DNA from: Escherichia phage mio
Sequence record: MN850631.1
Reading direction: 5' to 3' (one strand)
Length of the DNA stretch: 64,000 bases
Shown here: positions 1 through 64,000 of the stretch, piece by piece
How positions within the stretch are numbered: position 1 is the stretch's first letter
Layout: the number at the start of each line of letters is the position of its first letter
The notes under the pieces: generated by a model
Told to the model about the DNA's origin: nothing
What the model saw: the letters and a program-made list of their open reading frames with translations, nothing else
Database searches by the model: none
Program-made: the position numbers and the translations under genes

Positions 1-811
1 TTGTAGTGTAAACATGGTCGATACCATTGTCAAGAAGGTTTTCAACACCTTTAGAGAAGATACCATGTGTTACATAGAGTTCCACACGTTTTGCACCTGC
101 TTCACGTAGGTGTTTTGCTGCTTCTATGAAGGTTCGACCACCATCACAGATATCATCCAAAATCATGACGGTTTTATCTGTCAAGTCAACATCATCAAGG
201 ATTCGCATACCAGTGATTTCACCAGTCTTAAGGTTGCGTACTTTAGACATTGTGATGTATGGTTTATCCACCTCTTTAGCGGTCTCTGCAATCTTCTTAG
301 CAGCACCTGCATCTGGGGCGACTAAGTAATCAACCAGTGGGTCATTTGCATAGTGGACTGCAATTTCCTTTTGAGGAATACTCTGGAAGCAGTTAAACAG
401 GTTATCTGGTACATAACTGTGAGGGTCAACTGCACAGACTGCATCAAAACCCATTGCATTAACCTGTTGTGCAAACACTTTCAAAGCTGCTGCATCACCT
501 TTAAACATGTGACGGTCGTAACGTGCATTTGGCAAATAGTAAAAGATAGCAGTCTTCATAGCAAACTTATGAGGTACTAAATCATCAATTGCTTCTTTAG
601 CAAGTGCCACAGCAAATAATGTGTCTTTGTCATAACCCTTTACAATCATAATCACGTTGTTGATGGATGATGCAGCATAAGCAGTAAAATCAACAAACTC
701 TGGTGAAAAATGTCCACCAATCTCACCAGAAGGAAATTGGACGATGTTAAACTCTTCTTCATGAGTCCCTTTAGTTGGTGAATGAACTGTAACACGGATA
801 GATGTTTTCAT
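1..811 (-). CDS. ribose-phosphate pyrophosphokinase-like protein (PRPP synthetase / type I phosphoribosyltransferase fold), C-terminus beyond window start
   Basis: Minus-strand ORF starting at ATG 811..809 (MKTSIRVTVHSP...), open to position 1; PRPP-binding-type loop VMILDDICDGGRT and DPHS motif resembling Prs DLHA; read by eye, not in ORF track because it lacks a stop in the window. Confidence 0.55.
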   Translation of the reverse strand, partial: MKTSIRVTVHSPTKGTHEEEFNIVQFPSGEIGGHFSPEFVDFTAYAASSINNVIMIVKGYDKDTLFAVALAKEAIDDLVPHKFAMKTAIFYYLPNARYDRHMFKGDAAALKVFAQQVNAMGFDAVCAVDPHSYVPDNLFNCFQSIPQKEIAVHYANDPLVDYLVAPDAGAAKKIAETAKEVDKPYITMSKVRNLKTGEITGMRILDDVDLTDKTVMILDDICDGGRTFIEAAKHLREAGAKRVELYVTHGIFSKGVENLLDNGIDHVYTT

Positions 812-826
812 AGTTTTCTCTCTCTC

Positions 827-1105
827 TCAATCAAAAGTTACGTTTGTTACTGCCATTGCAGATTTGCATTTTACAGGGTCTACAACGTGGTAAAGTACAC
901 TACAGTTACCTGTGCTGTCTGGTACAGGTTTTACCCATTGATGCTTTATAGTTGGCTCTCCTAAGTCTTTGTAAGAACCATCCGTAAAGTTGTTTACCAT
1001 CTCAAGTGCAATTGGTTCTGGAACATGACCACGTATCATGTACATCTCACAACCATTACCACCTTCACTGACTAATGGTAAAATCTCCCACTTTTCTTTA
1101 GCCAT
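827..1105 (-). CDS. hypothetical protein
   Basis: 92-aa ORF co-oriented and tightly packed with neighbours. Confidence 0.4.
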   Translation of the reverse strand: MAKEKWEILPLVSEGGNGCEMYMIRGHVPEPIALEMVNNFTDGSYKDLGEPTIKHQWVKPVPDSTGNCSVLYHVVDPVKCKSAMAVTNVTFD

Positions 1106-1613
1106 TGTAAGTTGCCCTATAAACTATCTCGAACTTCAACAGGAGAGATATTGCCAAATCTGTATAGTTGTTGTCAAGCACATCTGGCATATTATTTTTG
1201 ATATATTTCTCTTGTTCTTCGTAGGTCATCTTAGGGGTACTTAGGAGGCTATCTCCTTGCTTCTGGTTATCAGCTTTAGTTTGGATAAACCAGTTTGCAC
1301 AGTGATGCTCACCACCCTTTGTAACAGGTTTGTGGTGGCCTAATGTAAATGTTTGCTTACCTGTATACCTGCAAAGATTGTTCAGTGTTGCAATAGTGTT
1401 CTTCACAACACACCATTCATACAGGTTATCTATTGTGTAGTGTGGGTAATAACGGACAAGTGCTCTTTCACGGTAGTTATCACGATTCCAAAGAACCATA
1501 TGATTAGAATTTGAAGGGTCGTATTGGTGGGAGTCAATGAACTCTTGACGTTCCTCAAAGCTGAGTCTTAGAACTGACATTGCAGCCGAACGTTTCAGGT
1601 TTGACAGATACAT
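1098..1613 (-). CDS. hypothetical protein
   Basis: 171-aa ORF, 8-nt overlap with downstream gene. Confidence 0.45.
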   Translation of the reverse strand: MYLSNLKRSAAMSVLRLSFEERQEFIDSHQYDPSNSNHMVLWNRDNYRERALVRYYPHYTIDNLYEWCVVKNTIATLNNLCRYTGKQTFTLGHHKPVTKGGEHHCANWFIQTKADNQKQGDSLLSTPKMTYEEQEKYIKNNMPDVLDNNYTDLAISLLLKFEIVYRATYNG

Positions 1614-1664
1614 TTTATCTCCAAAATAAAAAGGGAACCTTTACAGTTCCCTTATAGTATCTGT

Positions 1665-1985
1665 TTACTGAGCTACTTTCAAGATGCTTGTGAATGAAAT
1701 CTCACTCTCATCCATAAACTCTTTTGCTTCTCCAGTAACTTTCACAAAGTTATCTAGGCAGATAATCTTCTTATCCTTCTTGCTGTAGGTTAGCTTAACC
1801 TTTTCAATATCTTTCTTAGAGTTTTTCTCTTCATTAAAGAGCTTCACAGCTTCTTTAAATGGTAGATATGAACCGTCATCATCGCTGATAAAACCTGTGC
1901 CACAATAGTAGAAGTTGTATTCTTTAGCCATAAACTGGCACAGTACGAAAATCTGTAATTTGCGAGTGTTATAAACTTTGCTCAT
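1665..1985 (-). CDS. hypothetical protein
   Basis: 106-aa ORF in minus-strand gene train. Confidence 0.4.
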   Translation of the reverse strand: MSKVYNTRKLQIFVLCQFMAKEYNFYYCGTGFISDDDGSYLPFKEAVKLFNEEKNSKKDIEKVKLTYSKKDKKIICLDNFVKVTGEAKEFMDESEISFTSILKVAQ

Positions 1986-1987
1986 GA

Positions 1988-2245
1988 TTATTTAGCCTTC
2001 TTGTTACGTTTACGGTTACGAGCTTTCTTAGCTGCTCGTTTAATAGCTGCTGCACCAGACGGACGGTGGGCTTGTTTCTTACCACCTTTGCCACGGCCTA
2101 CATAGATACTCTTCATAATCTCATTAGCCAGCTTCTCATCCATCTTAAAGTTCTGCATAAGATGAGTCACATCAACACCAGTGAGCATACCTAATGAAGC
2201 TAGTGCTGCTTTTACTTTTGATTTAAAGCTATTCCAGATTCCCAT
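1988..2245 (-). CDS. hypothetical basic protein
   Basis: 85-aa ORF with Lys/Arg-rich C-terminus (KKARNRKRNKKAK). Confidence 0.4.
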   Translation of the reverse strand: MGIWNSFKSKVKAALASLGMLTGVDVTHLMQNFKMDEKLANEIMKSIYVGRGKGGKKQAHRPSGAAAIKRAAKKARNRKRNKKAK

Positions 2246-2368
2246 TTCGTATCTCTCTCAATCTTTTCAAAAATGTTTTAAGTCCTTCTTCAGTGACACC
2301 AACGGCTAAGTTTGTTCTGTAGAGCATTGTAAAGTGGCCTTTACCGATAACCTACTTTACAACGAGGT

Positions 2369-2854
2369 TTATTCTGCTCTCCACTGACAATCACCTTGCC
2401 ACCCATACTCTTTTCTCCAGAGGTTTTGATTATCAGAACCACGATACGGTTTAACTGTTGGTTTAGATGAATCATACTTACCATCAATCACCACGTCAAC
2501 ATATTTCATCACATCTAGGTGAATTTTTTCGTGTAACTGAAAACCTGTCCATAGCCAGATAGACTTCTCTGGGTAAACAGTTTTAATACGTTTGCATATG
2601 TTGGTAACCTCTTGAATATTTCTATCATCCAGAGGTTCTCCACCAAGTATCGACAACCCACTGACAGCATTATCACCCATTAGCTGGATGATTCCGTAGA
2701 GGTTTGCATAAGTAAATACTTTACCAGCATTAAACTTCCAAGACTCCCTGTTAAAGCAGCCTTCACAGTGATGCTTACAACCAGCTACGAAGAGGCTTAC
2801 ACGAACCCCTTCACCATTAGCTGTATCAAATGGTCGAATCTCCATGTAATTCAT
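2369..2854 (-). CDS. nrdG: anaerobic ribonucleotide reductase activating protein (radical SAM)
   Basis: 161 aa; Cys cluster CKHHCEGCFN typical of the NrdG radical-SAM site; sits near nrdD. Confidence 0.7.
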   Translation of the reverse strand: MNYMEIRPFDTANGEGVRVSLFVAGCKHHCEGCFNRESWKFNAGKVFTYANLYGIIQLMGDNAVSGLSILGGEPLDDRNIQEVTNICKRIKTVYPEKSIWLWTGFQLHEKIHLDVMKYVDVVIDGKYDSSKPTVKPYRGSDNQNLWRKEYGWQGDCQWRAE

Positions 2855-2913
2855 CTAGTTACCTCGCCAATACATATAAACGCTCTTTAAACCTTTTCTT
2901 CGAATTGTTTTAC

Positions 2914-3309
2914 TCATTCAAACACCACCTGACAGGGAACCTGTTTAGTAATAAACTCTTCGCAGTGCTCTTTAATGAAGTTTTGTAATGGCACACAGTC
3001 TTGTGCACAAGTCATTAGCATAATGTACTCTGGATTCATAATGTTTTCAAGACTGTAGAAGACAATATCGTTAGATAGTTCATGACCGTCTTCTTCAGAC
3101 CAAGTTCCAGTGACTACAGCTAATTTGTCAAGCAATTCATTAGGCAATGCTACGCCATCTTCTACAGAATCACTTAGAACATTGTCGCCGATATACAATG
3201 TGAAGGTTGTGTGGAATGTTGAGTACCTTACGTGATTCTTTTCGCAAGAGCCACACTCTGAGGCATAATCCTTAATCCACTCTAACTGTTTTTGGCTCAA
3301 CTTAATCAT
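2914..3309 (-). CDS. hypothetical protein
   Basis: 131-aa ORF between nrdG and nrdD. Confidence 0.4.
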   Translation of the reverse strand: MIKLSQKQLEWIKDYASECGSCEKNHVRYSTFHTTFTLYIGDNVLSDSVEDGVALPNELLDKLAVVTGTWSEEDGHELSNDIVFYSLENIMNPEYIMLMTCAQDCVPLQNFIKEHCEEFITKQVPCQVVFE

Positions 3310-3506
3310 AATTTCACCTTAGTCGGTAATGCACTGAATGCTATAGATAACCCTAAAAATGGTTTGAAGCATGACCATAAATCCATCTGACCATTATATG
3401 ATAAATTCCATTGTGGGTCTGAAAAACCCCATACCATAGCACTAACCCCAAAGAAGAAGATTATAGTGCGGAGTATGTATATCATCGTTTTTGATATCTT
3501 AAACAT
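3306..3506 (-). CDS. small hydrophobic protein
   Basis: 66 aa, hydrophobic core ILRTIIFFFGVSAMVWGF. Confidence 0.3.
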   Translation of the reverse strand: MFKISKTMIYILRTIIFFFGVSAMVWGFSDPQWNLSYNGQMDLWSCFKPFLGLSIAFSALPTKVKL

Positions 3507-3608
3507 TTTAACTTATCTCTCAATTCACAATAAGAGAGTCCTAAAAAGAACCCTAGTAAGACAGAACCTATGAACAACCCAATAATACTCTCTGCCATAT
3601 CTAACATC

Positions 3609-3650
3609 CAATAAAAAGGTGATGTAAGCCTACCAAGACCCACATCACCT
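3609..3650 (-). terminator. rho-independent terminator downstream of nrdD
   Basis: Inverted repeat AGGTGATGT (3617-3625) / ACATCACCT (3642-3650) with 16-nt loop; on the minus strand the stem is followed by TTTTTATT. Confidence 0.5.
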
Positions 3651-3657
3651 TGTCAAG
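3646..3657 (-). promoter_or_regulatory. conserved CACCTTGTCAAG box (minus-strand TTGACAAGGTG, -35-like)
   Basis: Same box recurs at 18907, 59637 and (opposite orientation) 21696; TTGACA followed 18 nt later by TAGGCT on the minus strand. Confidence 0.3.
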
Positions 3658-3659
3658 TT

Positions 3660-5804
3660 TTACATAGAGACTCTATCACGAATCTCAGCAATTTTTGCAT
3701 CGTTCATTCGGGATTCGCCTTTAATCTTAGTCCATCCAAGATACCCGCACACCCTGTTAATCACAGAGATATCGTGTGAATGACAAACCTCACATTCTTC
3801 AACATCAGCCTTTGGCCTGTTACCACAATGTTCACAGATTGCTAAGTCAAAGTTAAGTCCCTGATAGAAACCTTTCAACATCCCTCTTGTAATACAACTT
3901 TTAAGTGCTGTTAAGTTTTCTGGGTTAGCTACCCTGACATACTGGATTCTCCCACCTCTACAGATATGGAAGAATGGCTCTTCTAAGTCCTGCTTCTCAA
4001 ATGGTGAGATGTCTGCTGCAACATTCATATGGAAACTGTTTGTAAAGTATTCCTTATCAGAAACACCTTTGATAACACCAAACATATCTCTGAACTGTTT
4101 TAGCTGAGTTCCGCAAAGTGATTCTGCTGGAGTACCATAGACGGCGTATAAGAAGCCATCTTCATTTTTAAACTCTTCAGTTTTCATGTTGATGTATGCC
4201 AGAACATCGTATGCAAAACTACAGCTTCCAACTTCATGAAGTCGTTTACCTTCAGCAAGAACAGATAGCTCATCGAGCGCAGTAACACCAAAAGAAGCTG
4301 TGAAGGACTTCACGATATCCCAGCCAACCTTGTCAGTAGGTTTCTTAGTTCCTTTGTACAGACCACCTTGTGTGAATGCAAGAGGGTTAGAACTTGCTGG
4401 CATATTAGCAATCATTTCGTAGCGTTTCTTGTGGAAGCTGCGAATCATCTCTAGGTACTTATCAAGCTCTTTCCAGAAATCTAAACCATTCTCTTTAGAA
4501 TACTGGTAAATCATCGGTAAGTTCAAAGATACAGCACCAATATTAGCACGACCAACGTAGAACTCTTCTCCATTCTCGTTAAGATATGGGGATAAGAAAG
4601 CTCTGCAACCCATCGGTGAAATTACCTTGCCAGAACGCTCAAAAGCCTCTGCTACAGCACCATGACCAGATACGCTTAAGAAATCTGGATACATTGCTTT
4701 AGAGCAACACTCAATAGCTTTACTGTACAGGTGACCTTGACAGATATTTTCATCATGTCTCTTCTGGTCGTAGATATAAACAAGTTTAGGGAATACAACA
4801 GGTTTTTTGCTCTTACCTTGTCCATTCATACGAACATCTAGGAGAGTACTTGCAATCATGTATTGTAGTCGGTTGTCTTCATTAGACATATCTGAGTCAA
4901 GTAAACCAAATGTTAAAGTTGTGAATGCAAAATCACCACGGCTGCAAGGTACAGTATTTAGCTTCATCTCTAGTGACTGGAAGCCTTGAGTTAATTCAAT
5001 CTGTAGCTGCTCCATGACATAGTTATGGTAATGTTCTTTAGGAATACCATAAGATGCTGCTTTCTCAGCATGATAGCGTAGAGACTTCTTAGCATACGGT
5101 ACGAGTACCTTGTCAATCTCTGCTAAAGTAAAGCCACCAAATTGCTGTGCAGTTGCTGAAAGAACTACGTCACCAATAACCTGTAAGGCCGACAGTACAG
5201 ATTTTGGTTCACAATATTCGATGCCAGACATTTCAAAGCCACCTTTCAGGACTTTACCAATGTCAAACAGGCAACAGTTGATACCACCAAAAATTAGGTC
5301 TCTTAAGTCATGGATGTAGATAAACCCTTTTTCAATGTCTTCAAGTTCCTCTGGTGTTAAATGGTACTGTTTAAAGATTTCTTTAGTCAGATAACCACGA
5401 ATAATTGAACCTTTTGTAGAAATTAAACTGCTGTCAAAGTTAGCATTTTCACGGTCACCTAAGAAGAGTGTGTCTTTAGTCTTTTGGTAAAGCTCATCCC
5501 AATTTTGAGCAACCTCTTTACGGTAATTTCTGTATGTTGAGTAAGACTCATAAATCTCGTGATTAACTTCTGCCAAAGCACCCTCAACAATACTGTGAAT
5601 ATCATTTACTGAAATGAGTAAATTATTCTGCTTAGTGGATTTTACCAGAATCCTCATAAATGCTGACTCAAGAGCTTGGGTAACATCTGGTGGAAGTTCT
5701 TTATATCCAACCCTGTTAGCTGATTTAGTTACTGCTGCTAAAACTTTTTTGATATCAGGTTCTTCAAGTGAGCCGTTCTTTTTAATAATCTGTACTTTGT
5801 TCAT
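3660..5804 (-). CDS. nrdD: anaerobic ribonucleoside-triphosphate reductase (class III, glycyl radical)
   Basis: 714 aa; C-terminal Zn/Cys cluster CEHCGN...CEVCHSHD followed by glycyl-radical motif RVCGYLG. Confidence 0.85.
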   Translation of the reverse strand: MNKVQIIKKNGSLEEPDIKKVLAAVTKSANRVGYKELPPDVTQALESAFMRILVKSTKQNNLLISVNDIHSIVEGALAEVNHEIYESYSTYRNYRKEVAQNWDELYQKTKDTLFLGDRENANFDSSLISTKGSIIRGYLTKEIFKQYHLTPEELEDIEKGFIYIHDLRDLIFGGINCCLFDIGKVLKGGFEMSGIEYCEPKSVLSALQVIGDVVLSATAQQFGGFTLAEIDKVLVPYAKKSLRYHAEKAASYGIPKEHYHNYVMEQLQIELTQGFQSLEMKLNTVPCSRGDFAFTTLTFGLLDSDMSNEDNRLQYMIASTLLDVRMNGQGKSKKPVVFPKLVYIYDQKRHDENICQGHLYSKAIECCSKAMYPDFLSVSGHGAVAEAFERSGKVISPMGCRAFLSPYLNENGEEFYVGRANIGAVSLNLPMIYQYSKENGLDFWKELDKYLEMIRSFHKKRYEMIANMPASSNPLAFTQGGLYKGTKKPTDKVGWDIVKSFTASFGVTALDELSVLAEGKRLHEVGSCSFAYDVLAYINMKTEEFKNEDGFLYAVYGTPAESLCGTQLKQFRDMFGVIKGVSDKEYFTNSFHMNVAADISPFEKQDLEEPFFHICRGGRIQYVRVANPENLTALKSCITRGMLKGFYQGLNFDLAICEHCGNRPKADVEECEVCHSHDISVINRVCGYLGWTKIKGESRMNDAKIAEIRDRVSM

Positions 5805-5852
5805 TATTGCCTCTTTACATGCTAAAAAGGTCTCCGAAGAGACCCTTTCATT

Positions 5853-6059
5853 TTAAATCTTTTTAGAAAACTTTGAAAAGAGTTTTCTTAGTTTTTCAGT
5901 GATGCCTAACTGTATCTCTAAGATTTCAAAGATAACCCATAGTAACATGACTCCAAACAACAAACCTTGTTTAAAGTCAGTAAATAGGTTAGCAATAAGC
6001 ATACCAATTACAATAACTGGTGCATCAATAACCAAACCTTCCCAAAGGCGTTTAAGCAT
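5853..6059 (-). CDS. small membrane protein
   Basis: 68 aa with two hydrophobic segments. Confidence 0.35.
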   Translation of the reverse strand: MLKRLWEGLVIDAPVIVIGMLIANLFTDFKQGLLFGVMLLWVIFEILEIQLGITEKLRKLFSKFSKKI

Positions 6060-6294
6060 TATTCACCTCTGCCATAAAATTCTGTAGTGTCCCAACAGGT
6101 TTTAGGTTTTGTCCATCAGTTTTCATGATGAATGGCATCTGACGAACTGGCATCTGTGCAATGTCCATTAGTTCCGATAGCTCATAGTCCTGCCCTAACA
6201 TTCTCACAACATGGTCAATACCACGAGCTTTTGCAAAATTCTTTGCAGTCTCACACTGAGGGCATCCAGTTTTGGAGTAAATTACATAAGTCAT
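6052..6294 (-). CDS. glutaredoxin-like protein (NrdH-type)
   Basis: 80 aa; N-terminal YSKTGCPQCETAK redox CxxC motif; immediately upstream of nrdB/nrdA. Confidence 0.6.
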   Translation of the reverse strand: MTYVIYSKTGCPQCETAKNFAKARGIDHVVRMLGQDYELSELMDIAQMPVRQMPFIMKTDGQNLKPVGTLQNFMAEVNNA

Positions 6295-7427
6295 TAAGGA
6301 ACCTCTAAAAATCCACTATTCAAATCATCTACAACAGTATTCAACAGGTACGCACCGTTCTGTTGCTCCTGATTAGCATTCTGCTCTTTATCAATTTCCA
6401 TCTTCTTAATCATGTACTTCAAAGGTGGTTCTTTAGGAGCTACAAAGTCTCTTTGAATGCCAAACATGTCATACAGTGGGGCAGCATTATAGTAAACCCA
6501 CTCATGAAGAAGCTTTGTATTTAAGCCAACTACAGCACGTCCTTCGGAGAAGATATAATACGACCATTTCTCTTCACTTTCAACTACTTCATCTAGGATT
6601 ACTTTAATCTCTGGAAGAATTTGTTGAAAAGCTTTCTGCCACTCATCATCTCTTAAAGTTTCTTTTAAAACTTCAATATCAATTTTAGTGTGAAGGATTT
6701 CGTCAAGCATAATCTTCTGGACAGCTTGAGCAATACCCTGAAATTTATCTTGAGCATCAAGTGCAAAGGTACATGCAAAGGATGCCATAAAAGATATACC
6801 TTCCAGTGCAGTCACTGCAAATAGACCTTTCAGAATCACTTTATGGAAGTGTAAAGGGTCTTTGTCCAGAAGTGAGTCACGCACATAACTCAGTCGGTAG
6901 TTTATACCTTCATCCAGTAATTCTTCAAGAACACGATTCACAGTTTTTAATCGGTCTTGCACAGCAACATTCTGGTTAATCTCATCTAAGATTGTTTCAG
7001 GGTTTTTAATACATTGCCTTACAATCTCTGAGTAAGTAAGAGCATGTAGGTTTTCAATCTCAGACTGCTTCATAATTGCAGTTGCATAAATGTCATCAGA
7101 GATAAAGGGTGCAAAGGCAAATGCCAAGCTCTTAGCAACTTGAGTATCTGCTTCCCATTGCCACTTAAGAATCTCAAGCATTACACCTGACATTGATGCT
7201 GGGACACTCTCAAAATCAAGACGTGATTGTTCAAAAGGGAACTCATCTTCTGACCAGTCTTGTGCTTTTTGTTGTTTATAAAGTTCAAAGATTTTCGGGT
7301 AGTGCTTATTAAGAGAGTCAAAAGTTTTTCTCTCACCACCTAAAAAGATTGGGTGCTGGTTAATCATAGCGTGATTTCTCCTTTCTTTATCATTTCTGAG
7401 GCTTGTTTTCTGTCTAAAACTTCCCAA
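6294..7427 (-). CDS. nrdB: ribonucleotide reductase small subunit (class I beta)
   Basis: 377 aa; position next to nrdA and overall R2-like helical sequence with conserved E/H/Y-rich core. Confidence 0.75.
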   Translation of the reverse strand: MGSFRQKTSLRNDKERRNHAMINQHPIFLGGERKTFDSLNKHYPKIFELYKQQKAQDWSEDEFPFEQSRLDFESVPASMSGVMLEILKWQWEADTQVAKSLAFAFAPFISDDIYATAIMKQSEIENLHALTYSEIVRQCIKNPETILDEINQNVAVQDRLKTVNRVLEELLDEGINYRLSYVRDSLLDKDPLHFHKVILKGLFAVTALEGISFMASFACTFALDAQDKFQGIAQAVQKIMLDEILHTKIDIEVLKETLRDDEWQKAFQQILPEIKVILDEVVESEEKWSYYIFSEGRAVVGLNTKLLHEWVYYNAAPLYDMFGIQRDFVAPKEPPLKYMIKKMEIDKEQNANQEQQNGAYLLNTVVDDLNSGFLEVP

Positions 7428-7687
7428 TTTTCTTTGTTAAACATCTCATAAGGTCTTGCGTAGATTTTACCATCTGCTGTAGAGATGTAAGAGATACCAG
7501 CAACCCATGAGTCATCCTTTTGTTTTATCATCATATCTGTGCTACTCACATAGTACATCGTTTTCCGAGGCTTGTGGAGCAAGTATATAGGTCGCTCATG
7601 TTCTTCTATTAAGTCTTTCATGGTCTCTCCAAAGTTATTTTTAGAGGGTCTTTTACGACCCTCGTAGTTATTAAAACTAAACACCAC
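7364..7687 (-). CDS. hypothetical protein
   Basis: 107-aa ORF between nrdA and nrdB; true start may be an internal Met. Confidence 0.35.
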   Translation of the reverse strand: MVFSFNNYEGRKRPSKNNFGETMKDLIEEHERPIYLLHKPRKTMYYVSSTDMMIKQKDDSWVAGISYISTADGKIYARPYEMFNKENWEVLDRKQASEMIKKGEITL

Positions 7688-9911
7688 AACCCTCGCAATA
7701 AGCGTCTTGCAGTGCAGATTTACCTACACCAATGCGACTGTTAAGGTAGTACATGGTTTTCATACCTACTGAGTTGGCATAAATCATGTACTTCAAAGCT
7801 TGAGCCAATGATACCTTCTTAGACTTTGCATAGTCAACATAGAAGTCTGAAGAGATAGCTTGACCAGTGAACTTTTGAACAATTGCATAGCAATCAATCA
7901 GGTCAAAGGTGTCAATATCCCAAGCAATTTCATAGACATACTTTAACTCTTCGTAATCTGGAACAATAAACAGTACGTTACCAGTTGCAGACTTTTTAGT
8001 TAAAATAAAGTCACGAATTGGGTACAAGCCATTTGTTGTATTGGTTGCCAGTGAAGAACTCTCATTAGGCATGTAGGCTTCTAATACAGAGTTACGGATT
8101 CCGCCATTCTCTTTGATACGTTGTGCTAAGTCATCCCAATCATAACGAAGTTTTGCATCATGCTTCTCATCAATCTTCCTGTTAGCTGTCTTCGGAGGAA
8201 CCCAACCTTCAGGATACTTAGTGAACTGCATATACTCAGGTACACCACGTTCTTTAGCAAGTCTTAAAGAGGCTTCGTGTAAGTAGTAAGAGTGCATTTC
8301 AGCAAGCTCATGAAGCTTAGTCTTACCTGCTCTTGAAGAGTAGTTCACGTAGTTTTTTGCAAGGTAATGAGCCACATTTGTAAGGCCAATCCCAACAGAA
8401 CGACGCTTCTGAACATGGTTACGCATCGACGGATACGGATAATCCATAAGGTCAATAACGGAGTCAACCATTGCAAGAGCATAATAAGCAACGTCAGCGT
8501 ATTCATCTTCTGAAATTCTCCCTGCAACCAAACTAGCTAGGAAGCAAAGAGCTACCTCACCATCCTCTTTTACAGCATCATCTCTGTAAAGGTCTGTTTC
8601 TTTCTCAAAGCCGTACACTGGCAACACAATTTCCATACAAAGGTTTGACATCTTCAAAGGTTCTTTAAATGGTGTATGTGTGTTTGCATTATTTGTGAAG
8701 AATGGATACACACGGCCTGTTGCATAACGCTGCTGGATAAACAGTTTAGCAATTTCACGAGCCTTTACTCGTCTGTGCTTAACACCTGAATGTACTGCAT
8801 GACCAACTGCCATAGCAAACTCATCAGCAGATGCTGTGTAGAACATGTCATAGAGCTTTGGTGCATCCTTGTAAGAGAATAACAACCAGTCTGTATCATA
8901 TTGAACACACTGCCAGAAGTAATCATTTGTACCAAATGAGTAGTCCATCTCGTTAATACGTTTCGAAGGAACCGTTGTAGGGTGCTTCAAACGCAGTAAA
9001 TCTTCAATCTGTGGGTCTAGAGCAGTGTAGAAGTTGTTAGCTGAACCACCACGACTCTTCTGTTTGTTTGCCTCTACAGATGAACGTACAAGCTTGTAAT
9101 AAGGTAGTTTACCCATGTGCTCAATAGTATTTTGACGGATACCATCACCGATAGTGCGAGTCTCCATCAGCATACCAATACCAGCTTGCTTTGTAGTCAT
9201 ATCATAAGCTACCTTTGCAGCAATACCAAGTGACTCAGCAGTATCATTCGCCTTAATCAAGCAGCATGACGCATAACCTGATTTAGTGGCTCTTAAACCA
9301 TTCAGATAAGGCGTAGGAGCGTTAATCTTCAGGTCAGATAGATAAGTGTACAGCTTGATAACATCTTGCAGTCTACGGTGCTTTGGTTGCTTCTCAAAGG
9401 CTTTCATAGCCATACCCATAAACATAAATTGTGGTGACTCAAAAAGTCTTCCAGTTTTAATATCACGGATACCATACTTGTCTCTGAACTGTTTCAATAC
9501 TGCATAGCCGTAAGAGATATCTTTTGAGTGTACGATGTAACCTTGCAGATATTCAAGCTCTTCCTGTGAATAGTCCATCTTCTCCCAAAGTCCCGCTCTC
9601 TCCATATTTTTAACGAAGGTAACCAGCGTAGGAACCTTAGTAAAGCCTCCAAAGGCTTCTTTGTAGATAATCCCTAGAAGTAGCCGTCCAGCCATAGCTG
9701 AGTGCTCTTGAGTTTGTTTATCAACACAAACATCAATCATGGCTTGGTGCATCTCTTTTGTAGTGCAACCCTCATAGACACGTTTCAAGGCTTCCATAGT
9801 GACTTCTGACCAGATAATACCATGCTTATCTGCCCATGATGCCCACTTATTCGGTCTTTCTGGGTCAAAGCTTACTACTGTACCGTTTGATTTTTTAATT
9901 GTCTTAATCAT
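7677..9911 (-). CDS. nrdA: ribonucleotide reductase large subunit (class I alpha)
   Basis: 744 aa; C-terminal redox-shuttle cysteines (...YCEGCGV) and RNR-alpha-like core. Confidence 0.85.
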   Translation of the reverse strand: MIKTIKKSNGTVVSFDPERPNKWASWADKHGIIWSEVTMEALKRVYEGCTTKEMHQAMIDVCVDKQTQEHSAMAGRLLLGIIYKEAFGGFTKVPTLVTFVKNMERAGLWEKMDYSQEELEYLQGYIVHSKDISYGYAVLKQFRDKYGIRDIKTGRLFESPQFMFMGMAMKAFEKQPKHRRLQDVIKLYTYLSDLKINAPTPYLNGLRATKSGYASCCLIKANDTAESLGIAAKVAYDMTTKQAGIGMLMETRTIGDGIRQNTIEHMGKLPYYKLVRSSVEANKQKSRGGSANNFYTALDPQIEDLLRLKHPTTVPSKRINEMDYSFGTNDYFWQCVQYDTDWLLFSYKDAPKLYDMFYTASADEFAMAVGHAVHSGVKHRRVKAREIAKLFIQQRYATGRVYPFFTNNANTHTPFKEPLKMSNLCMEIVLPVYGFEKETDLYRDDAVKEDGEVALCFLASLVAGRISEDEYADVAYYALAMVDSVIDLMDYPYPSMRNHVQKRRSVGIGLTNVAHYLAKNYVNYSSRAGKTKLHELAEMHSYYLHEASLRLAKERGVPEYMQFTKYPEGWVPPKTANRKIDEKHDAKLRYDWDDLAQRIKENGGIRNSVLEAYMPNESSSLATNTTNGLYPIRDFILTKKSATGNVLFIVPDYEELKYVYEIAWDIDTFDLIDCYAIVQKFTGQAISSDFYVDYAKSKKVSLAQALKYMIYANSVGMKTMYYLNSRIGVGKSALQDAYCEGCGV

Positions 9912-9957
9912 TTTCGAATCCTACAGATGAAAAGAGCCTCCGAAGAGGCTCCCTAGT

Positions 9958-10296
9958 TTAAATCTTGAAAATTTGCTCATTCTGCCACATATCGTAAAAC
10001 TTATCACTTACTTTTGTGACTGAAGAAGTGTGCATACAATTCAGGGAGAACCATGATGATGTATTATCATCCATAAGTGTTTCAAGTTTTTGTGTGATAT
10101 TCACATCCATGTCTGCAACAACGTAATTACCTCGCATCTTGCAAACAATTCTTCCAAACAAGATTGCACTTCTACCTCTTCGGTCATCACAGTACATAAC
10201 TGTGTCCCCGTGCTTAACATCTTGTCCGATACTATCAACACCTAATTTAGCACCTGAGATAATGTCATCATAAGATAGCTTTTTTGCTTTAGACAC
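9958..10296 (-). CDS. hypothetical protein
   Basis: 112-aa ORF. Confidence 0.4.
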   Translation of the reverse strand: MSKAKKLSYDDIISGAKLGVDSIGQDVKHGDTVMYCDDRRGRSAILFGRIVCKMRGNYVVADMDVNITQKLETLMDDNTSSWFSLNCMHTSSVTKVSDKFYDMWQNEQIFKI

Positions 10297-10621
10297 GGTA
10301 TTTCTCCAAGTTTCTTTTTAGATATAACCAACCATAGTCAGTCCTTTCTACACCCATAAAGAGCGGAGCCATCACAACTTTACCGAAAGTATTCCTGTGT
10401 TGGCAGATTTCAAAAGAATACTCTTTCTCAATGTCAATCCCGTATTTGTACAGGACTGCTTTTAAAACTTGTTCATTATCCAGAAGTGTATCTGGAGTCT
10501 CACCATATTTTTCTAGTAACGGGTCATTCATAAACACCGTCATAGAAATATTGTAGTTTGAGAAGTGGCTCTTCTGAGCCACACCCTCTTTATTAATGTT
10601 CTGTGAATCCATTATAACCAA
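10289..10621 (-). CDS. hypothetical protein
   Basis: 110-aa ORF. Confidence 0.4.
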   Translation of the reverse strand: MVIMDSQNINKEGVAQKSHFSNYNISMTVFMNDPLLEKYGETPDTLLDNEQVLKAVLYKYGIDIEKEYSFEICQHRNTFGKVVMAPLFMGVERTDYGWLYLKRNLEKYRV

Positions 10622-11348
10622 CCCCTTTTAACCAGCACTTCAGGTTATTAGCATCATAATTCAGTTTCGGGTATGAGGTTACATGGAACTGCTCACCATC
10701 ATAGTAGACAATATCTGCAATCCATAGTCCATTCTCTTTACAGAAGTCTTTATCTGCTTTAGAGGTAATTGGATTAACTTCTACAAAACCATCTACACCC
10801 AAATCCTTTAAGCTACCTACAATACCTTTGCAGATAACGCATGTCTCAGATACTACCACAAAAAGTTCTTGGCTTTCAAGTTCTACAATGTATTCACCAA
10901 GCTGTACTTTAGGGAGATTTGATTGCTTCATAATCTTCCCATCGGCTGCACGAACAATCGCATACCACTCTTTACCATCAACTACTGACATTCTGATAAT
11001 ACACTCTTGACCAGTACGCTTTTCAATGTCTGCAAGACGTTTTAAAGCTTCTTCATAGTCATCTGTGTACTTCAGGTCATTATTATGGCAAACAGCTTTC
11101 ATAGCACCGTTATGGTCATGTTGTGACAGATAAATTAGACCGTCAAGAACATATTGCAAATCTGCCTGAGCATCCAGTGTCTCAATGGGGTCTTTCTCTT
11201 CAATTGCTTTTACAAGCTCTTTTGCTTCTTCAAGCATACACAGAGACTGGGATTTCAAAGACTCCCAATACTCATCACTGTAAGGTTGCTTTTGGGTGTT
11301 TCCGCAACGAAGATTCCAGTTTTTTACTGATTCTCTTGAGTTAAACAT
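10593..11348 (-). CDS. hypothetical protein, N-terminal region possibly MazG-like NTP pyrophosphohydrolase
   Basis: 251 aa; N-terminal acidic helical segment (LEEAKELVKAIEEKD ... DLQYVLDGLIYL) reminiscent of all-alpha NTP-PPase; weak. Confidence 0.3.
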   Translation of the reverse strand: MFNSRESVKNWNLRCGNTQKQPYSDEYWESLKSQSLCMLEEAKELVKAIEEKDPIETLDAQADLQYVLDGLIYLSQHDHNGAMKAVCHNNDLKYTDDYEEALKRLADIEKRTGQECIIRMSVVDGKEWYAIVRAADGKIMKQSNLPKVQLGEYIVELESQELFVVVSETCVICKGIVGSLKDLGVDGFVEVNPITSKADKDFCKENGLWIADIVYYDGEQFHVTSYPKLNYDANNLKCWLKGVGYNGFTEH

Positions 11349-11587
11349 TTGGACTCCTTAAAAAATCTGTTAACTTTTAGCTCTCGTGTTTCAATATATT
11401 CCAGATGCTCACGTAGCTCTTGACGTTTAAGCATTAGGTGCTGCATTTGTGATTCAACAGCTTCAACTTCTTTAATTATTGACTCTCTGGCATTTGCAAG
11501 AATGCGCTCAAGTTCTTCAATCTTGCTGTCAACTTTTGCTACATGACTCACAGCTTTACTTTTGTTAAACATTTTATTCTCTCTCAA
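11324..11587 (-). CDS. hypothetical coiled-coil protein
   Basis: 87 aa, heptad-like charged sequence. Confidence 0.35.
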   Translation of the reverse strand: MRENKMFNKSKAVSHVAKVDSKIEELERILANARESIIKEVEAVESQMQHLMLKRQELREHLEYIETRELKVNRFFKESKCLTQENQ

Positions 11588-11593
11588 TAGTTA

Positions 11594-12091
11594 TCAAGCA
11601 CAGTTTGCTTTCATTACCTTATGGATTCTTTTTTCAGCATCTTCATAAGTTTCTTTAGTGATAAACTTAATTGCTGCAATGTTGGCATTGTAGAAGAGTC
11701 TGAGCTTCGAGTCAATCCTTTTTGTCATTACATCGAACTTATGTTGAAGGTTTGCTTCACCATAAACTAGACCACCTTTTGTGTAGTAGGTCTGAATAAT
11801 GTAAAAGTCAAAAGACTCCTTTCCAAAGCTTTCAATATCTTTTTTAATATACTCAGAAGAAGTCTCATAAGTCAGCCAATCACTTTCCTTAGTGACTATC
11901 TTCTTCCGAGTCTTACCAGCAACTTTTCTTTTGGTCACACTGTTAAGCTGTTTCTTTCCGATATAGTATTGTCCAGTCTTCTTACAGTGTACTAAATAGA
12001 CAAAGCCAAAATGTTTAGTGGGGTCAACTTCCCCACATAAAGATACCCAATGACCATAGGTGGGGCAATTGCCAAATCCTTTAATCTTCAT
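11594..12091 (-). CDS. GIY-YIG family endonuclease (homing-endonuclease-like)
   Basis: 165 aa; N-terminal FGFVYLVHCKKTGQYYIGKK matches the GIY-(x10)-YIG motif. Confidence 0.6.
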   Translation of the reverse strand: MKIKGFGNCPTYGHWVSLCGEVDPTKHFGFVYLVHCKKTGQYYIGKKQLNSVTKRKVAGKTRKKIVTKESDWLTYETSSEYIKKDIESFGKESFDFYIIQTYYTKGGLVYGEANLQHKFDVMTKRIDSKLRLFYNANIAAIKFITKETYEDAEKRIHKVMKANCA

Positions 12092-13121
12092 TCATACACG
12101 GCTCCCAATTATATTTCTTGAAAGAGAAATTGTCTTTTGGATTTCTCTCTTGATAAGCTAGGAAGAAATGCTGTTCCATTAACTCTAATGGTGTTTTGGT
12201 AACAGTCTGTCCATCCCATGACACATAGGTATAAGAGTCTTTTTTAGCATAGAGTTCATAGATAGCGTCAAGGCAATCTTTGTAGGTCTCTTTACCCTCT
12301 AAAGCATTCATCACAGCTACTTTACCAGCACCTTTTAGGCCGAAGTAGTTGTCTGCGTTATCTCCAGCAACAGCCTGATAACACAAGAATTTAAAACCTA
12401 CACCAACTGTTTTTGCAGATTTTGGTTTTGATTTGATAGGACAATCCCAGATATCACCAACATTATTGTCAGCGATAAAGATTAGTGGTGACTTTTCATA
12501 AGTCATATCAATACAATAAGTCCCTTCAGCTTGTCGAAGGTCTTTGTCAATACTCATAAGAGCAGCTTTCTTACCCATCTTCTCAGCTTTAGCAATTACG
12601 ATTGAATCGGCTTCGAAGCCCCCCTTTAAGAGTTTGAACTCTGGTCTTGACAGAAGATACTCACGACAAGCAACTAAGTGTGTTGGTGTGACAGCATCTT
12701 TACGGTTACCTTGATATTGGTGCTCAAGACCTTTAATGTCTTTATGTTTATGCACACCTTTCTCTGTTAAATAACCTACCCAAGTTCTTTCTTTACCAAC
12801 AACCTTAAGCCATTCCTGAAGCACCTGTTGAGTCGCCATGATAGCTTCTTTTTCACTCTTAGCTTCTTTCCAAGTCTGTCTTTCCCATTCATCTTCATCA
12901 AATGTCAGGCCAAGTTCTTCCACAAGGATTCTCTGGTCTGCTAACCATCTTGCAGCATCTTTCGCATTATCAAATGGTTCAGATTCTTCTGCTGTGAGTT
13001 TATTGACATATTTATATTTTGCTTTCTCAACTACACAAGCACCTTTATAGGCAATACTGTCAGAGTCAATAAAAACATGTGTAACTGAATCGGGAAGTTT
13101 TGTTAATGTGTACTTCTCCAT
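12081..13121 (-). CDS. 5'-3' exonuclease / flap endonuclease (RNase H-like)
   Basis: 346 aa; N-terminal acidic PIN-like VFIDSDSIAY and H3TH-like AGDNADNYFGLKGAGKVAV (compare GDxSDNIPGVxGIG). Confidence 0.55.
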   Translation of the reverse strand: MEKYTLTKLPDSVTHVFIDSDSIAYKGACVVEKAKYKYVNKLTAEESEPFDNAKDAARWLADQRILVEELGLTFDEDEWERQTWKEAKSEKEAIMATQQVLQEWLKVVGKERTWVGYLTEKGVHKHKDIKGLEHQYQGNRKDAVTPTHLVACREYLLSRPEFKLLKGGFEADSIVIAKAEKMGKKAALMSIDKDLRQAEGTYCIDMTYEKSPLIFIADNNVGDIWDCPIKSKPKSAKTVGVGFKFLCYQAVAGDNADNYFGLKGAGKVAVMNALEGKETYKDCLDAIYELYAKKDSYTYVSWDGQTVTKTPLELMEQHFFLAYQERNPKDNFSFKKYNWEPCMNED

Positions 13122-13183
13122 TATGGCTCTCCATATGAAAAAGCCCCATACTGAGTACAGGGCTTTAAAGTAACTTTTAGAGA

Positions 13184-14041
13184 TTAGTCTTCTGTATCGA
13201 AGTCTTCATCTTCTTCGTCATCTGGGTCTGGCAAATCTTCATCATCACCATCATCAGAAGCATTCGAAGGTTTATGGTCTGTTGCATCTTCTTCAGTGAT
13301 TTCACCGTTATCTTCAACACCATCAAGACCAAGCATAGCCAGTTCATCTTCATCCAGTTCAGGTTCACCATTAGCACCGTTACCACCAGTGTAAGGTACA
13401 AGGGTATCAATGATAAACTGTTCCTGAATAGGTTTTGTCAGAACATTGTTCTCAAAAGTGTAGAAGTGAGTAGAAAGAATCACACTACCAAAAGAACCGT
13501 TACCAACTGCGATATCTGGATGAATTACGTCATAGTTCTTGTCATCTTCATGTTTATCAGATGCTTGAGCTTTGATTTTCTTCATCGGCTGCTTAACAGC
13601 TACACGCTTACCATTTACTTCTTCAATCAGCATTACAGGGAATGACTGTTTAGCTGTCCATACAGCACCATCTTTATAAGCTGCTGCACGACTTACTTTC
13701 AAGATGTAGTAAGTGTCTGCTTCAAAAGGTGGTTTACAACCAAACTTCTCTTCGAAGTCATCTGCATCAACTGCTTCAGTAGTAACTTTATCCCAGCCTT
13801 CTGGATTTTTCTTAGACTTAGTAAACTCTTTAAACAGTTTGTTACCGTCTTCTGCCAGAATTGATACGCTGTAGTTACAATCTTTTCCTGGGAATTTCTT
13901 GTCAATGGATTTACCTTTTCCCGGACGTGGTGAAGTGTTCAGGTAATAAAACCACACATCTTTCAGAAGGTAACGCAGAGTTTGACGTTCAGTACCATTG
14001 TACTTCTCTACCGGAGCTTTCATTTTAACAACTTTAGACAT
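13184..14041 (-). CDS. putative single-stranded DNA-binding protein with acidic C-terminal tail
   Basis: 285 aa; extremely acidic C-terminus (DDGDDEDLPDPDDEEDEDFDTED) as in phage SSBs; placement among replication genes. Confidence 0.4.
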   Translation of the reverse strand: MSKVVKMKAPVEKYNGTERQTLRYLLKDVWFYYLNTSPRPGKGKSIDKKFPGKDCNYSVSILAEDGNKLFKEFTKSKKNPEGWDKVTTEAVDADDFEEKFGCKPPFEADTYYILKVSRAAAYKDGAVWTAKQSFPVMLIEEVNGKRVAVKQPMKKIKAQASDKHEDDKNYDVIHPDIAVGNGSFGSVILSTHFYTFENNVLTKPIQEQFIIDTLVPYTGGNGANGEPELDEDELAMLGLDGVEDNGEITEEDATDHKPSNASDDGDDEDLPDPDDEEDEDFDTED

Positions 14042-14259
14042 TATTTAAACCTCTATCTCAATTTATGAAGAGTACCAATTCTAATTTGTTGATACTCTAT
14101 TGTCAAACATTAATTACTGGAAGTTGTGCTTATCTTTAGAAGCTGCTTTACGTGCAGTTTTTCCAGTTCTTACACGCTTCTCTTCATAGTATTTTGCTGG
14201 TTTTCCAGCAGTGGCTTTTAAGGAATCCCCAAAAACTTTTTCAAATGCTTTAGAGTGTT

Positions 14260-14553
14260 TCATGATATTCTCCGATATACTTGATATTCAAACACATTTT
14301 CTTTAATTATAAACAGCCAACTAATATTATGCTGAGGTAGTGCAATGATGACCGTAATCATGCTCTGATGGAAATCTTGTTTTGTCTCAACTTCCCCATC
14401 GCATTTCATGTGGAGCATTCTATAGAACCTATCAATCTTTGTCAAACACTCTTCCTGAAATTTATTTAAACTTTTTTCTTCAAAGAAGGGTGTGAACCCC
14501 TCTCTTTTATAACTATCACTCAGTTTCGAATGGGCAGTCATCTGCATCCTCAC
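14260..14553 (-). CDS. hypothetical protein
   Basis: 97-aa ORF. Confidence 0.3.
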   Translation of the reverse strand: MRMQMTAHSKLSDSYKREGFTPFFEEKSLNKFQEECLTKIDRFYRMLHMKCDGEVETKQDFHQSMITVIIALPQHNISWLFIIKENVFEYQVYRRIS

Positions 14554-16507
14554 TTAATACAGGTGGAATCGTTGAGCTTTGACGCTGCTCTTCAGTATAG
14601 ACTTCACCAGTCTCACGGTCAAATACTTCATCCTCATAATGTGGCAAAGAGTCATCGTAATGGTCTTCAGTTTCACCAATACCAAACTGTTGGCGAATAT
14701 TTTCTGCCGCACCATCAATGTCAACTCCACAACCAGAGGCTTTAATGAGACGTCCTGTATCTGGATTGTACCAAGTATGACCAGCAATACCCGTTGACTT
14801 ACCGTGACGACGACACTTAGTTAACTTGATTTTTGTCAAGTTTTTCTTAACAGGGTCTGGGTCAACCTTGTTACGCATTAACAGAATGTTGTTCATAGAA
14901 ATCTGGAAATACGCACCAGAGCCTTTAATATCCTCTTCAGAGATATCCCCACCTTCAGAGTTAGCCTTCTGACCACCTGCACTCTTACGAACGTGACAGA
15001 CGTTCACCTGTGCATACTGGTAGCGTTTGCAACGACGCAATAGCTCAGATAAAACTTCCTCTTCATCCGTATCTGAACGTGACAGAGCCAACGTAATAGG
15101 GTCAAGAATAATAATCTTGCAGTCTAGACTATTAACAAGATAGTCAACAAACTCCAGCAAGTTATCTTGGTCAATTGCCCCTTGATGGTCTACGATGTGG
15201 ATACGACGGCCTTTAGATAGCTCTGCGTGTGCTTCCTTCAATTCATCCCAATCACGTTCGTCATAAGGAATCTCAGAAATCTGCTTGCTCAGGTGGATTG
15301 CACAGAGCATCTCCATCAACTCTTCATAGGTATCTTCAACAGGAATTACACCAATATTGTAATCGGTATCTTTCCAAGCGGTGTAAATCATTTCACGAGT
15401 GTATGCTGATTTACCCACTGAAGATGGTGCTGCCAGAGTTGTAATCTCACCTAAACCGTAACCACCATAAGTCAGTCTGTTCAAATCTCCGAAAGATTCT
15501 GGGAAAGGAATCAATGGAATCTGACCACGATTCTTCATTGCCTCAAAACCATCTGCGAAGTTCTTGATACCAGCAGGACAGTAACGAGGTGCATTGTAGA
15601 TACGCTGCTTAAATCCTTCCAGAACTGTATCTTTCTCTTTATAGAACTTTGTCCACCACTCGTTAAGGTCTTTTACACCCTCTGGGTACTGGAATAAACG
15701 AACCTTCTCAATAGGTAGGATACCAGCAGCCTCTTTAGTAGCTTTAGCACCTGCTTCATCATTATCAAAGCACAAGTAAATCTCATCAAATGATGTAATG
15801 TACTGATAGTTATCCTTGATAGACTTGATGTTTGCACCTGATGGAACAGATACGTGACAGTAATTCTTACGACGAGACTTGTCCTTAATCGCAAGAGAAG
15901 TCATATAGATTGCTGTCGCACATTCCATCTCACCTTCCCAGATGAATAGACGGTTACCACCTTCTGGAGCAATCCATGAACCGAACATCGCCAGTTCACC
16001 TTTAATGTCTCCAACACCACCTGAGAAGTCTTTTAGCTTACCTCGTAGGTGTTCTTTTGGATGGTCTTCTGGATAGCGATGCCGTACACGGTAGCCAACA
16101 TGTTCTAGCTTACCATCTTCATTACGTTTGTAAGTTGGGTAGAAATGTGCGTCAATTTCACCGTCACTGTCAATGTCAACCTTGATACCCAAACGCTCAA
16201 GGACTTTTGCAGGAATCTTCCTGTCTTTCAAGTCCATTGCTTCTAGGTTTTCTTTTACATCGTCTAAATCCATTCCACGGAAAGTACGGTTTTTATTGTC
16301 TGAACCAGTAGAATAAGTGCTCACGATTTGTCCTTTATCAAAATCCCACTCTGGGAAACCTTTGTTACAACTAAAGCAAGTCATCGAATAAGAATCATCG
16401 TCATGATGATAGATTGAACCAGCATCTGATGAACCACAACGTGGACATGCACAATGACCAATAAACTGACCAGCCTCTTTCAACTTACGACCTTTAGACA
16501 TTAGCAC
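14516..16507 (-). CDS. DNA primase-helicase (T7 gp4-like)
   Basis: 663 aa; N-terminal zinc ribbon CACPRCGSS...CFSCNKGF; central acidic TOPRIM-like region; C-terminal DnaB-type Walker A GEITTLAAPSSVGKSAY. Confidence 0.8.
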   Translation of the reverse strand: MLMSKGRKLKEAGQFIGHCACPRCGSSDAGSIYHHDDDSYSMTCFSCNKGFPEWDFDKGQIVSTYSTGSDNKNRTFRGMDLDDVKENLEAMDLKDRKIPAKVLERLGIKVDIDSDGEIDAHFYPTYKRNEDGKLEHVGYRVRHRYPEDHPKEHLRGKLKDFSGGVGDIKGELAMFGSWIAPEGGNRLFIWEGEMECATAIYMTSLAIKDKSRRKNYCHVSVPSGANIKSIKDNYQYITSFDEIYLCFDNDEAGAKATKEAAGILPIEKVRLFQYPEGVKDLNEWWTKFYKEKDTVLEGFKQRIYNAPRYCPAGIKNFADGFEAMKNRGQIPLIPFPESFGDLNRLTYGGYGLGEITTLAAPSSVGKSAYTREMIYTAWKDTDYNIGVIPVEDTYEELMEMLCAIHLSKQISEIPYDERDWDELKEAHAELSKGRRIHIVDHQGAIDQDNLLEFVDYLVNSLDCKIIILDPITLALSRSDTDEEEVLSELLRRCKRYQYAQVNVCHVRKSAGGQKANSEGGDISEEDIKGSGAYFQISMNNILLMRNKVDPDPVKKNLTKIKLTKCRRHGKSTGIAGHTWYNPDTGRLIKASGCGVDIDGAAENIRQQFGIGETEDHYDDSLPHYEDEVFDRETGEVYTEEQRQSSTIPPVLSEDADDCPFETE

Positions 16508-16694
16508 CTCTTCGTTGTAGTTCTGCTTTTAATCCATTTTCAATCTTGTCAAGTTCATGAATTTCATCTGCAATCTCTTTCCTTCGCGATTCAACTCTCT
16601 TAAGACGTTCAATCATTACCTCATTGGAAAGAGATGAGAGTTCCACTAAACGGTGGTCAATAACTTTAAAATTGTCTTTTACTCTCATCTTCAT
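16494..16694 (-). CDS. hypothetical protein
   Basis: 66-aa ORF. Confidence 0.3.
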   Translation of the reverse strand: MKMRVKDNFKVIDHRLVELSSLSNEVMIERLKRVESRRKEIADEIHELDKIENGLKAELQRRGANV

Positions 16695-16702
16695 TCTCTC
16701 TT

Positions 16703-17446
16703 TTAAATCTTCAGGATAGCTCTTAACTTGCTCTCAAGGTCTGCAAGAGTACCATTATTATGAATAATGTCACGCTCATATTTTGTAGAAATGCCATTTT
16801 CTGAAACATGTGATGAAACTTTGTTCACATTGTCTCTTTTTACTTCAATGGTTTGGTGTGCAAATCTACTCAGCCACTCAGCTTCAGAGTCAAATCTCAA
16901 ATCACTGATTAAAACAACACCTTCTTGATTTCTAAGTGAGCACATTTCATGGAATCTAACCATTCTTTTTTCAAGGTCTTTAGACCAGAACTTGTCGCCC
17001 ATTACTTTACGGACAACTTCAGTACCCCAAATCTGTTGAATTTGTCTTGATGAGAATTTATACTTTTTGCTAAATCCCAGACGTGTCAATAGAGTCGGTT
17101 TAGCAACCTTCTTAAGCTCCATGATTAATCGTCCGGTTAATTCTGACATAAGCTTGAAGTCCATATGGTAACGTTCATCTCTGAAGGTGAACTCCATAGC
17201 TTCCGTAACTTTAAGCATCAGCTCAGGATATGATAAGTCAAAAACCTGCGGAGCCTCTTTAGTTTCACCGTACAGGTCATTCCAAGTCAAGTCAAATATC
17301 TTTGATGCAGATAGTTTAAGGTTGTCTGCAAAGGCCATTACTTCAACATTGTAGCCGTACTCATCCTCTAAGATGTTCTTCACAATAGAACATGAGGTGT
17401 CTTTTCCAGAACGTGCCTTTCCAGTAAATGCGATGATTTTACTCAT
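16703..17446 (-). CDS. deoxynucleoside monophosphate kinase-like P-loop protein
   Basis: 247 aa; N-terminal P-loop IIAFTGKARSGKDT. Confidence 0.55.
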   Translation of the reverse strand: MSKIIAFTGKARSGKDTSCSIVKNILEDEYGYNVEVMAFADNLKLSASKIFDLTWNDLYGETKEAPQVFDLSYPELMLKVTEAMEFTFRDERYHMDFKLMSELTGRLIMELKKVAKPTLLTRLGFSKKYKFSSRQIQQIWGTEVVRKVMGDKFWSKDLEKRMVRFHEMCSLRNQEGVVLISDLRFDSEAEWLSRFAHQTIEVKRDNVNKVSSHVSENGISTKYERDIIHNNGTLADLESKLRAILKI

Positions 17447-17507
17447 TTTATCTCCATTAATTACTAAAAAGCCCCCAACTAAGGAGGCTTGTAAGATTTA
17501 TAAAGAC

Positions 17508-18308
17508 TTAGTGCAGTTGGTCAGCAGACTCTTTTTCAGCCATAGTTGAGAGTTGCTTCACAAAATCATCACCGAAGTTAATGCGCAGTTTCTCTTCAAT
17601 GATTGAAGCACCAATATTCACCAAAACATCATTGATTGCTTGCATACTAACACCACCAGTCATCTCCTCGATGAACTCCATACTCACACCCATCATCTGT
17701 GACAGTTGGATTAGTGCAACGATATTCATCATTGTAGAGATAGCTGGAATCATCAGTGCAACTTTCACCTGAAGTGGTTCGATGTCAGCAACAGAGTCAT
17801 TCTCAACAGCTTCTTCCAAAGACTCTTTAGTTTGCTGGATAATCTCTTTGATTCGTGGGTTTAGCTCTTCTACACCCCAATCAAGTTTTTCATATCGTGA
17901 AAGCTTTTCTTCCATGCGCTTCTCAAGAACAGCCATAACAGCACTCGTTGATGAGATAAGCATATCAATAATGAAATCAGTGTCCTTAGTCAGCAACAGC
18001 TCCTTATCTTCATCTGACATCCTGATATAGTCATTCTTTTGCATTTCATAAAAAATGAACTCAGCAAGAGCATCAACACCAACTGCAATAGATGCTAGAG
18101 CAAGTGTAGTGTCTGTCAACATCATGTTAACCTGTTCTGCAAAAGCACCGTTATCAGACTTATCTTCAGGCAAGTTATAGCTTGCAGGCATAAACTGTTT
18201 TGTGTAGTTGTTCCCACGAAGAATCATAGCCATGCTTTCTACGGCATTGATTAAAAATGCCTCGTCAATACCCTTTTCTTCAAGCATCTTTTCTACATCA
18301 ATATTCAT
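17508..18308 (-). CDS. hypothetical protein
   Basis: 266-aa ORF. Confidence 0.4.
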   Translation of the reverse strand: MNIDVEKMLEEKGIDEAFLINAVESMAMILRGNNYTKQFMPASYNLPEDKSDNGAFAEQVNMMLTDTTLALASIAVGVDALAEFIFYEMQKNDYIRMSDEDKELLLTKDTDFIIDMLISSTSAVMAVLEKRMEEKLSRYEKLDWGVEELNPRIKEIIQQTKESLEEAVENDSVADIEPLQVKVALMIPAISTMMNIVALIQLSQMMGVSMEFIEEMTGGVSMQAINDVLVNIGASIIEEKLRINFGDDFVKQLSTMAEKESADQLH

Positions 18309-18309
18309 A

Positions 18310-18732
18310 TTATTTCTCTCTCAGTTGGTTAAGTTTCTTTCTAGAACATTTTAAGTTTTCAGATGAAGAAAAGTCAAGTGTCTTTTCAGAACGTGGATAG
18401 TAGTGCCTATCCCAAGAAGTTTCAACATCGTTAATCAGTGACGCTAGATTACACAGGTCTGTACCACTTTGCAACTTCTTTTTAAGAGAATCTAGTAAAG
18501 CAACTGTGTCTTTAGCTTTACGTCTAGCTGTAGCAACATCTTTCATATGCTCAAATACAGAGCATTTCAAGTCATCTTCATAGTTTTCAGACAACTCTAT
18601 TTCATGTTGTATATCAACCATTCTCCTGTGATGGTGAGCATATTCCCGTTGAGCAGCAATGTCAAGTTCTTCCAACTTCTGCAAAGCTCTAACAAAGTCA
18701 GCTATGTCTGGGTGAACAAACATTTTCTGCAT
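18310..18732 (-). CDS. hypothetical protein
   Basis: 140-aa ORF, first gene of the minus-strand block. Confidence 0.4.
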   Translation of the reverse strand: MQKMFVHPDIADFVRALQKLEELDIAAQREYAHHHRRMVDIQHEIELSENYEDDLKCSVFEHMKDVATARRKAKDTVALLDSLKKKLQSGTDLCNLASLINDVETSWDRHYYPRSEKTLDFSSSENLKCSRKKLNQLREK

Positions 18733-18906
18733 GTAAGCCTCTTTTAAGTAACTATTAAGTTTTAATCTTTTATCTTAACGTATTCTATACGTTATACTTT
18801 AAAGCTTTTTAAAAGCTATTAAATAATCTTTTAAGAGTTTTAAAGTATCTGTATAGTTAAACTGTTAAGTAACCTTTTAAGTAGAAACCCACTTCGCAAA
18901 GATTAA

Positions 18907-18930
18907 CACCTTGTCAAGTACATTGTCAAC
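18907..18930. promoter_or_regulatory. conserved divergent-region box CACCTTGTCAAGTACATTGTCAAC
   Basis: Nearly identical 24-nt box at 59637-59660; lies between divergently transcribed blocks; followed by TATAAT at 18939-18944. Confidence 0.4.
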
Positions 18931-18989
18931 TTGCTTTTTATAATTTTTTGCAGTAATGTATGAGGTTAATGATTTTAGAGGGAGTAAAA

Positions 18990-21689
18990 ATGGAAAACGT
19001 AGATTTTAAAAACTTACATTTGGTTGGTGATACAGAAACTGATGGTTTACTCCTTGAGTTCACTAAAGTTCACGTAATGGCCTTTGCAGACTATAAATCT
19101 GACGATGAAGAGCCACCTGTATGGGTCTTTACAGATGAGCCTATCCTCGGTCACAAGTACACTAAGTACATTAAGGGTGGCTTACGAGAAGGTATTGAGT
19201 TTGCGTTAAAGGCAAAACGTCTTTGCATCCATAATGGTCTCGGTTATGACTGGTGGGTTTTCAATCACATTGCACCTGATTTATGGAACTTTGATAATCC
19301 AAAGTGTAAACCGTGGAGTAATTTCTTTCAGGACTCTCTTATCCAGTCTCGTGTTCAGTGGATGGATAGACCAACTCCAAAGGGTTATAAAGGTGCTCAT
19401 GGCTTGGCTGCATGGGGTGCTCGTGTTGGTGTTCGTAAGCCAGAGATTGAGCATTGGGGTGTGTGGAATGCAGAAATCTTCACTCGTGTTGTAGAGGATA
19501 TCCGTATTAACGCCAAAACTAAACGGGCACTTGATAATGAGTATCTCAAGCTTAAGAAGTGTGGCATAGACACTTATGAAACCTATATGCGAGCCAAAGA
19601 GACATCTTTCTGGATGAGCCAGCAAGCTATTAATGGTTGGAAAGCTGATAAAGAGCTTATGGAGTTCCATGTAAAGGAACTTGACAAGTTGACTAATGAG
19701 CTTGCTTCAGAGGTTGAACCACATCTGCCTCCAACTATTAAGACTAAAGGTAAAGTTACTGGAGAAGAGTTTGCAAAAGCTTGGAATGAGTATGTTGAAA
19801 CATTTGGTCATGCAGATGGACTGAAGAGAATTACCAAGTACCCTAAGACAAAGTACCGTCAGCAGGTACGTAATGGTGAGATGCAGACATATGAAATCAA
19901 ACCATTTGGTAAGCCAACTACAAAGATTTTTAACATTGAAAAGAGAAATTGCTATACACCAACCAACACTGTAACTGGTGAAGAGTACAAGGAAGGCTTT
20001 GTAGCAATGAAGGATGCTCGTGCAATTTGCAATGAGTTGAACGCAAAGATTGGTAAGAAATGCAAAGACTGGAAGCCAGTAAAAACAGTCAAAACTGTGA
20101 AGTACTATAACAGTCATGTTGTTAACCACTTTGAACTTGAGTCAAGTCGCTACACAGGTTTGATTGATGCACCATATACACCAATTGAGTTCGAAGTTTC
20201 TCGTATGACTCAGGTAGCAGTTGTTAAAGACTACTTGAAATCAGTTGGTTGGATTCCAGATGACTGGAACTATAAGAAAGACTCTGATGGTCGCCCTGTC
20301 AAAGTTTGTCGTTTCAAAGACAATAAAAAGATGATTACAAAACATCCTAAGTGGCAGGAAATGGTTGAGCGGTGTGGTTTGAGCTATGTTGAACATGAAG
20401 GTGTCCAGTACATTGAGCATAACTGGTCTGTGAAGAAATACACAGATTTGCTTGAGCCTTGCTTAATCCGTACTTCACCAAAACTTACTGAATCATCTTA
20501 TGATACGATTGAAGGTGAACTTGGACAGAAGATTGCTAAGTACTACACTTTGATGCACCGACGCAGAACTATTGAGAACTCAAAGGATGATGAAAAAGGT
20601 TGGTTGAACCAGATTCGCCCTGATGGTCGCCTTAGTGCTGGCGCAATGGTGTTTGGTACTTCAACTGGACGTATGACACAATATGGTATTGTAAACGTAC
20701 CGTCTGGTGCTGCTGTCTATGGAGAACCAATGAGGGCAGTGTGGATTTGTGAGGAAGGTACTAACGTTGTCTCTGTAGATATGAACTCAGCCCAGCTAGT
20801 TCTTCTTTGTAACTTTATGGGTGATAAAGACTTCACCAAAGCGGTAACGCAAGGTAAAGAAGAGATTGAGTTTATTCGTCAAGAAGATGGACGCTATTAC
20901 TGCAAACATTTTGATGAGTACCTAAACCCAGAGATTGATAAGTACCTTCGCTATGACTCTGAGAATGACCTGTACGTTGTCTATTCAGGGACTGATGCAC
21001 ATACACTTAACAGTGTTTACTTTAGCTTGAATGATGAGCAGGATATCTTGACTTGTCGAGCTACTCAGGATGAGAATCTTCTTCATGAGATTAGCAAAGG
21101 TCGTAAGAAAGCTAAGAATGGTATCTATGCACTACTGTTCGGTGCAGGTGATGAGAAGTTTGCTAAGACGATTAAAGCTGCGACTACTCAGGAAGGTGCG
21201 CTGACTAAACAGACTTACTTTATACGTTTGCCTAAAATTAAGAAGCTGTTAGATGACTTGGAAGCTGACTACAAAGCAACTAAAAAGGCGCTTGAAGAGG
21301 TGTTTGGTAAGACTGCTGCAATCTCTAAAGGGGGTTTTGTAAAGGTTGCTGGAGCTTGGTTGTGGTGTAAATCTCCACATAAGTTATTGAATTATTTGCT
21401 CATGGGTTCGGAAAGTCAGATTCAGAACGAGGCAATTAACCTTGCTTGCCGTCGTATGATTGACGAAGGTTTGATGAAGTTGAATGGTCGCAAACCAGCT
21501 ATAGGTGCTCGTTTATTGTGCTCCTATCACGACGAGACGAGTTGGGAATGCCCAGAAAGTATGACGGCAGAGGTGAAGGCTGTCACTGATTGGTATTACG
21601 GGCAAGCTTCTAAGAACTTAGGTCTTAAGAAAGAAACACTTGTTACAGGTACTGGTAAGGTTGGCAAAAGCTGGTATGAGGTACACTAA
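18990..21689 (+). CDS. DNA polymerase, family A with N-terminal 3'-5' exonuclease
   Basis: ORF 18960..21689; start placed at ATG 18990 because of strong RBS GAGGGAG 8 nt upstream; Exo I motif LVGDTETDGL near N-terminus; about 900 aa. Confidence 0.8.
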   Translation: MENVDFKNLHLVGDTETDGLLLEFTKVHVMAFADYKSDDEEPPVWVFTDEPILGHKYTKYIKGGLREGIEFALKAKRLCIHNGLGYDWWVFNHIAPDLWNFDNPKCKPWSNFFQDSLIQSRVQWMDRPTPKGYKGAHGLAAWGARVGVRKPEIEHWGVWNAEIFTRVVEDIRINAKTKRALDNEYLKLKKCGIDTYETYMRAKETSFWMSQQAINGWKADKELMEFHVKELDKLTNELASEVEPHLPPTIKTKGKVTGEEFAKAWNEYVETFGHADGLKRITKYPKTKYRQQVRNGEMQTYEIKPFGKPTTKIFNIEKRNCYTPTNTVTGEEYKEGFVAMKDARAICNELNAKIGKKCKDWKPVKTVKTVKYYNSHVVNHFELESSRYTGLIDAPYTPIEFEVSRMTQVAVVKDYLKSVGWIPDDWNYKKDSDGRPVKVCRFKDNKKMITKHPKWQEMVERCGLSYVEHEGVQYIEHNWSVKKYTDLLEPCLIRTSPKLTESSYDTIEGELGQKIAKYYTLMHRRRTIENSKDDEKGWLNQIRPDGRLSAGAMVFGTSTGRMTQYGIVNVPSGAAVYGEPMRAVWICEEGTNVVSVDMNSAQLVLLCNFMGDKDFTKAVTQGKEEIEFIRQEDGRYYCKHFDEYLNPEIDKYLRYDSENDLYVVYSGTDAHTLNSVYFSLNDEQDILTCRATQDENLLHEISKGRKKAKNGIYALLFGAGDEKFAKTIKAATTQEGALTKQTYFIRLPKIKKLLDDLEADYKATKKALEEVFGKTAAISKGGFVKVAGAWLWCKSPHKLLNYLLMGSESQIQNEAINLACRRMIDEGLMKLNGRKPAIGARLLCSYHDETSWECPESMTAEVKAVTDWYYGQASKNLGLKKETLVTGTGKVGKSWYEVH

Positions 21690-21750
21690 TTAGTATTGAC
21701 AAGGTGCTCAGGGAAGAGTACCTTATACTATATCTTGTATAGGAGGTCAC

Positions 21751-21960
21751 ATGACGCTTTCGGAGATTGAAGTTCAGTTGCAATGTGCAGGTTATTCTCA
21801 AAAGGAGATTGAAGACATGCTTATTGTTATTTGCAGTGGTTATAGAGTAAACCCTGAAGCTCTGCGTATAGCAGATATCTTTATTGCTGGAGGGAAAATC
21901 GCAAAAGATAAGACAGGATATTTGAAAGGTGAGCGTGTAGACATCGAGAATTTGCTATGA
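21751..21960 (+). CDS. small hypothetical protein, paralog of 22163..22381
   Basis: 69 aa; C-terminal GKIAKDKTGYLKGERVDIENLL matches GKIARDHTGVLKGERIDILELL of the downstream gene. Confidence 0.45.
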   Translation: MTLSEIEVQLQCAGYSQKEIEDMLIVICSGYRVNPEALRIADIFIAGGKIAKDKTGYLKGERVDIENLL

Positions 21961-22166
21961 GCCACCGTGGAAGAACCCATGCAGCGATGATGAAAGGTGC
22001 TTCAAAGGAAACTATCAAGAACCGTAAGCAGAAGTTGTTTGAGAGAATGAACAGGTTAATTGACAATTCATCTCTTTCAGGTTCTGAGAAGGTTTTCTTG
22101 AAAGGTAATCTAAAAAGCATTGCACAAGAACTTGTAGATATTGAATATTGGAGACATCAAAAATGA
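21957..22166 (+). CDS. hypothetical protein
   Basis: 69-aa ORF between the two paralogs, overlapping stop/start. Confidence 0.35.
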   Translation: MSHRGRTHAAMMKGASKETIKNRKQKLFERMNRLIDNSSLSGSEKVFLKGNLKSIAQELVDIEYWRHQK

Positions 22167-22381
22167 CACTTGCAGACGTTATTCAGCAACTTCATGATAA
22201 CTGCTACACTCCAGAGTTAATTCAGGAGATGTCCATTGTAGTCATGCCTAGCAAGTTCTTAAAAGGTTTTAATCGTGAGGCTTTAAAGGTCGCGCATATC
22301 CTTATCGTTGACGGTAAGATTGCAAGAGACCATACAGGTGTTCTTAAGGGTGAACGTATTGATATCTTGGAATTGCTATGA
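22163..22381 (+). CDS. small hypothetical protein, paralog of 21751..21960
   Basis: ORF 22148..22381, start moved to ATG 22163 (RBS GGAGA upstream); shares C-terminal motif with 21751..21960. Confidence 0.45.
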   Translation: MTLADVIQQLHDNCYTPELIQEMSIVVMPSKFLKGFNREALKVAHILIVDGKIARDHTGVLKGERIDILELL

Positions 22382-22538
22382 ATAAGTTATATAGTCTCTG
22401 GGGAAGGATGGGTAAAGACTCTGACTGGAATCTGCTCAAAACAAATGTAAAAAGTAATGAGATAGCGTACTACAAAATTCATTACTACAAAACTTTCAGA
22501 GAGCTTGAGTATCGTGAACAACAGACAGGAGAAGTATT

Positions 22539-22775
22539 ATGTGGAAATCAGTAATTGTGCTTGGTGTTATTTTTCTATCTGGCTGCAACCCTTCTTATGA
22601 AGATAAAAATGCTTCTTACAGCCTCCCACCAGAGATGCAAGATTGCAGAGTATACAAGTTACATGGTGATGCTATAAGTAGGGATATTGTTGTGGTCAGA
22701 TGTCCAAACTCTCAAACAACGACATCTTACAGCTATGGCAAAAATGGACAATCACATACTACGGTTATTGAGTGA
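22539..22775 (+). CDS. putative lipoprotein
   Basis: 78 aa; signal peptide MWKSVIVLGVIFLSGC with lipobox L-S-G-C. Confidence 0.5.
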   Translation: MWKSVIVLGVIFLSGCNPSYEDKNASYSLPPEMQDCRVYKLHGDAISRDIVVVRCPNSQTTTSYSYGKNGQSHTTVIE

Positions 22776-22785
22776 GGTTTTCACG

Positions 22786-22992
22786 ATGGAAGTCCTAGTA
22801 AACTATATCTACTGTTATGATGTTATTCACTCCACTACAACCGTAGCTCAACGTAACCCAATCGTCCCACGAGAAGGTGAGTTTGTTCGCATTGATGGTT
22901 GTACTTACACTGTGGAAAGCATCATTCATAAGTTTGATGTTGCTGGCGATGTTCAAGTTATCGACGTAGAGATTGGTGGTAAGAGAAAATGA
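22786..22992 (+). CDS. hypothetical protein
   Basis: ORF 22687..22992 trimmed to internal ATG with GAGG RBS. Confidence 0.3.
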   Translation: MEVLVNYIYCYDVIHSTTTVAQRNPIVPREGEFVRIDGCTYTVESIIHKFDVAGDVQVIDVEIGGKRK

Positions 22993-23207
22993 CTGTAGAA
23001 GATAAATTTAAGAACGCAGTTCTTACAGAAGATGGTGAGCTTGAAACATTCATTCTTCGTGTTGATGGTAAGCTATTCCGGTGTCGTTGTGGGTCAAACT
23101 GTTTTCATAAACCAGATAAAAATGATTTAGAGCTTTACGCATGTAATGCTTGCAATACTTGGTATCACTCAGAGGTGAAAAATGACAACACTATACAAAC
23201 AAAATAA
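22989..23207 (+). CDS. hypothetical Cys-rich (zinc-ribbon-like) protein
   Basis: 72 aa with CRCGSNC...CNAC arrangement. Confidence 0.35.
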   Translation: MTVEDKFKNAVLTEDGELETFILRVDGKLFRCRCGSNCFHKPDKNDLELYACNACNTWYHSEVKNDNTIQTK

Positions 23208-24282
23208 AGATGGCTCTTTCAACGTCTGGTCATGTGTTGCTGTAGGTGACAAAGTTATTACAACCTACGGTAAAGAAAATGGCAAGATGATGTTTGAAGA
23301 GTATACAGCAGAACCTAAAAACATCGGTAAAAAGAATGAGCGTAACGCTGAACAGCAAGCTCTCTTTGAAGTTGCTGCTAAGTATAAAAAGCAAGTCGAC
23401 CGTAAGGGTTACGCTTACACAAAAGAGTCTGCACAGAATACTGAGAAGGTAGGTGTACAGCTTGCTCATGATGCTGCAAAGGTTAGCCATGCAAAGTATC
23501 TGAAGTTCCCTGCTGATGCTCAACCAAAACTTGATGGTGTCCGTTGTAGAATTTCAAGAGATGCTGATTCAGTCAGTTTCACAGCTTATTCTCGTGAGAA
23601 TACTGTTTACAACGTTCCAACAGAACTAATCCCAGATTTGCTTTTGTTGCTTAAATTACATCCACAAGTTGAAGACTTTGACGGAGAGATTTATGCTCAT
23701 GGTTGGGACTTAGAAGATATTGTATCTATGATTAAGAATGCTGACAATCCAGACCGTCACCTTCTTAAATTCTACTGGTATGATATCTGTGACAATTCAA
23801 AATCTTGGCCTGAGCGTCGTGAAGTTATTGATAACTCACCTATTGTCGAGCTTGGTGATACCTGTAGGGTGGTTCCTGTACAGACTATCCGTGTTAACTC
23901 TTGGGGAGAGTTTGATGAAGCTCATGATAAGTGGGTTGAAGCTAAGTTTGAAGGTGCAATGTACCGCTCAATCTCTGAAGAATCTTTCTACGAGTGTGGT
24001 CACCGTTCATACTTCTTGATTAAGCACAAGAAGATGCACACTGAAGAGTTTAAAGTAACTGGTGTAAAGACTGATAAACGTGGTCATGGTAAGTTCGTCG
24101 TAGAGACTCTTCCTAACGTCTTTGTAGATGTCTCATGGAAGACTACTCATGAGAAGAAACAGTATCTTGCTGAACACCCTGAAGAGTTTATCGGTAAACC
24201 TTTAACGGTTCAGTTCCAGAAGATGACTCGCAAGGGGTCTTTACAGTTCCCTGTCGGGCTAGTTATTAGGGATTATGAGTAA
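23182..24282 (+). CDS. ATP-dependent DNA ligase
   Basis: 366 aa; nucleotidyltransferase motif I KLDGVR (adenylylated lysine). Confidence 0.7.
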   Translation: MTTLYKQNKDGSFNVWSCVAVGDKVITTYGKENGKMMFEEYTAEPKNIGKKNERNAEQQALFEVAAKYKKQVDRKGYAYTKESAQNTEKVGVQLAHDAAKVSHAKYLKFPADAQPKLDGVRCRISRDADSVSFTAYSRENTVYNVPTELIPDLLLLLKLHPQVEDFDGEIYAHGWDLEDIVSMIKNADNPDRHLLKFYWYDICDNSKSWPERREVIDNSPIVELGDTCRVVPVQTIRVNSWGEFDEAHDKWVEAKFEGAMYRSISEESFYECGHRSYFLIKHKKMHTEEFKVTGVKTDKRGHGKFVVETLPNVFVDVSWKTTHEKKQYLAEHPEEFIGKPLTVQFQKMTRKGSLQFPVGLVIRDYE

Positions 24283-24285
24283 ACT

Positions 24286-24432
24286 ATGTTAAGTACAACC
24301 ATTCTGTTTGCATTAGTTGTCTTTGTGTTGTCTTACATCACAAGTAAACTTTTGAACACATCCTTTGCAATGGGTGTTTTGTTCACAATCTTTTGTTTTG
24401 TAACACATATAGCTATCAGGACTTTTATATAA
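24286..24432 (+). CDS. small hydrophobic protein (unlisted short ORF)
   Basis: 48-aa ORF MLSTTILFALVVFVLSYITSKLL... read by eye, below the ORF-track length cutoff. Confidence 0.25.
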   Translation: MLSTTILFALVVFVLSYITSKLLNTSFAMGVLFTIFCFVTHIAIRTFI

Positions 24433-24439
24433 AAAGTTG

Positions 24440-24467
24440 TTGACATAGAAAATTTGGTGAGTATACT
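24440..24467 (+). promoter_or_regulatory. sigma70-like promoter
   Basis: TTGACA (24440-24445), 16-nt spacer, TATACT (24462-24467); no ORF for about 230 nt downstream. Confidence 0.5.
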
Positions 24468-24625
24468 GAGCAGCATAAACCAACGGATACTCACCAGCAT
24501 CACTTAAGAGGCTTCTAAGAGGGTTTTTAAGTAATGTATCGCACAGTAAGGTGATGTGAAGTCTGGCCTTGCATGGTGTAGTCTGGTATGGAAGGATGGC
24601 AGTAGCCTTATAAAAAATCTGCCAA

Positions 24626-24668
24626 ATAAGCTATAAAATCTGTTGACAAGTCAGGTGTTATAGCTTAT
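24626..24668 (+). promoter_or_regulatory. operator-like palindrome flanking a TTGACA box
   Basis: ATAAGCTATAA (24626-24636) and its exact reverse complement TTATAGCTTAT (24658-24668) bracket TTGACA (24643-24648), just upstream of gene 24716. Confidence 0.4.
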
Positions 24669-24715
24669 TTTTATACTCAATGTAATACAAAATTTAATAT
24701 AACTTTGAGGTCATT

Positions 24716-25099
24716 ATGAAAAAGATTTTATTAGCTACTGCAATGGTTATGGCAATGAACTTACCAGTCAATGCAACAGAACTCCCAAATGTGGACTTAT
24801 CAGGTGTTCCAGAAGACACTTGCCAGATTGTGAAAGGTGTTGCTTTATCTAATGGTGAGTTACTTAAACCAATCTCTGAAGAGTCTTTGACAGAGATGAC
24901 TGATAAGGTGACTGACTACCAGTATCGTGTTCTTGCAGAGTATTTCCTACAATCTGCAAATATTAAAGAGAAACACCATGATGATATTGATGTACAGGCT
25001 ATGCTCAATCATCGTATCCAGTTTAAAGAAGATTTGATGCAAAAAGCTATGTATGGTGTTGAGTATTTCTTAGAAAACAGAAGCTGCACAGGTATTTGA
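24716..25099 (+). CDS. secreted/periplasmic hypothetical protein
   Basis: 127 aa; N-terminal signal peptide MKKILLATAMVMAMNLPVNA. Confidence 0.45.
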   Translation: MKKILLATAMVMAMNLPVNATELPNVDLSGVPEDTCQIVKGVALSNGELLKPISEESLTEMTDKVTDYQYRVLAEYFLQSANIKEKHHDDIDVQAMLNHRIQFKEDLMQKAMYGVEYFLENRSCTGI

Positions 25100-25100
25100 T

Positions 25101-25313
25101 ATGGCTCTTAAAAAGTTACATCCCAGAAGCGGTTATGGTAAGATAATTGACGATACAGACGGCTTTACAGTCTTTACAGTTATCTGTCAAGATGATTCAC
25201 AGATTGAAAAGGCTCTTGATGATTATCTTAATGATGAACGTGAAAAGGTTAGAGCTACAAACATAGACTCATTGATTGATACTCCACGCAAACGGAAGAA
25301 GAAAGATGAATGA
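25101..25313 (+). CDS. hypothetical protein
   Basis: 70-aa ORF. Confidence 0.35.
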   Translation: MALKKLHPRSGYGKIIDDTDGFTVFTVICQDDSQIEKALDDYLNDEREKVRATNIDSLIDTPRKRKKKDE

Positions 25314-25605
25314 GGTTTTTGACCCTTATGCTCCACAAGATGATTGGGAGGCTGACAGAGAGGCTGAAATGGAGAGTTATATTTGTCCAATGGATGTAGA
25401 CGAAATGAGAGACTTCGTTTCACATCGTTTTAAGAGAGAGATTAAAACCAGAGGTCTTTCTCAAGAACAAGTTGCTAAAATTTGTGGTATCTCTCAGGCT
25501 CGTGTATCTAACATAATCCACCTCACTGGTAATGTCTCTCTTGAGTATATGTTGGAAGTATGCGAAAAATTTGGTGTTAATTTTAATTTAAGGCTGGCAG
25601 ATTAA
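25306..25605 (+). CDS. helix-turn-helix DNA-binding protein
   Basis: ORF 25276..25605 trimmed to ATG 25306; HTH-like LSQEQVAKICGISQARVSNIIHL. Confidence 0.45.
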   Translation: MNEVFDPYAPQDDWEADREAEMESYICPMDVDEMRDFVSHRFKREIKTRGLSQEQVAKICGISQARVSNIIHLTGNVSLEYMLEVCEKFGVNFNLRLAD

Positions 25606-25606
25606 T

Positions 25607-25966
25607 ATGAAACGTGAAAACATTATCCACTCTGAAAACTTTGCATTAGGCTTTTATGGTGTACCTACTCACCTTGAAAAGTATTATGGTGTGAAGATTC
25701 TTTCCAATCTCATTATGGCTTACAAAGATGGTAAGATTAAGCATACTGAGAAGAAACGTGTCATGGGCTATATGGCTGTAGGCTCAGCAATCTCGAACAT
25801 CAAGCTGGAAACAACTAGTAGCCAGAGTGTGAAAGACCACTTCATCAAAGAGCTTTACCATAACCTTGATGGTGTAGATGTTCAGGCTGTTTGGTTGGAT
25901 GTTGATGGTCACAACTACACAAGCTTTGTTTTCAAAAACGATGACATTAAGTGCTTGTTCCCATAA
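25607..25966 (+). CDS. hypothetical protein
   Basis: 119-aa ORF. Confidence 0.4.
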   Translation: MKRENIIHSENFALGFYGVPTHLEKYYGVKILSNLIMAYKDGKIKHTEKKRVMGYMAVGSAISNIKLETTSSQSVKDHFIKELYHNLDGVDVQAVWLDVDGHNYTSFVFKNDDIKCLFP

Positions 25967-25979
25967 TAGGTGATTAACT

Positions 25980-26495
25980 ATGATTGATGTCTACTTACAA
26001 GATGCTCATGCAGATTTCCTTAAAGAGATGCTTAAAAAGTTTATGGCTTCACAGTATGAAAATGAAGCATCTTTTAAAATAGTTACGTGTGGTGATGAAG
26101 CTGGTTTTGTTGAGATTGAGCATGAAGGTACTGGAAAAACTGTTTGTAAGTTACCTGATAGTATGTTCTCTAAAACGTTCTTAACAAAGACTAGTATAAA
26201 TGTTAAGCTTGTACCACAGATTGAAACATACTCTGGTACAGATTACCCTAAAGGTTTCAAGTCACTGATGAAGTACTTCTTAGATGACTTTGTGAGTAAT
26301 CTTCTGAGGGAGGTAAAAGAAAGTCGTACAGTGTTAACTGTAGAGAACATGGGAGGAACTATCAGGGTCACTTCTGACTGTTTTGTTATGAGCCTCTTCG
26401 ACTTCGTTCCTAAGAACTTTGATGGTATTCTGGATGAAGAAGATGACTGTGTAGACTTTATATTGGTTCTTGAGCCAGTTTTTGAGGTTAAATAA
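25980..26495 (+). CDS. hypothetical protein
   Basis: 171-aa ORF. Confidence 0.4.
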   Translation: MIDVYLQDAHADFLKEMLKKFMASQYENEASFKIVTCGDEAGFVEIEHEGTGKTVCKLPDSMFSKTFLTKTSINVKLVPQIETYSGTDYPKGFKSLMKYFLDDFVSNLLREVKESRTVLTVENMGGTIRVTSDCFVMSLFDFVPKNFDGILDEEDDCVDFILVLEPVFEVK

Positions 26496-26756
26496 ATGAA
26501 AATTGAACACTGCTATGAGTCTGATGGAACACCTATCCGTTGTCCACATTGTGGGTGTACAGACTTACAAGGTGAGGTAAGTGAAATAGTCAACGGTCAT
26601 ATTGCTGAAGAAAGTACCCGATGCACAGGGTGTAATGAAATTATCGCTTTCTGGGCTTATGGTTCATACCAACCCTCTCCACATTTTATCTACCATCGTA
26701 GTAAAGTTGTGAAGAGTGTCATCAACTGGTTCATTAAGAAAGGGTTTACAAAATGA
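26496..26756 (+). CDS. hypothetical zinc-ribbon protein
   Basis: 86 aa; CPHCGC ... CTGC. Confidence 0.4.
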   Translation: MKIEHCYESDGTPIRCPHCGCTDLQGEVSEIVNGHIAEESTRCTGCNEIIAFWAYGSYQPSPHFIYHRSKVVKSVINWFIKKGFTK

Positions 26757-27298
26757 TTAAGCTAATATTTGCAAGTGGTGAAAATGGTGAATTTGGTACA
26801 CCGACTGGTATGCCGTGGCCTCGACATAAACAGGACATGCAAGAGTTTAAGAGACTCACTAAAGATAACTTAGTAGTAATGGGTAATGAGACTTTTAAGA
26901 CTCTGGGGAGTAAACCTTTACCAGAACGTGCAAACCTAATCTTAACAAATTCTGTACCATATTTAGGTATAGACTTTGGCAAAGATGATGTAATGTATGC
27001 TAAGGCCAGTAAAGAATCCTTTGGAGCATTTTTGAAATATCTTGATAGCTCTATTGATGAAGATGTCTTTGTAATTGGTGGTGCAGGTGTTCTTGTCAAT
27101 GCTTTGCCGTATGCTGGTGTAGTTTTCCATACAGTTTTCCATAAAGTTACTGAAGAGGCCACTGTGCATTTACCTTTTGAAAACTTCTTCGATAAACTGT
27201 ATGATAGCCGTGTATTTGCAAAGGTGCAGTCAAGACCCTCCGATGATGGTAAAGCAACCTTTGAGATTTATGTTCCACAAGTAAAAGGACACTTTTGA
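26753..27298 (+). CDS. dihydrofolate reductase
   Basis: 181 aa; N-terminal MIKLIFASGENGEFGTPTGMPWP (DHFR-type ...G.PW motif); adjacent to thymidylate synthase. Confidence 0.7.
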   Translation: MIKLIFASGENGEFGTPTGMPWPRHKQDMQEFKRLTKDNLVVMGNETFKTLGSKPLPERANLILTNSVPYLGIDFGKDDVMYAKASKESFGAFLKYLDSSIDEDVFVIGGAGVLVNALPYAGVVFHTVFHKVTEEATVHLPFENFFDKLYDSRVFAKVQSRPSDDGKATFEIYVPQVKGHF

Positions 27299-27299
27299 T

Positions 27300-28199
27300 A
27301 TGTCACAAGCTGATTTGAGTTACAAAAATATCCTGAACCATGTTTTATCCGTTGGTGAACTGCGTACTACACGAACTGGAGATGTTATCTCTGCTTTTGC
27401 TCCACCTCAGTTTCGTTTTGATATGCGAACTGGTTTCCCACTCTTAACATCTAAACAGGTGTTTACACGGCAAGTTATTGGGGAAGCTTTATGGTTCCTG
27501 AATGGTGAGAATAAACTTGGTGAACTCCGTTACCGTACTTGGGATGAAAATGACGGAGAACGCTGGACTATCTGGTCAGATGATTTTAAACGCTGGTTAA
27601 GCTCTAATTATTCTTCTGAACAAGACTGGTTAGATGACGCAGGTGGGAGAATCTACGGGGTTCAGTGGAGAAACTTTGAAGGTCATAATGGTTGTGTTGT
27701 AGACCAGTTAGAGACCTTAGTAACGAAGATGAAGGGTGATATTACAGACCGCTACATGCTTGTTAATGCTTGGAATGCAGCAGATATTGCATCCAACTCG
27801 ATGGCTTTAGCACCTTGTCATGTTCTGTTTCAGATTTATATCACTAACGAAGGTGAAGTTGACTTACAATGGTATCAGCGTTCTGTGGACACCTTTTTAG
27901 GACTTCCGTTTAACATTGCATCCTATGGTTTTATTCTGGAAGTTCTTTGCAAGATGACTGGATACACTCCACGATATTTGATAGGTGTCTTTGGAGATAC
28001 TCAGATTTATCAGAACCATATGAAGCAGGTTTATGAACTGATGAATAATGAAGAGTTTCATGCACCTACTTTTGAGATTGGTGTACCACTTAACACCCTC
28101 AGTGATTTAAAGCATCTTACTGCAAGTGATTTTGTTGGTGGCATTAACAACTACCAACATGCAGGGAAGATTGAAGCACCTTTGTCAGTAGGTAAGTAA
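27300..28199 (+). CDS. thyA: thymidylate synthase
   Basis: 299 aa; active-site region ALAPCHVLFQ and QRSVDTFLGLPFNIASY. Confidence 0.85.
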   Translation: MSQADLSYKNILNHVLSVGELRTTRTGDVISAFAPPQFRFDMRTGFPLLTSKQVFTRQVIGEALWFLNGENKLGELRYRTWDENDGERWTIWSDDFKRWLSSNYSSEQDWLDDAGGRIYGVQWRNFEGHNGCVVDQLETLVTKMKGDITDRYMLVNAWNAADIASNSMALAPCHVLFQIYITNEGEVDLQWYQRSVDTFLGLPFNIASYGFILEVLCKMTGYTPRYLIGVFGDTQIYQNHMKQVYELMNNEEFHAPTFEIGVPLNTLSDLKHLTASDFVGGINNYQHAGKIEAPLSVGK

Positions 28200-28201
28200 A
28201 A

Positions 28202-28238
28202 ACAAAAAAAGGCTCCTTTTTACGGGAGCCTTAAAATT
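28202..28238. terminator. bidirectional rho-independent terminator between convergent genes
   Basis: 8-bp stem AAGGCTCC (28209-28216) / GGAGCCTT (28225-28232), flanked by A-run on the left and TTTT on the right. Confidence 0.6.
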
Positions 28239-28610
28239 TTATTTTTCAGTATTCTTTGTGTTCTTCTCAGTAATAGCTTGGAGGGCTGATACTGATTGAG
28301 CCAGATTGTTCACACTGTCAGAGAATTTATCAAGAGTTTTCGTCAGTTTTGCATTCTCACCCTTAACATTCTCTAACTGAACTTTCTGGTTCTCCATCCC
28401 TAACTGAATAAGTCTCATGTCAGACTGTAAATCACGAATAGCTGAATAGTTACTACTTGTGTAATTATCTAGCTGCTGTAACTTTGTTTTGACAGACACT
28501 TCTTGCTTACCACTTGAAACTTGCATAGTGGTATACATCCCAATAACACTAAAAATACCAACAACAATTGCACCAATATTATTTTTAAAAGCTTCCTCTA
28601 GCCACTTCAT
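28239..28610 (-). CDS. membrane-anchored coiled-coil protein
   Basis: 123 aa; N-terminal TM (IGAIVVGIFSVIGMY) then coiled-coil. Confidence 0.4.
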   Translation of the reverse strand: MKWLEEAFKNNIGAIVVGIFSVIGMYTTMQVSSGKQEVSVKTKLQQLDNYTSSNYSAIRDLQSDMRLIQLGMENQKVQLENVKGENAKLTKTLDKFSDSVNNLAQSVSALQAITEKNTKNTEK

Positions 28611-28805
28611 TTATTTCTCCCCCTTAAAAGCTTTTTCTAAGTTATCTACGAACTCATCATCAATAGGTGTGTCTGTCTTACCCGCAAGGTATCTTGCAAG
28701 CTTAAAGAACACTTTCTCAATCATGTATTCACTCAGAAGGGATAAAATGAGTTTCCAGAAGAAGCTACCTAGATTTTTTAGAAGAATTGCTAGGATTGTA
28801 GGCAT
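28611..28805 (-). CDS. hypothetical protein
   Basis: 64-aa ORF. Confidence 0.3.
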   Translation of the reverse strand: MPTILAILLKNLGSFFWKLILSLLSEYMIEKVFFKLARYLAGKTDTPIDDEFVDNLEKAFKGEK

Positions 28806-28884
28806 TTAATCACCTCATCAGCCAAGATGGTGAGAATACCCATAGAGAATATTAACACCATCTTAACAATCAGTCAACAAGGGA

Positions 28885-31233
28885 TTAAGCAGTTCTCACC
28901 CAAGCCATTAACTTATAGAACTGGTTAGTTACACTAAATGCTGAACCAGAACCTGTACTTCCAGTGTTACCACTCACTGTATGGCTGTGAGCACCAATAC
29001 CAACACTGTGAGCATGGTTACCATTTGATGCAGCAGTACCACTTACTGAGTGTGAGTGATTCCCAGCACTACCCGTTTGTACGGTATTCCTGTTACCATC
29101 AGAATCCCAATCACCCCTTGTACCACTTGGTTGCGCACCAGTAGTATAACCATGTGTATGGGCACCTGTTGTGTTCGTTGAACCACTCACTGAGTGGGTG
29201 TGAGCACCAGTAGTGTTAGTGGTTTTTGTTCCGTAGTCAAAAGATGAAGTAGTAGCAGAAAAACTGTGTGTGTGTGATGGTAAGTTACCAACAGCTAACG
29301 TCACAGAATCTGAACCACCAGTTGTAGCAACATCTGAACCATTTGCTGCTGCAATTCTGATAGTTCTACCAACACCATTATTCAGGTACGTCCAAGTTAG
29401 ACCAGGCAGTGCTGTATTAGGGTTAACATTACTGTTAAACCACGTTACAATACCTACTGGATAGATTTTATTAAGGTCTGTAGAGTCACTTACTGCCTGT
29501 GCAATCTTCTGGTCAGTCTCAGTTTTAGTGTATGCACCGATGTCTGAAGGGGATGGTTTATCTTGGTCTGTATAGATTTTAGCCCAAGTATTCTCAAATC
29601 CATACCCATCTCTCGCTGACCTATACCAAAAACCACCATTCCTATAGTTAAATTTTAATTGAGCAGATGGTGTAGAGCTACCACCCTGATACATATGGTA
29701 GACTAGTTGTGTTGAACCACCAGATTCCCCTGTAACATTATACAGACCAGTTCTAGCAGTCCAAGCGATACCATCACCATCACCTACCTCTGTACCAGTG
29801 CCAGAAGAGTAAGCAAACATATACCTAGAGTTTGCGTCAGATTTCGTATAATATCTAGCATCTAAGTTAGACCAATCTGAAGGTTGAACCTGTCCAGTGA
29901 TTGCTAAAGTTGCATTCATTTCAAATGCTGAACCGATGGTAAGACCTTTACCTGTTTTGTAGTTAAACAGCCTTAAGTTGTTATTGTTATCAGCATCACC
30001 ATTACCAACATACCACTTAGCTGTCCCATCAGCAGATAACCCTCTAATGAACAATGTCGTTGCAGTTTTTGCTTTTAACGCAAGAGCTTCACCATCAGAG
30101 TTGATAACTTGTCGTACAGAAAATGTATTGACAACATTAGTTCTTGCAATCGTACTTAATGTTGCTGCCGGAATATATCTAGAGTCAATGTTAGTCCAAT
30201 CTGAAGGTTGAACTTGACCAGTTACAGTTAGTGTTTTATTGATATTAACACTTGTCCCTACAGTAATTTTGCCACCAGTTTTGTAGTTTTCTAGAGCTAC
30301 GTTATCACCTTCATTACTATTACCAATGTACCATCTGTTGACACCTGCGCTATCAATCGCTTTAATGTACAATGGCTGTGCAGCATTGGCATTCTGTAGC
30401 CTAATTGCCTCACCATCTTTTTTGAAAATACTTAGTTGGTTAAACGTGTTAGTGCCAGTGAAATTATTATTAGCAGCTAACTGTGCAAATCTCTGATTAG
30501 CTACTGTCTGAGTAAAGTATCTAGCATCTAAGTTGGAGAAGTCAGAAGGTTGAACTTGACCAGTAATAGCAAGGGTTTTATTAATAGCAACACTTGTGCC
30601 TAGAGTAATGGTTGAACCTTGTTCACTCTCAATTTGAACATCTCGGCTGCCTTTAATTAGGTTCCCGATAGCCCAAACTTTTTCACTACTAGCATCCCTA
30701 GCTACAACAGCAGTGTATGCCTCACTAGCACTTGCAGGGTTTCTTAGTGTTAGAATCTCCCCATTTGCTGTAATAGTCTGCTTGACGTTAAACGTGTTTG
30801 AGTTAGCCAACCTTGCATACCTTGCATCATTCTCTTCATTAGTTCTCATCCCAAGTTCATTAGGGCTTGGCTTATTCAAAGTATGGTAAACAGTTGCTGA
30901 CCTTGAAGCATCTGCAATAGTTAGTTTAAGGCCATTTGCGTTGATTTTAAAAGCCTTTAAAACATCCCCCATAGTAATCTCAGAAGAGCCTGTAGGGTCA
31001 AACACTGCCTTACCACCATAAAGTAACTTGACAATTCCTAAGTCACCAGTCATAGTGCTGCCAGCAATCTGAACAAATCTTTCAAGCTTAAAAGATGCTA
31101 AGAAGTCTTGATAGGTCATTCGACGGTCTTCATCACCCAGCATTTCAGGTCTCTTTTTAACTCTGACATGGAGAAGGTCGTCTGAACGAATTGTGTCGAT
31201 TGAGTTTAACTGACTCAATTTGTAATCTGCCAT
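28885..31233 (-). CDS. tail fibre protein with triplicated internal domain and His-rich tip
   Basis: 782 aa; three copies of ...TGQVQPSD(F/W)(S/T)N(L/I)D(A/S)RY...; C-terminal HxH-rich segment (HTHSVSG, HSHSVSG, HAHSVG) shared with the neighbouring fibre. Confidence 0.7.
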   Translation of the reverse strand: MADYKLSQLNSIDTIRSDDLLHVRVKKRPEMLGDEDRRMTYQDFLASFKLERFVQIAGSTMTGDLGIVKLLYGGKAVFDPTGSSEITMGDVLKAFKINANGLKLTIADASRSATVYHTLNKPSPNELGMRTNEENDARYARLANSNTFNVKQTITANGEILTLRNPASASEAYTAVVARDASSEKVWAIGNLIKGSRDVQIESEQGSTITLGTSVAINKTLAITGQVQPSDFSNLDARYFTQTVANQRFAQLAANNNFTGTNTFNQLSIFKKDGEAIRLQNANAAQPLYIKAIDSAGVNRWYIGNSNEGDNVALENYKTGGKITVGTSVNINKTLTVTGQVQPSDWTNIDSRYIPAATLSTIARTNVVNTFSVRQVINSDGEALALKAKTATTLFIRGLSADGTAKWYVGNGDADNNNNLRLFNYKTGKGLTIGSAFEMNATLAITGQVQPSDWSNLDARYYTKSDANSRYMFAYSSGTGTEVGDGDGIAWTARTGLYNVTGESGGSTQLVYHMYQGGSSTPSAQLKFNYRNGGFWYRSARDGYGFENTWAKIYTDQDKPSPSDIGAYTKTETDQKIAQAVSDSTDLNKIYPVGIVTWFNSNVNPNTALPGLTWTYLNNGVGRTIRIAAANGSDVATTGGSDSVTLAVGNLPSHTHSFSATTSSFDYGTKTTNTTGAHTHSVSGSTNTTGAHTHGYTTGAQPSGTRGDWDSDGNRNTVQTGSAGNHSHSVSGTAASNGNHAHSVGIGAHSHTVSGNTGSTGSGSAFSVTNQFYKLMAWVRTA
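29008..29243. repeat. tail-fibre tip repeat, copy 1 (about 90% identical to 31463-31697)
   Basis: Long runs of identical nucleotides shared with the second fibre gene. Confidence 0.7.
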
Positions 31234-31279
31234 TATAAGTTTTCCTCTTAAAAGGGGCTATAAAGCCCCTGTAAAGAAA

Positions 31280-32446
31280 TTAAGCTGTTCTCTGCCATAC
31301 ATACAGAACAAAGGATGGTTGTTCAACACTGAATGCTTGTCCAGAACCTGTAGAACCAGTTGTACCAGAATGTGAGTGCTCTGTTGTTGAAATACTCACA
31401 CTACCACTGTGAGTGTGTGAACCAATATTAGTTACATGGGTGTGTGAACCAATATTTAAAGTGTGAGCATGGTTACCATTTGATGCAGCAGTACCACTTA
31501 CTGAGTGTGAGTGATTCCCAGCACTATCCGTTTGTACGGTATTTCTGTGACCATCTCTGTCCCAATCTCCAGATGCACCTGTTGATTGATAACCAGTAAT
31601 ATAACCATGCGTATGAGCACCAGTAGTGTTCGTTGAGCCACTCACTGAGTGGGTGTGAGCACCAGTAGTGTTAGTGGTTTTAGTTCCGTAGTCAAAGCTA
31701 GAGGTTGTCTTAGTCCCATAATCAAAGGAACTAATAGACATTGTTGCTCCATGTGTGTGACCACCACCAGTGACGTATACTGAGTGAGTATGTGCAGGGA
31801 TGTTGTTAACTGTCAGTGCAGTAGTTTGCGAACCAAACGTTGAACCAACTGGCCTAGAAGCACTATCATAACCCACGAGTGCTCTTCCTTTTGAAACTAA
31901 CTCCCAAGTACCTCCACAAATTAAATATGTAGAGGGGTTTGCAGGATTCATAGAGAGATGGATAGTACCTACTGGATAAGAAGCCTGAACAGCCTTGTAC
32001 AAGTTATTTACTGCTCTTGCTGTAGCGTACTTATCTGCATCTTCATTATAAAGATTAGATGTTGTCCAGTTCTGGACATTACTCAAACCAACCTGTGCTT
32101 TAGTTGTATTGTGTGGGTTACTCTTATCATTAATATGTTGTTGAACAAGGTTATTAACCTCTTCTGAAGACATAATCTGTAGATTTGCTCTTGCCTCAGC
32201 TACATTAGTAACGTCTGATAAGTTGTTTTCAGCAACTAACTGGAGAGCATTAATAACATTATCTAAACCAATTTGTGTCTTAGTAACACCATGAGGGTTA
32301 TTTCTCAGGCTTGAGTGTGGAGCAAGTAGTTGCTCAAGAGTGCATCTCTTATCCTCAATACCCTGCTTAAGATGGAAGATATCACTAAGGTCAATTGGTA
32401 AGGCTGCTTGAGGCAAGGCACTAATTTGAATTTCACCTACTGCCAT
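31280..32446 (-). CDS. tail fibre protein 2 (shares C-terminal His-rich tip with 28885..31233)
   Basis: 388 aa; C-terminal TTGAHTHSVSGSTNTTGAHTHGY...NHSHSVSGTAASNGNHAH nearly identical to fibre 1. Confidence 0.65.
   Translation of the reverse strand: MAVGEIQISALPQAALPIDLSDIFHLKQGIEDKRCTLEQLLAPHSSLRNNPHGVTKTQIGLDNVINALQLVAENNLSDVTNVAEARANLQIMSSEEVNNLVQQHINDKSNPHNTTKAQVGLSNVQNWTTSNLYNEDADKYATARAVNNLYKAVQASYPVGTIHLSMNPANPSTYLICGGTWELVSKGRALVGYDSASRPVGSTFGSQTTALTVNNIPAHTHSVYVTGGGHTHGATMSISSFDYGTKTTSSFDYGTKTTNTTGAHTHSVSGSTNTTGAHTHGYITGYQSTGASGDWDRDGHRNTVQTDSAGNHSHSVSGTAASNGNHAHTLNIGSHTHVTNIGSHTHSGSVSISTTEHSHSGTTGSTGSGQAFSVEQPSFVLYVWQRTA
31463..31697. repeat. tail-fibre tip repeat, copy 2
   Basis: See copy 1 at 29008-29243. 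Confidence 0.7.
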
Positions 32447-32448
32447 TA

Positions 32449-40467
<8,019 letters not shown>

Positions 40468-40468
<1 letters not shown>

Positions 40469-40707
40469 TACATTTTTCCTGCTCTTCTAAGTTCGTTGTA
40501 AGCAATTTCCTCTTTATACGACCTCTGAATTTCAAGAAATTGTCTCAATGATAATAAATCAGAGAATGTCATAGCAAAGAGTTGGTCAAGTGTTTCTTTA
40601 CACCCTTCCATACCATAAATAGCAAGCACAAATTTCATCTCGTCTGCTTCTTCATAGGTTGCCTCTACAGCAGCATCAGTTAGTGGTGTCTGTAGAGTGT
40701 TACCCAT
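40468..40707 (-). CDS. putative tail assembly chaperone (small)
   Basis: 79 aa immediately upstream of tape measure. Confidence 0.35.
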
Positions 40708-40709
40708 GT

Positions 40710-41108
40710 TTACTGAGAAGTTAGGCTTTTGAAAATGCTTGCTTCGAAAAAACTTCCGAAGTTTGCCTCCAGCGCAAATGCTAAGTAATCAATAAATTCA
40801 CCGTAGTTTGCTTGGAAGTACGTATCAATATTAAGTGGGAAGTCGTCAACAGTTGCCCCTTGAAATAACAGGGTTGCCATCTCTTCAAGGTTAATTTCTT
40901 CAATTCTGTCAAAACAAGCTTCAACAAGTTCTTTAAATGGAACCGTCGGAGCTTCCTTCTTACTCTTGTCAGTCAGACTTGATAGCATCTGTGCAAAGGT
41001 TGGAACAACAATTTTACCCAACTTCATAGACATCTTAATACCGTCTCTTGCCCCAAGCAGAACGATATTTACTTTCTTACCATTAATTACTCTAAATTCT
41101 GTTTTCAT
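40710..41108 (-). CDS. putative tail assembly chaperone
   Basis: 132 aa between tube and tape measure. Confidence 0.4.
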   Translation of the reverse strand: MKTEFRVINGKKVNIVLLGARDGIKMSMKLGKIVVPTFAQMLSSLTDKSKKEAPTVPFKELVEACFDRIEEINLEEMATLLFQGATVDDFPLNIDTYFQANYGEFIDYLAFALEANFGSFFEASIFKSLTSQ

Positions 41109-41181
41109 TGTGATTCCTTAATACTTTTAAAAGAAACAAAAAAGGGGAAGACCTTTTAAAGTCTCCCCCTTATAGGATTTA

Positions 41182-41628
41182 TTAAACACTTGACGCTGGA
41201 ATTGTAGAAGTGTAGTCTAACTTCTCACAACCAAAAATCCAAGTTTTAGAGTTCTGGTCACGACCAAGTTCAATCTGTGGTAACTCCTGCAACCAAGCGT
41301 TAATACCAGTTGCCAGAACAGAGCCTGATGGGTCGTAGATTACGAAGTTAGAAGAGATATCTTCTTCAAGTTCCATATTGTCTTGTTTAGCTTGAATTGC
41401 AGAAAGCATCTGGTTAGAGAGAGAAGTCTGCATTAACTCAATCTCAATAGTACCTGTCTTGTCTGCATTTCTTGTCAGAGCAACCTGACCACCTGCACCA
41501 ACAACTGGTGTCACAAGTGGTGATGTTCTCTGTAGACGCAAGAATGAGTCTGGGGCAAAGCCTTCAATGGCAATACCATTCCAGCTACATACAACGTCTT
41601 TAGGGGAATATTGCTGATACATAGCCAT
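41182..41628 (-). CDS. putative tail tube protein
   Basis: 148 aa directly downstream of the 450-aa sheath candidate. Confidence 0.4.
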   Translation of the reverse strand: MAMYQQYSPKDVVCSWNGIAIEGFAPDSFLRLQRTSPLVTPVVGAGGQVALTRNADKTGTIEIELMQTSLSNQMLSAIQAKQDNMELEEDISSNFVIYDPSGSVLATGINAWLQELPQIELGRDQNSKTWIFGCEKLDYTSTIPASSV

Positions 41629-41643
41629 TCCAATTTACCTCTA

Positions 41644-42996
41644 TTATTCGTAAGCCACTGTACCTTTCAAGTCAACATCCAAGATAGCCCCTGCTAAGAT
41701 ACCTGCGAAGGTAACATCTTTCAGGATACGTGCTTTCTTGTCTGCTAAAGCAACTTGAGAGGCTTTAGGAACATTAACTGTGTAAGATGACAGGAAGTTT
41801 CTGTTGACTGCTCTTTGCAGAGAGGTTTCAATGACTTGACGAATACGGGTAATACCAGTATCATCATAAGTAATCTTACCACCCTTCTGGTTAATTAGCA
41901 AGTCTCTCAGAGAAGTTTTCAGGTCTGATTCTAACCAGTCAACACCACGGACGATATCAATCCATTCCCCACCAGAAGTAATCCCTCTACGAACCACTGG
42001 AACACCACCATCAAGGTCAATAAAGTTACAGTGACGTACATCTAAAGCAGACTTCTGAATACTTGTCAGAGGTCTCTGATTAGATGGTTGCAGAGAAGCT
42101 GCTACACCAGTTAGCTGAGCATTACCCCAAGCAATTGAACCTGCATCATATGGAGCACCATAAGCAATGTATGCCATCTCTGGATAATCTGCTGCTGCTG
42201 CGTGATGCCACAAGCAAACTGTACGAGTGTACATATTCTTAGCAAGCTGTGCTGGAACATCATTCGCACTGGCTAATTCTGTACCTTGCAGGGCTGTTAC
42301 ATCGGAGTTAGCCGTAAAGAAGATTTTCTTGCGAGCCTGAATCTCAGAAGCCATTGCTAAGACAAACTGTTGAGTTCTATCTTCTGCTGCAATGAAATAC
42401 CAGTCGGTAGAATAAGCTTCGATAGCTGCCAGAGCAGTTGCTGCTGTATCGGCAGTTGTACTTGCAATATATACAGTCTGTGCTGTGGTTGTTACTTTCA
42501 CAAAGTCATTATCACCAGCTTTGGTAATAATCATTGTTGCAGAGCCATTGCTACCAGTTACGTTCACAGAAACCTTATCTTTGATTGTTGGGTCAGCTTC
42601 AATCTGTGTTTTAAACTGTTGCAACACGTTTTCAGCAGTGTCTTCAGCTTGCGCTGTATACTGATATGGTTGAGAAATTCCACCGCCAGCAGCTACAGTA
42701 ATTGAGTAGTCTGTACTTTCAGCAACGGCATTAGGAATTGATACAGTGTACTGCATAGCACGTCTACCAATATAAAGCTGAGTTACTTTAGGAGTCTGAC
42801 TCCAAAGTTGTTTAGCAGCCTTATATGCAGCAGTATTCTCATCGAAATCTTCAGCAACTTCAGTTAAGGAAGTGTAACCACGTACTCTTTCTTCAAAATT
42901 ATCTGTTGAAGCTAAGAATAGTGGCAAACCAAAACCTTCTCTTGTAGTTCCTGCGGTGTTCAATGTAATATCTACATTAACAATTGGATTCCACAT
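41644..42996 (-). CDS. putative tail sheath protein
   Basis: 450 aa; position upstream of tube/chaperones/tape measure; consistent with contractile tail. Confidence 0.45.
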   Translation of the reverse strand: MWNPIVNVDITLNTAGTTREGFGLPLFLASTDNFEERVRGYTSLTEVAEDFDENTAAYKAAKQLWSQTPKVTQLYIGRRAMQYTVSIPNAVAESTDYSITVAAGGGISQPYQYTAQAEDTAENVLQQFKTQIEADPTIKDKVSVNVTGSNGSATMIITKAGDNDFVKVTTTAQTVYIASTTADTAATALAAIEAYSTDWYFIAAEDRTQQFVLAMASEIQARKKIFFTANSDVTALQGTELASANDVPAQLAKNMYTRTVCLWHHAAAADYPEMAYIAYGAPYDAGSIAWGNAQLTGVAASLQPSNQRPLTSIQKSALDVRHCNFIDLDGGVPVVRRGITSGGEWIDIVRGVDWLESDLKTSLRDLLINQKGGKITYDDTGITRIRQVIETSLQRAVNRNFLSSYTVNVPKASQVALADKKARILKDVTFAGILAGAILDVDLKGTVAYE

Positions 42997-43596
42997 TTAT
43001 TTTACCCCTTTGGAGTCTACATCTAGATGGATAGTATATTCTGGTGGCTCTTGTCCTTCTTCATAAACCAACTCACCATCAACAATGACACGCTCAATAA
43101 TACTTCCACGTTCATCCTTCAGGACTGAGTTTTTTACAAGAGTTACAACAAGAGGCGCAGAATTTTCGAAATCTGTATTGAGATAAGTATAGTCATTCGG
43201 GATAGCTCCAGTGTCTAGTACTGTAGCCCCTGTTTCTTCAAGGATTAAATCTCTGACTGAACTCATCTCTAATCGTTGTTTAAGCTCAAGCATAATACTG
43301 TGAGCACCTTTACCATTTACCGTAATCAATACAGGAATCTGAAAAGCAATTCTGTAGCAAACTACATCATCCTCAACAAACTTATCAAGAACCCAACCAT
43401 AAGGTGTTGCAGCATCTTGACAATATACGGTGATAAATGGCTGGTCAGGTTTTAAACCTTTGTCATTTGAGTTATCAGAAGGGTAAGCTCTAATTACGTT
43501 TGGTCTATTATTTTTATCACGAGCTAATCTGTGACCAATAACATCCACTAAGGTTCTAACTAGACCTTTTTCAAGTTCTGCTGTTTCTAACTGCAT
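42997..43596 (-). CDS. hypothetical neck/tail-completion protein
   Basis: 199 aa. Confidence 0.3.
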   Translation of the reverse strand: MQLETAELEKGLVRTLVDVIGHRLARDKNNRPNVIRAYPSDNSNDKGLKPDQPFITVYCQDAATPYGWVLDKFVEDDVVCYRIAFQIPVLITVNGKGAHSIMLELKQRLEMSSVRDLILEETGATVLDTGAIPNDYTYLNTDFENSAPLVVTLVKNSVLKDERGSIIERVIVDGELVYEEGQEPPEYTIHLDVDSKGVK

Positions 43597-43972
43597 TCAT
43601 TTTATCCCTTCTAATAATGATATATTCATAATGGGACGTATGGGCTAATTGCTGTGACCAATCCATCGTCATAAATACTTCATACTCATGACCATCAATC
43701 ATAACAATATCAGACTCATTCCACTCTACATCATCTGAAGTTCTAAGTTTATATGTGGTATACAGGATTCTTGTATCGGTAAGCCTGATACCTTCCGGTA
43801 AAGCAATCTGTGTACCATTCTTTACAGAACCTTTGATATATGGCTGGATATTACCTTTGCAGTTAACCTCTACAATATCTTGTGAAGCTACCCAATCACC
43901 ATCATCATTATAATAACCGTCTTCAGAGACTTTACGCTTTACTACAAAGCTGTGTCTGTTTAAGAGTCTCAT
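43571..43972 (-). CDS. hypothetical neck protein
   Basis: 133 aa. Confidence 0.3.
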   Translation of the reverse strand: MRLLNRHSFVVKRKVSEDGYYNDDGDWVASQDIVEVNCKGNIQPYIKGSVKNGTQIALPEGIRLTDTRILYTTYKLRTSDDVEWNESDIVMIDGHEYEVFMTMDWSQQLAHTSHYEYIIIRRDKMNAVRNSRT

Positions 43973-44451
43973 TTCTTAATACCCTTCTTAGTAGAAATTT
44001 TATAAGCAAGGTTATCTCTTAAGTCACCTGTCTCAACAAGAGGTGCGTTAAAGCCTTTTTTCTTGACTGTGGAAGGTGCGTTAGGAGGGAGGATAGCAGA
44101 ATTACCAAAGCCCCTTTTAATTGCCTTTTGAGCATTCTTTGCAAATGCTTCTAAGGTATCTGAAGGGTCTGTGTTGAGACTGCTAAGTTGCTTATATAGA
44201 TTCTTCTTAGTCTGCTCTAACAAGGTCTGTTTGGTTAGCATCATAGTGATTTCAAACAACCTACGATATACTTTACCAGAAGCTGAAGGAACCCCAATAA
44301 CTTCTTGTAAATACATTAAAGCAGGATAAGAAAAACCAGAGCTATGTTGACCTTGTTCTTGAAAATACCCAACTTGAGCATTAGCCGTTTGCAAGTTCTT
44401 CATAGCCCCGACTAATTTTGCTCTAGCGGGGTGAATAACCCTTTTAACCAT
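43969..44451 (-). CDS. hypothetical head-tail joining protein
   Basis: 160 aa. Confidence 0.3.
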   Translation of the reverse strand: MVKRVIHPARAKLVGAMKNLQTANAQVGYFQEQGQHSSGFSYPALMYLQEVIGVPSASGKVYRRLFEITMMLTKQTLLEQTKKNLYKQLSSLNTDPSDTLEAFAKNAQKAIKRGFGNSAILPPNAPSTVKKKGFNAPLVETGDLRDNLAYKISTKKGIKK

Positions 44452-44900
44452 TATTCATCTCGCTCGATAATAAATACGCCATTAACACGGTTGCAGTAAT
44501 CTCTACCTTCGTATTTGGCAGCATCACCATATTCTGTGTATTTCTTGACAGAGCAAGGATTCTGACGACGCATATCAATATCGCACTGATTAATACCACC
44601 TGCATAGGGTAGTCCTGAAACAGAGCTTTTAACAAGGTCGTCATAAACAGCTTTCAGAGATTTGAATCTGGAAGAGTTACGTAAATAAACACCACCAACC
44701 TTCTCATCTCCCATCTTGGCTACTTGAAAGAGTAAATATTTAAGAGCTTTGATGGCTGCTTTCTTTTCATCCTTTCCAGATTCCAGATAGAACCACTCTA
44801 GCACAGACTGTTCAATAAGAATTTCATCATTATTAGTGTCTGTGCAGAGGATTCTTACTCTATCAAGAGGGTTATTGGCTGGGTCGCCTGTATAACACAT
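44451..44900 (-). CDS. hypothetical head-completion protein
   Basis: 149 aa. Confidence 0.3.
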   Translation of the reverse strand: MCYTGDPANNPLDRVRILCTDTNNDEILIEQSVLEWFYLESGKDEKKAAIKALKYLLFQVAKMGDEKVGGVYLRNSSRFKSLKAVYDDLVKSSVSGLPYAGGINQCDIDMRRQNPCSVKKYTEYGDAAKYEGRDYCNRVNGVFIIERDE

Positions 44901-44920
44901 TCATAACCCTCCTAAGTTTA

Positions 44921-46027
44921 TTAGCCACCTTGAGCGTCAGCGCGAACATCTACCAGCAACTGAGGACGAGTGCAGTATGGCAGCATGTAAGAGTGAGCTT
45001 CGAAGTCAATACCTTCGTCACGGTCTTTTTCGTATTCGAATACGTACAGTTCCTGACCAAGTGTATTTGCGTAACCCATCTTAGGACATGGACCATATGC
45101 AACTTCGAAGATGTTGTTAGCTTCACCCAGCATAGATACGTTAGGGAAAGCATGACCAACACCAACAGTGTCTGCTACACTATCAATGCTCACCAGAGTG
45201 TGAACCTTACCACGCTTGTCTTTGAACTTACCGTTGTACTGGACAAACTTAACACCGCCGTAGTAGAAAGTGTTCATATGAGCCTGAACGCCGTCAGTAC
45301 CACCAGTTCTCAGAGAACCAGTAATCTGTTGCCAAGCCAGTGGAGTCTGCTGTGCAAGGTAAGCATCACGAATCTTAGGATGCTTAACCAGTTTGCTGAA
45401 GAATACACGGTCAACAACTACGTGAATTTCTTCACCGTTGATTACAGTGCCAGTCTTAGCTTCGTCTTCCATGTGCATACGCAGTTCTTCAATAGAAGCG
45501 TCAATGTCAGCATTAGGGTTGTCAAGGTCGAAGTAAATAGTCTTCTTCTCAACGTCGAACTGCTTGTACAGGTCAGCATACAGAGTACCACGAGCATCAA
45601 CAACTTTACCCTTCAGAGCTTGCATGAACAGGAACTCACGAGTAATATCGAACTTGGTACGAATCTTCATCAGCTTCTTAGCACGTACTACCGCTTCAGT
45701 AGTCAGTTCATTTGCAGTTCCTGGCTGACGTACACCCTGAATCTCATCAGGAGTAATGCTTTCAACTTCTTTGAAGTACATCATTGGGAAGCTGATTTGA
45801 CGAACACGCTCAGGTGCGCTAGTCTCTGCTTTACGGCTATCACGGTCTACCGCATCAAGCAAGCTAACATCCCAATCAGTCAAGTCCATAAGGAAAGTGG
45901 TTTGGGTGATTGGTGCTGAACGGAACAGACCTAAGTTGGAAATATACCCATAAGTATTTGGGATAGACTGGACTTCACCAGTCAGGTCAGCAAGGAAAAA
46001 TCTGCTTTTTTCAGAATTAGTCAACAT
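44921..46027 (-). CDS. major capsid protein
   Basis: 368 aa; immediately downstream of protease-scaffold and small decoration-like ORF; strong RBS. Confidence 0.55.
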   Translation of the reverse strand: MLTNSEKSRFFLADLTGEVQSIPNTYGYISNLGLFRSAPITQTTFLMDLTDWDVSLLDAVDRDSRKAETSAPERVRQISFPMMYFKEVESITPDEIQGVRQPGTANELTTEAVVRAKKLMKIRTKFDITREFLFMQALKGKVVDARGTLYADLYKQFDVEKKTIYFDLDNPNADIDASIEELRMHMEDEAKTGTVINGEEIHVVVDRVFFSKLVKHPKIRDAYLAQQTPLAWQQITGSLRTGGTDGVQAHMNTFYYGGVKFVQYNGKFKDKRGKVHTLVSIDSVADTVGVGHAFPNVSMLGEANNIFEVAYGPCPKMGYANTLGQELYVFEYEKDRDEGIDFEAHSYMLPYCTRPQLLVDVRADAQGG

Positions 46028-46060
46028 TGTAAAATTCTCCAGAATGTCTTATTATTGTTA

Positions 46061-46438
46061 TTACAGGCCAGTTGGTACGAAATCAATACCTTTGGCAGCC
46101 AGAGCTTTCTTGACTTCAGTAGCATCAACGCTTGATTCAAGAGTAAGCATGTCTTTCAGTTCTGCGTCGCGGTAAATACCAACAACTTTCAACTGACCAT
46201 GATAAGACAGTTGCAGGTCTGCGTAGAAATTAACGATACATACAGAGTCTGCTTGGGCTTCTTCTCCAGCTTGTACCTTAGTACCGTCTGCTTTCAGAAC
46301 TTCACCTACACGATATTCTGTAGATGCCTGTGGGGTGTACTCTTTACGAGAGTGGCCTGTTGGGGTAACCTGTTCCCAAAGAATGATATCATTCAGAGGT
46401 TCTCTTTTACCTAACTTAGTAAAACCTTGATATGCCAT
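46061..46438 (-). CDS. hypothetical head protein (decoration-like)
   Basis: 125 aa between protease and capsid genes. Confidence 0.35.
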   Translation of the reverse strand: MAYQGFTKLGKREPLNDIILWEQVTPTGHSRKEYTPQASTEYRVGEVLKADGTKVQAGEEAQADSVCIVNFYADLQLSYHGQLKVVGIYRDAELKDMLTLESSVDATEVKKALAAKGIDFVPTGL

Positions 46439-46449
46439 TATTGTGTTCC

Positions 46450-47796
46450 TTATTTGATAAGAGATTTTAGAGCATTCTGGAGAGCCAGTTTGCGTTGTTC
46501 AGCGGTGTCTTCGGAAGCATTCTTAGCTGGTTCTTTTTCTTCTTCAACCAAATCAGCTTCGCCGTCATTACCCACCTCTTCCATAGCGTTGGAATGTTCA
46601 AGAACAGCACCAGCAGTTTCTTTCAGCTTGGTAATTTCTGATTCTTTTTCTTCCATTGCAGAAGCATGGGACGCGATAGTTTCATTAAGTTTCTGGTTAG
46701 CACCTTCCATAGCATTCATAAACAGAACACTCAGAGGGTTATCAAGACCAGCACCTAAAATAGTCGTTGCAGCTTCTTTTGCATCAAATCCAAAAGCTTC
46801 AGCAGAAGCAGAAATCTTATTAGTCAAATCTGACAAAGCAGCTTCCTGTTCTTTAGCTTTCATTTGAGCAACCTGAAGACGCAAAGCTTCTAGTTCTTGC
46901 TTTTCTTGTTCAGTCATTTCTTCACCTGAATTGTTAACGTTTAAACTTACAGGAGCCTCTTCAGAACCTTGTAAGTAATTTAAGAAATCATCTTGAGACA
47001 TGATTGAGTTAATTAAACCAAGTTCAAGAGCTTCCTGAGCAGAATAAACATTCGCCTCAGTATTCTTTACAGCTTCTTCAGAGAGATTACGAGATTCGGC
47101 TACAAAACCTGTAAAGGTTGCGTATGTATCATTAATTCTCTTTTGAAGTCTTTCTTTGCTTTCTTCTGAAAGTGCTTGGAATGGTGAACCCATACCTTTA
47201 AACTCACCAGCTTTGATGACGTTAATTGTCACGCCATTCTTTTCAAATGCTTTAGTTAATTCCTGATGAACCATAATTACACCAATAGAACCAACATCTG
47301 CATCTGGTGATGCAATAATTTCTTCAGCAGAAGATGCAAGAGCATATGCAGCGGAACAAGCGAACTCATCTACATAAGCAATAATTTTCTTTTGGCCTCT
47401 TGAAGCCATAATGTGACGTGCTAATTCAAAGCAACCTGAAGCTTCACCACCACCAGAATCGATGTGCAGAACAATAGTCTTGATTGACTCATCTGCTAAA
47501 GCTTCGTCAAAGCCTCTACGCAAACCTTCATAAGAGCTTAATCCACCTGTACACATTGCATCAATGAATGTCATACGATGGGTTAAACCACCCATAATAG
47601 GGATAATAGCAATGTCATCTTTCACTTTTAAAAGACTTCTTGCTTCACCTTTGGGTTTATCAAAGTTTACTGCTGCTTGGACATCACCCAGCAATCTGTT
47701 ATTCACATAAGTTGCTGCTGAGTGAGCTAATGATTCAGTGGCTAGTAAAGGTTGGTTGAATAATCTATCAGCAAGTCTGAAGATATTCGAACTCAT
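46450..47796 (-). CDS. prohead protease (ClpP/S49-like) fused to scaffold-like coiled-coil
   Basis: 448 aa; N-terminal half has S49/ClpP-like segment TIVLHIDSGGGEASGCFELARHIMA; C-terminal half is a charged coiled-coil. Confidence 0.6.
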   Translation of the reverse strand: MSSNIFRLADRLFNQPLLATESLAHSAATYVNNRLLGDVQAAVNFDKPKGEARSLLKVKDDIAIIPIMGGLTHRMTFIDAMCTGGLSSYEGLRRGFDEALADESIKTIVLHIDSGGGEASGCFELARHIMASRGQKKIIAYVDEFACSAAYALASSAEEIIASPDADVGSIGVIMVHQELTKAFEKNGVTINVIKAGEFKGMGSPFQALSEESKERLQKRINDTYATFTGFVAESRNLSEEAVKNTEANVYSAQEALELGLINSIMSQDDFLNYLQGSEEAPVSLNVNNSGEEMTEQEKQELEALRLQVAQMKAKEQEAALSDLTNKISASAEAFGFDAKEAATTILGAGLDNPLSVLFMNAMEGANQKLNETIASHASAMEEKESEITKLKETAGAVLEHSNAMEEVGNDGEADLVEEEKEPAKNASEDTAEQRKLALQNALKSLIK

Positions 47797-47807
47797 TTTT
47801 ACTCACC

Positions 47808-48140
47808 CTATTTGTTTAAATCTACAGAGACTGAAGAGATAACATAGATACCTTCTTCAGCAAAGAATTGAGGTTTGCTAAGAGCACCAGTTGCCACGCA
47901 TTTATCGTTAGCATCCCACAAGCTATAGTGTGAGACCGTTGCAGAAGCTGGAACAGTAATATTAACTGTGTCTTCTGAGGCAATTAAGCCATTATCCGGT
48001 TCAGAAAAATAAATAGCCACTGGCTGAGTAACCTTATTTGCTGTAGGGTCTGCCGTTGGGTCTACATTGTGTAAAATAATAGTCGTTGGGGTTAGCGTGG
48101 CGAGGATTTTATTCTTACCATCAATAGTTAATGTTCCCAT
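47808..48140 (-). CDS. hypothetical protein
   Basis: 110 aa. Confidence 0.3.
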   Translation of the reverse strand: MGTLTIDGKNKILATLTPTTIILHNVDPTADPTANKVTQPVAIYFSEPDNGLIASEDTVNITVPASATVSHYSLWDANDKCVATGALSKPQFFAEEGIYVISSVSVDLNK

Positions 48141-48640
48141 TAATTAAACCTTACTTTTTGTTTAAGGACTGTTGAATGGTTACCAGATTCATCTACCACA
48201 TTTACAATCATATCATAAACTTTACCTTTGACAAGTACTTTGTAATCATTTTGTGAAAAAATGTACTCAAGTCTGTTTGTTTCTTTATTAACTGTCATTG
48301 GAGATTGAAATGCAGTGTCGAGGGTAATGAAAGCGGCTTCAATGCTATTAACATTGATACGTTTATTCTCGCAGTTATATAACTTTACACCCAAAAGGCA
48401 TGAACTGTCAAATGGAATTTTAACAATTTCACTACAATTTCCTGAAATAAACGGTTTTCCACTCATTGGAGCATCAAGTAACCTGCAAATAGTGAAAACG
48501 TTAGAGGCTCCACCATCACTTACATAACCTGAAAGGCTGACCCTTGAGCCAGCCTCTACAGATAACTTATCAGTAATGATAAGAACACCTCTATACGAAT
48601 GCACTCGCGTAGCATTTGAAATAGAGATAACTTCAGCCAT
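48140..48640 (-). CDS. hypothetical protein
   Basis: 166 aa. Confidence 0.3.
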   Translation of the reverse strand: MAEVISISNATRVHSYRGVLIITDKLSVEAGSRVSLSGYVSDGGASNVFTICRLLDAPMSGKPFISGNCSEIVKIPFDSSCLLGVKLYNCENKRINVNSIEAAFITLDTAFQSPMTVNKETNRLEYIFSQNDYKVLVKGKVYDMIVNVVDESGNHSTVLKQKVRFN

Positions 48641-50115
48641 TATTTATTTGCCTTATTTGCTGTGCTTGGGTCTTTCGCTGAAGGTGTCTTTGCAGTACCT
48701 TCTCCAGCGGTCTTATAACCATCTCCTGAACGGCTTTGGCTATTTGGAGAAAGCTTTTCAGATACTGGTTGAGACTCATCAGCAGGAGGAAGACCGATAT
48801 GCTCTCTAAGCTTGTTAGATAGCTCTTTGTCAACTTCCAAAGCACCTACTGCAACAGTCTTCTGGATATAAGAACCAATTGCTTCAAGGTCTGGAGTTTC
48901 GATATCATCATATGTGATTTGTACATGTTCTTCATCGTCCCACATATTAAGAGCATAAGTCTGTGCAACTAAATCACGGTTAATTACGTTCTTAATTTGC
49001 TTCAGCAGGATATCTACCGACATCGCTAGTAAGCTTGTCTTAGAATCTGCAAGAGAGAATGAACCGTATTTTGACTGACCCATAGCAAGAACATCTGACA
49101 TAAATGCCATCATAATCTGCTTGGAATATCTGTCAATAATAGAACCTGTATCGTATGCTTTAGCACCCTGTCTAGAAACTAATGAGAACTCAAAAATATC
49201 CTCTTTAGTATCTGGGTCGATATATCTAGGCCAGATTAAACCTGCTCTGTCATTAGCAATCATATCGTTAACAACAGTTTTGCAGTATTGTACGAAAGCT
49301 TTCTTTTCAGGTTCTGCATTTTCATCCAGATAATCTGGTGGTAAACCAATCTTTGGCATACCTACCAAGTCTCTTGAAACACCAACAGCTTCATACTCTT
49401 CAATCTGTACTTTATATTTCCACGGTACATAAGCATTAAGTAATGGTGAACGACCTTCTGGGTTTCCATATTCATCGTCATACTTAAACAGCATGAATTT
49501 AGCTCGTGGAAGTTTTCTTGTCAGTGGTCTTTCTCCGAGATTAATTGCTCCAGCAATATGTGAAACATTTCTCAGATTCTGTCTAACACCAGTAACTTTT
49601 CTAAAGTCTTCGTCAAAATACCACTTATCAAGTGTTGATTGGTTTCTGATTGGCAATTTAGCCCATCCGATTAAACCATCATCGAATTTCGATTGGTACT
49701 TTCCTTTCTTACCCTGACGCTTCTTATAAACTTTTTCGTTAACACAGAATCCATAAGTGCAGAATGACATTACAGAGTTAATAAAATCTGCCCAATCATG
49801 CTCCATGTCATCCATTAAAGAATTAAAGAAGTCTGCTCTTTCAAGCATTTTAGGGTCTTGCTCTTTTCCCTTTGGAGGTACAAATCTCCAGTTGACTTTT
49901 CTGACAAACATCTTAATAATATTTACAGATGCTGCTACAGCAGGGTCACGCATCATTAATTGGAAAGTTTTAATACTTTCAGGGAACCTTAGTGCCTGAC
50001 GAGGTTCTTCATAGATTCTTCCATTCTTAACCTTCAGACCCAAAGAACCTACTTCACCCATTCTAAATGGTGGTAAGCTTTCTTGTGTTTCTGTAATATC
50101 TGCCATTCTTCTCAC
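48640..50115 (-). CDS. portal protein
   Basis: 491 aa; located directly downstream of large terminase. Confidence 0.5.
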   Translation of the reverse strand: MRRMADITETQESLPPFRMGEVGSLGLKVKNGRIYEEPRQALRFPESIKTFQLMMRDPAVAASVNIIKMFVRKVNWRFVPPKGKEQDPKMLERADFFNSLMDDMEHDWADFINSVMSFCTYGFCVNEKVYKKRQGKKGKYQSKFDDGLIGWAKLPIRNQSTLDKWYFDEDFRKVTGVRQNLRNVSHIAGAINLGERPLTRKLPRAKFMLFKYDDEYGNPEGRSPLLNAYVPWKYKVQIEEYEAVGVSRDLVGMPKIGLPPDYLDENAEPEKKAFVQYCKTVVNDMIANDRAGLIWPRYIDPDTKEDIFEFSLVSRQGAKAYDTGSIIDRYSKQIMMAFMSDVLAMGQSKYGSFSLADSKTSLLAMSVDILLKQIKNVINRDLVAQTYALNMWDDEEHVQITYDDIETPDLEAIGSYIQKTVAVGALEVDKELSNKLREHIGLPPADESQPVSEKLSPNSQSRSGDGYKTAGEGTAKTPSAKDPSTANKANK

Positions 50116-50122
50116 CTAGCTA

Positions 50123-51739
50123 TCAACGTCTAAGCCCCTCATATGGGTTTCCTCTCACTAAGTCTGTGTGAGCACCCATTGATGGTGGCTTGAATAATTT
50201 AACTTCGTTAAGACTGTTGAAAGCATCACTGGTAGCATCCACTTGGTCATCTTTAGTTTTGCCATCACCACAAAAGCCTTCAAGCTCTTGGAAATAAGCT
50301 TCGTTCCAACTACCTCTCAAAACTTTTACAAGTCCAGCTTCAGAAGCAGCAGAAAACCCCGCAAATCGGGTAACTTTATCTTTATTGGTTGGTTTAGCTC
50401 TTGCACGATAGCCTTTCTCGGCAAGTTTCCTGATGAGGGATGTTGCGTAGGATTTACCAGCAGCGCCTGGGTCTTGAGGGATAAAAATACCAGTTCGCTT
50501 ACCGTCACTTTCAGCAGTCAAATTAATTTGTGTTTCGACTCCAGAGGGTCTATCTCTAAATCTTACTACATCAATGATATAATAGCAACCGTCTTTTTTA
50601 GATTTACCCATCTTAACACCTGCTGTCCAGTCTGGATTAGGGTTAATTTCAGATGGTAAAGTTGCTGCTAAGTCCCATGCTCTAACATCAAATACATCCT
50701 CTGGGAGTGAATCAACAATTTCACACCATTGTCTTTGCCAATAGTTTGAACCTTCTGCACGTGCCTTCCAGTTACCGAAACGAAGTCTTGCAACGTTTAC
50801 AGGGGTGTTGTTTTCCAACTTACCACGGTACTTGGGTTCTAAGAAGTCAAGAATTGGGTTATCATCAATCGTACCAGAGATGAAGGTGTATGTTTGAGGA
50901 ATCTCAAGAGGGAACATTTCAAGAATCTTATCTCTCTCCCAATCAGAAACCATCACACCATCATTCATTACATACCAACGAATACGACCACACTTTTCAG
51001 GGTCTGGATAACCTTCTTCATCTAAGAATGGTTCTACCCAATCATAAATAAAGTGGTCTCTGTCTGGGTTCATGGAAATCTTCATATATGAATCACCTTC
51101 AGCCCCAGAACGTAGACGGGTTTGTAGGTATGAAATCTGTGAAGCAGAGAAGTGTGTACCTTCGTCAAAGTAAATAGCTGAGTATTCAATACCCTGATGA
51201 CCTTCAGCGTGCTTTTCAAGTTCTAGATAGGTGAACTTGATAGTCGCCCCAGAAGGGAATGTGATAGTCATTTTCTGCTCGTGAGGAATCCCACCAAACT
51301 TACCAAATAGTTTCTTTGCAGCAGGCCATAAACCACCTTGTAACTGTGTTGTGTTTCGACGGAAATACACAGCATTATAGTTAGGGTCTTCAATAAATCT
51401 TAAAGAGTCCATTAACAATGCAGCAGTCTTACCAGCACCAGCAGCACCACCATAGAGAACCAAGTCAGCATTAGTGTTTAAAAAGACCTCTTGAGAACCC
51501 GGCTGAGGGGCTACATAGTTCTTATCAGTCATCAACTTAAAGATAAGGCGAACTTGGTCTGGTGTGTATCTTAATAAAGTCAGAATTTGAGTTGGAAGGA
51601 ATTTAGAGGGGTCTTTACCGAATGATTTGATAATTTCTTTTACTTCATCAGAAAGCCCCAACTCTCCAGCTAGGACTTTCCTAACATCTTCCACTCGCTT
51701 CTGCTTAACAGCATTTAAGTCCATTAAGCGCCTCCGCAA
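50123..51739 (-). CDS. terminase large subunit
   Basis: 538 aa; Walker A LYGGAAGAGKTAALL and Walker B-like AIYFDEGTH; C-terminal acidic nuclease-like region. Confidence 0.7.
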   Translation of the reverse strand: MRRRLMDLNAVKQKRVEDVRKVLAGELGLSDEVKEIIKSFGKDPSKFLPTQILTLLRYTPDQVRLIFKLMTDKNYVAPQPGSQEVFLNTNADLVLYGGAAGAGKTAALLMDSLRFIEDPNYNAVYFRRNTTQLQGGLWPAAKKLFGKFGGIPHEQKMTITFPSGATIKFTYLELEKHAEGHQGIEYSAIYFDEGTHFSASQISYLQTRLRSGAEGDSYMKISMNPDRDHFIYDWVEPFLDEEGYPDPEKCGRIRWYVMNDGVMVSDWERDKILEMFPLEIPQTYTFISGTIDDNPILDFLEPKYRGKLENNTPVNVARLRFGNWKARAEGSNYWQRQWCEIVDSLPEDVFDVRAWDLAATLPSEINPNPDWTAGVKMGKSKKDGCYYIIDVVRFRDRPSGVETQINLTAESDGKRTGIFIPQDPGAAGKSYATSLIRKLAEKGYRARAKPTNKDKVTRFAGFSAASEAGLVKVLRGSWNEAYFQELEGFCGDGKTKDDQVDATSDAFNSLNEVKLFKPPSMGAHTDLVRGNPYEGLRR

Positions 51740-51745
51740 ATAGAA

Positions 51746-51946
51746 TTATTCAGAGTCTGTCGCAGTCTCTTCTTTCTTAACTTCGAACTTTGCATCAACA
51801 GCATCAAGAAGTGCATCCATAGATGCTTCTTTAATATCAATACCTGTTGCTACAGATAATCTATCTGCGATTGCCATGATAGTATTCTGCATAAACTCTA
51901 ACTTCTTGTTAGCTTCATAAAGTTCTTTATAAACGGTCTCGCTCAT
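51746..51946 (-). CDS. hypothetical small protein
   Basis: 66 aa upstream of terminase, RBS GGAG. Confidence 0.35.
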   Translation of the reverse strand: MSETVYKELYEANKKLEFMQNTIMAIADRLSVATGIDIKEASMDALLDAVDAKFEVKKEETATDSE

Positions 51947-51982
51947 TATGTTTTCTCCAAATAACTAACCATGTTTCTCCTT

Positions 51983-52006
51983 AAAAAAGACGGCACGGAG
52001 ACCGTC
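51983..52006 (-). terminator. rho-independent terminator at the distal end of the tRNA array
   Basis: Minus-strand GACGG-TCTCCGTG-CCGTC followed by TTTTTT (plus-strand A-run 51983-51988); nested inside a 10-bp inverted repeat GTTTCTCCTT/AAGGAGAAAC. Confidence 0.5.
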
Positions 52007-52168
52007 AAGGAGAAACCACAATGTACGTCAGAGACATACTGTATAAGTCTTCCTATAAAGTATAGCTCTGTAAAAAAGCCCTGTCTAAAAATACTCTTCG
52101 GTAGCGAAAGGAAGAATACTTATAGCAGGGCATTATTATTATTTTAATTGAGAGAGAGTAAAATAAAT

Positions 52169-52244
52169 TGGAGAATCCGAAGGGACTCGAACCCTTATAA
52201 ACCTGTTTTGCAGACAGGCACATATCCATTTCTGTCACGGATTC
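52169..52244 (-). tRNA. tRNA-Cys (anticodon GCA)
   Basis: 76 nt, hand-folded cloverleaf; acceptor GAATCCG/CGGATTC, anticodon loop CTGCAAA, T-arm GGGTTCGAGTCCC, encoded CCA. Confidence 0.7.
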
Positions 52245-52248
52245 AAAT

Positions 52249-52341
52249 TGGAGGAAGATACCAGACTTGAACTGGTACACCGATTTCTCAGCTACTGGCA
52301 GTTTAGCAAACTGCTCCCTTACCTTTTAGGGTTAATCTTCC
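52249..52341 (-). tRNA. tRNA-Ser (anticodon GCU), type II
   Basis: 93 nt; acceptor GGAAGAT/ATCTTCC, anticodon loop TTGCTAA, long variable arm, encoded CCA. Confidence 0.6.
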
Positions 52342-52342
52342 A

Positions 52343-53077
52343 TTATTTCTGTAATGCGCTCTTCATTTCTGGTGTTGCAATAGTATCAATCACACCAGTT
52401 TTACAAGCATCATCAAACCAGTCTGGTAAGATACCTGCTAAGAACCCATTGATATTCGTTTTAAGGTACTCTGCAATAAGGGCAGCTTCTTCTTCAATCA
52501 TCTGCACAACTTCATCTGCATAAGCTGTAATCTTTGAGATACCTTCATTAATCTTACTAACAGCCTGATTAGCTAAATCAGAAACAGTATCAAGACCCTT
52601 ATCAATAGCGTCTTGTAAGTCACTTAACACACCATTAACACTATCTAGTGTGCTGTTAATCATGTCAATAGCTTTTTGACCATATTCTGTAGCAACACCC
52701 ATAATACCACTGAATGGTGTACAACCAACTTGTTCTCCTGCTGCACCCATAACATTGGAATAACCCTTTGCTACCTGCATACGTGATGAAAACTCATCAA
52801 TAGATTTTTGACCATAGTCTGTTAGGGTCTTAGTAGTTGCTGTAGTGCTTGTCAGACTTGTTGTAAAGCTGTTTAGAAGGACTGTTGTAAGTCCAGCAGC
52901 AACAAGTTTCTCCTGCATTGTAGGGTCTGTTACAGAGCTAATAGAGCTTACAAGTGATGTAGAGGCAGCTACGGTTCCACCGAGAACTGCTGCACCAGTA
53001 ATAAGTGGGTTAGAAAACCCTTTACCGGTTTTTAAGAGATTAAAAATCTCCTTACCTTGTTCTGTCATCTCTTTCAT
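52343..53077 (-). CDS. hypothetical protein embedded in the tRNA array
   Basis: ORF 52343..53140 trimmed to internal ATG 53077 because the upstream part overlaps tRNA-Phe; Thr/Ser/Ala-rich. Confidence 0.35.
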   Translation of the reverse strand: MKEMTEQGKEIFNLLKTGKGFSNPLITGAAVLGGTVAASTSLVSSISSVTDPTMQEKLVAAGLTTVLLNSFTTSLTSTTATTKTLTDYGQKSIDEFSSRMQVAKGYSNVMGAAGEQVGCTPFSGIMGVATEYGQKAIDMINSTLDSVNGVLSDLQDAIDKGLDTVSDLANQAVSKINEGISKITAYADEVVQMIEEEAALIAEYLKTNINGFLAGILPDWFDDACKTGVIDTIATPEMKSALQK

Positions 53078-53093
53078 TAAGCACCTTTGAAAT

Positions 53094-53169
53094 TGGTAGT
53101 CCAGTGGGATTTGAACCCTCTTCTCATGTTTTTCAGACACGCGCTTTAACCATATAAGCTACTTGGACT
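53094..53169 (-). tRNA. tRNA-Phe (anticodon GAA)
   Basis: 76 nt; anticodon stem CGTGT/ACATG, loop CTGAAAA; T-loop GGTTCAAATCC; CCA encoded. Confidence 0.6.
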
Positions 53170-53175
53170 ATAAAT

Positions 53176-53251
53176 TGGGGTGACCTACGGGAGTCGAACC
53201 CGTATAGACCATGTTCACAGCATGGGTCATTGCCATTTATGATAAGGCCAC
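53176..53251 (-). tRNA. tRNA-His (anticodon GUG)
   Basis: 76 nt; anticodon stem CCATG/CATGG, loop CTGTGAA; T-loop GGTTCGACTCC; CCA encoded. Confidence 0.7.
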
Positions 53252-53282
53252 ATTTAAGGACTCTCGTAAGAACCCTTAGAAG

Positions 53283-53358
53283 TGGCAGCGGCATAAGGAT
53301 TTGAACCTTAATAGGACAGCTTCAGAGACTGCTGCATTGCCAGTTATGCTATACCGCT
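53283..53358 (-). tRNA. tRNA-Gln (anticodon CUG)
   Basis: 76 nt; D-stem GCAT/ATGC, anticodon loop CTCTGAA, T-stem TAAGG/CCTTA; CCA encoded. Confidence 0.55.
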
Positions 53359-53363
53359 AAATT

Positions 53364-53434
53364 TGGTACTCCATATCGGATTCGAACCGATACATAACAC
53401 AGATTTTAAGTCTGGCCTCTCTGCCAATTGGAGT
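53364..53434 (-). tRNA. tRNA, anticodon UAA (Leu-type anticodon on a short class-I scaffold)
   Basis: 71 nt; T-arm ATCGG-TTCGAAT-CCGAT, anticodon loop CTTAAAA, no long variable arm, A at discriminator; atypical. Confidence 0.4.
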
Positions 53435-53444
53435 AATGGAGCAT

Positions 53445-53519
53445 TGGCGGGGGATGTTGGAATTGAACCAACTTCTTCGATTTCAAAGACCGAGGTTTTA
53501 ACCTTGTAAACTAATCCCC
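53445..53519 (-). tRNA. tRNA-Gln (anticodon UUG)
   Basis: 75 nt; anticodon stem TCGGT/ATCGA, loop CTTTGAA; T-arm GTTGG-TTCAATT-CCAAC; acceptor has two mismatches. Confidence 0.5.
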
Positions 53520-53528
53520 TTTAAATCT

Positions 53529-54086
53529 TTACTTTCTCAGTGGATGAATAAAGAATGCCAACATAACTCTTTCCCTTGAGAATGCTCTTTCTTCTGGGAC
53601 AACACTTTTTAGTTTCCATCCAACATAAATTCTCCAGTAAAACTGTTTACCAAAGACTTTAATTGATGGGATAAAAGCGAATAATCCCCAAGCATTACTG
53701 TTCCACATTAGGAGATAACCAGTCTGATTATCTTCAGGGTCAGAACTTACGTTGATATTACCTTTCCACTTAGTAACATCTTTTACATCTCTTCCTAACA
53801 CATGGTAAGAGAAGTTATAAGCTTTGTTTCTCCAGAGCCATCCAACTCTCTGCAAATAGACACCCAGCTTACCAATCTTTCTAATCTTAGCCCATCTTTT
53901 AACGTGGCCTTCGTCACCATCAATCGGGTTGTCGTAGGTTTCCATCCATCTGAATCCAAAAGGTAGGTGTCCTTTCTTCTCACTGTAGAATGGAACTACG
54001 AAAGGTGCTAAGATGACTGCTAGGGTTGCTGCAAATGGCTCTAGTAAAGCTAGGAAAATCCATGAAGCATACTTCAAATATCTCAT
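53529..54086 (-). CDS. hypothetical membrane protein embedded in the tRNA array
   Basis: 185 aa; N-terminal hydrophobic segment WIFLALLEPFAATLAVILAPFVVPF, Trp/Lys/Arg-rich remainder. Confidence 0.35.
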   Translation of the reverse strand: MRYLKYASWIFLALLEPFAATLAVILAPFVVPFYSEKKGHLPFGFRWMETYDNPIDGDEGHVKRWAKIRKIGKLGVYLQRVGWLWRNKAYNFSYHVLGRDVKDVTKWKGNINVSSDPEDNQTGYLLMWNSNAWGLFAFIPSIKVFGKQFYWRIYVGWKLKSVVPEERAFSRERVMLAFFIHPLRK

Positions 54087-54105
54087 CTAAATAGCCTCTT
54101 AAAAT

Positions 54106-54183
54106 TGGTGTTCCAAGACGGATTCGAACCGTCACTAATACAAGGTTTGAGCTTGCATCCTCTGCCAATTGGGATACTGGAAC
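54106..54183 (-). tRNA. tRNA, anticodon CAA (Leu-type anticodon on class-I scaffold)
   Basis: 78 nt; T-arm GACGG-TTCGAAT-CCGTC, anticodon loop CTCAAAC with extended stem; short variable region; atypical. Confidence 0.4.
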
Positions 54184-54184
54184 A

Positions 54185-54259
54185 TGGTACTCACTAAAGG
54201 ACTTGAACCTTTTTCTTCATCTTGTAAGGGTGATGTTTTACCATATAAACTAAGCGAGT
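54185..54259 (-). tRNA. tRNA-Val (anticodon UAC)
   Basis: 75 nt; D-stem GTTT/AAAC, anticodon loop CTTACAA, T-arm AAAGG-TTCAAGT-CCTTT; CCA encoded. Confidence 0.65.
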
Positions 54260-54354
54260 GTGAAAGAGGTCTGAAGTTGTGCCGCTAACTCAACTCCGTG
54301 GAATTTGTTACGGTCTTCAGTTGACACAAGCGGTCTTTCACTTGACCTCTGAAT

Positions 54355-54431
54355 TGGTGCTGCTCACAGGACTCGAACCTGCATTTCCATCCTTACAAGG
54401 GATGTGTAATAGCCAATTATACGAAAGCAGC
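54355..54431 (-). tRNA. tRNA-Thr (anticodon UGU)
   Basis: 77 nt; anticodon stem CATCC/GGATG, loop CTTGTAA; T-loop GGTTCGAGTCC; CCA encoded. Confidence 0.65.
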
Positions 54432-54438
54432 ATTAATT

Positions 54439-54513
54439 TGGAGCATCCAGAGGGAATCGAACCCTCAACCTCAGTTTGGAAGACTGTAATTTTCCCGTTT
54501 AAACTATGGATGC
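54439..54513 (-). tRNA. tRNA-Gly (anticodon UCC)
   Basis: 75 nt; anticodon stem CAGT/ACTG, loop CTTCCAA; T-arm GAGGG-TTCGATT-CCCTC; CCA encoded. Confidence 0.65.
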
Positions 54514-54519
54514 ACTAAT

Positions 54520-54595
54520 TGGTGGAGAAGCAGGGAATTGAACCCTGTACTTAAGTTTGCAAAACTTATGTTTTAACCATGTAAACTACATCCCC
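54520..54595 (-). tRNA. tRNA-Ala (anticodon UGC)
   Basis: 76 nt; anticodon loop TTTGCAA; G3-U70 wobble in acceptor stem (classic Ala identity element); CCA encoded. Confidence 0.65.
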
Positions 54596-54601
54596 GATAT
54601 C

Positions 54602-54677
54602 TGGTACAGGTGGAGGGAATTGAACCCATCGTCTTACTGATTAAGAGTCAGCCGCATAACCATTTTGCTACACCTGC
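54602..54677 (-). tRNA. tRNA-Lys (anticodon CUU)
   Basis: 76 nt; anticodon loop CTCTTAA; near-duplicate scaffold of the UUU Lys tRNA at 56281-56356; CCA encoded. Confidence 0.55.
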
Positions 54678-54684
54678 ATTAATT

Positions 54685-54762
54685 TGGTAGGAGACAAGGG
54701 ATTCGAACCCTCAAACATCTCGTTCTAAGCGAGATAGGTTTACCAATTACCATCAATCTCCC
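54685..54762 (-). tRNA. tRNA, anticodon UAG (Leu-type anticodon on class-I scaffold)
   Basis: 78 nt; anticodon stem TCTCG/CGAGA, loop CTTAGAA; T-loop GGTTCGAATCC; atypical D region. Confidence 0.4.
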
Positions 54763-54843
54763 ATTAAATCTTTTTAGAGAACTTCTAAGAACCTAAGCAA
54801 CAAGGTTCCACAACAAGCTGTAATAACCTTAGAAGCCCTCTAA

Positions 54844-54864
54844 AAAGACCTAAAAAAGGTCTTT
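54844..54864 (-). terminator. terminator-like hairpin inside the tRNA array
   Basis: AAGACC-(T)6A-GGTCTT hairpin; U-run follows on the minus strand; weak. Confidence 0.3.
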
Positions 54865-55018
54865 GCATAGTCTTGTTTAATCCGGTGACTAGAACCTTTG
54901 GAGAGCTTGATATTATCTCTTCTCCGTGACACCTACTAGGTGCTTTATTAGTGTGTACGACAACACACGAGGGATACCAAAGCAACATCCTAATGAAGCT
55001 TGGCTTTAAATCTTATTA

Positions 55019-55108
55019 GGCGGTAAGTAAAGGAGTCGAACCCTCACCGTATCTCTACAGTGGCAACAGTTTTCAAGACTGTTTGGCTGCCATTAGCCGC
55101 TACCTACC
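55019..55108 (-). tRNA. tRNA-Ser (anticodon UGA), type II
   Basis: About 88 nt; anticodon stem ACAGT/ACTGT, loop CTTGAAA; long variable arm; 3' CCA not encoded (CCT). Confidence 0.55.
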
Positions 55109-55121
55109 CCTAATAAGACTT

Positions 55122-55204
55122 TGGCATGGGACGGAGGAGTTGAACCCCTTTGAAACGGTTTTGGAGGCCGTTGCTCATGCCTTAGAGTCTTAACATCGTC
55201 CCAC
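55122..55204 (-). tRNA. tRNA-Trp-like (anticodon CCA), atypical 83 nt
   Basis: Acceptor GTGGGAC/GTCCCAT, anticodon loop CTCCAAA, T-loop GGGTTCAACTCC; enlarged D region. Confidence 0.4.
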
Positions 55205-55341
55205 ACTATAATTCGAAGCTTACCGTATTATCTCAACACTGTAAAGCCCCTTCTCAGATTATTTACATGTTCTGGAAAACATGAGATACAGACCACCTCC
55301 CTACAGGAAGACCCGCTTAGGTCGTCTAAGTAATCTGCTAA

Positions 55342-55689
55342 CTAATACTTTGCATGTCTTACCCTATGGCAATTTGAACATAGCAAAACACATTTGTCAA
55401 GTTCATCTTTTAGCTCTTGAGAGAACTTAAGGCTTTTCCTATGACCAATGTTAAAATCTTTATCTGAAGGATTCAAATGATGGAAGTCATACACTGCTGG
55501 ATGATACTTTTTACCACAATCATGACAAACCCCACCTTTGTACTCAATAGCTGAGAGTTTAAGTGCTCTTTGTCTTTCTATGGTTTGCTCATTAACACAC
55601 TTTTTACAGTATGAATGAGTTCTTCTACCATCTTTCATGTAGAAATCATTTTCATCCTTGCTAAGTTTGCACCTAATACAAGTTTTCAT
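55342..55689 (-). CDS. HNH homing endonuclease
   Basis: ORF 55342..55740 trimmed to ATG 55689 (upstream part overlaps a tRNA); CxxC ... HHLNP ... CSNCHRVRH HNH/zinc motif. Confidence 0.6.
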   Translation of the reverse strand: MKTCIRCKLSKDENDFYMKDGRRTHSYCKKCVNEQTIERQRALKLSAIEYKGGVCHDCGKKYHPAVYDFHHLNPSDKDFNIGHRKSLKFSQELKDELDKCVLLCSNCHRVRHAKY

Positions 55690-55703
55690 GATTTCTCCAA
55701 AAT

Positions 55704-55785
55704 TGGTCGAGGCGGCAGGACTCGAACCCGCATACTCCACTTACTCGGTTAACGGCGGTTTAGAAGACCGCTGAGATACGCCCCG
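55704..55785 (-). tRNA. tRNA-Arg-like (anticodon-type loop CTTCTAA = UCU), structurally anomalous
   Basis: 82 nt; T-arm GCGGG-TTCGAGT-CCTGC and acceptor CGGGGCG/CGCCTCG, but the UCU hairpin sits where the D-arm should be, followed by 23 unassigned nt. Confidence 0.35.
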
Positions 55786-56078
55786 TAATTATCTTTAAAG
55801 ACTCTCTTAGAAAGCCCTTAAAGATGCCCACCTTATTAATCATACCGTGGGCTAGTACGCCAAATTCTTTGATGAGGGATTGGAAGACCTCACTGGTGTT
55901 TAGCCTATCAAGCTACTGCCAGAAAAACATTGTCGTTTGCATTTATTTTAAATTTGCAAAATAGACGCTACGCAACGAAAACTATTCAGAATATGTACAA
56001 CAAATTTCCCCACATTGTGTTACGTCTAACGCTCATGTATTGGTGTTTGAATTATACATATTATGAAGTATTTTAGTT

Positions 56079-56107
56079 ACTATAAAGTGGTCACATCTCA
56101 ATGTCAA
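56079..56107 (-). promoter_or_regulatory. sigma70-like promoter driving minus-strand transcription into the tRNA array
   Basis: Minus-strand TTGACA (rc of 56102-56107), 17-nt spacer, TATAGT (rc of 56079-56084). Confidence 0.5.
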
Positions 56108-56122
56108 CAACTTTATTGAAAT

Positions 56123-56198
56123 TGGTACTGGTAGGTGGAATCGAACCACCGATATTCCCTTATCAGGGGAGTGTTATAACCTTCTTAACTATACCAGC
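56123..56198 (-). tRNA. tRNA-Ile (anticodon GAU)
   Basis: 76 nt; anticodon loop CTGATAA, T-arm GGTGG-TTCGATT-CCACC; CCA encoded. Confidence 0.65.
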
Positions 56199-56199
56199 T

Positions 56200-56276
56200 T
56201 GGAGGTTCAGATGGGAATCGAACCCACATTCATAGGGCTTATGAAACCCCTGCATTACCTTATCTGCGACTGAACC
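56200..56276 (-). tRNA. tRNA-Met (anticodon CAU; three G-C pairs in anticodon stem, initiator-like)
   Basis: 77 nt; anticodon stem GGGGT/GCCCT with loop TTCATAA; T-loop GGGTTCGATTCCC; CCA encoded. Confidence 0.55.
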
Positions 56277-56280
56277 ATAT

Positions 56281-56356
56281 TGGTAGAAGTGGAGGGATTC
56301 GAACCCATCGCCTGTCAGATTAAAAGTCTGCCGCATCACCATTCTGCTACACTTCC
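56281..56356 (-). tRNA. tRNA-Lys (anticodon UUU)
   Basis: 76 nt; anticodon loop CTTTTAA; scaffold nearly identical to the CUU Lys tRNA at 54602-54677. Confidence 0.6.
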
Positions 56357-56361
56357 ATTAA

Positions 56362-56504
56362 ATTATCTTTGTAGATAAGCTACCCAGACTTGCTTAAGGT
56401 CTGTAGCGATGTGCATTGTTGGGTTTAAATCTAGAATTTACCCTTTCACCCTTTGTGGTCGCATACTCACAGGTAAGCTTAATAACTTATCTACAAAGAT
56501 AATT
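56362..56504 (-). ncRNA. structured element with 19-bp perfect terminal inverted repeat (candidate ncRNA or mobile-element remnant)
   Basis: AATTATCTTTGTAGATAAG (56362-56380) and its exact reverse complement CTTATCTACAAAGATAATT (56486-56504) enclose about 105 nt with internal hairpins; no T-loop; strand unknown. Confidence 0.35.
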
Positions 56505-56505
56505 A

Positions 56506-56636
56506 CCAGACCGTTGTTTATCATCTTAAGTGCTACCATTACACCAACTCGACCTCTGCCGAGTGAAGGAATCGAACCTTCGCCTTTTCTTTACCGAGAA
56601 ATAGATTGTTTAAGCTTTGCTGTAAACGGTCTTCTG
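56506..56636 (-). ncRNA. circularly permuted tRNA-like element (candidate Y-RNA-like ncRNA or permuted tRNA gene)
   Basis: In minus-strand sense: variable-arm hairpin TTTCT-CGGTA-AGAAA, T-arm GAAGG-TTCGATT-CCTTC, acceptor-like hairpin ACTCGGC-AGAG-GTCGAGT, D-arm-like GTG-TAATGGTAG-CAC, then TTAAGAT pairing back to ATCT and an 8-bp outer helix AGACCGTT/AACGGTCT. Confidence 0.45.
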
Positions 56637-56810
56637 TAAATTTGTTGAGCCAGACCAAGTTTTAAATTTTTCAAAATTAAATTGGCTTGAAATTTTAAGT
56701 AACTTGCTGTATTTGGTCTTCTGCTCCTTTAAAGAATACTCGTAAGAACTCTTTAAGGGAGGGGCTAAATAGCCCTCTCAAAACATCATTTTGAAATACT
56801 TATTATAATT

Positions 56811-56888
56811 TGGCGGTTACGAAGGGACTCGAACCCTCATCATCTCCCGTGACAGGGGAGTATTTTAACCATATTAAACTACATAACC
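56811..56888 (-). tRNA. tRNA-Asp (anticodon GUC)
   Basis: 78 nt; anticodon stem CTCCC/GGGAG, loop CTGTCAC; T-loop GGGTTCGAGTCCC; CCA encoded. Confidence 0.65.
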
Positions 56889-56894
56889 TTCATT

Positions 56895-56982
56895 TGGTGT
56901 GCCGTGTAGGAGTCGAACCTACCGAGTCTCAATGACAAGGGATTTACAGTCCCCACCGCTACCATCTACGGGATAACGACAC
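56895..56982 (-). tRNA. tRNA-Tyr (anticodon GUA), type II
   Basis: 88 nt; anticodon loop CTGTAAA, long variable arm, T-arm GTAGG-TTCGACT-CCTAC; CCA encoded. Confidence 0.6.
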
Positions 56983-56991
56983 ATTTAAATT

Positions 56992-57068
56992 TGGCGGTTA
57001 GTCAGGGATTCGAACCCTGTGCCATTCGCTTAACAGGCGACCGCACATACCTTATGTGCTTCCTAACC
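56992..57068 (-). tRNA. tRNA-Asn (anticodon GUU)
   Basis: 77 nt; D-stem GCAC/GTGC, anticodon loop CTGTTAA, T-loop GGGTTCGAATCCC; CCA encoded. Confidence 0.65.
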
Positions 57069-57145
57069 TTAATACATTGCCAGACCGTGTTTTTTCTTTT
57101 ATCCGCAAAAAGTAGTTTGTTGCTGCATACAGTCTTCTGCAAAAT

Positions 57146-57222
57146 TGGAGGCGGGTGCAGGAGTCGAACCTGCCGATACCATGCTAATGAGACATGTGAG
57201 ACGCCCTTTCTCTATACCCGCA
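57146..57222 (-). tRNA. tRNA with CAU anticodon (Met or Ile2-type)
   Basis: 77 nt; anticodon stem CATGT/GCATG, loop CTCATTA; 1:72 mismatch in acceptor; T-arm GCAGG-TTCGACT-CCTGC. Confidence 0.5.
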
Positions 57223-57313
57223 ATTCTTAATGACCAGACCAAATCTCTTCTTTGTCCGATTTACCTTCAGATGAATAAGATTAAGTTTGCTGTAATTGGT
57301 CTTCTGTCAAAAC

Positions 57314-57391
57314 TGGCGTTCCAGAAGGGATTTGAACCCTCAGATATCCACTTTGAAAGAGTGGTGACTTTACCATTTTGTCTACTGGAAC
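57314..57391 (-). tRNA. tRNA-Glu (anticodon UUC)
   Basis: 78 nt; anticodon stem CCACT/AGTGG, loop CTTTCAA; T-loop GGGTTCAAATCCC; CCA encoded. Confidence 0.65.
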
Positions 57392-57398
57392 ATTAATT

Positions 57399-57476
57399 TG
57401 GTCTCTGTTGGAGGACTTGAACCTCCGGCCTTACCGCCCCAAACGGAACGCTCTACCAAGCTGAGCTAAACAGAGA
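57399..57476 (-). tRNA. tRNA-Pro (anticodon UGG)
   Basis: About 78 nt; canonical D-arm AGCTCAGCTTGGTAGAGC, anticodon loop TTTGGGG, T-arm GGAGG-TTCAAGT-CCTCC; CCA encoded. Confidence 0.7.
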
Positions 57477-57593
57477 TAAACTTTTCAAACTCTATGTAAC
57501 CACTTTAACATTATTTTTTAGTGATTGTCAAGAACTTTTTTAAAATATTTTTCAGTATCTTAGAAAAGCTCTCATTTCGTTTCTATGTAGAAC

Positions 57594-57622
57594 ATATTAA
57601 AGGGTATTAAACACATTGTCAA
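57594..57622 (-). promoter_or_regulatory. sigma70-like promoter at the head of the tRNA array
   Basis: Minus-strand TTGACA (rc of 57617-57622), 17-nt spacer, TAATAT (rc of 57594-57599); overlaps a 7-bp hairpin GGGTATT/AATACCC just downstream of the Rsr-like gene stop. Confidence 0.5.
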
Positions 57623-57640
57623 TACCCTTTTTAAAACTTT

Positions 57641-59056
57641 TTACCAGATATAACGGTCAATCATTACTGCTTTGAGCATTACGCTGATTGGGTCAAACTT
57701 CTCACCACCAAGCAGAGCTTTTAAAGTGGCTGGAGAGAAACCAGATACCATTGCTACACCGTTATCCTTAACAGACACTTCGCAAGTCCCATTACGGTTT
57801 GCTAAGTACCAGAATACCAGTTGTGGCATCTCATATCCAGATTTTTTGTACTTACTCTGAATTGCTTCAAAGTTTGTACGACCATTAGCTCCATCAACCT
57901 GATTGAACTCCATATCAGAGAAGATGATAAGCTTACTTGGCATATCTTTCTGAGTCAAGTTGTTTCTTTTACCTACCTCAAGAATGCGGTCAAAAGCTGC
58001 TTGTAAGTTAGTTGAGCCATATTCAACGTGTCGCATCACCTGACGATGACGGTTTTGTAAATCACCACTCAGTTCGATGAAGTGAGGGTTTGTTGAATAA
58101 ACCATTAACTCGTTCTTAAAGCAACCTGTATTGCGTTCTGCTACATACAATGCAAGTGATACACCAATATCAAGAGCAGTAATTGAACCAAAATTCACCC
58201 AAGACATTGAGCTTGAGACATCAGTCATACACAAGATGTTTTCACCCTCTGCCATCCAGTTTGGTAGTGCTTTCCACTGCTCATTAGCAACATCTGCATT
58301 ACCATGCTTAACAGATTTAATCACATCGTATGGGTAAACAGCACCAGCGTTAATCTTAGACTCACCCTTTGAGAGTGATTCGATGTAAGCTTTGTAACGT
58401 TCTCCATCTTTACGGTTAAAGAGCTTTTGGTAACGTGCAGCAGCGAGTGAAGGAATCTTGCTGTAGTCAATCTTACCAAACTCATTAGCAGAGATTTTTT
58501 GCTCAACCGTATCAGACAGTGCAGATAACAGTGTGCGGTACTCTTTCTCGCTTAAGTTTGCAAACTTACAGAAACGTTTTACAAACTGTTTGTGGCGTGG
58601 TTTTACTCGTGGCAGCCACTTAGCTGCTAAACCTGCTGTTGCAGGGTCTAGCAATGCTGCTTCTAAATGCTTGAAGGCATCTGTCTCAAAACGAGTACCT
58701 ACGAAGATTTTGAAGTCATCAAAACGACCAAGTTCTGCAATCTTATCCATAATGCGAAGAACCTGTGTAGGCTCTAAAACTTTATCTTCAATTGCTTGAA
58801 GCAAGACAGTTCTGAAGGCTTTACGCTCACCCATACCTTCTCGTACATCTCGCATATGCAGTAAAATACGAACTGCGACATCAACATCCTCACGCAAAGC
58901 TTTGTAGAACAGGTCTGGTAAGATTTCTACATTGCTACGGCTTGAACCAGCAGCTTTGTAAAAGTCTACAAGAGCAGACATTGATGAAGTATGGTTTACA
59001 GCACCATTTTCAGTTCGACCTGCATGAAGGTGCGCATGTTTAAATAATTCGCTCAT
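57641..59056 (-). CDS. Ro60/Rsr-like protein (TROVE-like N-terminal region + von Willebrand factor A domain)
   Basis: 471 aa; C-terminal vWA with MIDAS-type CMTDVSSSMSW plus IIFSDMEF, SKYKKS and GFSPATLKAL, which parallel segments I recall from the Ro60 vWA domain (DVSASM, IVFTDNE, REYRKK, GFDTGALDV); N-terminal 260 aa helical; memory-based comparison only. Confidence 0.5.
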   Translation of the reverse strand: MSELFKHAHLHAGRTENGAVNHTSSMSALVDFYKAAGSSRSNVEILPDLFYKALREDVDVAVRILLHMRDVREGMGERKAFRTVLLQAIEDKVLEPTQVLRIMDKIAELGRFDDFKIFVGTRFETDAFKHLEAALLDPATAGLAAKWLPRVKPRHKQFVKRFCKFANLSEKEYRTLLSALSDTVEQKISANEFGKIDYSKIPSLAAARYQKLFNRKDGERYKAYIESLSKGESKINAGAVYPYDVIKSVKHGNADVANEQWKALPNWMAEGENILCMTDVSSSMSWVNFGSITALDIGVSLALYVAERNTGCFKNELMVYSTNPHFIELSGDLQNRHRQVMRHVEYGSTNLQAAFDRILEVGKRNNLTQKDMPSKLIIFSDMEFNQVDGANGRTNFEAIQSKYKKSGYEMPQLVFWYLANRNGTCEVSVKDNGVAMVSGFSPATLKALLGGEKFDPISVMLKAVMIDRYIW

Positions 59057-59137
59057 ATTTTACTCTCTTCTCTCATCTGTTGTTTGATGTGACAGACTTT
59101 AGAGCAACTTTGTAGAGTCTGTCAACATCTTTTAAAA

Positions 59138-59509
59138 TTATTTTTTGAGAGTCGCTACAGCAGAGAACGTTGGTTTGTTATCTGTCTGAGACTGACCACC
59201 ATTATCAGGTGTCTTCTTAGTGTCTGATGCAATCGCTTTCATCTCACCTGCTGAGTGAGTCATGATAGTTTTACCAGCTTCCATCATCGACTTCAGGTTT
59301 ACATCGTCAGTCGTCAAACCGAACTCTGCAAGCTTAGCAGCGTCCCTTGTAACAACCGCTTCAAACAACTTTGCAGCAAACTCAGCAGAATTATCAATGG
59401 TCAGTTGAGCTTTTACGAGTGAACTTTTGTTACGAGAGCCTTTTGGTCTTCCAGATGGGTTTCCAGACTGGCCTTTTTTAAACTGGCCTTTGTTTGTTCT
59501 GTTTTTCAT
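59138..59509 (-). CDS. hypothetical protein with basic N-terminus
   Basis: 123 aa; N-terminal KKGQSGNPSGRPKGSRNK. Confidence 0.35.
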   Translation of the reverse strand: MKNRTNKGQFKKGQSGNPSGRPKGSRNKSSLVKAQLTIDNSAEFAAKLFEAVVTRDAAKLAEFGLTTDDVNLKSMMEAGKTIMTHSAGEMKAIASDTKKTPDNGGQSQTDNKPTFSAVATLKK

Positions 59510-59636
59510 TGGTATGCCTCTTATAAGACCTCTTAAAAGGCTTTTAAGATAAAAGATAGATATCCAGAAAGATATCTGTTTAAATAGCCTTTTTAGAGGA
59601 ACCTTTTAAGTTATCTTCTAAGTATTTATAAGCCTA

Positions 59637-59660
59637 CACCTTGTCAAGTACCTTGTCAAC
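59637..59660. promoter_or_regulatory. conserved divergent-region box CACCTTGTCAAGTACCTTGTCAAC
   Basis: 23/24 identical to the box at 18907-18930; followed by plus-strand TTGACT (59685-59690) + 17 nt + TACCAT. Confidence 0.4.
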
Positions 59661-59901
59661 AACTTTTTTAACTTGCAATAGTTCTTGACTTGTTGTATGG
59701 ATTACTGTACCATCTTACTTAAAGCTGTAGGTCTGCCTTGTTCTACAAAGGAGACTTAATGAGAAAATCAAATAAACCGAAGAAAGGTAAGAATACCAAT
59801 CACTGTAAGGAATCAAAAAGGGTAGAGTTAATCTACTATTCATCCTCTGAAATTGGTCTGTACCTGTTCTTTCAAAATTACAGAAGACAAGAGGATTATC
59901 T

Positions 59902-60135
59902 ATGTGTAGTTCCCAATTAGAAATCGCAGATATTATAGATTTATATCAAACTGCAAAGAGTCATGGCTATATAACCTCAATTGGAAAGAATAGTCACTAT
60001 GATGCTTTGACTGGAATGTATTTCAGGGCAATGGCTCAATCTAGTGAACAACACTTAATGGTTTCTTCCAGTGAGTTTACTTCGTTTCTCTATTGCAGCA
60101 AAATTATAAACCGCAGGAGAACTGAAAAATGTTAA
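59902..60135 (+). CDS. hypothetical protein
   Basis: 77-aa ORF. Confidence 0.35.
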   Translation: MCSSQLEIADIIDLYQTAKSHGYITSIGKNSHYDALTGMYFRAMAQSSEQHLMVSSSEFTSFLYCSKIINRRRTEKC

Positions 60136-60719
60136 CAGTAAGTTTTAATTACAATAGTGATGGCTCTGTGTCAATTAATTCACCGTATGCAAATGACCTA
60201 TTGAAAGAATTAGTTAATCAGTGTGATAGAGGTCTTCACTATGTTCCAAATTCTTTTAAACAAAAGACTATTGCTAATAACTTGATGCGTGTAACAGTGA
60301 CGACATCGAATCCAAATTATGATATTGATAGTGGAAGTCCTTACTCTTTAGTGGCTCTTGGAGAACTAAATCAATTTAAGCTTGTATGCCACGACTCAGA
60401 AACATTTCTTAAGGTATTTTCCAGCCTTATCCATAATAATAAGTACAGCTACGTTGATGGTAGTGTAAACTTCTATCCAGCAAACTATACATGCCTATTA
60501 ATTGATAATATGGGAAGTGGCAAGCTTGAGCCTACAGAAATTTCATTTGATGTGAACTCTAGTCCAGACGCAGAAACAAGTAAGAACTTTGATATGAGTT
60601 ACGCATTGTCACTCAGTAAGAAATCCGAGTTCATTGATTATGTCAATGGATTTGGTTTTAAGTTTGATGAGAGTATGAATCTCAAAAAACTTAAGAACCT
60701 ACTTAAGACCAAAGCTTAA
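60129..60719 (+). CDS. hypothetical protein
   Basis: 196-aa ORF. Confidence 0.4.
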   Translation: MLTVSFNYNSDGSVSINSPYANDLLKELVNQCDRGLHYVPNSFKQKTIANNLMRVTVTTSNPNYDIDSGSPYSLVALGELNQFKLVCHDSETFLKVFSSLIHNNKYSYVDGSVNFYPANYTCLLIDNMGSGKLEPTEISFDVNSSPDAETSKNFDMSYALSLSKKSEFIDYVNGFGFKFDESMNLKKLKNLLKTKA

Positions 60720-60910
60720 GTGTGAATAGGGGCTGATGCCCCTTTAATTATTTATAAGTACACCCCATAAGGTAAAATTGTAAAAGACTTTATTGCTCCC
60801 ACAACTACACATCAATTCCGTGAAAATAGTGAAGTGCGTCATTGTTGGTGATGTGTCCCACTACATAAAGTTTATTTGAGATTAAACGCACATTTAGAGG
60901 ATAAAAAGAA

Positions 60911-61795
60911 ATGATTAAAGCAAAGACTTACCCAGACTTCAAAGAGTTTGTGAAGGGCTTCATTGCAAACGTAAAAGCTGGTAAGAGATATGATTTTAGA
61001 ACATATCAAGAGGCTATTTTACCACTCACCTATAGTTCGTATTGGCCTGAAGCTGATATTGCAGAAGTTGAGGAGTTTGACTACAAACCAGACTACAAAG
61101 TTCCATTTAGTGATGATTTGCTTTACAGCGTTGGTGCTCAAATGAGAACTTCTGACTTCTTCATGGACTTACAATATGCAATTATCAATGGTAAAGACGT
61201 TGACACAGTGTATTGTGAATGGTTGGCAAGAGTTAAGCCGTTCTCAATGTTGAATGCTAAGCTGAAGGATGCTATTAAGCCACCAGCAATTACTCAGCAA
61301 CCAACAGGCCAAACAGTCAATGAGGGTGGCACACTTACTTTAAGTGTTCTAGCAACTAACGCCACTGGATATCAGTGGAAGAAGGATGGTGAGGACATCC
61401 ACAGTGCCACTTCTGCAACTTACACAAAACAATCCGTAGCACCTTCTGACGCTGGTTCATACACTTGTGTTGTATCTGGAGAGGGTGGAACAAGTGTCAC
61501 CTCAGATGCAGCAACGGTTACTGTTAACGCACTGCCTGTGATTACACAGCAACCTTCTAGCCAGACCATTAATGAAGGTGGAAACATCAGTCTATCAGTG
61601 ACTGCAACAGGTGCAACAGGTTATCAGTGGAAGAAGGGTGAAGAAGTCATCCCAGACGCAACTGCTGCAACTTACACCAAAGAAGGTGCAACCGCTGCTG
61701 ATGCAGGAAGCTACACCTGTGTAGTGACTGGCGCAGGTGGCTCTGTAACATCTAATGCGGCAACAGTTACAGTTAACCCAGCAGAGGAGGCATAA
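60911..61795 (+). CDS. protein with two tandem Ig-like (Big/I-set-type) domains
   Basis: 294 aa; two about 90-aa repeats ITQQP(T/S)(G/S)QT(V/I)NEGG...ATGYQWKK...A(T/S)YTK...DAGSYTCVV...AATVTVN. Confidence 0.45.
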   Translation: MIKAKTYPDFKEFVKGFIANVKAGKRYDFRTYQEAILPLTYSSYWPEADIAEVEEFDYKPDYKVPFSDDLLYSVGAQMRTSDFFMDLQYAIINGKDVDTVYCEWLARVKPFSMLNAKLKDAIKPPAITQQPTGQTVNEGGTLTLSVLATNATGYQWKKDGEDIHSATSATYTKQSVAPSDAGSYTCVVSGEGGTSVTSDAATVTVNALPVITQQPSSQTINEGGNISLSVTATGATGYQWKKGEEVIPDATAATYTKEGATAADAGSYTCVVTGAGGSVTSNAATVTVNPAEEA

Positions 61796-62259
61796 TGCAA
61801 CTCTCAAGAAAAGGTTTAGAAGCTATTAAGTTCTTTGAAGGTCTTAAGCTGGAGGCTTACGAAGATTCTGCCGGAATCCCAACAATCGGGTATGGTACAA
61901 TCCGTATTGACGGGAAACCTGTTAAGATGGGTATGAAAATCACGGCTGAACAAGCTGAACAGTATCTTCTCGCAGATATTGAAAAGTTCGTTGCAGCAGT
62001 GAACAAATCCATCAAGGTTCCAACTTCTCAGAACGAGTTTGATGCACTTGTAAGTGAAACATACAACATTGGCATCACAGCTATGCAGGATTCTACATTT
62101 ATCAAGCGACATAATGCTGGTGACAAGGTAGGTTGTGCAGAAGCTATGCAGTGGTGGAACAAGGTTACAGTCAAAGGTAAGAAGGTCACTTCAAACGGCC
62201 TGAAAAACAGACGTAGAATGGAAGCTGACATTTATCTTGACAGTGTATATCCAAAGTAA
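61795..62259 (+). CDS. endolysin, T4-lysozyme-like (GH24) muramidase
   Basis: 154 aa; N-terminal LEAIKFFEGLKLEAYEDSAGIPTIGYGT matching the catalytic E...D...T region of phage lysozymes. Confidence 0.65.
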   Translation: MQLSRKGLEAIKFFEGLKLEAYEDSAGIPTIGYGTIRIDGKPVKMGMKITAEQAEQYLLADIEKFVAAVNKSIKVPTSQNEFDALVSETYNIGITAMQDSTFIKRHNAGDKVGCAEAMQWWNKVTVKGKKVTSNGLKNRRRMEADIYLDSVYPK

Positions 62260-62309
62260 TATCTTCATAGGCTCCTTCGGGAGCCTTTTTATTTTCTAAG
62301 GAGAAAACT

Positions 62310-62708
62310 ATGAAGCTTTGGGCTAGTGACTTTGGAACTTTTAAGTACACTCGTGATGGTTCAATGGTGAGGATTATTGGCAGCCAGATTGTAGTAAGGG
62401 GCGATGAGGTTTGTACAAAGTTCACTGTAGAGTTAGCTGAACTATCACCTATTACCCGTGCTAAGAATGGGTTTTTCAGGTTCGAGACTTACAAAGTCGA
62501 TGAGTACGGTCGGTTCAACCCTCTTGGAGAGAGTGGATTAGATATTATTTCTGAACACCCATTGACAGCAGAGCAATTGTCAGGTTATTATAAAACTCTA
62601 CTTGAAAGAGAGTTAGCAACCCACGAGTGTGAAGCAAAATATCACATAGAGCGTTGTGAGACACTCAAAGAAAAGATAAAACTAGCAGAGAGAGGTTTTT
62701 ATGAATAA
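62310..62708 (+). CDS. hypothetical protein
   Basis: 132-aa ORF. Confidence 0.35.
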   Translation: MKLWASDFGTFKYTRDGSMVRIIGSQIVVRGDEVCTKFTVELAELSPITRAKNGFFRFETYKVDEYGRFNPLGESGLDIISEHPLTAEQLSGYYKTLLERELATHECEAKYHIERCETLKEKIKLAERGFYE

Positions 62709-63096
62709 TATCAATCAGATTAAAGTTAAAGTCGATGTTAGCCGTTACAGTGGAGACGAAGAATTAGACCTGCGAGACGCGATTCTCTATGAGAAGAATG
62801 GTAATCTGCATTTACATTTTGAAGGCACAAACACATATCTCCATAGATGCCGAGATGATGTAGATGGTTGTCCTGTTTTTGCTTGGTATAATTTAGAGTT
62901 TCCACTTTATGCAATCCACTACCCAGATGGTGGAGAAGACTGGACAACTCAATCAATCTTTGATGAACTTAACGGTGTTCCGGTTGAGCAAGAAGAGCAA
63001 GAGCCTGTTGAACTGACCTTCACCTTCGTCAAAGAAGAAACGGTTGGTGATTTGTCAGTAACTGAAGCTATTCAGGTAACACAGGTCATTCGCTAA
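62701..63096 (+). CDS. hypothetical protein
   Basis: 131-aa ORF. Confidence 0.35.
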   Translation: MNNINQIKVKVDVSRYSGDEELDLRDAILYEKNGNLHLHFEGTNTYLHRCRDDVDGCPVFAWYNLEFPLYAIHYPDGGEDWTTQSIFDELNGVPVEQEEQEPVELTFTFVKEETVGDLSVTEAIQVTQVIR

Positions 63097-63389
63097 TGAG
63101 TAAAGTACAGGTTATTTTTCCTATTTGTGACTTCTCACTAGAGCGTGAACTTGACCTGTACGAAGAAATTACTGACGAAATCATCTGGTCTGTTGTAGAA
63201 GAGGCTATCAAGAAACTGTATGGTGGCCTCTTAAATCCATCAAGTAAAAAGCTCAACACTAAACAAGTAGCTGATACGTACACTTCATACGATGCCTACA
63301 ACAAACCTTTTGAGAATACCTGTTTTGACCTTATGGTAGGTAATAACAAAGTCAACTATTTCTTCGTCAGAGAGTTTAACGATGAGTAA
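63096..63389 (+). CDS. hypothetical protein
   Basis: 97-aa ORF. Confidence 0.35.
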   Translation: MSKVQVIFPICDFSLERELDLYEEITDEIIWSVVEEAIKKLYGGLLNPSSKKLNTKQVADTYTSYDAYNKPFENTCFDLMVGNNKVNYFFVREFNDE

Positions 63390-63726
63390 GCTCCATGTCA
63401 CAGTGTACAAAAACTTCTCAGACATCAAAGAGTCTTTAACCAATAAGCTTGATATGCAACGGAAAAGACTCTTTTTAATGTATGACATAGACAACTACAA
63501 CCATCCTAAAGAGTTTAACTACAAAGATGGTACAAAAGTTGTTGAATTTGAAGATTCTGTGACGGTGTATGTCAAATATGACTTACCAGCAAAGTATATA
63601 GGGATGTTAGAGTATTACATATTCAAACATACTGGTATGCGTGGTGAATCTGTTAAGATATCTTCTATAGAAGTTTTTGAGAAACCTAACACACAACTTA
63701 AAAAGTATTTAATGAGGAAACTGTAA
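63382..63726 (+). CDS. hypothetical protein
   Basis: 114-aa ORF. Confidence 0.35.
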   Translation: MSKLHVTVYKNFSDIKESLTNKLDMQRKRLFLMYDIDNYNHPKEFNYKDGTKVVEFEDSVTVYVKYDLPAKYIGMLEYYIFKHTGMRGESVKISSIEVFEKPNTQLKKYLMRKL

Positions 63727-64000
63727 TGTCCGAAGAGCAACAGGATTTCATTCCACAAGTTACACTTGTACAACACTTTGGGAATATTGAAGGGTGTGTA
63801 GCACTTTTTCAACCAAGCATCAACTCTCCTGCAAAAGTTTGCAAGCTGACTATGAATGTTAACAACATCAGTGTTTGCCTTGTTGATGAAGTTCAATATT
63901 TCAAGTTTAATGACAGAGAGGTTGATGCTGCTCTATTGAAGTACCGAGCAAGCCTCGAAAAAGACATCGACCACAAAGAACTTGTAACACTGTTTGGTGA
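63726..64000 (+). CDS. hypothetical protein, 3' end beyond window
   Basis: ATG at 63726 (MSEEQQDFIPQ...) open to the end of the window. Confidence 0.3.
   Translation, partial: MSEEQQDFIPQVTLVQHFGNIEGCVALFQPSINSPAKVCKLTMNVNNISVCLVDEVQYFKFNDREVDAALLKYRASLEKDIDHKELVTLFG

Follow-up and report, generated by a model that had tools for sequence, protein, structure and literature searches.

A conserved box in the divergent control regions of a Felix O1-like phage as the probable −35 region of host-type promoters

Two intergenic regions of the window, by which we mean the whole 64,000-nucleotide stretch of Escherichia phage mio (MN850631.1) that was analyzed, lie between diverging genes, and both contain the same 24-nucleotide box. 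A first-pass annotation had suggested that the box represents a phage-specific promoter class or the binding site of a regulator, and the question is which of these, if either, describes it. The 4-kb stretch around the box is 96% identical to Enterobacteria phage UAB_Phi87, and matches to the same stretch comprise 263 phage records, nearly all of them Felixounavirus; by its sequence, the phage is a Felixounavirus of the Felix O1-like kind. Phages of this kind are in wide use in Salmonella typing, biocontrol, and therapy.

Genomic setting and occurrence of the box

The gene order of the window is that of UAB_Phi87 and Felix O1. A leftward block (18732 to 1, minus strand) contains genes for an ORF97-like protein, dNMP kinase, primase/helicase, exonuclease, NrdAB, and NrdDG, and a rightward block (from 18981, plus strand) contains those for DNA polymerase, small genes, ligase, a helix-turn-helix (HTH) protein, frd, and td. 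The second leftward block (59509 to ~28.9 kb, minus strand) begins with genes for a DUF5681 protein and a 471-amino acid protein and includes 24 tRNAs and the terminase, portal, capsid, tail, and fiber genes; position 59760 opens the second rightward block, on the plus strand. Genes thus diverge from only two intergenic regions of the window, 18733-18980 (region A) and 59510-59759 (region B), corresponding to the Felix O1 96/97 and 40/41 intergenic regions, respectively. Both regions, together with four transcription units, were described in the Felix O1 genome paper (PMC3185647).

The 24-mer CACCTTGTCAAGTAC(A/C)TTGTCAAC is found at 18907-18930 and 59637-59660 (plus-strand reading), exactly where the first-pass annotation had placed it and once in each divergent region; a search of the window found no further match at three or fewer mismatches, and none is expected from shuffled sequence. 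On the minus strand, the box is GTTGACAAnGTACTTGACAAGGTG, also written GTTGACAA(T/G)GTACTTGACAAGGTG, that is, two exact TTGACA hexamers 12 bp apart. The arrangement TTGACA-N6-TTGACA occurs twice in the window against an expectation of 0.03. A looser tandem, TTGACA-N9-TTGACA followed by TAACTT, is present in the early region of Felix O1 (L153, 11269-11300), so that tandem hexamers also occur outside the two divergent regions. A scan of IMG/VR for TTGACAN6TTGACAAG listed matches in unrelated contigs and was uninformative because 14 specified bases are too few.

The half-box TTGACAAGGTG has four exact copies, at 3646-3656 (minus), 18907-18917 (minus), 21696-21706 (plus), and 59637-59647 (minus), where 0.05 would be expected by chance. 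Two of these belong to the double boxes; the other two are the recurrences already reported in the annotation, followed, as reported, by TAGGCT after an 18-nt spacer and by TACCTT after a 17-nt spacer. All four copies are intergenic and co-oriented with the next gene, and the whole genomes of UAB_Phi87 and Felix O1 have the same four sites in orthologous places and no others. Exact copies of the element AACCTTTTAAGT occupy 18871-18882 and 59600-59611 and, in plus-strand order, precede the box by 24 and 25 nt, respectively. The annotation had taken it to lie upstream of the box, and here the annotation needs correcting: the box would act on the minus strand, and AACCTTTTAAGT lies downstream of it, within the predicted 5' leader.

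Predicted promoters at the double and single boxes

In region A, the double box (18907-18930, minus strand) reads GTTGACAATGTACTTGACAAGGTG, with its upstream TTGACA at 18929 to 18924 and its second at 18917 to 18912, the latter forming part of TTGACAAGGTG (18917 to 18907). The predicted −10 of the leftward promoter P_L(A) is TAATCT (18900-18905, minus strand), 18 nt after the upstream hexamer and preceded by TGn, and its start would lie near 18892-18894. In region B, the double box (59637-59660, minus strand) reads GTTGACAAGGTACTTGACAAGGTG; the upstream hexamer, the putative −35 of P_L(B), occupies 59659 to 59654 and the second hexamer 59647 to 59642, the predicted −10 is TAGGCT (59631-59636, minus strand) at 17 nt from the upstream hexamer, and the start would lie near 59623-59625. 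An exact TTGACA on the strand of the downstream gene is thus present at all four sites, and each is followed by a −10-like hexamer: TAATCT (18 nt) and TAGGCT (17 nt) at the double boxes, and TAGGCT (18 nt) and TACCTT (17 nt) at the single ones. Each of the four −10 hexamers is identical to TATAAT at three of six positions, which puts the sites below the threshold of standard scanners and of BPROM; none of the four is in the BPROM table of UAB_Phi87. The upstream hexamer is preceded by AAAAAG-nnn, a tract also present before most of the other TTGACA promoters in the window and in Felix O1, and no other consensus −35 promoter was found between the box and the first gene in either region. A second promoter built on the downstream hexamer was considered and rejected, there being no TAnnnT 16-18 bp after that hexamer in either region or in the relatives.

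Taken together, the box is probably the −35 region of two host sigma-70-type promoters on the minus strand, directed leftward from the divergent control regions. From what is observed (the motif, its orientation and conservation, the hairpins, and the orthologous promoters), we infer polymerase binding, start sites, and timing as follows. The host RNA polymerase would bind the upstream TTGACA, with its AAAAAG-type A-tract, together with the weak TAnnnT 17-18 bp downstream, and transcription would begin ~7 nt past the −10. P_L(A) would drive the replication and nucleotide-metabolism operon leftward, P_L(B) would drive the DUF5681 gene, the tRNA cluster, and the morphogenesis genes, also leftward, and the two single TTGACAAGGTG sites would be internal promoters of the same family as the double boxes. 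The 24-tRNA cluster (52169-57475, minus strand), between the DUF5681/471-amino acid genes and terminase, lies downstream of P_L(B), and further canonical TTGACA promoters are seen around it at 56107, 57531, 57622, and 59125. Literature searches returned no mapped transcription start for any Ounavirinae phage, no Felixounavirus transcriptome, and no such motif. RT-PCR of Felix O1 gave a coarse timing in which ORFs 41, 42, 96, 97, and 98 peak at 25 min, and this shared peak fits a single promoter family.

The rightward genes have promoters of their own. P_R(A), in front of the DNA polymerase gene (18931-18959, plus strand), is read from the sequence as TTGCTT-N17-TAATGT and stands back-to-back with the box at a distance of 1 bp; in relatives, its TTGCTT is invariant and TAnnGT is kept with a variable center. 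P_R(B) (59685-59713, plus strand; TTGACT-N17-TACCAT) is 25 bp from the box and invariant in all relatives compared. Since these separate promoters serve the opposite strand, the box is accounted for by the leftward promoters. The TTGTCA hexamers of the plus strand were also tried as rightward −35 elements and discarded, as they stand at a wrong or unconserved distance from conserved −10-like elements.

The first single site (3608-3656, minus strand) follows directly on the nrdD stop codon and has TTGACA at 3656 to 3651, an 18-nt spacer, and TAGGCT at 3632 to 3627. From the last A of TTGACA to just beyond TAGGCT, the sequence forms a 16-bp hairpin (3651 to 3616) followed by TTTTTATT; its predicted folding energy is −23.5 kcal/mol (z −4.9), and with the 16-bp stem and the UUUUUAUU U-tract, 3616-3651 (minus strand) has the makeup of an intrinsic terminator. 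The stem is supported by compensatory changes in two relatives (L086 and L103, GGTGAT/ATCACC to GGTAGT/ACTACC), and the TTGACA of the site is kept in the Moogle/Susp group. The second single site, after the DNA polymerase gene (21696-21724, plus strand), is TTGACA-N17-TACCTT, and its spacer holds a 9-bp hairpin (AAGGTGCTC/GAGTACCTT, 21701-21724) that lacks a U-tract and so corresponds to an intrinsic terminator in part only. The Erwinia-phage relatives keep TTGACA-hairpin-TATCTT (N17) after the polymerase gene with a different stem. In Felix O1, the polymerase gene and the site are separated by an HNH gene; the site has thus stayed next to the downstream gene, which is the behavior expected of a promoter. 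At both single sites, AGGTG is the 5' arm of the hairpin and is therefore not a recognition element there.

A hairpin in or around the −35/−10 spacer thus recurs, after nrdD and after the DNA polymerase gene, and the same arrangement is seen at 57600-57625 (minus strand) of the window and, in Felix O1, between rIIA and rIIB (L153, 2298-2330) and at terminator t42. HNH/homing-endonuclease-like genes are found directly after nrdD in some genomes (L078-L082, L088) and are missing there in others, and HNH-like genes follow the DNA polymerase gene in some of L130-L152 and as Felix O1 ORF95; such insertions displace or replace single-box sites.

Conservation, leaders, and the second hexamer

Homologous regions were taken from IMG/VR for about 20 relatives in three genera (Felixounavirus, Mooglevirus, and Suspvirus), a set that includes Moogle, Michonne, SUSP1, and SUSP2, whose DNA polymerases share 90-93% identity with the one encoded in the window. 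Neither hexamer varies among the 19 distinct relative sequences of region A or the 15 of region B, with four and six variable bases between them, respectively, and the hexamer-to-hexamer spacing is 12 bp in every sequence. The −10 of region A is TA(A/G)TCT in all relatives, position 3 alone varying; in region B, variation is confined to the three central bases (TAGGCT, TAGCCT, TAAGTT, TAGTGT), with the T, the A, and the final T fixed throughout. Across region B from the first hexamer through the −10, all 16 hexamer and TA..T positions are invariant, as against 11 of the 13 other positions that are variable (Fisher p = 2e-6). This is the conservation to be expected of a sigma-70-type promoter, and region A conforms to it as well. 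The idea that the double boxes might form a spacer hairpin was rejected, as the bases between the hexamers vary without compensation. The AGGTG extension is variable, being TTGACAACGTG, TTGACAAGATG, TTGACAAGCTG, or TTGACAGGGTG in relatives, TTGACAAGGTA in Felix O1, and TTGACATGATG in Erwinia phages.

More distant phages allow the tandem to be placed. Erwinia phage phiEa21-4 has TTGACA-N16-TAGAAT before its DUF5681 homologue and, before its ORF97 homologue, TTGACA-N17-TACATT together with an annotated TTGACT promoter; in Yersinia phage P778 the hexamers stand back-to-back (TGTCAAGACTTGACAAG), one giving TTGACA-N17-TAAAGT and its partner having TATCGT, likewise at 17 bp. The 12-bp tandem was not found in the orthologous regions of either phage, and it is thus specific to the clade of Felixounavirus, Mooglevirus, and Suspvirus. 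Judged by their motifs, these distant Erwinia and Yersinia relatives have plain predicted promoters at the orthologous places. A search for finer phylogenetic resolution found no intermediate clade, the Hafnia phage being a Kolesnikvirus.

These data bear directly on what had been proposed for the box. That it belongs to a promoter is borne out by the TTGACA on the strand of the downstream gene, the conserved TAnnnT at 17-18 bp, and the promoter-like conservation; that the promoter class is phage-specific is not, since the recognition elements are those of the host sigma-70 consensus and the AGGTG extension is not strictly conserved. On sequence grounds, the four sites are most likely promoters of the host type, their −35 matching the consensus and their −10 being weak. 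The second hexamer is conserved as strictly as the first and has no role in a simple promoter model, and for this hexamer the other half of the proposal, a regulator binding site, may hold.

The leaders contain further shared elements. On the minus strand, ACTTAAAAGGTT is found at 18871-18882 in region A (about +12 to +23 of the predicted transcript), where it includes one of three CTTAAAAG copies in the leader, and at 59600-59611 in region B (about +12 to +24); in the proposed transcripts it would fall at about +12 of a structured, AT-rich leader. The CTTAA(A/T)AG core of the region A element is conserved in relatives. No 8-mer of the window is more enriched in intergenic sequence than CTTAAAAG/CTTTTAAG; it has six intergenic copies in the two leftward leaders (18741, 18828, 18874, 59532, 59541, and 59603), and it also clusters in the non-coding terminal-repeat region of Felix O1 (L153, 12600-13000). 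CTTA(A/T)AAGAGGC is the ribosome-binding context of both first genes, and an alignment of region A with region B scores above shuffled controls (z about 5.7). The region A leader (18733-18893, minus strand), which precedes the replication/nucleotide-metabolism operon, is AT-rich and conserved and has a long hairpin; its fold has a z-score of −2.7, and among 10 sequences the hairpin shows two compensatory base pairs, which are changes in the outer helix CTTAAC/GTTAAG in Mooglevirus and Suspvirus relatives. The region B leader is nearly invariant and accordingly gives no covariation signal. A search of Rfam with both regions returned nothing credible. An RNA role or an operator function of the leader elements is possible.

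An operator would give the second hexamer a purpose. The box, and above all its invariant second TTGACAAGGTG, might be bound by a phage-encoded DNA-binding protein, perhaps together with ACTTAAAAGGTT, the candidate being the HTH_3 protein encoded at 25306-25605 (Felix O1 ORF85); such a protein, binding across the promoter, would set the timing of the four promoters or shut them off, and it could do so with the promoter reading intact. The second hexamer is invariant in both regions despite its position in a promoter spacer, which is normally free to vary, an exact 11-mer is common to all four sites, and ACTTAAAAGGTT is similar to ACTTGACAAGGTG and keeps a constant distance in the two regions. 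As to distribution, the HTH_3 protein and the double box both occur in Felixounavirus, Mooglevirus, and Suspvirus, and neither was found in the Erwinia/Yersinia relatives, but this co-occurrence amounts to one phylogenetic split. XRE-type HTH proteins, moreover, usually bind inverted repeats, whereas the repeats here are direct and 12 bp apart; within the direct repeats of the hexamer, a palindrome is found in the second box alone (4-1-4, CTTGACAAG). AGGTG varies among relatives and is explained by the hairpin at the single sites. Finally, a CRISPRi-ART screen scored agp035, the SUSP1 homologue of the HTH_3 protein, as neither Fit nor Semi-Fit, whereas it scored the polymerase, exonuclease, NrdA, and structural genes as Fit (PMC11879866); the screen does have false negatives. 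With agp035 not Fit and the operons containing Fit genes, the HTH_3 protein is probably not an essential activator of them. An operator of this kind is the main alternative considered, but on balance an unlikely one.

The HTH_3 protein (XRE-type, 25306-25605, plus strand) has a weak, sub-threshold similarity to sigma-70 region 4. A more specific proposal, which we put forward as a distinctly speculative one, is that the second TTGACAAGGTG and the CTTAAAAG-type leader elements form the operator set of a clade-specific regulator, perhaps the HTH_3 protein, that would compete with sigma region 4 for TTGACA and thereby time the replication and morphogenesis operons. If true, such a regulator would account for the temporal program of Felix O1-like phages. 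In either form, the invariant second −35 hexamer is a defined puzzle and, from its conservation, could be an operator.

The conservation of regions A and B could also be that of replication origins or other cis-acting DNA sites, for example, transcription-primed origins as in T7, and the box would then belong to that machinery besides any part in making mRNA. Both regions are AT-rich, rich in repeats and palindromes, and far more conserved than the flanking genes, and region A lies between T7-like replication genes. GC skew merely mirrors the coding strand here and so carries no independent origin signal; two of the four sites are inside operons, away from any such context; and nothing that we found demands an origin. 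We therefore consider this explanation very unlikely and retain the leftward promoters as the preferred reading.

Comparison with known systems

The plus strand of the box shows TTGTCAA twice in direct orientation, and a host response regulator of the OmpR/PhoB type might bind these repeats in activating the rightward promoters. The pho box consists of CTGTCAT repeated every 11 bp, and the TGTCA core is indeed repeated here in direct orientation; in close relatives of region A, TATAAT follows the second repeat by 10 nt, a spacing that recalls the geometry of pho promoters. The resemblance to Pho boxes and OmpR operators ends with the direct repeats, their core, and the plus strand. Their operators have 7-bp repeats, an 11-bp period of about one helical turn, and a fixed distance to the −10, whereas the period here is 12 bp, the TATAAT is not conserved in the Moogle/Susp group, the nearest rightward promoter of region B is 25 bp away so that the geometry differs between the regions, and each single site has one repeat that points with the downstream gene. 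Of all the readings weighed, this one strikes us as extremely improbable.

Phage T4 offers two further models. The element TATAAATA, which T4-type late promoters have at −10 in front of late genes, has only three copies in 64 kb, and the copy at 59623-59630 is not conserved in the Moogle/Susp group; T4-type late promoters were therefore set aside. The MotA box of T4 middle promoters, (a/t)(a/t)(a/t)TGCTT(t/c)A, is centered at −30 and replaces the −35. In common with those promoters, which depend on sigma appropriation by AsiA and MotA, the sites described here have a −10 reduced to TAnnnT, a conserved upstream box shared by several promoters, and genes that peak in mid-infection. They differ in that the box is the host −35 consensus at −35 rather than TGCTT at −30, and a middle-type promoter was rejected because the leftward promoters lack a TGCTT box and show TTGACA at −35 instead; the TTGCTT beside the region A box is the −35 of the opposite, rightward promoter. 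Also unlike T4, Felix O1 was reported to encode no factor that changes polymerase specificity; the same paper found no phage RNA polymerase and gives temporal control as unknown (PMC3185647).

The single sites resemble intrinsic terminators that overlap the next promoter, in that a hairpin ends the upstream gene at 3616-3651 and at 21701-21724 and the first of the two is followed by a U-tract. The difference is that the hairpin here is placed inside the next promoter, separating its −35 from its −10, an arrangement for which we know of no named class.

The closest relatives of the box are sigma-70 promoters themselves, and one of them had already been proposed at this locus: P41 of Felix O1, TTGACA(N15)TATAGG at 21515-21541, was predicted in 2010 (Whichard et al. 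2010, PMC3185647), and its −35 is the upstream hexamer of the region B box. The same paper stated that there was no other such sequence in the 40/41 or 96/97 regions (PMC3185647), yet Felix O1 does hold the same double box in its 96/97 region. Both divergent control regions thus have the same leftward promoter architecture, to which two internal sites of the same family can be added, and the family spans three genera. What is gained is a set of testable start sites and handles for engineering, namely where to place reporters and which bases to mutate; the result refines the annotation of a phage group with partly annotated transcription signals and does not amount to a novel type of system. 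The preferred reading takes the box as a −35 region, that of host-type promoters whose −10 is weak, in a tandem form confined to the clade. With sigma-70 promoters, P41 included, it shares the exact TTGACA, a 17-18 bp spacer, a −10 with T-12, A-11, and T-7, an upstream A-rich tract, and an orientation toward the genes. It departs from them in having a second exact TTGACA 12 bp downstream, in the spacer (about −23 to −13), which is conserved in both regions, and from the P41 prediction in that the same architecture in the 96/97 region went unrecognized in 2010.

What the first reader, a model, noticed from the sequence alone, without database searches (positions are those of the whole stretch)
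22539..22775. Small early-region lipoprotein: candidate superinfection-exclusion / receptor-masking factor
A 78-aa product with a textbook lipoprotein signal peptide and lipobox (FLSGC) is encoded among early plus-strand genes. Small phage lipoproteins of this size (for example T5 Llp) block the phage's own receptor after infection.
Basis: partly seen in the sequence, partly recalled or inferred. Interest (0 to 1): 0.45.

Follow-up and report, generated by a model that had tools for sequence, protein, structure and literature searches.

The report
Conserved phage lipoprotein, function unknown
This is a real, well-conserved small lipoprotein gene of a Felix O1-like phage, but it belongs to a large uncharacterised phage family (DUF4884 / phrog_902) rather than to the T5 Llp receptor-blocking family, so its role in the infected cell's envelope is still open.

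Summary
Window 22539..22775 (+) encodes a 78-aa protein with a Shine-Dalgarno site, a canonical lipoprotein signal peptide and the lipobox L-S-G-C (Cys16). It is the only credible lipobox ORF in the 64-kb window and is under purifying selection (median dN/dS 0.105).

The window is a Felixounavirus, and the gene is the ortholog of Felix O1 ORF91, in the block between DNA polymerase and DNA ligase.

The Llp-like reading is mostly not supported:
- There is no sequence or fold similarity to T5 Llp, Cor or any solved structure.
- The gene is not next to a receptor-binding protein gene.
- Felixounaviruses bind LPS, not a protein receptor.
- The T1-like phage Henu8 carries a distant family member as well as a Cor gene and a spanin gene.

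The protein belongs to a large family (phrog_902; DUF4884 on homologs; 1,216 representatives at 50% identity). The family is found almost only in virulent phages of Gram-negative hosts, always as a stand-alone gene. It shares three invariant cysteines and the motifs LPxGLxDC and VVRCPNSxTxTxYxxGK.

Best reading: a membrane-tethered, disulfide-stapled periplasmic beta domain that binds a conserved envelope component, possibly for receptor-independent exclusion. The function is inferred, not shown.

The parts
22527..22531 (+). Shine-Dalgarno sequence AGGAG, 7 nt upstream of the start codon
   Evidence: Read from the sequence.
22539..22775 (+). Coding sequence of the 78-aa prolipoprotein (stop codon included); ortholog of Felix O1 ORF91 (Felix01p170) and Moogle gp40
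   Evidence: phrog_902 E=2.1e-16; median dN/dS 0.105.
22539..22583 (+). Signal peptide, residues 1-15, ending in lipobox L-S-G before Cys16 (predicted signal peptidase II cleavage between G15 and C16)
   Evidence: Sequence; lipobox conserved in 186 of 192 homologs; residues 3-13 modelled as a helix.
22584..22586 (+). Codon TGC for Cys16, the predicted lipid-attachment residue. It is followed by Asn17-Pro18 (no Asp at +2), so outer-membrane sorting is expected under the E. coli Lol rule
   Evidence: Invariant column in alignments A1, A2 and A4. The sorting rule is established knowledge, not tested here.
22584..22772 (+). Mature lipoprotein, 63 aa, 7.06 kDa, pI 6.1, GRAVY -0.79 (hydrophilic)
22617..22742 (+). 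Conserved family core, residues 27-68: Y-x-LPxxMxDC-x-V-Y-x-L, a variable hairpin tip, then VVRCPNSQTTTSYSYGK
   Evidence: Alignments A2 and A4. Nearly invariant: P30, D35, V52, P56, S58, T60, G67, K68.
22644..22646 (+). Codon for Cys36, first of the invariant Cys pair
   Evidence: Invariant; sits just before modelled strand 37-42.
22701..22703 (+). Codon for Cys55, second of the invariant Cys pair. A C36-C55 disulfide closing the beta hairpin is inferred
   Evidence: Invariant; sits just after modelled strand 50-54. Cys-Cys spacing is 16-18 residues in 164 of the 181 homologs with the C...C[PQ] motif.
21696..21701 (+). TTGACA, a -35-like hexamer just after the polymerase stop; possible promoter for the small-gene block that contains the lipoprotein gene (uncertain)
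   Evidence: Sequence. The equivalent site is annotated as a promoter in phage AYO145A. The spacing to the TATACT at 21724-21729 is 22 nt, which is not canonical.

Best explanation
The gene encodes a prolipoprotein of the uncharacterised phage family catalogued as phrog_902 and, on its homologs, Pfam DUF4884. Inferred pathway: the precursor is exported by Sec, lipidated on Cys16 and cleaved by signal peptidase II. [quoted passage not shown] In the periplasm, Cys36 and Cys55 form a disulfide that staples a beta hairpin. The result is a small, very polar beta domain of about 45 residues, held roughly 12 residues from the membrane. The gene is transcribed with the replication genes, so the protein probably appears soon after infection. 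The nearly invariant surface (LPxxLxDC, VRCPNSxT, GK) is conserved across phages of different host orders and tail types. Its partner is therefore most likely a broadly conserved envelope component, or a generic feature of incoming phages, and not this phage's receptor. My preferred function is receptor-independent protection of the infected cell's envelope: exclusion of later phages after adsorption, or protection against lysis from without. That resembles the logic of T4 Sp/Imm more than that of T5 Llp. Shown here: the gene, the lipobox, family membership, the Cys pattern, purifying selection and the genomic context. Inferred: sorting, the disulfide, expression timing, the target and the function.
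For: Real, constrained gene with SD and lipobox. Family membership: phrog_902 E=2.1e-16; homologs 58-96% identical carry PF16225/DUF4884; 1,216 representatives at E<=0.001. Three invariant cysteines and conserved motifs. Model with pLDDT 70.8 shows strands 37-42 and 50-54 bracketed by C36 and C55. Periplasmic tethering is the conserved feature, not the membrane: the +2 residue varies (E 41, D 31, N 30, S 24 ...). E. coli, Serratia and Erwinia jumbo-phage members have Asp at +2 and one member has a TM anchor in place of a lipobox (L048). The family is in virulent phages of several lineages (Ounavirinae, Vequintavirinae, jumbo Asteriusvirus-type phage fEgEco12 and Eneladusvirus, Vibrio Demerecviridae, Acinetobacter Saclayvirus; Aeromonas Aeh1 and phiAS5 by fold match), always among small genes. 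No neighbouring gene is conserved over 27 loci. Only 1 locus was found among 185,579 species genomes. The family is distinct from both known phage lipoprotein roles: Henu8 has Cor, a spanin gene and a distant member of this family, and Ounavirinae have their own spanin pair.
Against: No experiment or literature bears on the function. No partner has been identified. The structural model is only moderate and has no informative fold match. Expression timing is inferred from position only. My own Pfam scan did not return PF16225 for the window protein or for any of 36 members, which disagrees with the precomputed labels. Henu8 gp06 is a weak match to the family profile (22.8 bits), so the coexistence argument rests on a distant member. 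The genome scan used one narrow peptide pattern, so bacterial copies are under-counted; a Bacteroides DUF4884 protein, BT_3183, is mentioned in PMC8931616. Nothing separates exclusion from other envelope functions.
Confidence: 0.4

Rival explanations
1. Llp/Cor/Rtp45-type receptor masking: the lipoprotein binds the periplasmic face of the phage's outer-membrane receptor and changes its surface loops so that further virions cannot bind.
For: Similar size (63 vs 61 mature residues), beta-rich, a single internal disulfide, predicted outer-membrane lipoprotein (bioRxiv 10.64898/2026.03.26.714494). One homolog in GenBank is labelled 'lytic conversion lipoprotein'. Rtp45 shows that such proteins can also act on LptDE, the LPS exporter, by adding a strand to a beta sheet (PMC12685063), and this domain has polar Thr/Ser-rich strands.
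Against: No sequence or fold similarity. Not adjacent to an RBP gene. Felixounaviruses use LPS, not a protein receptor. The binding motifs are conserved across phages with different receptors. Some E. coli-phage members have Asp at +2 and one member has a TM anchor, which would hold the domain at the inner membrane. Henu8 has a separate Cor gene. The disulfide topology differs: a hairpin staple about 18 residues apart, against C11-C58 in Llp.
Confidence: 0.1
2. Host envelope takeover unrelated to exclusion: the domain inhibits or redirects a conserved periplasmic host factor (for example a peptidoglycan hydrolase, a protease or an envelope-stress sensor) or an envelope-located defence system, to keep the cell intact and productive.
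For: Conservation across host orders and tail types, the stand-alone mobile gene, restriction to virulent phages and variable membrane anchoring all fit a diffusible or widespread host target. Other exported or membrane miniproteins lie in the same gene block.
Against: No similarity to known periplasmic inhibitor families or to defence or anti-defence models. No candidate target. This rival cannot be separated from the preferred explanation with the present data.
Confidence: 0.3
3. Lysis component: an o-spanin or other lipoprotein accessory to lysis.
For: It is a small outer-membrane-type lipoprotein with cysteines, like Rz1-type o-spanins. In phage 4MG the upstream gene is annotated 'Rz-like spanin'.
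Against: The flanking ORFs in the window have no transmembrane segment. The 4MG neighbour is an 81-aa protein without a coiled coil. Ounavirinae have a separate overlapped i-/o-spanin pair next to rIIB (Moogle gp122/gp121; PMC8300805). Henu8 has its own spanin gene as well. The mature protein is not proline-rich (4 of 63). The gene is in the replication block, about 6 kb from the putative holin and about 39 kb from the endolysin.
Confidence: 0.05

Closest known systems
DUF4884 (Pfam PF16225) / PHROG phrog_902, an uncharacterised lipoprotein family
   Same: Direct profile match to phrog_902 (E=2.1e-16). Close and distant homologs carry precomputed PF16225 hits. Shared features are the lipobox, three invariant cysteines and the LPxGLxDC / VVRCPNSxTxTxYxxGK motifs.
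   Different: Nothing that sets it apart from the family. The Felixounavirus version is a short form that ends before the I-D-G-x-x-Y-x-K tail seen in many members. No function is known for the family.
T5 Llp (lytic conversion lipoprotein) and Cor superinfection-exclusion lipoproteins
   Same: A small lipoprotein of a virulent phage, about 60 mature residues, beta-rich, with one internal disulfide and a periplasmic location.
   Different: No detectable homology or fold similarity. Not linked to an RBP gene. The phage has an LPS receptor. Different disulfide topology. The family is conserved across phages with different receptors and coexists with Cor in Henu8.
Rtp45, the LptDE-binding exclusion lipoprotein of phage Rtp
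   Same: A lipoprotein of about 6 kDa acting from the periplasmic side, binding partly by adding a strand to a beta sheet (PMC12685063). It concerns the LPS export machine, which is of interest for an LPS-binding phage.
   Different: Not among the PDB sequence matches at E<=10. SE lipoproteins of LptD-targeting phages such as Rtp are identified directly downstream of the gpJ tail-tip locus, beside the RBP gene (PMC9586334). No evidence here for LptDE binding.
T4 Sp (spackle) and Imm, early exclusion proteins acting after adsorption
   Same: The logic only: early-region, stand-alone envelope proteins of a virulent myovirus, not linked to tail-fibre genes, acting on penetration or DNA entry rather than on the receptor. 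This comparison rests on established knowledge of T4, not on a test here.
   Different: Sp is a soluble periplasmic protein and Imm an inner-membrane protein; neither is a lipoprotein. The window protein and the family profile had no PDB sequence match beyond signal peptides. The function here is untested.
o-spanins (Rz1 type)
   Same: A small outer-membrane lipoprotein with periplasmic cysteines.
   Different: No partner i-spanin gene nearby, not proline-rich, and the phage group has a separate spanin pair.

Membership tests
DUF4884 / phrog_902 | Significant match to the family profile | tested here: met
   phrog_902 E=2.1e-16, residues 1-76. A family HMM built here scores the window protein at 95.9 bits, though that sequence was in the training alignment.
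DUF4884 / phrog_902 | Match to Pfam PF16225 itself | tested here: inconclusive
   Precomputed PF16225 hits on homologs 58-96% identical and on distant members, unmarked, meaning E<=1e-5. My own hmmscan of the window protein and of 36 members returned no PF16225 hit even at E<=10. The library copy may lack or filter that model.
DUF4884 / phrog_902 | Lipobox plus two further cysteines 16-18 residues apart, and the VRCPNSxT / GK motifs | tested here: met
   C16, C36 and C55 are invariant; P56, S58, T60, G67 and K68 are at least 90% conserved. Lipobox in 186 of 192; exactly two extra Cys in 164 of 186.
T5 Llp / Cor exclusion lipoproteins | Sequence homology to Llp or Cor | tested here: not met
   BLASTP vs T5 Llp E=0.066, signal peptide only. 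Profile vs 8a60_B E=3.3, residues 1-18. Henu8 Cor scores 14 bits, signal peptide only.
T5 Llp / Cor exclusion lipoproteins | Gene adjacent to the receptor-binding protein gene | tested here: not met
   The gene lies between polymerase and ligase. The tail-fibre gene is at about 28888-31531 on the opposite strand. The same holds in the other phages examined.
T5 Llp / Cor exclusion lipoproteins | Lipoprotein signal peptide with outer-membrane sorting | tested here: met
   Lipobox L-S-G-C with Asn at +2. Sorting is predicted from the E. coli +2 rule, not measured.
T5 Llp / Cor exclusion lipoproteins | Fold of Llp (four strands, short helix, C11-C58 disulfide joining the termini) | tested here: not met
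   No significant match in PDB or BFVD, and no Llp among the rows shown. The Cys pair here is 18 residues apart and brackets one hairpin. The model is only moderate (pLDDT 70.8).
T5 Llp / Cor exclusion lipoproteins | The phage uses an outer-membrane protein receptor that the lipoprotein can bind | tested here: not met
   From the literature, Felixounavirus host recognition depends on LPS and not on protein receptors (PMC8594841). Not tested for this isolate.
T5 Llp / Cor exclusion lipoproteins | Expression blocks adsorption of the cognate phage | not testable with these tools
   Needs an expression and adsorption experiment.
o-spanin (Rz1 type) | Gene embedded in, overlapping or next to an i-spanin gene (N-terminal TM plus coiled coil) | tested here: not met
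   Neighbouring ORFs 22378..22554 and 22786..22992 have no TM segment. The true pair in Ounavirinae lies next to rIIB.
o-spanin (Rz1 type) | Short, proline-rich mature lipoprotein | tested here: not met
   4 Pro in 63 residues; predicted beta-sheet domain.

The most novel reading that the evidence does not exclude
DUF4884 proteins are a third functional class of phage lipoproteins, beside spanins and receptor-masking Llp/Cor/Rtp45 proteins. On this reading they are a horizontally mobile, receptor-independent periplasmic effector. Its invariant disulfide-stapled surface would bind one conserved machine of the Gram-negative envelope (for example LPS export, peptidoglycan remodelling or a trans-envelope complex). 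That would give many unrelated virulent phages a common way to close or stabilise the envelope of the infected cell.
Probability: 0.35. Interest if true: 0.65.

Novelty: new member of a known kind. Interest (0 to 1): 0.4.

Why it matters
Felix O1-like phages are used in Salmonella diagnostics and biocontrol, and most of their early genes have no known role. This gene is one copy of a very widespread, strongly conserved, exported protein family of virulent phages whose target is unknown. The same binding surface is kept in phages of Escherichia, Salmonella, Vibrio, Aeromonas and Acinetobacter. Finding its partner could therefore reveal a general weak point of the Gram-negative envelope that phages exploit, or a general exclusion mechanism relevant to designing phage cocktails. 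The work also corrects a tempting mis-annotation: one GenBank homolog already carries the name 'lytic conversion lipoprotein' without support.

Tried and rejected
- Pfam, NCBIfam and PADLOC scans of the protein and family members gave nothing beyond signal-peptide-level hits.
- PDB sequence searches with the single protein and with a profile matched signal peptides only.
- The first AlphaFold run, with 36 sequences, was poor (pLDDT 60). The second, with 148 sequences, reached 70.8.
- A conserved-neighbour analysis over 27 loci found no partner gene.
- Longer family members have no informative domain fusions.
- The genome-contig scan failed with the broad alignment. With a trimmed core it used one narrow pattern and found one bacterial locus.
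- Phage pSf-1 was examined as a possible T1-like carrier but lacks the family. Henu8 was then confirmed instead.
- The consensus tblastn did not reach T1-like phages.
- Literature searches for functional or expression data on the family or on Felix O1 early genes found nothing relevant.
- The o-spanin idea was rejected.
- A second lipobox ORF inside the holin gene was rejected as chance.

Full report
**What is there**

An AGGAG lies 7 nt upstream, and the start overlaps the preceding small ORF by 16 nt, which suggests coupled translation. The N-terminus (MWK-SVIVLGVIF-LSG-C) is a textbook lipoprotein signal peptide with lipobox L-S-G-C and Cys16 as the lipidated residue.

A six-frame scan of every possible start in the window found only this ORF as a credible lipobox ORF. 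The single other hit is a 35-aa ORF with no SD inside the holin gene. It is broken by stop codons in phage Moogle, so it is chance. The mature protein has 63 residues, 7.06 kDa, pI 6.1, and is strongly hydrophilic.

**Genome and context**

The window is a Felix O1-like myovirus (genus Felixounavirus). The 4-kb neighbourhood is 90-96% identical to many such phages.

The gene lies in a co-directional block. DNA polymerase (18960..21689) comes first, then four small ORFs, the lipoprotein gene, two more small ORFs, and DNA ligase (23182..24282). Felix O1 has the ortholog in the same place (Felix01p170 / ORF91), as does Citrobacter phage Moogle (gp40, 'hypothetical protein').

A TTGACA hexamer follows the polymerase stop, and the equivalent site is annotated as a promoter in phage AYO145A. 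The spacing to the best -10-like hexamer is not canonical, and I found no expression data. 'Early' is therefore an inference from position.

Among 22 unique Ounavirinae orthologs the median pairwise dN/dS is 0.105 over 205 pairs, so the gene is real and constrained. By eye (sequences), the variation lies mainly in the hydrophobic part of the signal peptide, the hairpin tip and the C-terminal tail.

**The family**

- The protein matches phrog_902 (unknown function, E=2.1e-16).
- tblastn finds it in about 200 Felixounavirus-like records at 60% identity or more. At 27-43% identity it also appears in unrelated virulent phages:
  - jumbo phages of Serratia, Erwinia and Yersinia (Eneladusvirus);
  - E. 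coli jumbo phages such as fEgEco12;
  - Seunavirus 4MG;
  - Acinetobacter Saclayvirus and the 164-kb Acinetobacter phage Acj61;
  - Vibrio phages of 111-114 kb (JSF10 is classified in Demerecviridae, and D415 has a T5-like replication gene set).
- Aeromonas phages Aeh1 and phiAS5 are picked up as well, by fold match to the model.
- A profile search of 1.84 billion cluster representatives gave 1,216 hits at E<=0.001 and 656 at E<=1e-10.
- Homologs carry precomputed Pfam PF16225 = DUF4884. My own Pfam scans did not return this model, and I cannot resolve that discrepancy.
- A scan of one genome from each of 185,579 bacterial and archaeal species, with the core pattern VVRCPNSxT[ST], found a single locus, in Hylemonella next to a regulator gene and other island-like genes. 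The family is therefore mainly viral, although the pattern was narrow and a Bacteroides DUF4884 protein is mentioned in the literature.

**Family signature**

- In a 148-sequence alignment three cysteines are invariant (C16, C36, C55).
- P30, P56, S58, T60, G67 and K68 are at least 90% conserved.
- The consensus is lipobox-C, about 12 variable polar residues, Y-x-L-P-x-G-L-K-D-C-K-x-Y-x-L, a variable loop, V-V-R-C-P-N-S-x-T-x-T-x-Y-x-x-G-K.
- Of 192 members, 186 pass a strict lipobox test. Of those, 164 have exactly two further cysteines in the mature protein, spaced 16-18 residues apart.
- The residue after the lipid cysteine varies (E 41, D 31, N 30, S 24, T 19, G 13).
- Members from E. coli, Serratia and Erwinia jumbo phages have Asp at +2, the enterobacterial inner-membrane retention signal. 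One metagenomic member has an N-terminal transmembrane anchor instead of a lipobox (L048).

What is conserved, then, is a membrane-tethered periplasmic domain, not a particular membrane.

**Structure**

With the deep alignment AlphaFold gives a moderate model (mean pLDDT 70.8). It has the signal helix, a short strand at 19-22, and a four-stranded meander at 37-42, 50-54, 60-66 and 69-75.

C36 and C55 sit at the open end of the first hairpin. An invariant pair at a fixed spacing in an exported protein points to a disulfide. That is an inference, because I could not read model coordinates.

T5 Llp, Cor proteins and Rtp45 are small periplasmic lipoproteins. They bind the periplasmic side of the phage's own outer-membrane receptor (FhuA or LptDE) and change its surface loops. 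Their genes lie beside the receptor-binding protein gene (PMC9586334; PMC12685063). Llp has a C11-C58 disulfide that joins its termini (bioRxiv 10.64898/2026.03.26.714494).

The present protein shares their size, beta-rich character, single disulfide and lipid anchor, but it fails the tests that define membership:

- There is no homology and no fold match.
- The disulfide topology is different.
- There is no linkage to a tail-fibre gene.
- Felixounaviruses recognise LPS rather than a protein receptor (PMC8594841).
- The binding motifs are conserved across phages with unrelated tails and hosts, whereas receptor-masking proteins diversify with their receptor.
- The T1-like phage Henu8 has three separate lipoprotein genes: a Cor gene next to its tail-tip genes, a spanin gene, and a DUF4884 gene among small genes near the genome start. 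Its DUF4884 protein aligns over its full length with the family profile and keeps the lipobox, the Cys spacing of 17 and T-Y-R-S-G-K. The score is weak, though (22.8 bits).

**Other rivals**

An o-spanin role is unlikely. The neighbouring ORFs have no transmembrane segment and the protein is not proline-rich. Ounavirinae also have a separate overlapped i-/o-spanin pair next to rIIB (Moogle gp122/gp121; PMC8300805). The window holds the putative holin (28242..28610, -) and the endolysin (61795..62256, +), but the Moogle spanin queries found no match in it.

No neighbouring gene is conserved over 27 diverse loci, and longer members carry only I-D-G-x-x-Y-x-K repeats or low-complexity tails. Neither context nor fusions point to a partner.

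**Most likely mechanism**

The precursor is exported and lipidated. [quoted passage not shown] DsbA would then oxidise it to a disulfide-stapled polar beta domain on a short tether.

The same surface is kept in phages of several host orders, and it is sometimes tethered to the inner membrane. Its partner is therefore most likely one of three things: a conserved periplasmic or trans-envelope component, a soluble periplasmic factor, or a generic feature of entering phages.

I favour a receptor-independent protective or exclusion role. That resembles the logic of T4 Sp and Imm, which are also stand-alone early genes. A role in host envelope takeover or anti-defence is nearly as likely. None of this is shown.

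**Novelty and score**

The gene is an ordinary, conserved member of a catalogued but uncharacterised family, so I rate it 'new member of a known kind'. It is of moderate interest. The specific finding is not surprising, but the family is large, strongly constrained, nearly phage-specific and has no assigned function, which makes it a good target for experiment.

Noticed in passing
window 21751..21960 and 22148..22381 (+): Two small ORFs upstream in the same block look like tandem paralogs. They share the C-terminal motif GKIA(K/R)D(K/H)TG(Y/V)LKGER(V/I)DI(E/L)(N/E)LL. The second matches phrog_4230 (unknown function).
   Followed up: no
window 24716..25099 (+) and 24286..24432 (+): Downstream of the ligase gene, a 127-aa ORF has a Sec-type signal peptide (MKKILLATAMVMAMNLPVNA; phrog_4332, unknown function). 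A 48-aa ORF looks like a two-helix membrane miniprotein. The block therefore encodes several envelope-directed products.
   Followed up: partly
window 28469..28576 (-), inside the putative holin gene 28242..28610 (-): A 35-aa out-of-frame ORF with a lipobox (LLGC) but no SD. The same frame in phage Moogle is broken by stop codons, so it is a chance ORF.
   Followed up: yes
window 28242..28610 (-): The protein annotated 'putative holin' in Moogle (89% identical here) has one N-terminal transmembrane helix followed by a long sequence that looks coiled-coil. That is an unusual holin architecture and may deserve a closer look.
   Followed up: no
GenBank records MG065668, MG065664, MG065673, MG065640 and others ('Campylobacter phage A126, A132, A119, A14b ...'): These records are about 94% identical to E. 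coli Felixounavirus or T1-like Hanrivervirus phages, over the lipoprotein (protein level) or the pSf-1 early region (DNA). That suggests mislabelled hosts or contaminating coliphages.
   Followed up: no
L002 (Escherichia phage fEgEco12) 3989..4240 and 4602..4877; L034 3905..4201 and 4198..4524: fEgEco12 annotates two 'lytic conversion lipoproteins' two genes apart. g526 is a DUF4884 member; g528 is a different, Cys-rich lipoprotein. One metagenomic phage contig (L034) carries two tandem DUF4884 paralogs.
   Followed up: partly
L010 3890..4159; L053 2922..3179 (Felix O1 ORF91): The N-terminus of the ortholog varies. In some Felixounaviruses the first codons of the upstream small ORF are fused in frame (MKKMYSLWGSIMWK...). 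Felix O1 is annotated from an upstream GTG (VNNKVKSCVKAMVALGV...). The true start, and so the n-region of the signal peptide, differs or is uncertain between phages.
   Followed up: no
Pfam PF16225 (DUF4884) on P0001-P0054: Precomputed Pfam labels give PF16225 on almost every homolog. A fresh hmmscan of 36 members against the Pfam-A copy returned no PF16225 hit even at E<=10. This is an unexplained difference between the two resources.
   Followed up: partly

Follow-up and report, generated by a model that had tools for sequence, protein, structure and literature searches.

Organization of the locus

The window (the whole 64-kb stretch of DNA analysed here) belongs to a Felix O1-like myovirus of the Felixounavirus group, as judged from sequence matches. 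For bases 23000-27000, 259 phage records gave matches (80-97% identity), almost exclusively from Felixounavirus and relatives. The locus under study lies between a 48-aa membrane ORF and a signal-peptide gene, and comprises or adjoins the following features.

23182-24282: DNA ligase gene
24286-24432: 48-aa membrane ORF, just 3' of the DNA ligase gene
24440-24467, + strand: putative promoter P1 (TTGACA at 24440-24445, 16-nt spacer, TATACT at 24462-24467)
24455-24496, + strand: perfect 10-bp inverted repeat (TGGTGAGTAT / ATACTCACCA, 22-nt spacer)
24498-24536, + strand: 5' hairpin module (CACTTAAGAGG...TTTTTAAGTAATG; dG -12.5 kcal/mol, z -3.6)
24530-24599, + strand: vrRNA repeat tract, 14 N-G-Y-N-N pentamers in fixed register
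24535-24584, + strand: guide segment, ten variable units (NN = AT AC AA GA GA CT CT AT GT CT)
24597-24639, + strand: invariant 3' tail (stem S1 and predicted pseudoknot stem S2)
24624-24675, + strand: palindrome hairpin (arms 24624-24642 and 24652-24670, then a U-rich run)
24643-24671, + strand: promoter-like site P2 (TTGACA at 24643-24648, 17-nt spacer, TATTTT)
24716-25099: signal-peptide gene (ATG at 24716)
25306-25605: gene for a Cro/C1-type HTH protein

Alignment with ten relatives divided the interval into a conserved promoter block, a hypervariable middle and a conserved 130-nt 3' block. The promoter block, which includes the hairpin CACTTAAGAG...TTTTTAAGTG, is 92-97% identical between the window and its relatives, and positions 24585-24715 share 97-100% identity with the sequence after the last array (vrRNA, see below) in 26 related loci and in phage SUSP1. 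Among relatives, the spacing between the ligase and signal-peptide genes varies from 270 nt to 2.2 kb. Long spacers, such as that of phage wV8, hold a two-gene cassette (195 and 146 aa) and up to four flanking pentamer arrays, each with a hairpin module before it and a conserved tail after it. Pfam searches assigned no family to the cassette proteins (Vipr and Vap), the signal-peptide protein or two small ORFs.

The initial annotation had proposed a strong promoter at 24440-24467 followed by an ORF-free region, and both elements were recovered. P1 matches the consensus at 11 of 12 positions and is the best sigma-70-like site between positions 20 and 30 kb of the window. Seven sites in the window reach at least 11/12 when both strands are considered, P1 among them, and the 27 promoter-like sites counted between 20 and 30 kb represent no excess over the shuffle mean of 25.4, so that the consensus match taken by itself carries little weight. 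What supports P1 as a putative promoter is the conservation of the promoter block in all relatives; in SUSP1, the same block precedes vrRNA1 and vipr. Transcription from P1 is predicted to start at about 24474, and the perfect 10-bp inverted repeat, which is kept in relatives, extends over the -10 box and into the beginning of the predicted transcript. Within the palindrome, P2 takes up the loop and the 3' arm; the signal-peptide gene lies downstream. The ~250 nt after P1 are devoid of credible ORFs. A hidden small protein was considered and dismissed, since the + strand offers a 26-aa GTG ORF alone and the period of 5 is incompatible with coding.

Architecture of the pentamer array and its flanks

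The middle of the interval is built of 14 pentamers, which read AGTAA, TGTAT, CGCAC, AGTAA, GGTGA, TGTGA and AGTCT (units 1-7) followed by GGCCT, TGCAT, GGTGT, AGTCT, GGTAT, GGAAG and GATGG (units 8-14). G2 and Y3 are each conserved in 13 of the 14 units and G1 in 6 of them; within the guide segment, 3 of the 10 units carry the canonical GGY and the remainder carry AGT, TGT, CGC or TGC. Positions 24530-24599 are the sole site in the 64-kb window with at least six of ten in-register pentamers carrying GT, and no copies of the repeat occur elsewhere in the window.

The RNA is predicted to be structured on both sides of the array. Upstream, the 5' hairpin module exists in two sequence variants that precede the vrRNA arrays of related loci; it is likely the recombination site that removed the two-gene cassette, and possibly a processing site as well. 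Downstream, stem S1 of the tail pairs 24597-24602 with 24619-24624 and shows a compensatory change in a paralogous tail (GGCAG/CUGCC versus GGUAG/CUACC). Stem S2 covaries in internal tails (AGUCUCA/UGAGACU versus AAUCGGA/UCCGAUU), and in the window tail it is predicted, by analogy with these, to form between 24603-24611, in the S1 loop, and 24626-24633. The latter segment lies in the left arm of the palindrome, whose arms ATAAGCTATAA (24626-24636) and TTATAGCTTAT (24658-24668) form an exact 11-bp inverted repeat and extend to 19 nt with 89% complementarity (24624-24642 / 24652-24670). As RNA, 24624-24670 folds into a hairpin (dG -17.8 kcal/mol, z -4.3) followed by UUUUUAUACU. Its stem is A+U-rich and the terminator scan made no call; we regard it as a candidate terminator or processing hairpin of a primary vrRNA transcript. 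Compared with shuffled sequences, the + strand folds at z = -3.55 and the - strand at z = -0.77. Rfam covariance models gave no match at E values up to 10 in 24200-24900, a tRNA scan was negative for the region too, and across the window tRNAs alone reached the Rfam gathering score.

Several other explanations of a pentamer array were dropped once it proved orthologous to an experimentally characterised vrRNA (see below): a TRAP-like ring-protein site, a CsrA or Hfq sponge, an R-loop replication origin or Ig-switch-like recombination hotspot, and a primase recognition array. The same applies to a two-tetrad G-quadruplex, which is in any case unlikely given the single G in many units.

Homology to the vrRNA genes of phage SUSP1

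VIPR was reported in 2026 in a bioRxiv preprint (10.64898/2026.04.26.720920) and a structural companion (10.64898/2026.04.26.720927), and was proposed in these preprints to predate CRISPR as a gapped-code, RNA-guided form of DNA binding. The system consists of Vipr, a ~20-kDa RAMP-like protein, the accessory protein Vap, and vrRNAs, which are made of 9-16 YNNGG (GGY/NN) repeats and an invariant ~40-nt pseudoknot tail. One Vipr protomer occupies each repeat and sequesters the GGY bases, and the NN bases pair with double-stranded DNA, skipping every third target base; binding represses transcription (10.64898/2026.04.26.720920, 10.64898/2026.04.26.720927). The published target rule calls for an NN match of at least 80% with the skipped base at the wobble position (10.64898/2026.04.26.720920). 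In the model phage SUSP1, whose clade is described as type II, one vrRNA lies upstream and three lie downstream of vipr-vap. The SUSP1 vrRNAs were detected as ~100-nt transcripts co-purifying with Vipr, and 18 of 20 guides of the clade target satellite phage (10.64898/2026.04.26.720920). The first G of the repeat (G1) is contacted by H17 and D177, and the G-loop D177/W178/R179 is essential (10.64898/2026.04.26.720927). Internal degeneracy is frequent in vrRNAs, with YNNNG-type variants noted. The substitutions tested included GGY>AGY, and perturbation of the GGY motifs abolished silencing; as for native guides, the legend to the reporter test (Fig. S12C) names 2 and 3 only (10.64898/2026.04.26.720920).

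The SUSP1 locus runs in the order ligase, promoter block, vrRNA1, vipr (195 aa), vap (146 aa), vrRNA2-4 and signal-peptide gene, and is syntenic with the locus in the window. The proteins of the wV8 cassette are 98% and 99% identical to SUSP1 Vipr and Vap, respectively. In SUSP1 terms, the window element is a fusion of the promoter block plus 5' hairpin with a vrRNA4-type array plus 3' block. On sequence and synteny, it is an unambiguous homologue of SUSP1 vrRNA4, with which it shares the position between the DNA ligase and signal-peptide genes, the promoter block, the 5' hairpin module, an N-G-Y-N-N tract of 13-14 units and an essentially identical 3' block (tail, palindrome and P2). SUSP1 vrRNA4 itself has the relaxed N-G-Y form and is similarly degenerate (5 of 11 units). 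The earlier reading of this stretch as a candidate small RNA was right in kind but missed the pentamer code, its essential feature. A scan of IMG/VR for (GGTNN)5GGT returned heterogeneous arrays of like kind in many unrelated viral contigs. The vrRNA as a kind of element is already known from the 2026 preprints.

The two loci also differ. SUSP1 carries vipr, vap and four vrRNAs, whereas the window locus has neither gene in cis and a single vrRNA fused straight to P1. Absence of the two genes elsewhere in the genome is inferred, as detailed in the next section. Furthermore, the window guide obeys the same rule as the SUSP1 system, i.e., a 1-nt skip falling on the wobble position of its target, but unlike 18 of the 20 SUSP1-clade guides it matches vipr and not satellite phage.

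Absence of vipr and vap

Searches with wV8 and SUSP1 Vipr and Vap (tblastn) found no match in the 64-kb window, nor in the complete 84.7-kb genome of phage Meda, which carries a guide of the same lineage. The window covers 64 of ~86 kb, and the absence of vipr from the remainder is inferred from relatives. In the phage collection, Vipr (at least 90% identity) is found in 118 Ounavirinae records. Vipr matches fall at 131 places in 130 records, i.e., at a single place in all records but one. The window locus is the site syntenic with the VIPR loci, with the cassette missing. The cassette was likewise absent from every carrier of the window's guide lineage that we inspected. The element was searched for in E. 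coli as a possible mark of a satellite, and none of 5,426 complete genomes contained it.

The guide matches a codon-phased site in vipr

The ten variable units (24535-24584) were turned into the 1-nt-skip pattern ATNACNAANGANGANCTNCTNATNGTNCT, which was scanned against sequence collections. In IMG/VR, the pattern had four matches, all at the same site of vipr in vipr-carrying Felixounavirus contigs. All ten variable NN match vipr codons 157-166 (ITKEELLMVL) of VIPR-carrying relatives, with NN on codon positions 1 and 2 and the skipped base on the wobble position, which is the codon phase of natural VIPR targets (10.64898/2026.04.26.720920). When 13 units were compared with vipr, 21-22 of 26 bases matched. 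The flanking constant units have no match to vipr, as expected if the variable units alone guide. Shuffling the order of the NN 500 times gave best runs of 4-7 units, versus the 10 observed. Skip lengths of 0 and 2 yielded background values (5), and the run of 10 obtained with a skip of 3 is the array's own self-match only. Three control guides of equal length had no matches in IMG/VR.

A scan of 596 Gb of genomes with ATNACNAANGANGANCTNCTNATNGTNCT returned one match, in a gene with a response-regulator receiver (REC) domain, which we judged to be due to chance. Self-targeting was rejected, the best match in the guide's own window being 6/10, equal to background.

Independent orphan guides and co-variation with vipr alleles

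To place this match in context, ~85 arrays from 27 loci were searched against ~0.6 Mb of Ounavirinae sequence, with both strands counted; a census took in ~45 loci out of roughly 230 genomes. The typical best run of an array against this database was 5-6 units, and the ~60 arrays in vipr-carrying loci gave no match to vipr above background. The clear vipr-matching exceptions were guides from vipr-less phages, and they fall into three lineages with different sites. Lineage A, to which the window, Si3, Sl26, SP22, Felix O1 and others belong, matches vipr codons 157-166. In orphan lineage B (EC6), 9 of 9 units match codons 13-22 in antisense orientation, and in orphan lineage D (LNA1 and DE7) 10 of 10 match codons 121-130. 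The matches of all three lineages are in codon phase. For orphan lineages C, E and F no target was found, either locally or in IMG/VR. The lineage-A guide is present in 45-46 phage records, including that of the type phage Felix O1 (NC_005282, 57757-57811), and none of the matching records has an annotation under it.

Across 13 carriers of the lineage-A guide, the NN vary at three places only, and each variant mirrors an allele of vipr. Unit 4 (AA/CG) parallels codon 159 (AAA/CGA, Lys/Arg), unit 7 (CT/AT) parallels codon 162 (CTT/ATC, Leu/Ile), and unit 8 (CT/TT) parallels codon 163 (CTG/TTG). The TT guide variant matches the wV8/SUSP1 vipr allele 10/10, and the variant of the window matches CTG alleles 10/10. 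On the side of the target, 11 vipr codons show variation at positions 1-2, and 6 of them belong to the 20 codons that make up the lineage-A and lineage-B sites, a count based on a small sample of 14 distinct sequences and uncorrected for phylogeny. This excess is in the direction that escape from the guides predicts, as wobble changes cannot evade a guide that skips the wobble base.

A probable stand-alone guide directed against vipr

We consider it probable that the region is a stand-alone vrRNA gene of the SUSP1 clade in a phage that lacks vipr and vap, i.e., an orphan guide that borrows the Vipr of a co-infecting rival. In this scheme, host RNA polymerase would start early transcription at P1 (~24474), and the transcript would consist of the 5' hairpin, the N-G-Y-N-N tract and the invariant pseudoknot tail. 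By analogy with SUSP1, termination or processing near the palindrome hairpin would leave an RNA of ~105 nt (~24530-24640). On its own this RNA would have no protein partner and, since its own genome provides no Vipr, its action would depend on the presence of a vipr-carrying phage in the same cell. Upon co-infection with a VIPR-carrying relative, protomers of the rival's Vipr would load onto the orphan RNA despite its degenerate G1 bases, one per repeat, and the ten NN would steer the filament to the 30-nt site at codons 157-166 of the rival's vipr, upstream of the G-loop codons D177/W178/R179. Transcription of vipr would be blocked, as would, by a polar effect, that of vap and the downstream vrRNAs, and Vipr would at the same time be diverted away from the rival's own guides, to the presumed benefit of the guide-only phage. 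Vipr together with the orphan RNA would repress DNA carrying ATCACCAAAGAGGAACTTCTGATGGTTCTT. It counts against the scheme that repression can be no more than partial when a repressor depends on the product of its own target gene, and that lineages C, E and F gave no target.

Extending this reading to the group, we lean toward the view that about half of the sequenced Felix O1-like phages, Felix O1 included, are guide-only and that their single, strongly promoted vrRNA, reprogrammed against vipr, silences the VIPR of rivals in mixed infections.

The locus probably originated by recombination between two copies of the 5' hairpin module, with deletion of vrRNA1, vipr, vap, vrRNA2 and vrRNA3. SUSP1 has an identical 36-nt hairpin module before vrRNA1 and before vrRNA4, so recombination between these copies would give the exact architecture of the window. 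A precedent for such exchanges may be the PeSL promoter-stem-loop cassettes of T4-type phages, reportedly described by Arbiol, Comeau and Krisch in 2010. There too, repeated modules of promoter and hairpin flank a variable cassette and can mediate its deletion or exchange by recombination; this likeness accounts for the gain and loss of vipr-vap only, not for the pentamer code or its target.

Alternative explanations

The same deletion could have left behind a mere relic, in which the array decays after the loss of vipr-vap and P1 now serves, by way of a long leader, simply to express the downstream operon. The match to vipr would then be a fossil: the guide would once have been self-targeting or autoregulatory, and would have either predated the cassette's loss or brought it about. 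Such a history is made plausible by the lack of Vipr in cis, by the simple deletion that the identical 36-nt copies in SUSP1 would allow, and by Shigella phage Sf13, in which an 85-nt spacer with a P1-like promoter indicates that the downstream operon can be driven directly. The main caveat to an active guide points the same way: G1 is degenerate in seven of the ten guide units, leaving three with a canonical GGY, and GGY>AGY was among the changes tested in the preprint in which GGY perturbation abolished silencing (10.64898/2026.04.26.720920). For these last two reasons we retain decay as an unlikely reading that still deserves weight. It is, however, difficult to reconcile with guides whose NN changes, among 13 carriers, are confined to the places where vipr varies and yield the dinucleotides of the vipr alleles, or with three independent orphan lineages that match three different sites of vipr. 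An autoregulatory ancestor was not observed, no sampled vipr-carrying phage having such a guide. Moreover, the tail block has remained 97-100% conserved, and vipr shows its excess of position-1/2 variation at the targeted sites. A functional array could alternatively be a pure decoy, with the RNA acting as a sponge for the rival's Vipr in the manner of RNA anti-CRISPRs and DNA targeting being irrelevant. With a strong promoter, an intact tail and a conserved G2-Y3 core, the RNA would be able to bind Vipr, and degenerate G1 bases could suit an RNA that does not need full guide competence. Yet a sponge needs neither a 10/10 codon-phased match to vipr nor guide variants that track its alleles, and we find this explanation hardly tenable.

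The earlier model of the region, in which P2 and an operator palindrome for the HTH protein come after a small RNA or 5' leader of generic type, has several features in its favour. The exact 11-bp palindrome, confirmed here, brackets the -35 box of P2 (TTGACA, 24643-24648), its arms are invariant in relatives, a second inverted repeat likewise embraces P1, and the product of 25306-25605 is a Cro/C1-type HTH protein (Pfam HTH_3, E=1.8e-9). Nevertheless, the palindrome always accompanies the tail block, as part of the invariant sequence found after the last vrRNA of each VIPR locus examined (SUSP1 and Moogle included), and its left arm lies inside the ~40-nt conserved tail, where it is shared with the predicted stem S2. 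Measured between centres, the half-sites are separated by 32 bp, an unusual spacing for an XRE dimer, and the half-site does not recur in the 64-kb window beyond chance (4 matches at up to one mismatch versus 1.9 expected). Sf13 keeps the HTH gene without vrRNA or palindrome, and in DE7 a left-arm A>G substitution breaks the DNA symmetry but still allows the RNA to pair, as G-U. With the pentamer code and the vipr match left unexplained as well, we hold the operator model to be very improbable and its assignment of the palindrome to the HTH protein unsupported, although the data leave room for a dual role of the palindrome as tail or hairpin and as operator.

Relation to other RNA-guided systems and implications

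Viruses are reported to carry mini-CRISPR arrays, solitary repeat units and RNA anti-CRISPRs, as is said to have been found by Medvedeva et al. in 2019 and Camara-Wilpert et al. in 2023. The orphan vrRNA resembles these elements in that the virus carries the RNA part only, the effector comes from another genome, and a competing virus is targeted or the effector subverted. It differs from them in that its effector would be supplied by the competing phage rather than the host, its target would be the effector gene itself, and its code is the gapped GGY/NN instead of a contiguous spacer. Within VIPR, the vrRNAs of the P. fulva clade target other VIPR systems (10.64898/2026.04.26.720920) and are thus similarly aimed at a competitor's VIPR locus. 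Those loci were found via Vipr and therefore have Vipr in cis, whereas the phage in the window has none.

The clade in the preprint was defined by BLASTp with Vipr, and its targets were searched in E. coli chromosomes and plasmids only (10.64898/2026.04.26.720920), which places protein-less loci and phage targets outside its scope. Relative to its text, the protein-less state, the frequency of this state in Felix O1-like phages, and the programming against vipr with co-variation appear to be new. The locus suggests a hidden layer of protein-less guide genes, apparently common, that are aimed at the effector gene of related phages. If the proposed reading holds, a natural RNA-guided system has been turned on its own effector gene by an RNA-only genome, and the contest is visible in the paired changes CT/TT-CTG/TTG, AA/CG-AAA/CGA and CT/AT-CTT/ATC. 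It would represent a natural anti-VIPR mechanism and a tractable model of guide/target co-evolution with escape codons already visible, and would call for caution where vipr-carrying and guide-only Felix O1-like phages are combined in phage cocktails. In addition, a conserved intergenic region, whose guide is unannotated in all 46 matching phage records (Felix O1 included), gains an annotation.

Inverted repeats at the promoters and the Sf13 spacer

The promoter ahead of the orphan vrRNA (P1, 24440-24467) overlaps a repeat of its own:

24455-24464 / 24487-24496: perfect 10-bp inverted repeat TGGTGAGTAT / ATACTCACCA, spacer of 22 nt

In P1, the -10 box and the region of the start are enclosed by this repeat, whose centre-to-centre geometry of 32 bp is also that of the palindrome bracketing the promoter-like site P2 (24643-24671). 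A promoter combined with a hairpin may be a general design in these phages.

Shigella phage Sf13 has a spacer of just 85 nt between the ligase and signal-peptide genes (L169 843-929), which contains a P1-like promoter, AAAGTTGTTGACA-N17-TATACT. The Sf13 spacer holds no remnant of VIPR and represents either the ancestral state or one of complete loss. Its promoter is flanked by a different inverted repeat, AACATAGCAAGT / ACTTGCTATGTT.

Variation and exchange within lineage A

The array of Escherichia phage GEP101 (L172, about 2560-2660) is a lineage-A variant with CG at unit 4 and four additional GGTAA units ahead of the tail, an example of repeat-number change inside one guide lineage. In VpaE1 and VpaE1_ev035 vipr is present; the record named VpaE1_ev78 (L170) has the lineage-A (TT) anti-vipr guide and no vipr-vap cassette. 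Should the "ev" records be derivatives evolved in the laboratory, the guide-only form would be able to replace the cassette within a laboratory time scale.

Guides of vipr-carrying phages

Some guides from vipr-carrying phages have sub-threshold matches inside Felixounavirus genes:

L014 2178-2252: guide of a vipr-carrying phage
L003 1401-1470 / L022 2178-2247: guide of vipr-carrying phages

For one such guide the match lies in the signal-peptide gene (run of 7, 9/15 units; e.g., Meda 31705), and for another in an EC6-specific allele of the gene following the HTH gene (L004 3485-3526; run of 7, 8/14 units), both below threshold. These matches may reflect phage-versus-phage targeting in the opposite direction.

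tRNA gene cluster and weak matches to the 5′ hairpin module

The window carries a tRNA gene cluster typical of Felix O1-like phages, and the 5′ hairpin module CTTAAGAGGCTTCTAAGAGGGTTTTTAAG has weak matches (27-29 nt, 79-81% identity) on the strand transcribed in this region:

52169-57475, minus strand: cluster of 24 tRNA genes
55795-55821, minus strand: weak hairpin-module match
59520-59548, minus strand: weak hairpin-module match

Both matches could be due to chance. A weak tRNA-like Rfam match at 55707-55785 was not called by ARAGORN.

GGTNN arrays and Vipr homologues beyond Felix O1-like phages

Heterogeneous GGTNN arrays of 10-19 units, several per contig, occur in many unrelated IMG/VR viral contigs (L027-L146), among them L048, L058, L071, L077, L088, and the following examples:

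L050 3396-3843, minus strand: GGTNN array
L062 2217-3406, plus strand: GGTNN array

Each array is closed by a fixed tail (GGTAA GGCTA; GGAAT GGTTT; GGCAG). Presumably these are the vrRNA arrays of VIPR systems of other types. In the phage collection, phages of Gordonia, Mycobacterium, Pseudomonas, Vibrio, and Listonella encode distant homologues of Vipr (32-44% identity).

Follow-up and report, generated by a model that had tools for sequence, protein, structure and literature searches.

Most probably, the tips of the short and long tail fibres (STF and LTF) of the present phage are both of the T4 gp37 type, and the 261-nt repeat that their genes share is a cassette of head and needle that has been shuffled between phages as well as between the two genes. 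This reading is built on the homology of both tips to T4 gp37, on the distribution of head types and mosaic junctions among relatives, and on site patterns that record copying from one fibre gene to the other.

The window, that is, the whole 64-kb stretch of DNA analysed, is from a Felixounavirus, as it is matched by 256 phage records, mostly at 90-95% identity. Synteny with the genus gives the gene order wedge 2, wedge 1, platform, STF, LTF, small membrane proteins and td/frd (Table 1), and in all 34 Felixounavirus genomes of our sample, which includes close relatives, the STF has 375-402 aa and the LTF, next in order, 777-871 aa; in L020 and L026 the LTF is broken into two ORFs. That the two genes encode tail fibres, as a sequence-only reading had it, is borne out by Pfam, PHROGs and synteny, all of which match them to the STF and LTF of the genus. 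First, the LTF matches gp37_trimer (three times), gp37_C and Phage_fiber in Pfam, is spanned over its full length by phrog_4277, and aligns at residues 468-578 with the Mu fibre 8JU3. Second, the STF matches Gp10_C and Phage_fiber in Pfam, together with phrog_2097. Tail-fibre chaperone families gave no Pfam or PHROGs match in the 64-aa and 123-aa genes downstream or in the 100-aa gene upstream, and no gp38-like gene adjoins the fibre genes.

Table 1. Features of the fibre locus, with positions given in the 64-kb window.
Feature	Coordinates	Strand	Basis or remark
Two small genes downstream of LTF, 64 aa and 123 aa	28239..28805	-	ORFs; the second is a holin in the annotation of relatives
LTF gene, 782 aa	28885..31233	-	ORF; counterpart of Felix O1 gp77 and Bas63 gp27
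Repeat copy in LTF (aa 665-751), distal needle and head	28981..29241	-	Repeat search, self-BLAST
LTF descending needle strand, NHSHSVSGTAASNGNHAH	29008..29061	-	100% identical to STF 31463-31516
LTF head, 30 aa, GYTTGAQPSGTRGDWDSDGNRNTVQTGSAG, variant A2	29062..29151	-	78.9% DNA identity to STF head
Block of about 100 nt in LTF, replaced in phages A132 and JLBYU28	29064..29163	-	Flanking identity about 90% or higher
LTF ascending needle strand, FDYGTKTTNTTGAHTHSVSGSTNTTGAHTH, two HxH boxes	29152..29241	-	93.3% DNA identity to STF 31607-31696
LTF collar domain and needle base (aa 591-664)	29242..29463	-	Conserved in LTFs of the genus
LTF shaft, three internal 92-nt repeats (gp37_trimer units)	29852..30609	-	Repeat search and Pfam
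STF gene, 388 aa	31280..32446	-	ORF; counterpart of Felix O1 gp76 and Bas63 gp26
Repeat copy in STF (aa 251-337), distal needle and head	31436..31696	-	Repeat search, self-BLAST
STF head, 30 aa, GYITGYQSTGASGDWDRDGHRNTVQTDSAG, variant A1	31517..31606	-	Type assignment, alignment to 2XGF
STF collar and proximal needle (aa 157-250)	31697..31978	-	One FDYGTK unit and one HxH box more than LTF
100-aa protein upstream of STF, LTF platform by position (Bas63 gp25)	32449..32751	-	ORF; phrog_4141; synteny with PMC12609058
Baseplate wedge 1, 285 aa, DUF2612	32751..33608	-	Pfam, PHROGs, synteny with PMC12609058
Baseplate wedge 2, 489 aa, Baseplate_J	33611..35080	-	Pfam, PHROGs, synteny with PMC12609058

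The stretch shared by the two genes was recovered by a repeat search and by self-BLAST as a direct and ungapped repeat of 261 nt, with 228 of 261 positions identical (87.4%; E 4e-88) and a longest identical run of 65 nt. It is codon-aligned in both genes, and no other repeat with such length and identity is found in the window. All figures that compare the two copies refer to the ungapped register, and the identities of individual blocks were counted from a 30-nt listing of this alignment; a MAFFT protein alignment misplaces the gaps between the STF and LTF heads, so that the 'own paralog' values of 0.36-0.47 obtained there are too low. The sequence-only reading had put the similarity at roughly 90% over about 235 bp, which agrees with the 89.3% that we obtain over 234 nt (29008-29241 compared with its counterpart 2455 nt further on). 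Its placing of the stretch at the 3' ends of the genes holds in that both copies lie near these ends, but they stop short of the stop codons by 96 nt (32 codons) in the LTF and by 156 nt (52 codons) in the STF. Likewise, the parts upstream do differ as far as the N-terminal portions are concerned, which are unrelated in sequence, but not in the adjoining collars, which are homologous at the protein level without DNA similarity; LTF residues 591-782 and STF residues 157-388 share 50% identity overall (BLASTP, E 1e-54).

The HxH motifs AHTHSVSG, NHSHSVSG and NHAHSVG are present in the sequence, and their likeness to T4 fibre tips is one of true homology to the metal-binding needle of T4 gp37. 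In phmmer searches against PDB, LTF residues 652-762 match the gp37 tip structure 2XGF with an E-value of 1.3e-13, and STF residues 146-355 match residues 18-223 of the same structure with an E-value of 8.8e-25. The LTF has six HxH motifs, at residues 654, 678 and 692 before the head and 726, 740 and 749 after it, and the STF has nine, at 219, 230, 264 and 278 before the head and 312, 326, 335, 344 and 357 after it. These blocks, which enclose a short head between them, are collinear with gp37 in HMMER alignments, as would be expected if the chain followed the out-and-back path of a gp37-type tip; by alignment to the crystal structure, the repeat holds the distal needle, with four HxH boxes, and the small head. 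In T4, the receptor-contacting tip of gp37 is formed by the residues that follow H929-x-H931, and iron coordination is critical for folding (PMC6957217). The LTF head corresponds to this receptor-contacting tip. In the congener Bas63, cryo-EM found collar, HxH needle and head at the tips of both fibres, and together with AlphaFold 3 models of these orthologues it lends indirect support to an intertwined homotrimer with a metal-bound, six-stranded needle (PMC12609058), such that both tips of the present phage may, by analogy, be metal-binding trimers.

These structural constraints on HxH needles, including the importance of iron for folding in T4, are what makes an old duplication worth weighing, in which the two tips would have stayed similar only through purifying selection on a metal-binding scaffold, and no recent recombination would be involved. 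The needle parts indeed lack any amino-acid difference between the copies (dN 0), with none in the ascending needle, but the identity extends to synonymous sites, as seen in the 65-nt perfect run and in the dS of 0 for the descending needle. Moreover, the dS between the STF and LTF modules of the present phage is 0.24, whereas its STF module and that of the JH2 orthologue are saturated at synonymous sites (dS 1.8). A DNA scan of 29 genomes found STF-LTF matches of at least 195 nt in only 6, and the site patterns are mosaic. An old duplication is thus contradicted by the synonymous-site data, and we consider it very unlikely.

The mosaic itself shows copying between the two genes. In the STF of the present phage the needle flanks are 98-100% identical to LTF sequences and the head apex is of STF type, a pattern defined by 26 informative sites and supported by a two-breakpoint permutation test (p = 0.005); this model and test replaced a single-breakpoint model, which fitted poorly (p = 0.02). 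In UAB_Phi87, nucleotides 93-196 of the STF module equal those of its own LTF, including six variants absent from other genomes (p <= 0.0005). DNA has therefore been copied between STF and LTF in the present lineage and in UAB_Phi87, by an exchange that could have run in either direction, within one genome or between co-infecting genomes. Across the sample, 8 of the 34 genomes carry the same head type in both fibres, against 1.3 expected by chance, an excess that reflects only a few independent events since close relatives are included.

Mosaicism is equally evident when the fibre loci of relatives are compared, as the sequence-only reading had advised. The shared stretch is not a conserved assembly or intramolecular-chaperone domain free of mosaicism among relatives; it is instead the least conserved part of both fibre genes across the genus, breakpoints fall inside it, in conserved needle DNA, and neither the LTF nor the STF has a Pfam match to a Peptidase_S74-type chaperone domain. 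Mean pairwise nucleotide identity is 0.32-0.41 in the head versus 0.8-0.9 in the collar and C-terminus (31-33 distinct tips), and the 34 genomes contain 19 discrete head types, only two of which are common to both fibres. HSP ends against relatives cluster in needle DNA, at nucleotides 35-78 and 182-236 of the LTF repeat, and at base level the junctions of the block replaced in A132 and JLBYU28 lie in the TNTTG-xHxH and SAGNHSH boxes. In A132 this replacement concerns only the LTF block, the STF being 88-100% identical in every 60-nt window. The nearest relatives of the two tips are incongruent: JH2 and HK3 come nearest to the LTF tip (94%) but reach only about 75% identity to the STF tip, for which A132 is nearest (96%). 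A hypervariable head bracketed by conserved motif DNA, with junctions in these motifs, is what the T-even model of adhesin swapping would predict. The same comparisons make a chimeric or collapsed contig a negligible concern, as both copies are confirmed in other genomes (97% identity to the STF module of A132, and 95-96% to the LTF modules of JH2 and HK3) and both ORFs are intact and as long as is usual in the genus.

The heads of Felixounavirus are also present in T4-like, P2-like and Citrobacter phages. First, the LTF tip of AYO145A has 87.8% DNA identity to T4 gene 37. Second, of the 86 records in which head type B was found, 80 are Salmonella phages, across three phage groups that include T4-like and P2-like phages. 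Third, head A2 is carried by the temperate Citrobacter phage phiNP, with 28 of 30 residues conserved at only 73% DNA identity, which implies that each head variant is old. A search for A2 in 185,579 representative bacterial genomes returned no close copy in a prophage, the only matches being remote HxH repeats. Heads A1 and A2 differ at 9 of 30 residues, and with variants of such age the two fibres need not share a receptor. The association between head type and host suggests that the head may determine receptor and host range.

The divergence between A1 and A2 may also be read as the outcome of a single copying of the head from STF to LTF, after which positive selection would have driven the long-fibre copy apart quickly. 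The heads have 14 non-synonymous versus 5 synonymous differences (dN/dS of about 0.85), in contrast with the dN of 0 in the needle, and STFs exceed LTFs in both the spread and the divergence of their type A heads, two observations that favour such a course. The A2 head of phiNP, conserved in protein at low DNA identity, shows however that A2 is an old conserved allele and no recent derivative, and three of the codons that differ between A1 and A2 are changed at all three positions. Fast adaptive divergence after one copying event was dropped in view of phiNP, and we hold this course to be unlikely.

The sequence-only reading had proposed a recombination cassette for host-range switching. Evolutionary shuffling is supported by the data above, but a programmed switch is not, be it an invertible or shufflable segment, as in Mu G and P1 C, or a diversity-generating retroelement. 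A fibre locus that holds a receptor-binding tip twice, at a distance of 2.4 kb, would suit such a device. The two copies are nevertheless direct rather than inverted, no inverted repeat above 30 nt was found in 26000-34000, where the longest inverted pair has 30 nt at 70%, and most of the LTF gene would be lost if the direct repeats underwent a reciprocal crossover. The genes near the fibres encode baseplate, holin-like and thymidylate synthase proteins, with no recombinase and no reverse transcriptase among them, and the 33 mismatches between the copies show no adenine bias, A being present at 7 of them in the LTF and at 11 in the STF. Since the repeats are direct and carry neither an invertase nor a retroelement signature, a programmed switch is highly improbable, and the shuffling is of the evolutionary kind.

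Under the favoured reading, a head-needle cassette shuffled between phages and between genes, the fibre chain would leave the collar, climb a trimeric needle held by metal sites of the HxH kind, form the receptor-contacting head and return down the needle. The needle DNA around the hypervariable head, with its FDYGTK and GxHxH boxes, would be sufficiently conserved to allow homologous recombination, during replication or co-infection, and crossovers in the needle boxes would carry heads between co-infecting phages, those of other families included. DNA for needle and head would also pass between the STF and LTF genes, by ectopic exchange or by non-reciprocal gene conversion, with the outcome seen here, namely, near-identical distal needles that bear two related heads, A1 in the STF and A2 in the LTF. 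The shared tips would in this sense be a real yet largely expected case of tail-fibre shuffling. It is tempting, as a tentative extension that we think rather doubtful, to regard the two fibre genes as a two-slot store of heads, with repeated gene conversion from slot to slot at the shared needle DNA. If so, a head fit for a new host could quickly reach both sets of fibres, or one slot could instead retain a diverged variant, and this would amount to a specific, selected evolutionary mechanism undescribed for Felixounavirus or for T4-type tips.

Felix O1-like phages serve to type Salmonella and are employed in biocontrol and therapy, and how they recognize receptors has so far been defined only poorly. 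A cassette of about 100-260 nt with defined junctions, which comes in discrete types, follows the host genus and can sit on either fibre, offers a practical way to predict host range or to engineer it through head swaps at the needle boxes, and it means that the short fibre must be weighed alongside the long one.

The organization described here agrees with that of known relatives. Bas63 (JohannRWettstein; gp26 and gp27) and Felix O1 (gp76 and gp77) have the same gene order, and the tips of both their fibres are likewise gp37-like, with collar, needle, head and HxH motifs, of which motifs Bas63 has 6 in the LTF and 7 in the STF, compared with 6 and 9 in the present phage. Across the genus, the greatest variability has been noted in these two fibre tips (PMC12609058; PMC3185647), and the 2025 cryo-EM paper describes them as both gp37-like and variable (PMC12609058). 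Neither of these papers reports near-identical STF and LTF tip DNA within one genome, copying between STF and LTF, or discrete heads common to other phage families (PMC12609058; PMC3185647), and copying between these two genes appears not to have been described before.

Among more distant systems, Mu G, P1 C and diversity-generating retroelements also change a tip by means of a second copy of its sequence, but their hallmarks, inverted repeats with an invertase in the former two and adenine-directed mismatches with an adjacent reverse transcriptase in the latter, are absent from the present locus. Tail-fibre tips are said, in work by Haggard-Ljungquist and colleagues from 1992, to have been transferred among P2-, Mu-, P1- and lambda-like phages, and the movement of receptor-binding C-termini between unrelated phages in those systems is paralleled here by heads B and A2. 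Such tips usually travel with a gene for a tail fibre assembly (Tfa) chaperone, which phiNP has, whereas no Tfa gene adjoins the fibre locus of Felixounavirus. A further parallel comes from the T-even phages, whose fibres reportedly exchange at conserved motifs (the 'His box' of Tetart and colleagues, 1996 and 1998, cited in PMC6669636 and PMC6027323). As here, a variable adhesin segment lies between conserved DNA that encodes GxHxH, with mosaic junctions in it, and the T4 gp37 tip is homologous to both of our tips in fold and motifs. T4, however, has one gp37-type tip per virion, its short fibre gp12 being different, whereas the present phage has such a tip on both fibre genes of one virion, and these exchange DNA with each other. 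With this, the T-even model, in which conserved motifs are the sites of recombination, reaches a second phage subfamily and gains an exchange between the two fibre genes of a single virion.

The long and short tail fibre genes (LTF and STF, respectively) belong to a Felixounavirus locus: 256 phage records matched window positions 28000-33700 by megablast, most of them with 90-95% identity, and nearly all come from Felix O1-like phages (Felixounavirus) that infect Escherichia, Salmonella and Shigella. The genes upstream of the fibres encode baseplate proteins according to Pfam (DUF2612 and Baseplate_J), with which PHROGs is concordant, and the gene order, namely, wedge 2, wedge 1, a 100-aa platform protein, STF, LTF, two small genes, td and frd, is identical in HK3, JH2, JLBYU28 and Felix O1. 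Pfam detected three gp37_trimer units, gp37_C and Phage_fiber in LTF, and Gp10_C and Phage_fiber in STF. Against the PDB, the receptor-binding tip of T4 gp37 (2XGF) was aligned by LTF residues 652-762 (E 1.3e-13) and STF residues 146-355 (E 8.8e-25), collinearly in both cases from collar through needle, which bears out the likeness to the T4 tip that a sequence-only reading had drawn from HxH motifs. By analogy with T4, in which HxH motifs bind metal, each of the six motifs of LTF and nine of STF would bind one metal ion. In the 2025 cryo-EM structure of the congener Bas63, STF (gp26) and LTF (gp27) both carry gp37-like tips, each with a collar, a six-stranded HxH needle and a small chain-reversing head, and both tips were reported to be highly variable across the genus (PMC12609058). 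The gp37 similarity of both C-termini had been noted in the Felix O1 genome paper (PMC3185647), and LPS dependence is known for Felixounaviruses (PMC8594841; PMC8300805).

Table. Fibre genes, parts of their shared repeat and other features of the window (window positions).
Feature	Position	Strand	Description
LTF	28885-31233	minus	ORF, 782 aa
STF	31280-32446	minus	ORF, 388 aa, adjoining LTF
Direct repeat	LTF 28981-29241; STF 31436-31696		261 nt, ungapped, 87.4% identity
Ascending needle	LTF 29152-29241; STF 31607-31696	minus	30 codons, two HxH boxes; 93.3% identity
Head	LTF 29062-29151; STF 31517-31606	minus	30 codons; 78.9% identity
Descending needle	LTF 29008-29061; STF 31463-31516	minus	18 codons, two HxH boxes; 100% identity
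Antisense ORF in repeat	28938-29144	plus	68 aa, His/Tyr/Gln-rich
LTF shaft repeats	29852-30609		three direct 92-nt repeats, 70-78% identical, spacing 324 and 342 nt
tRNA cluster	52169-57475	minus	24 tRNA genes
tRNA-Leu repeat	53358-53444; 54100-54185		86 nt, two tRNA-Leu genes
Ig-like protein gene	60911-61795		294 aa, two tandem Ig-like domains
Ig-like duplication	61289-61531; 61541-61780		243-nt tandem duplication, 69.5% identical
Lysozyme-like gene	61795-62259

Both a repeat search and self-BLAST of the 64-kb window recovered one direct repeat shared by the two genes (E 4e-88), with a perfect run of 65 nt, and no second repeat of such length and identity. Over the roughly 235 nt that the sequence-only reading had taken to be about 90% identical, the figure is 89.3% over 234 nt, and the motifs it quoted (AHTHSVSG, NHSHSVSG and NHAHSVG) lie within the repeat. 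Its placement at the 3' ends was approximate, as the repeat, which is in codon register (LTF aa 665-751, STF aa 251-337), stops 96 nt (LTF) and 156 nt (STF) before the stop codons. The upstream parts do differ in that the collars have no similarity at the DNA level, but protein homology reaches farther upstream than had been claimed, LTF aa 591-782 and STF aa 157-388 being 50% identical (BLASTP, E 1e-54). Since each copy was confirmed in independent genomes, an assembly artefact was excluded as the source of the repeat. We split the repeat into three parts by mapping it onto the T4 gp37 alignment, with identities counted from a 30-nt listing (see table). In T4 gp37 the receptor-contacting residues come after the H929-x-H931 box (PMC6957217), and this mapping places the shared stretch distally in both fibres, at the end near the receptor. 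The antisense ORF in the repeat is most likely a by-product of reverse-complemented HxH codons, not a gene.

Variability of the tips was evaluated in 34 genomes with both fibre genes each, namely, 28 Felixounavirus loci from IMG/VR, five from GenBank and the window. At the protein level, the module from FDYGTK to IGAH includes 19 head types, and mean pairwise DNA identity in both fibres is 0.32-0.41 in the head versus 0.8-0.9 in collar and C-terminus, so that the repeat of the window sits where both genes are conserved least. A conserved chaperone or assembly domain free of mosaicism, the alternative reading of the shared stretch, was rejected: Pfam gave no Peptidase_S74 match, the extreme C-termini are fibre-specific, and the repeat is mosaic as well as variable. 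Indeed, the ends of BLAST segments among relatives cluster at the repeat, where mosaic boundaries had been anticipated; those in STF lie at the 5' edge of the repeat and some 55 nt past its 3' edge, and those in LTF 35-78 nt and 182-236 nt into it. The STF of A132 is 88-100% identical to that of the window in 60-nt windows over its whole length, whereas its LTF departs from that of the window in the shaft and, within the tip, over only some 100 nt (window ~29064-29163), a block that ends at the TNTTG-xHxH and SAGNHSH boxes and has flanks about 90% or more identical. JH2 is the opposite, with an LTF head 98-100% identical to that of the window and an STF tip only 52-85% identical. Among phage database records, the window's LTF tip is nearest to HK3 and JH2 (94%) and its STF tip to A132 (96%), HK3 and JH2 reaching only about 75%. 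The fibre locus is a patchwork, and the combination found in the window occurs in no deposited phage. The LTF shaft, whose three repeats coincide with the gp37_trimer units, is mostly 20-60% identical to those of A132 and JH2 in 60-nt windows, a divergence strong enough to give LTF a second mosaic zone.

Some of the related records are irregular. Those labelled Campylobacter phages A132 and A126 (MG065664 and MG065668, the former flagged UNVERIFIED) and Staphylococcus phage SA1 (GU169904, 147 kb) carry Felixounavirus DNA that matches the locus at about 88-93% identity, and probably have wrong host labels or mixed assemblies. LTF is split into two ORFs in two relatives' loci (L020:9382-11752 and L026:9380-11723, the latter apparently Salmonella phage Si3), which reflects a frameshift or else an error in sequencing; the Si3 LTF was flagged as incomplete in the Bas63 paper (PMC12609058).

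A DNA-level scan of STF against LTF in 29 genomes (the 28 IMG/VR loci and the window) detected long matches (195-270 nt, 76-91%) only in the window and in loci L004, L007, L016 and L026, among which the L004 tip corresponds to UAB_Phi87, L007 to SP116 and L026 to Si3. The match is 56 nt in L009 and at most about 100 nt in the remaining genomes, the longer ones being 68-76% identical. Only two of the 19 head types, A and B, were found in both STF and LTF. The window, JH2 and HK3 have type A (GYxTGxQ...GDWDxDGxRNTVQT) in both genes, and A132 and JLBYU28 have it in STF alone; type B (GGRYGGDSIGGK...) is carried twice by Felix O1, UAB_Phi87, SP116, L016 and Si3, and in STF alone by L009. One head type thus occurs twice in 8 of the 34 genomes; random pairing would give 1.3 (p = 5e-5), and kinship inflates the excess.

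The STF module of the window has 87.5% identity with the LTF of the window and with that of JH2, versus 80% with the orthologous JH2 STF, and dS is 0.24 between STF and LTF of the window, 1.8 between the STF orthologues of the window and JH2, and 1.08 between STF and LTF of JH2. Sliding-window comparison showed needle flanks 98-100% identical to the LTFs of several genomes around a head apex that stays STF-type; at sites fixed between the groups, this STF is LTF-like (6/6), then STF-like (9/10), then LTF-like (8/10), a mosaic with p = 0.005 in a two-breakpoint permutation test. In UAB_Phi87, the STF module agrees with the LTF of that phage at 8/8 informative sites within nt 93-196 and the flanks are STF-like at 33/34, while six variants, one of them synonymous, are common to both of its fibre genes and absent elsewhere (p <= 0.0005). 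Private shared variants between STF-like flanks are what gene conversion within a single genome would leave behind. The STF apex of SP116, in turn, resembles the LTF of L016.

The two heads of the window, A1 on STF and A2 on LTF, differ by 14 non-synonymous and 5 synonymous changes, and the needles by no non-synonymous change. Fast adaptation after a copy event was considered as an explanation and dropped, because nearly the same LTF head is carried by phiNP, a temperate phage of Citrobacter rodentium. The head of its 283-aa tail collar fibre protein matches that of the window LTF at 28/30 residues yet is only 73% identical in DNA, which argues that A1 and A2 are both old, conserved alleles. 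Two distinct apex alleles in homogenised needle flanks is therefore the better reading. In phiNP (OR565852, 45 kb), a tail fibre assembly gene comes after the tail collar fibre gene (L034:1931-2779), whereas the Felixounavirus locus is without one.

Beyond phiNP, type A is confined to four Felixounavirus records of E. coli type. Of the 86 records with type B, 80 are Salmonella phages, and most Felixounavirus records that carry it have two copies; other Salmonella phages with this head are 170-kb T4-like ones and, at 62% identity, P2-like ones. Head type thus tracks host, not phage lineage, and, since it does so, the head may set receptor specificity. The LTF tip of locus L003 (L003:11340-11660), which is that of Escherichia phage vB_EcoM_AYO145A (100% identity over the 321-nt query), is matched by T4 gene 37 at 87.8% identity over 287 nt, indicating recent exchange between two unrelated phage families. 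The L003 tip bears the T4 gp37 head (GEHSHYIEAWNGTG...), as does that of L019.

Most likely, homologous recombination in conserved needle DNA would swap the head cassette, both between co-infecting phages and, ectopically, from one fibre gene to the other. Given the direct orientation of the copies, a reciprocal crossover in a single genome would be destructive, fusing the STF N-terminus to the LTF C-terminus with deletion of most of LTF; the productive routes would be only non-reciprocal conversion or between-genome exchange. The recombination cassette for host-range switching, as originally proposed, is supported in the sense of evolutionary shuffling. A programmed switch with the repeat as its substrate is not supported: inverted repeats above 30 nt are absent from 26000-34000, no recombinase gene adjoins the fibre genes, and mismatches between the copies have no adenine-biased pattern.

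The Ig-like domains encoded by the tandem duplication belong to what is probably a Hoc-like capsid decoration protein, whose gene lies directly upstream of the lysozyme-like gene; Ig-domain number in this protein varies across the genus (PMC12609058). The tRNA cluster includes an apparently intact tRNA-His(GTG), which in Felix O1 is listed as a pseudogene (PMC3185647).

That the two Felixounavirus tips are structurally alike and variable was already published in 2025. In the literature searched we found no description of near-identical DNA between two tips of one genome or of STF-LTF gene conversion, and no catalogue of the discrete heads that Felixounaviruses share with T4-like, P2-like and Citrobacter phages. 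The shared tips are real and evolutionary cassette shuffling is supported, if unsurprising in principle; the finding is useful for host-range prediction and engineering, and of moderate interest for phage specialists. The closest concept to the Felixounavirus head cassette is the T-even model of adhesin swapping at conserved motifs: in the work of Tetart et al. from 1996 and 1998, recombination at conserved motifs of the distal fibre locus reportedly swaps adhesin specificity, and duplications between the His boxes of gene 37 are said to widen host range.
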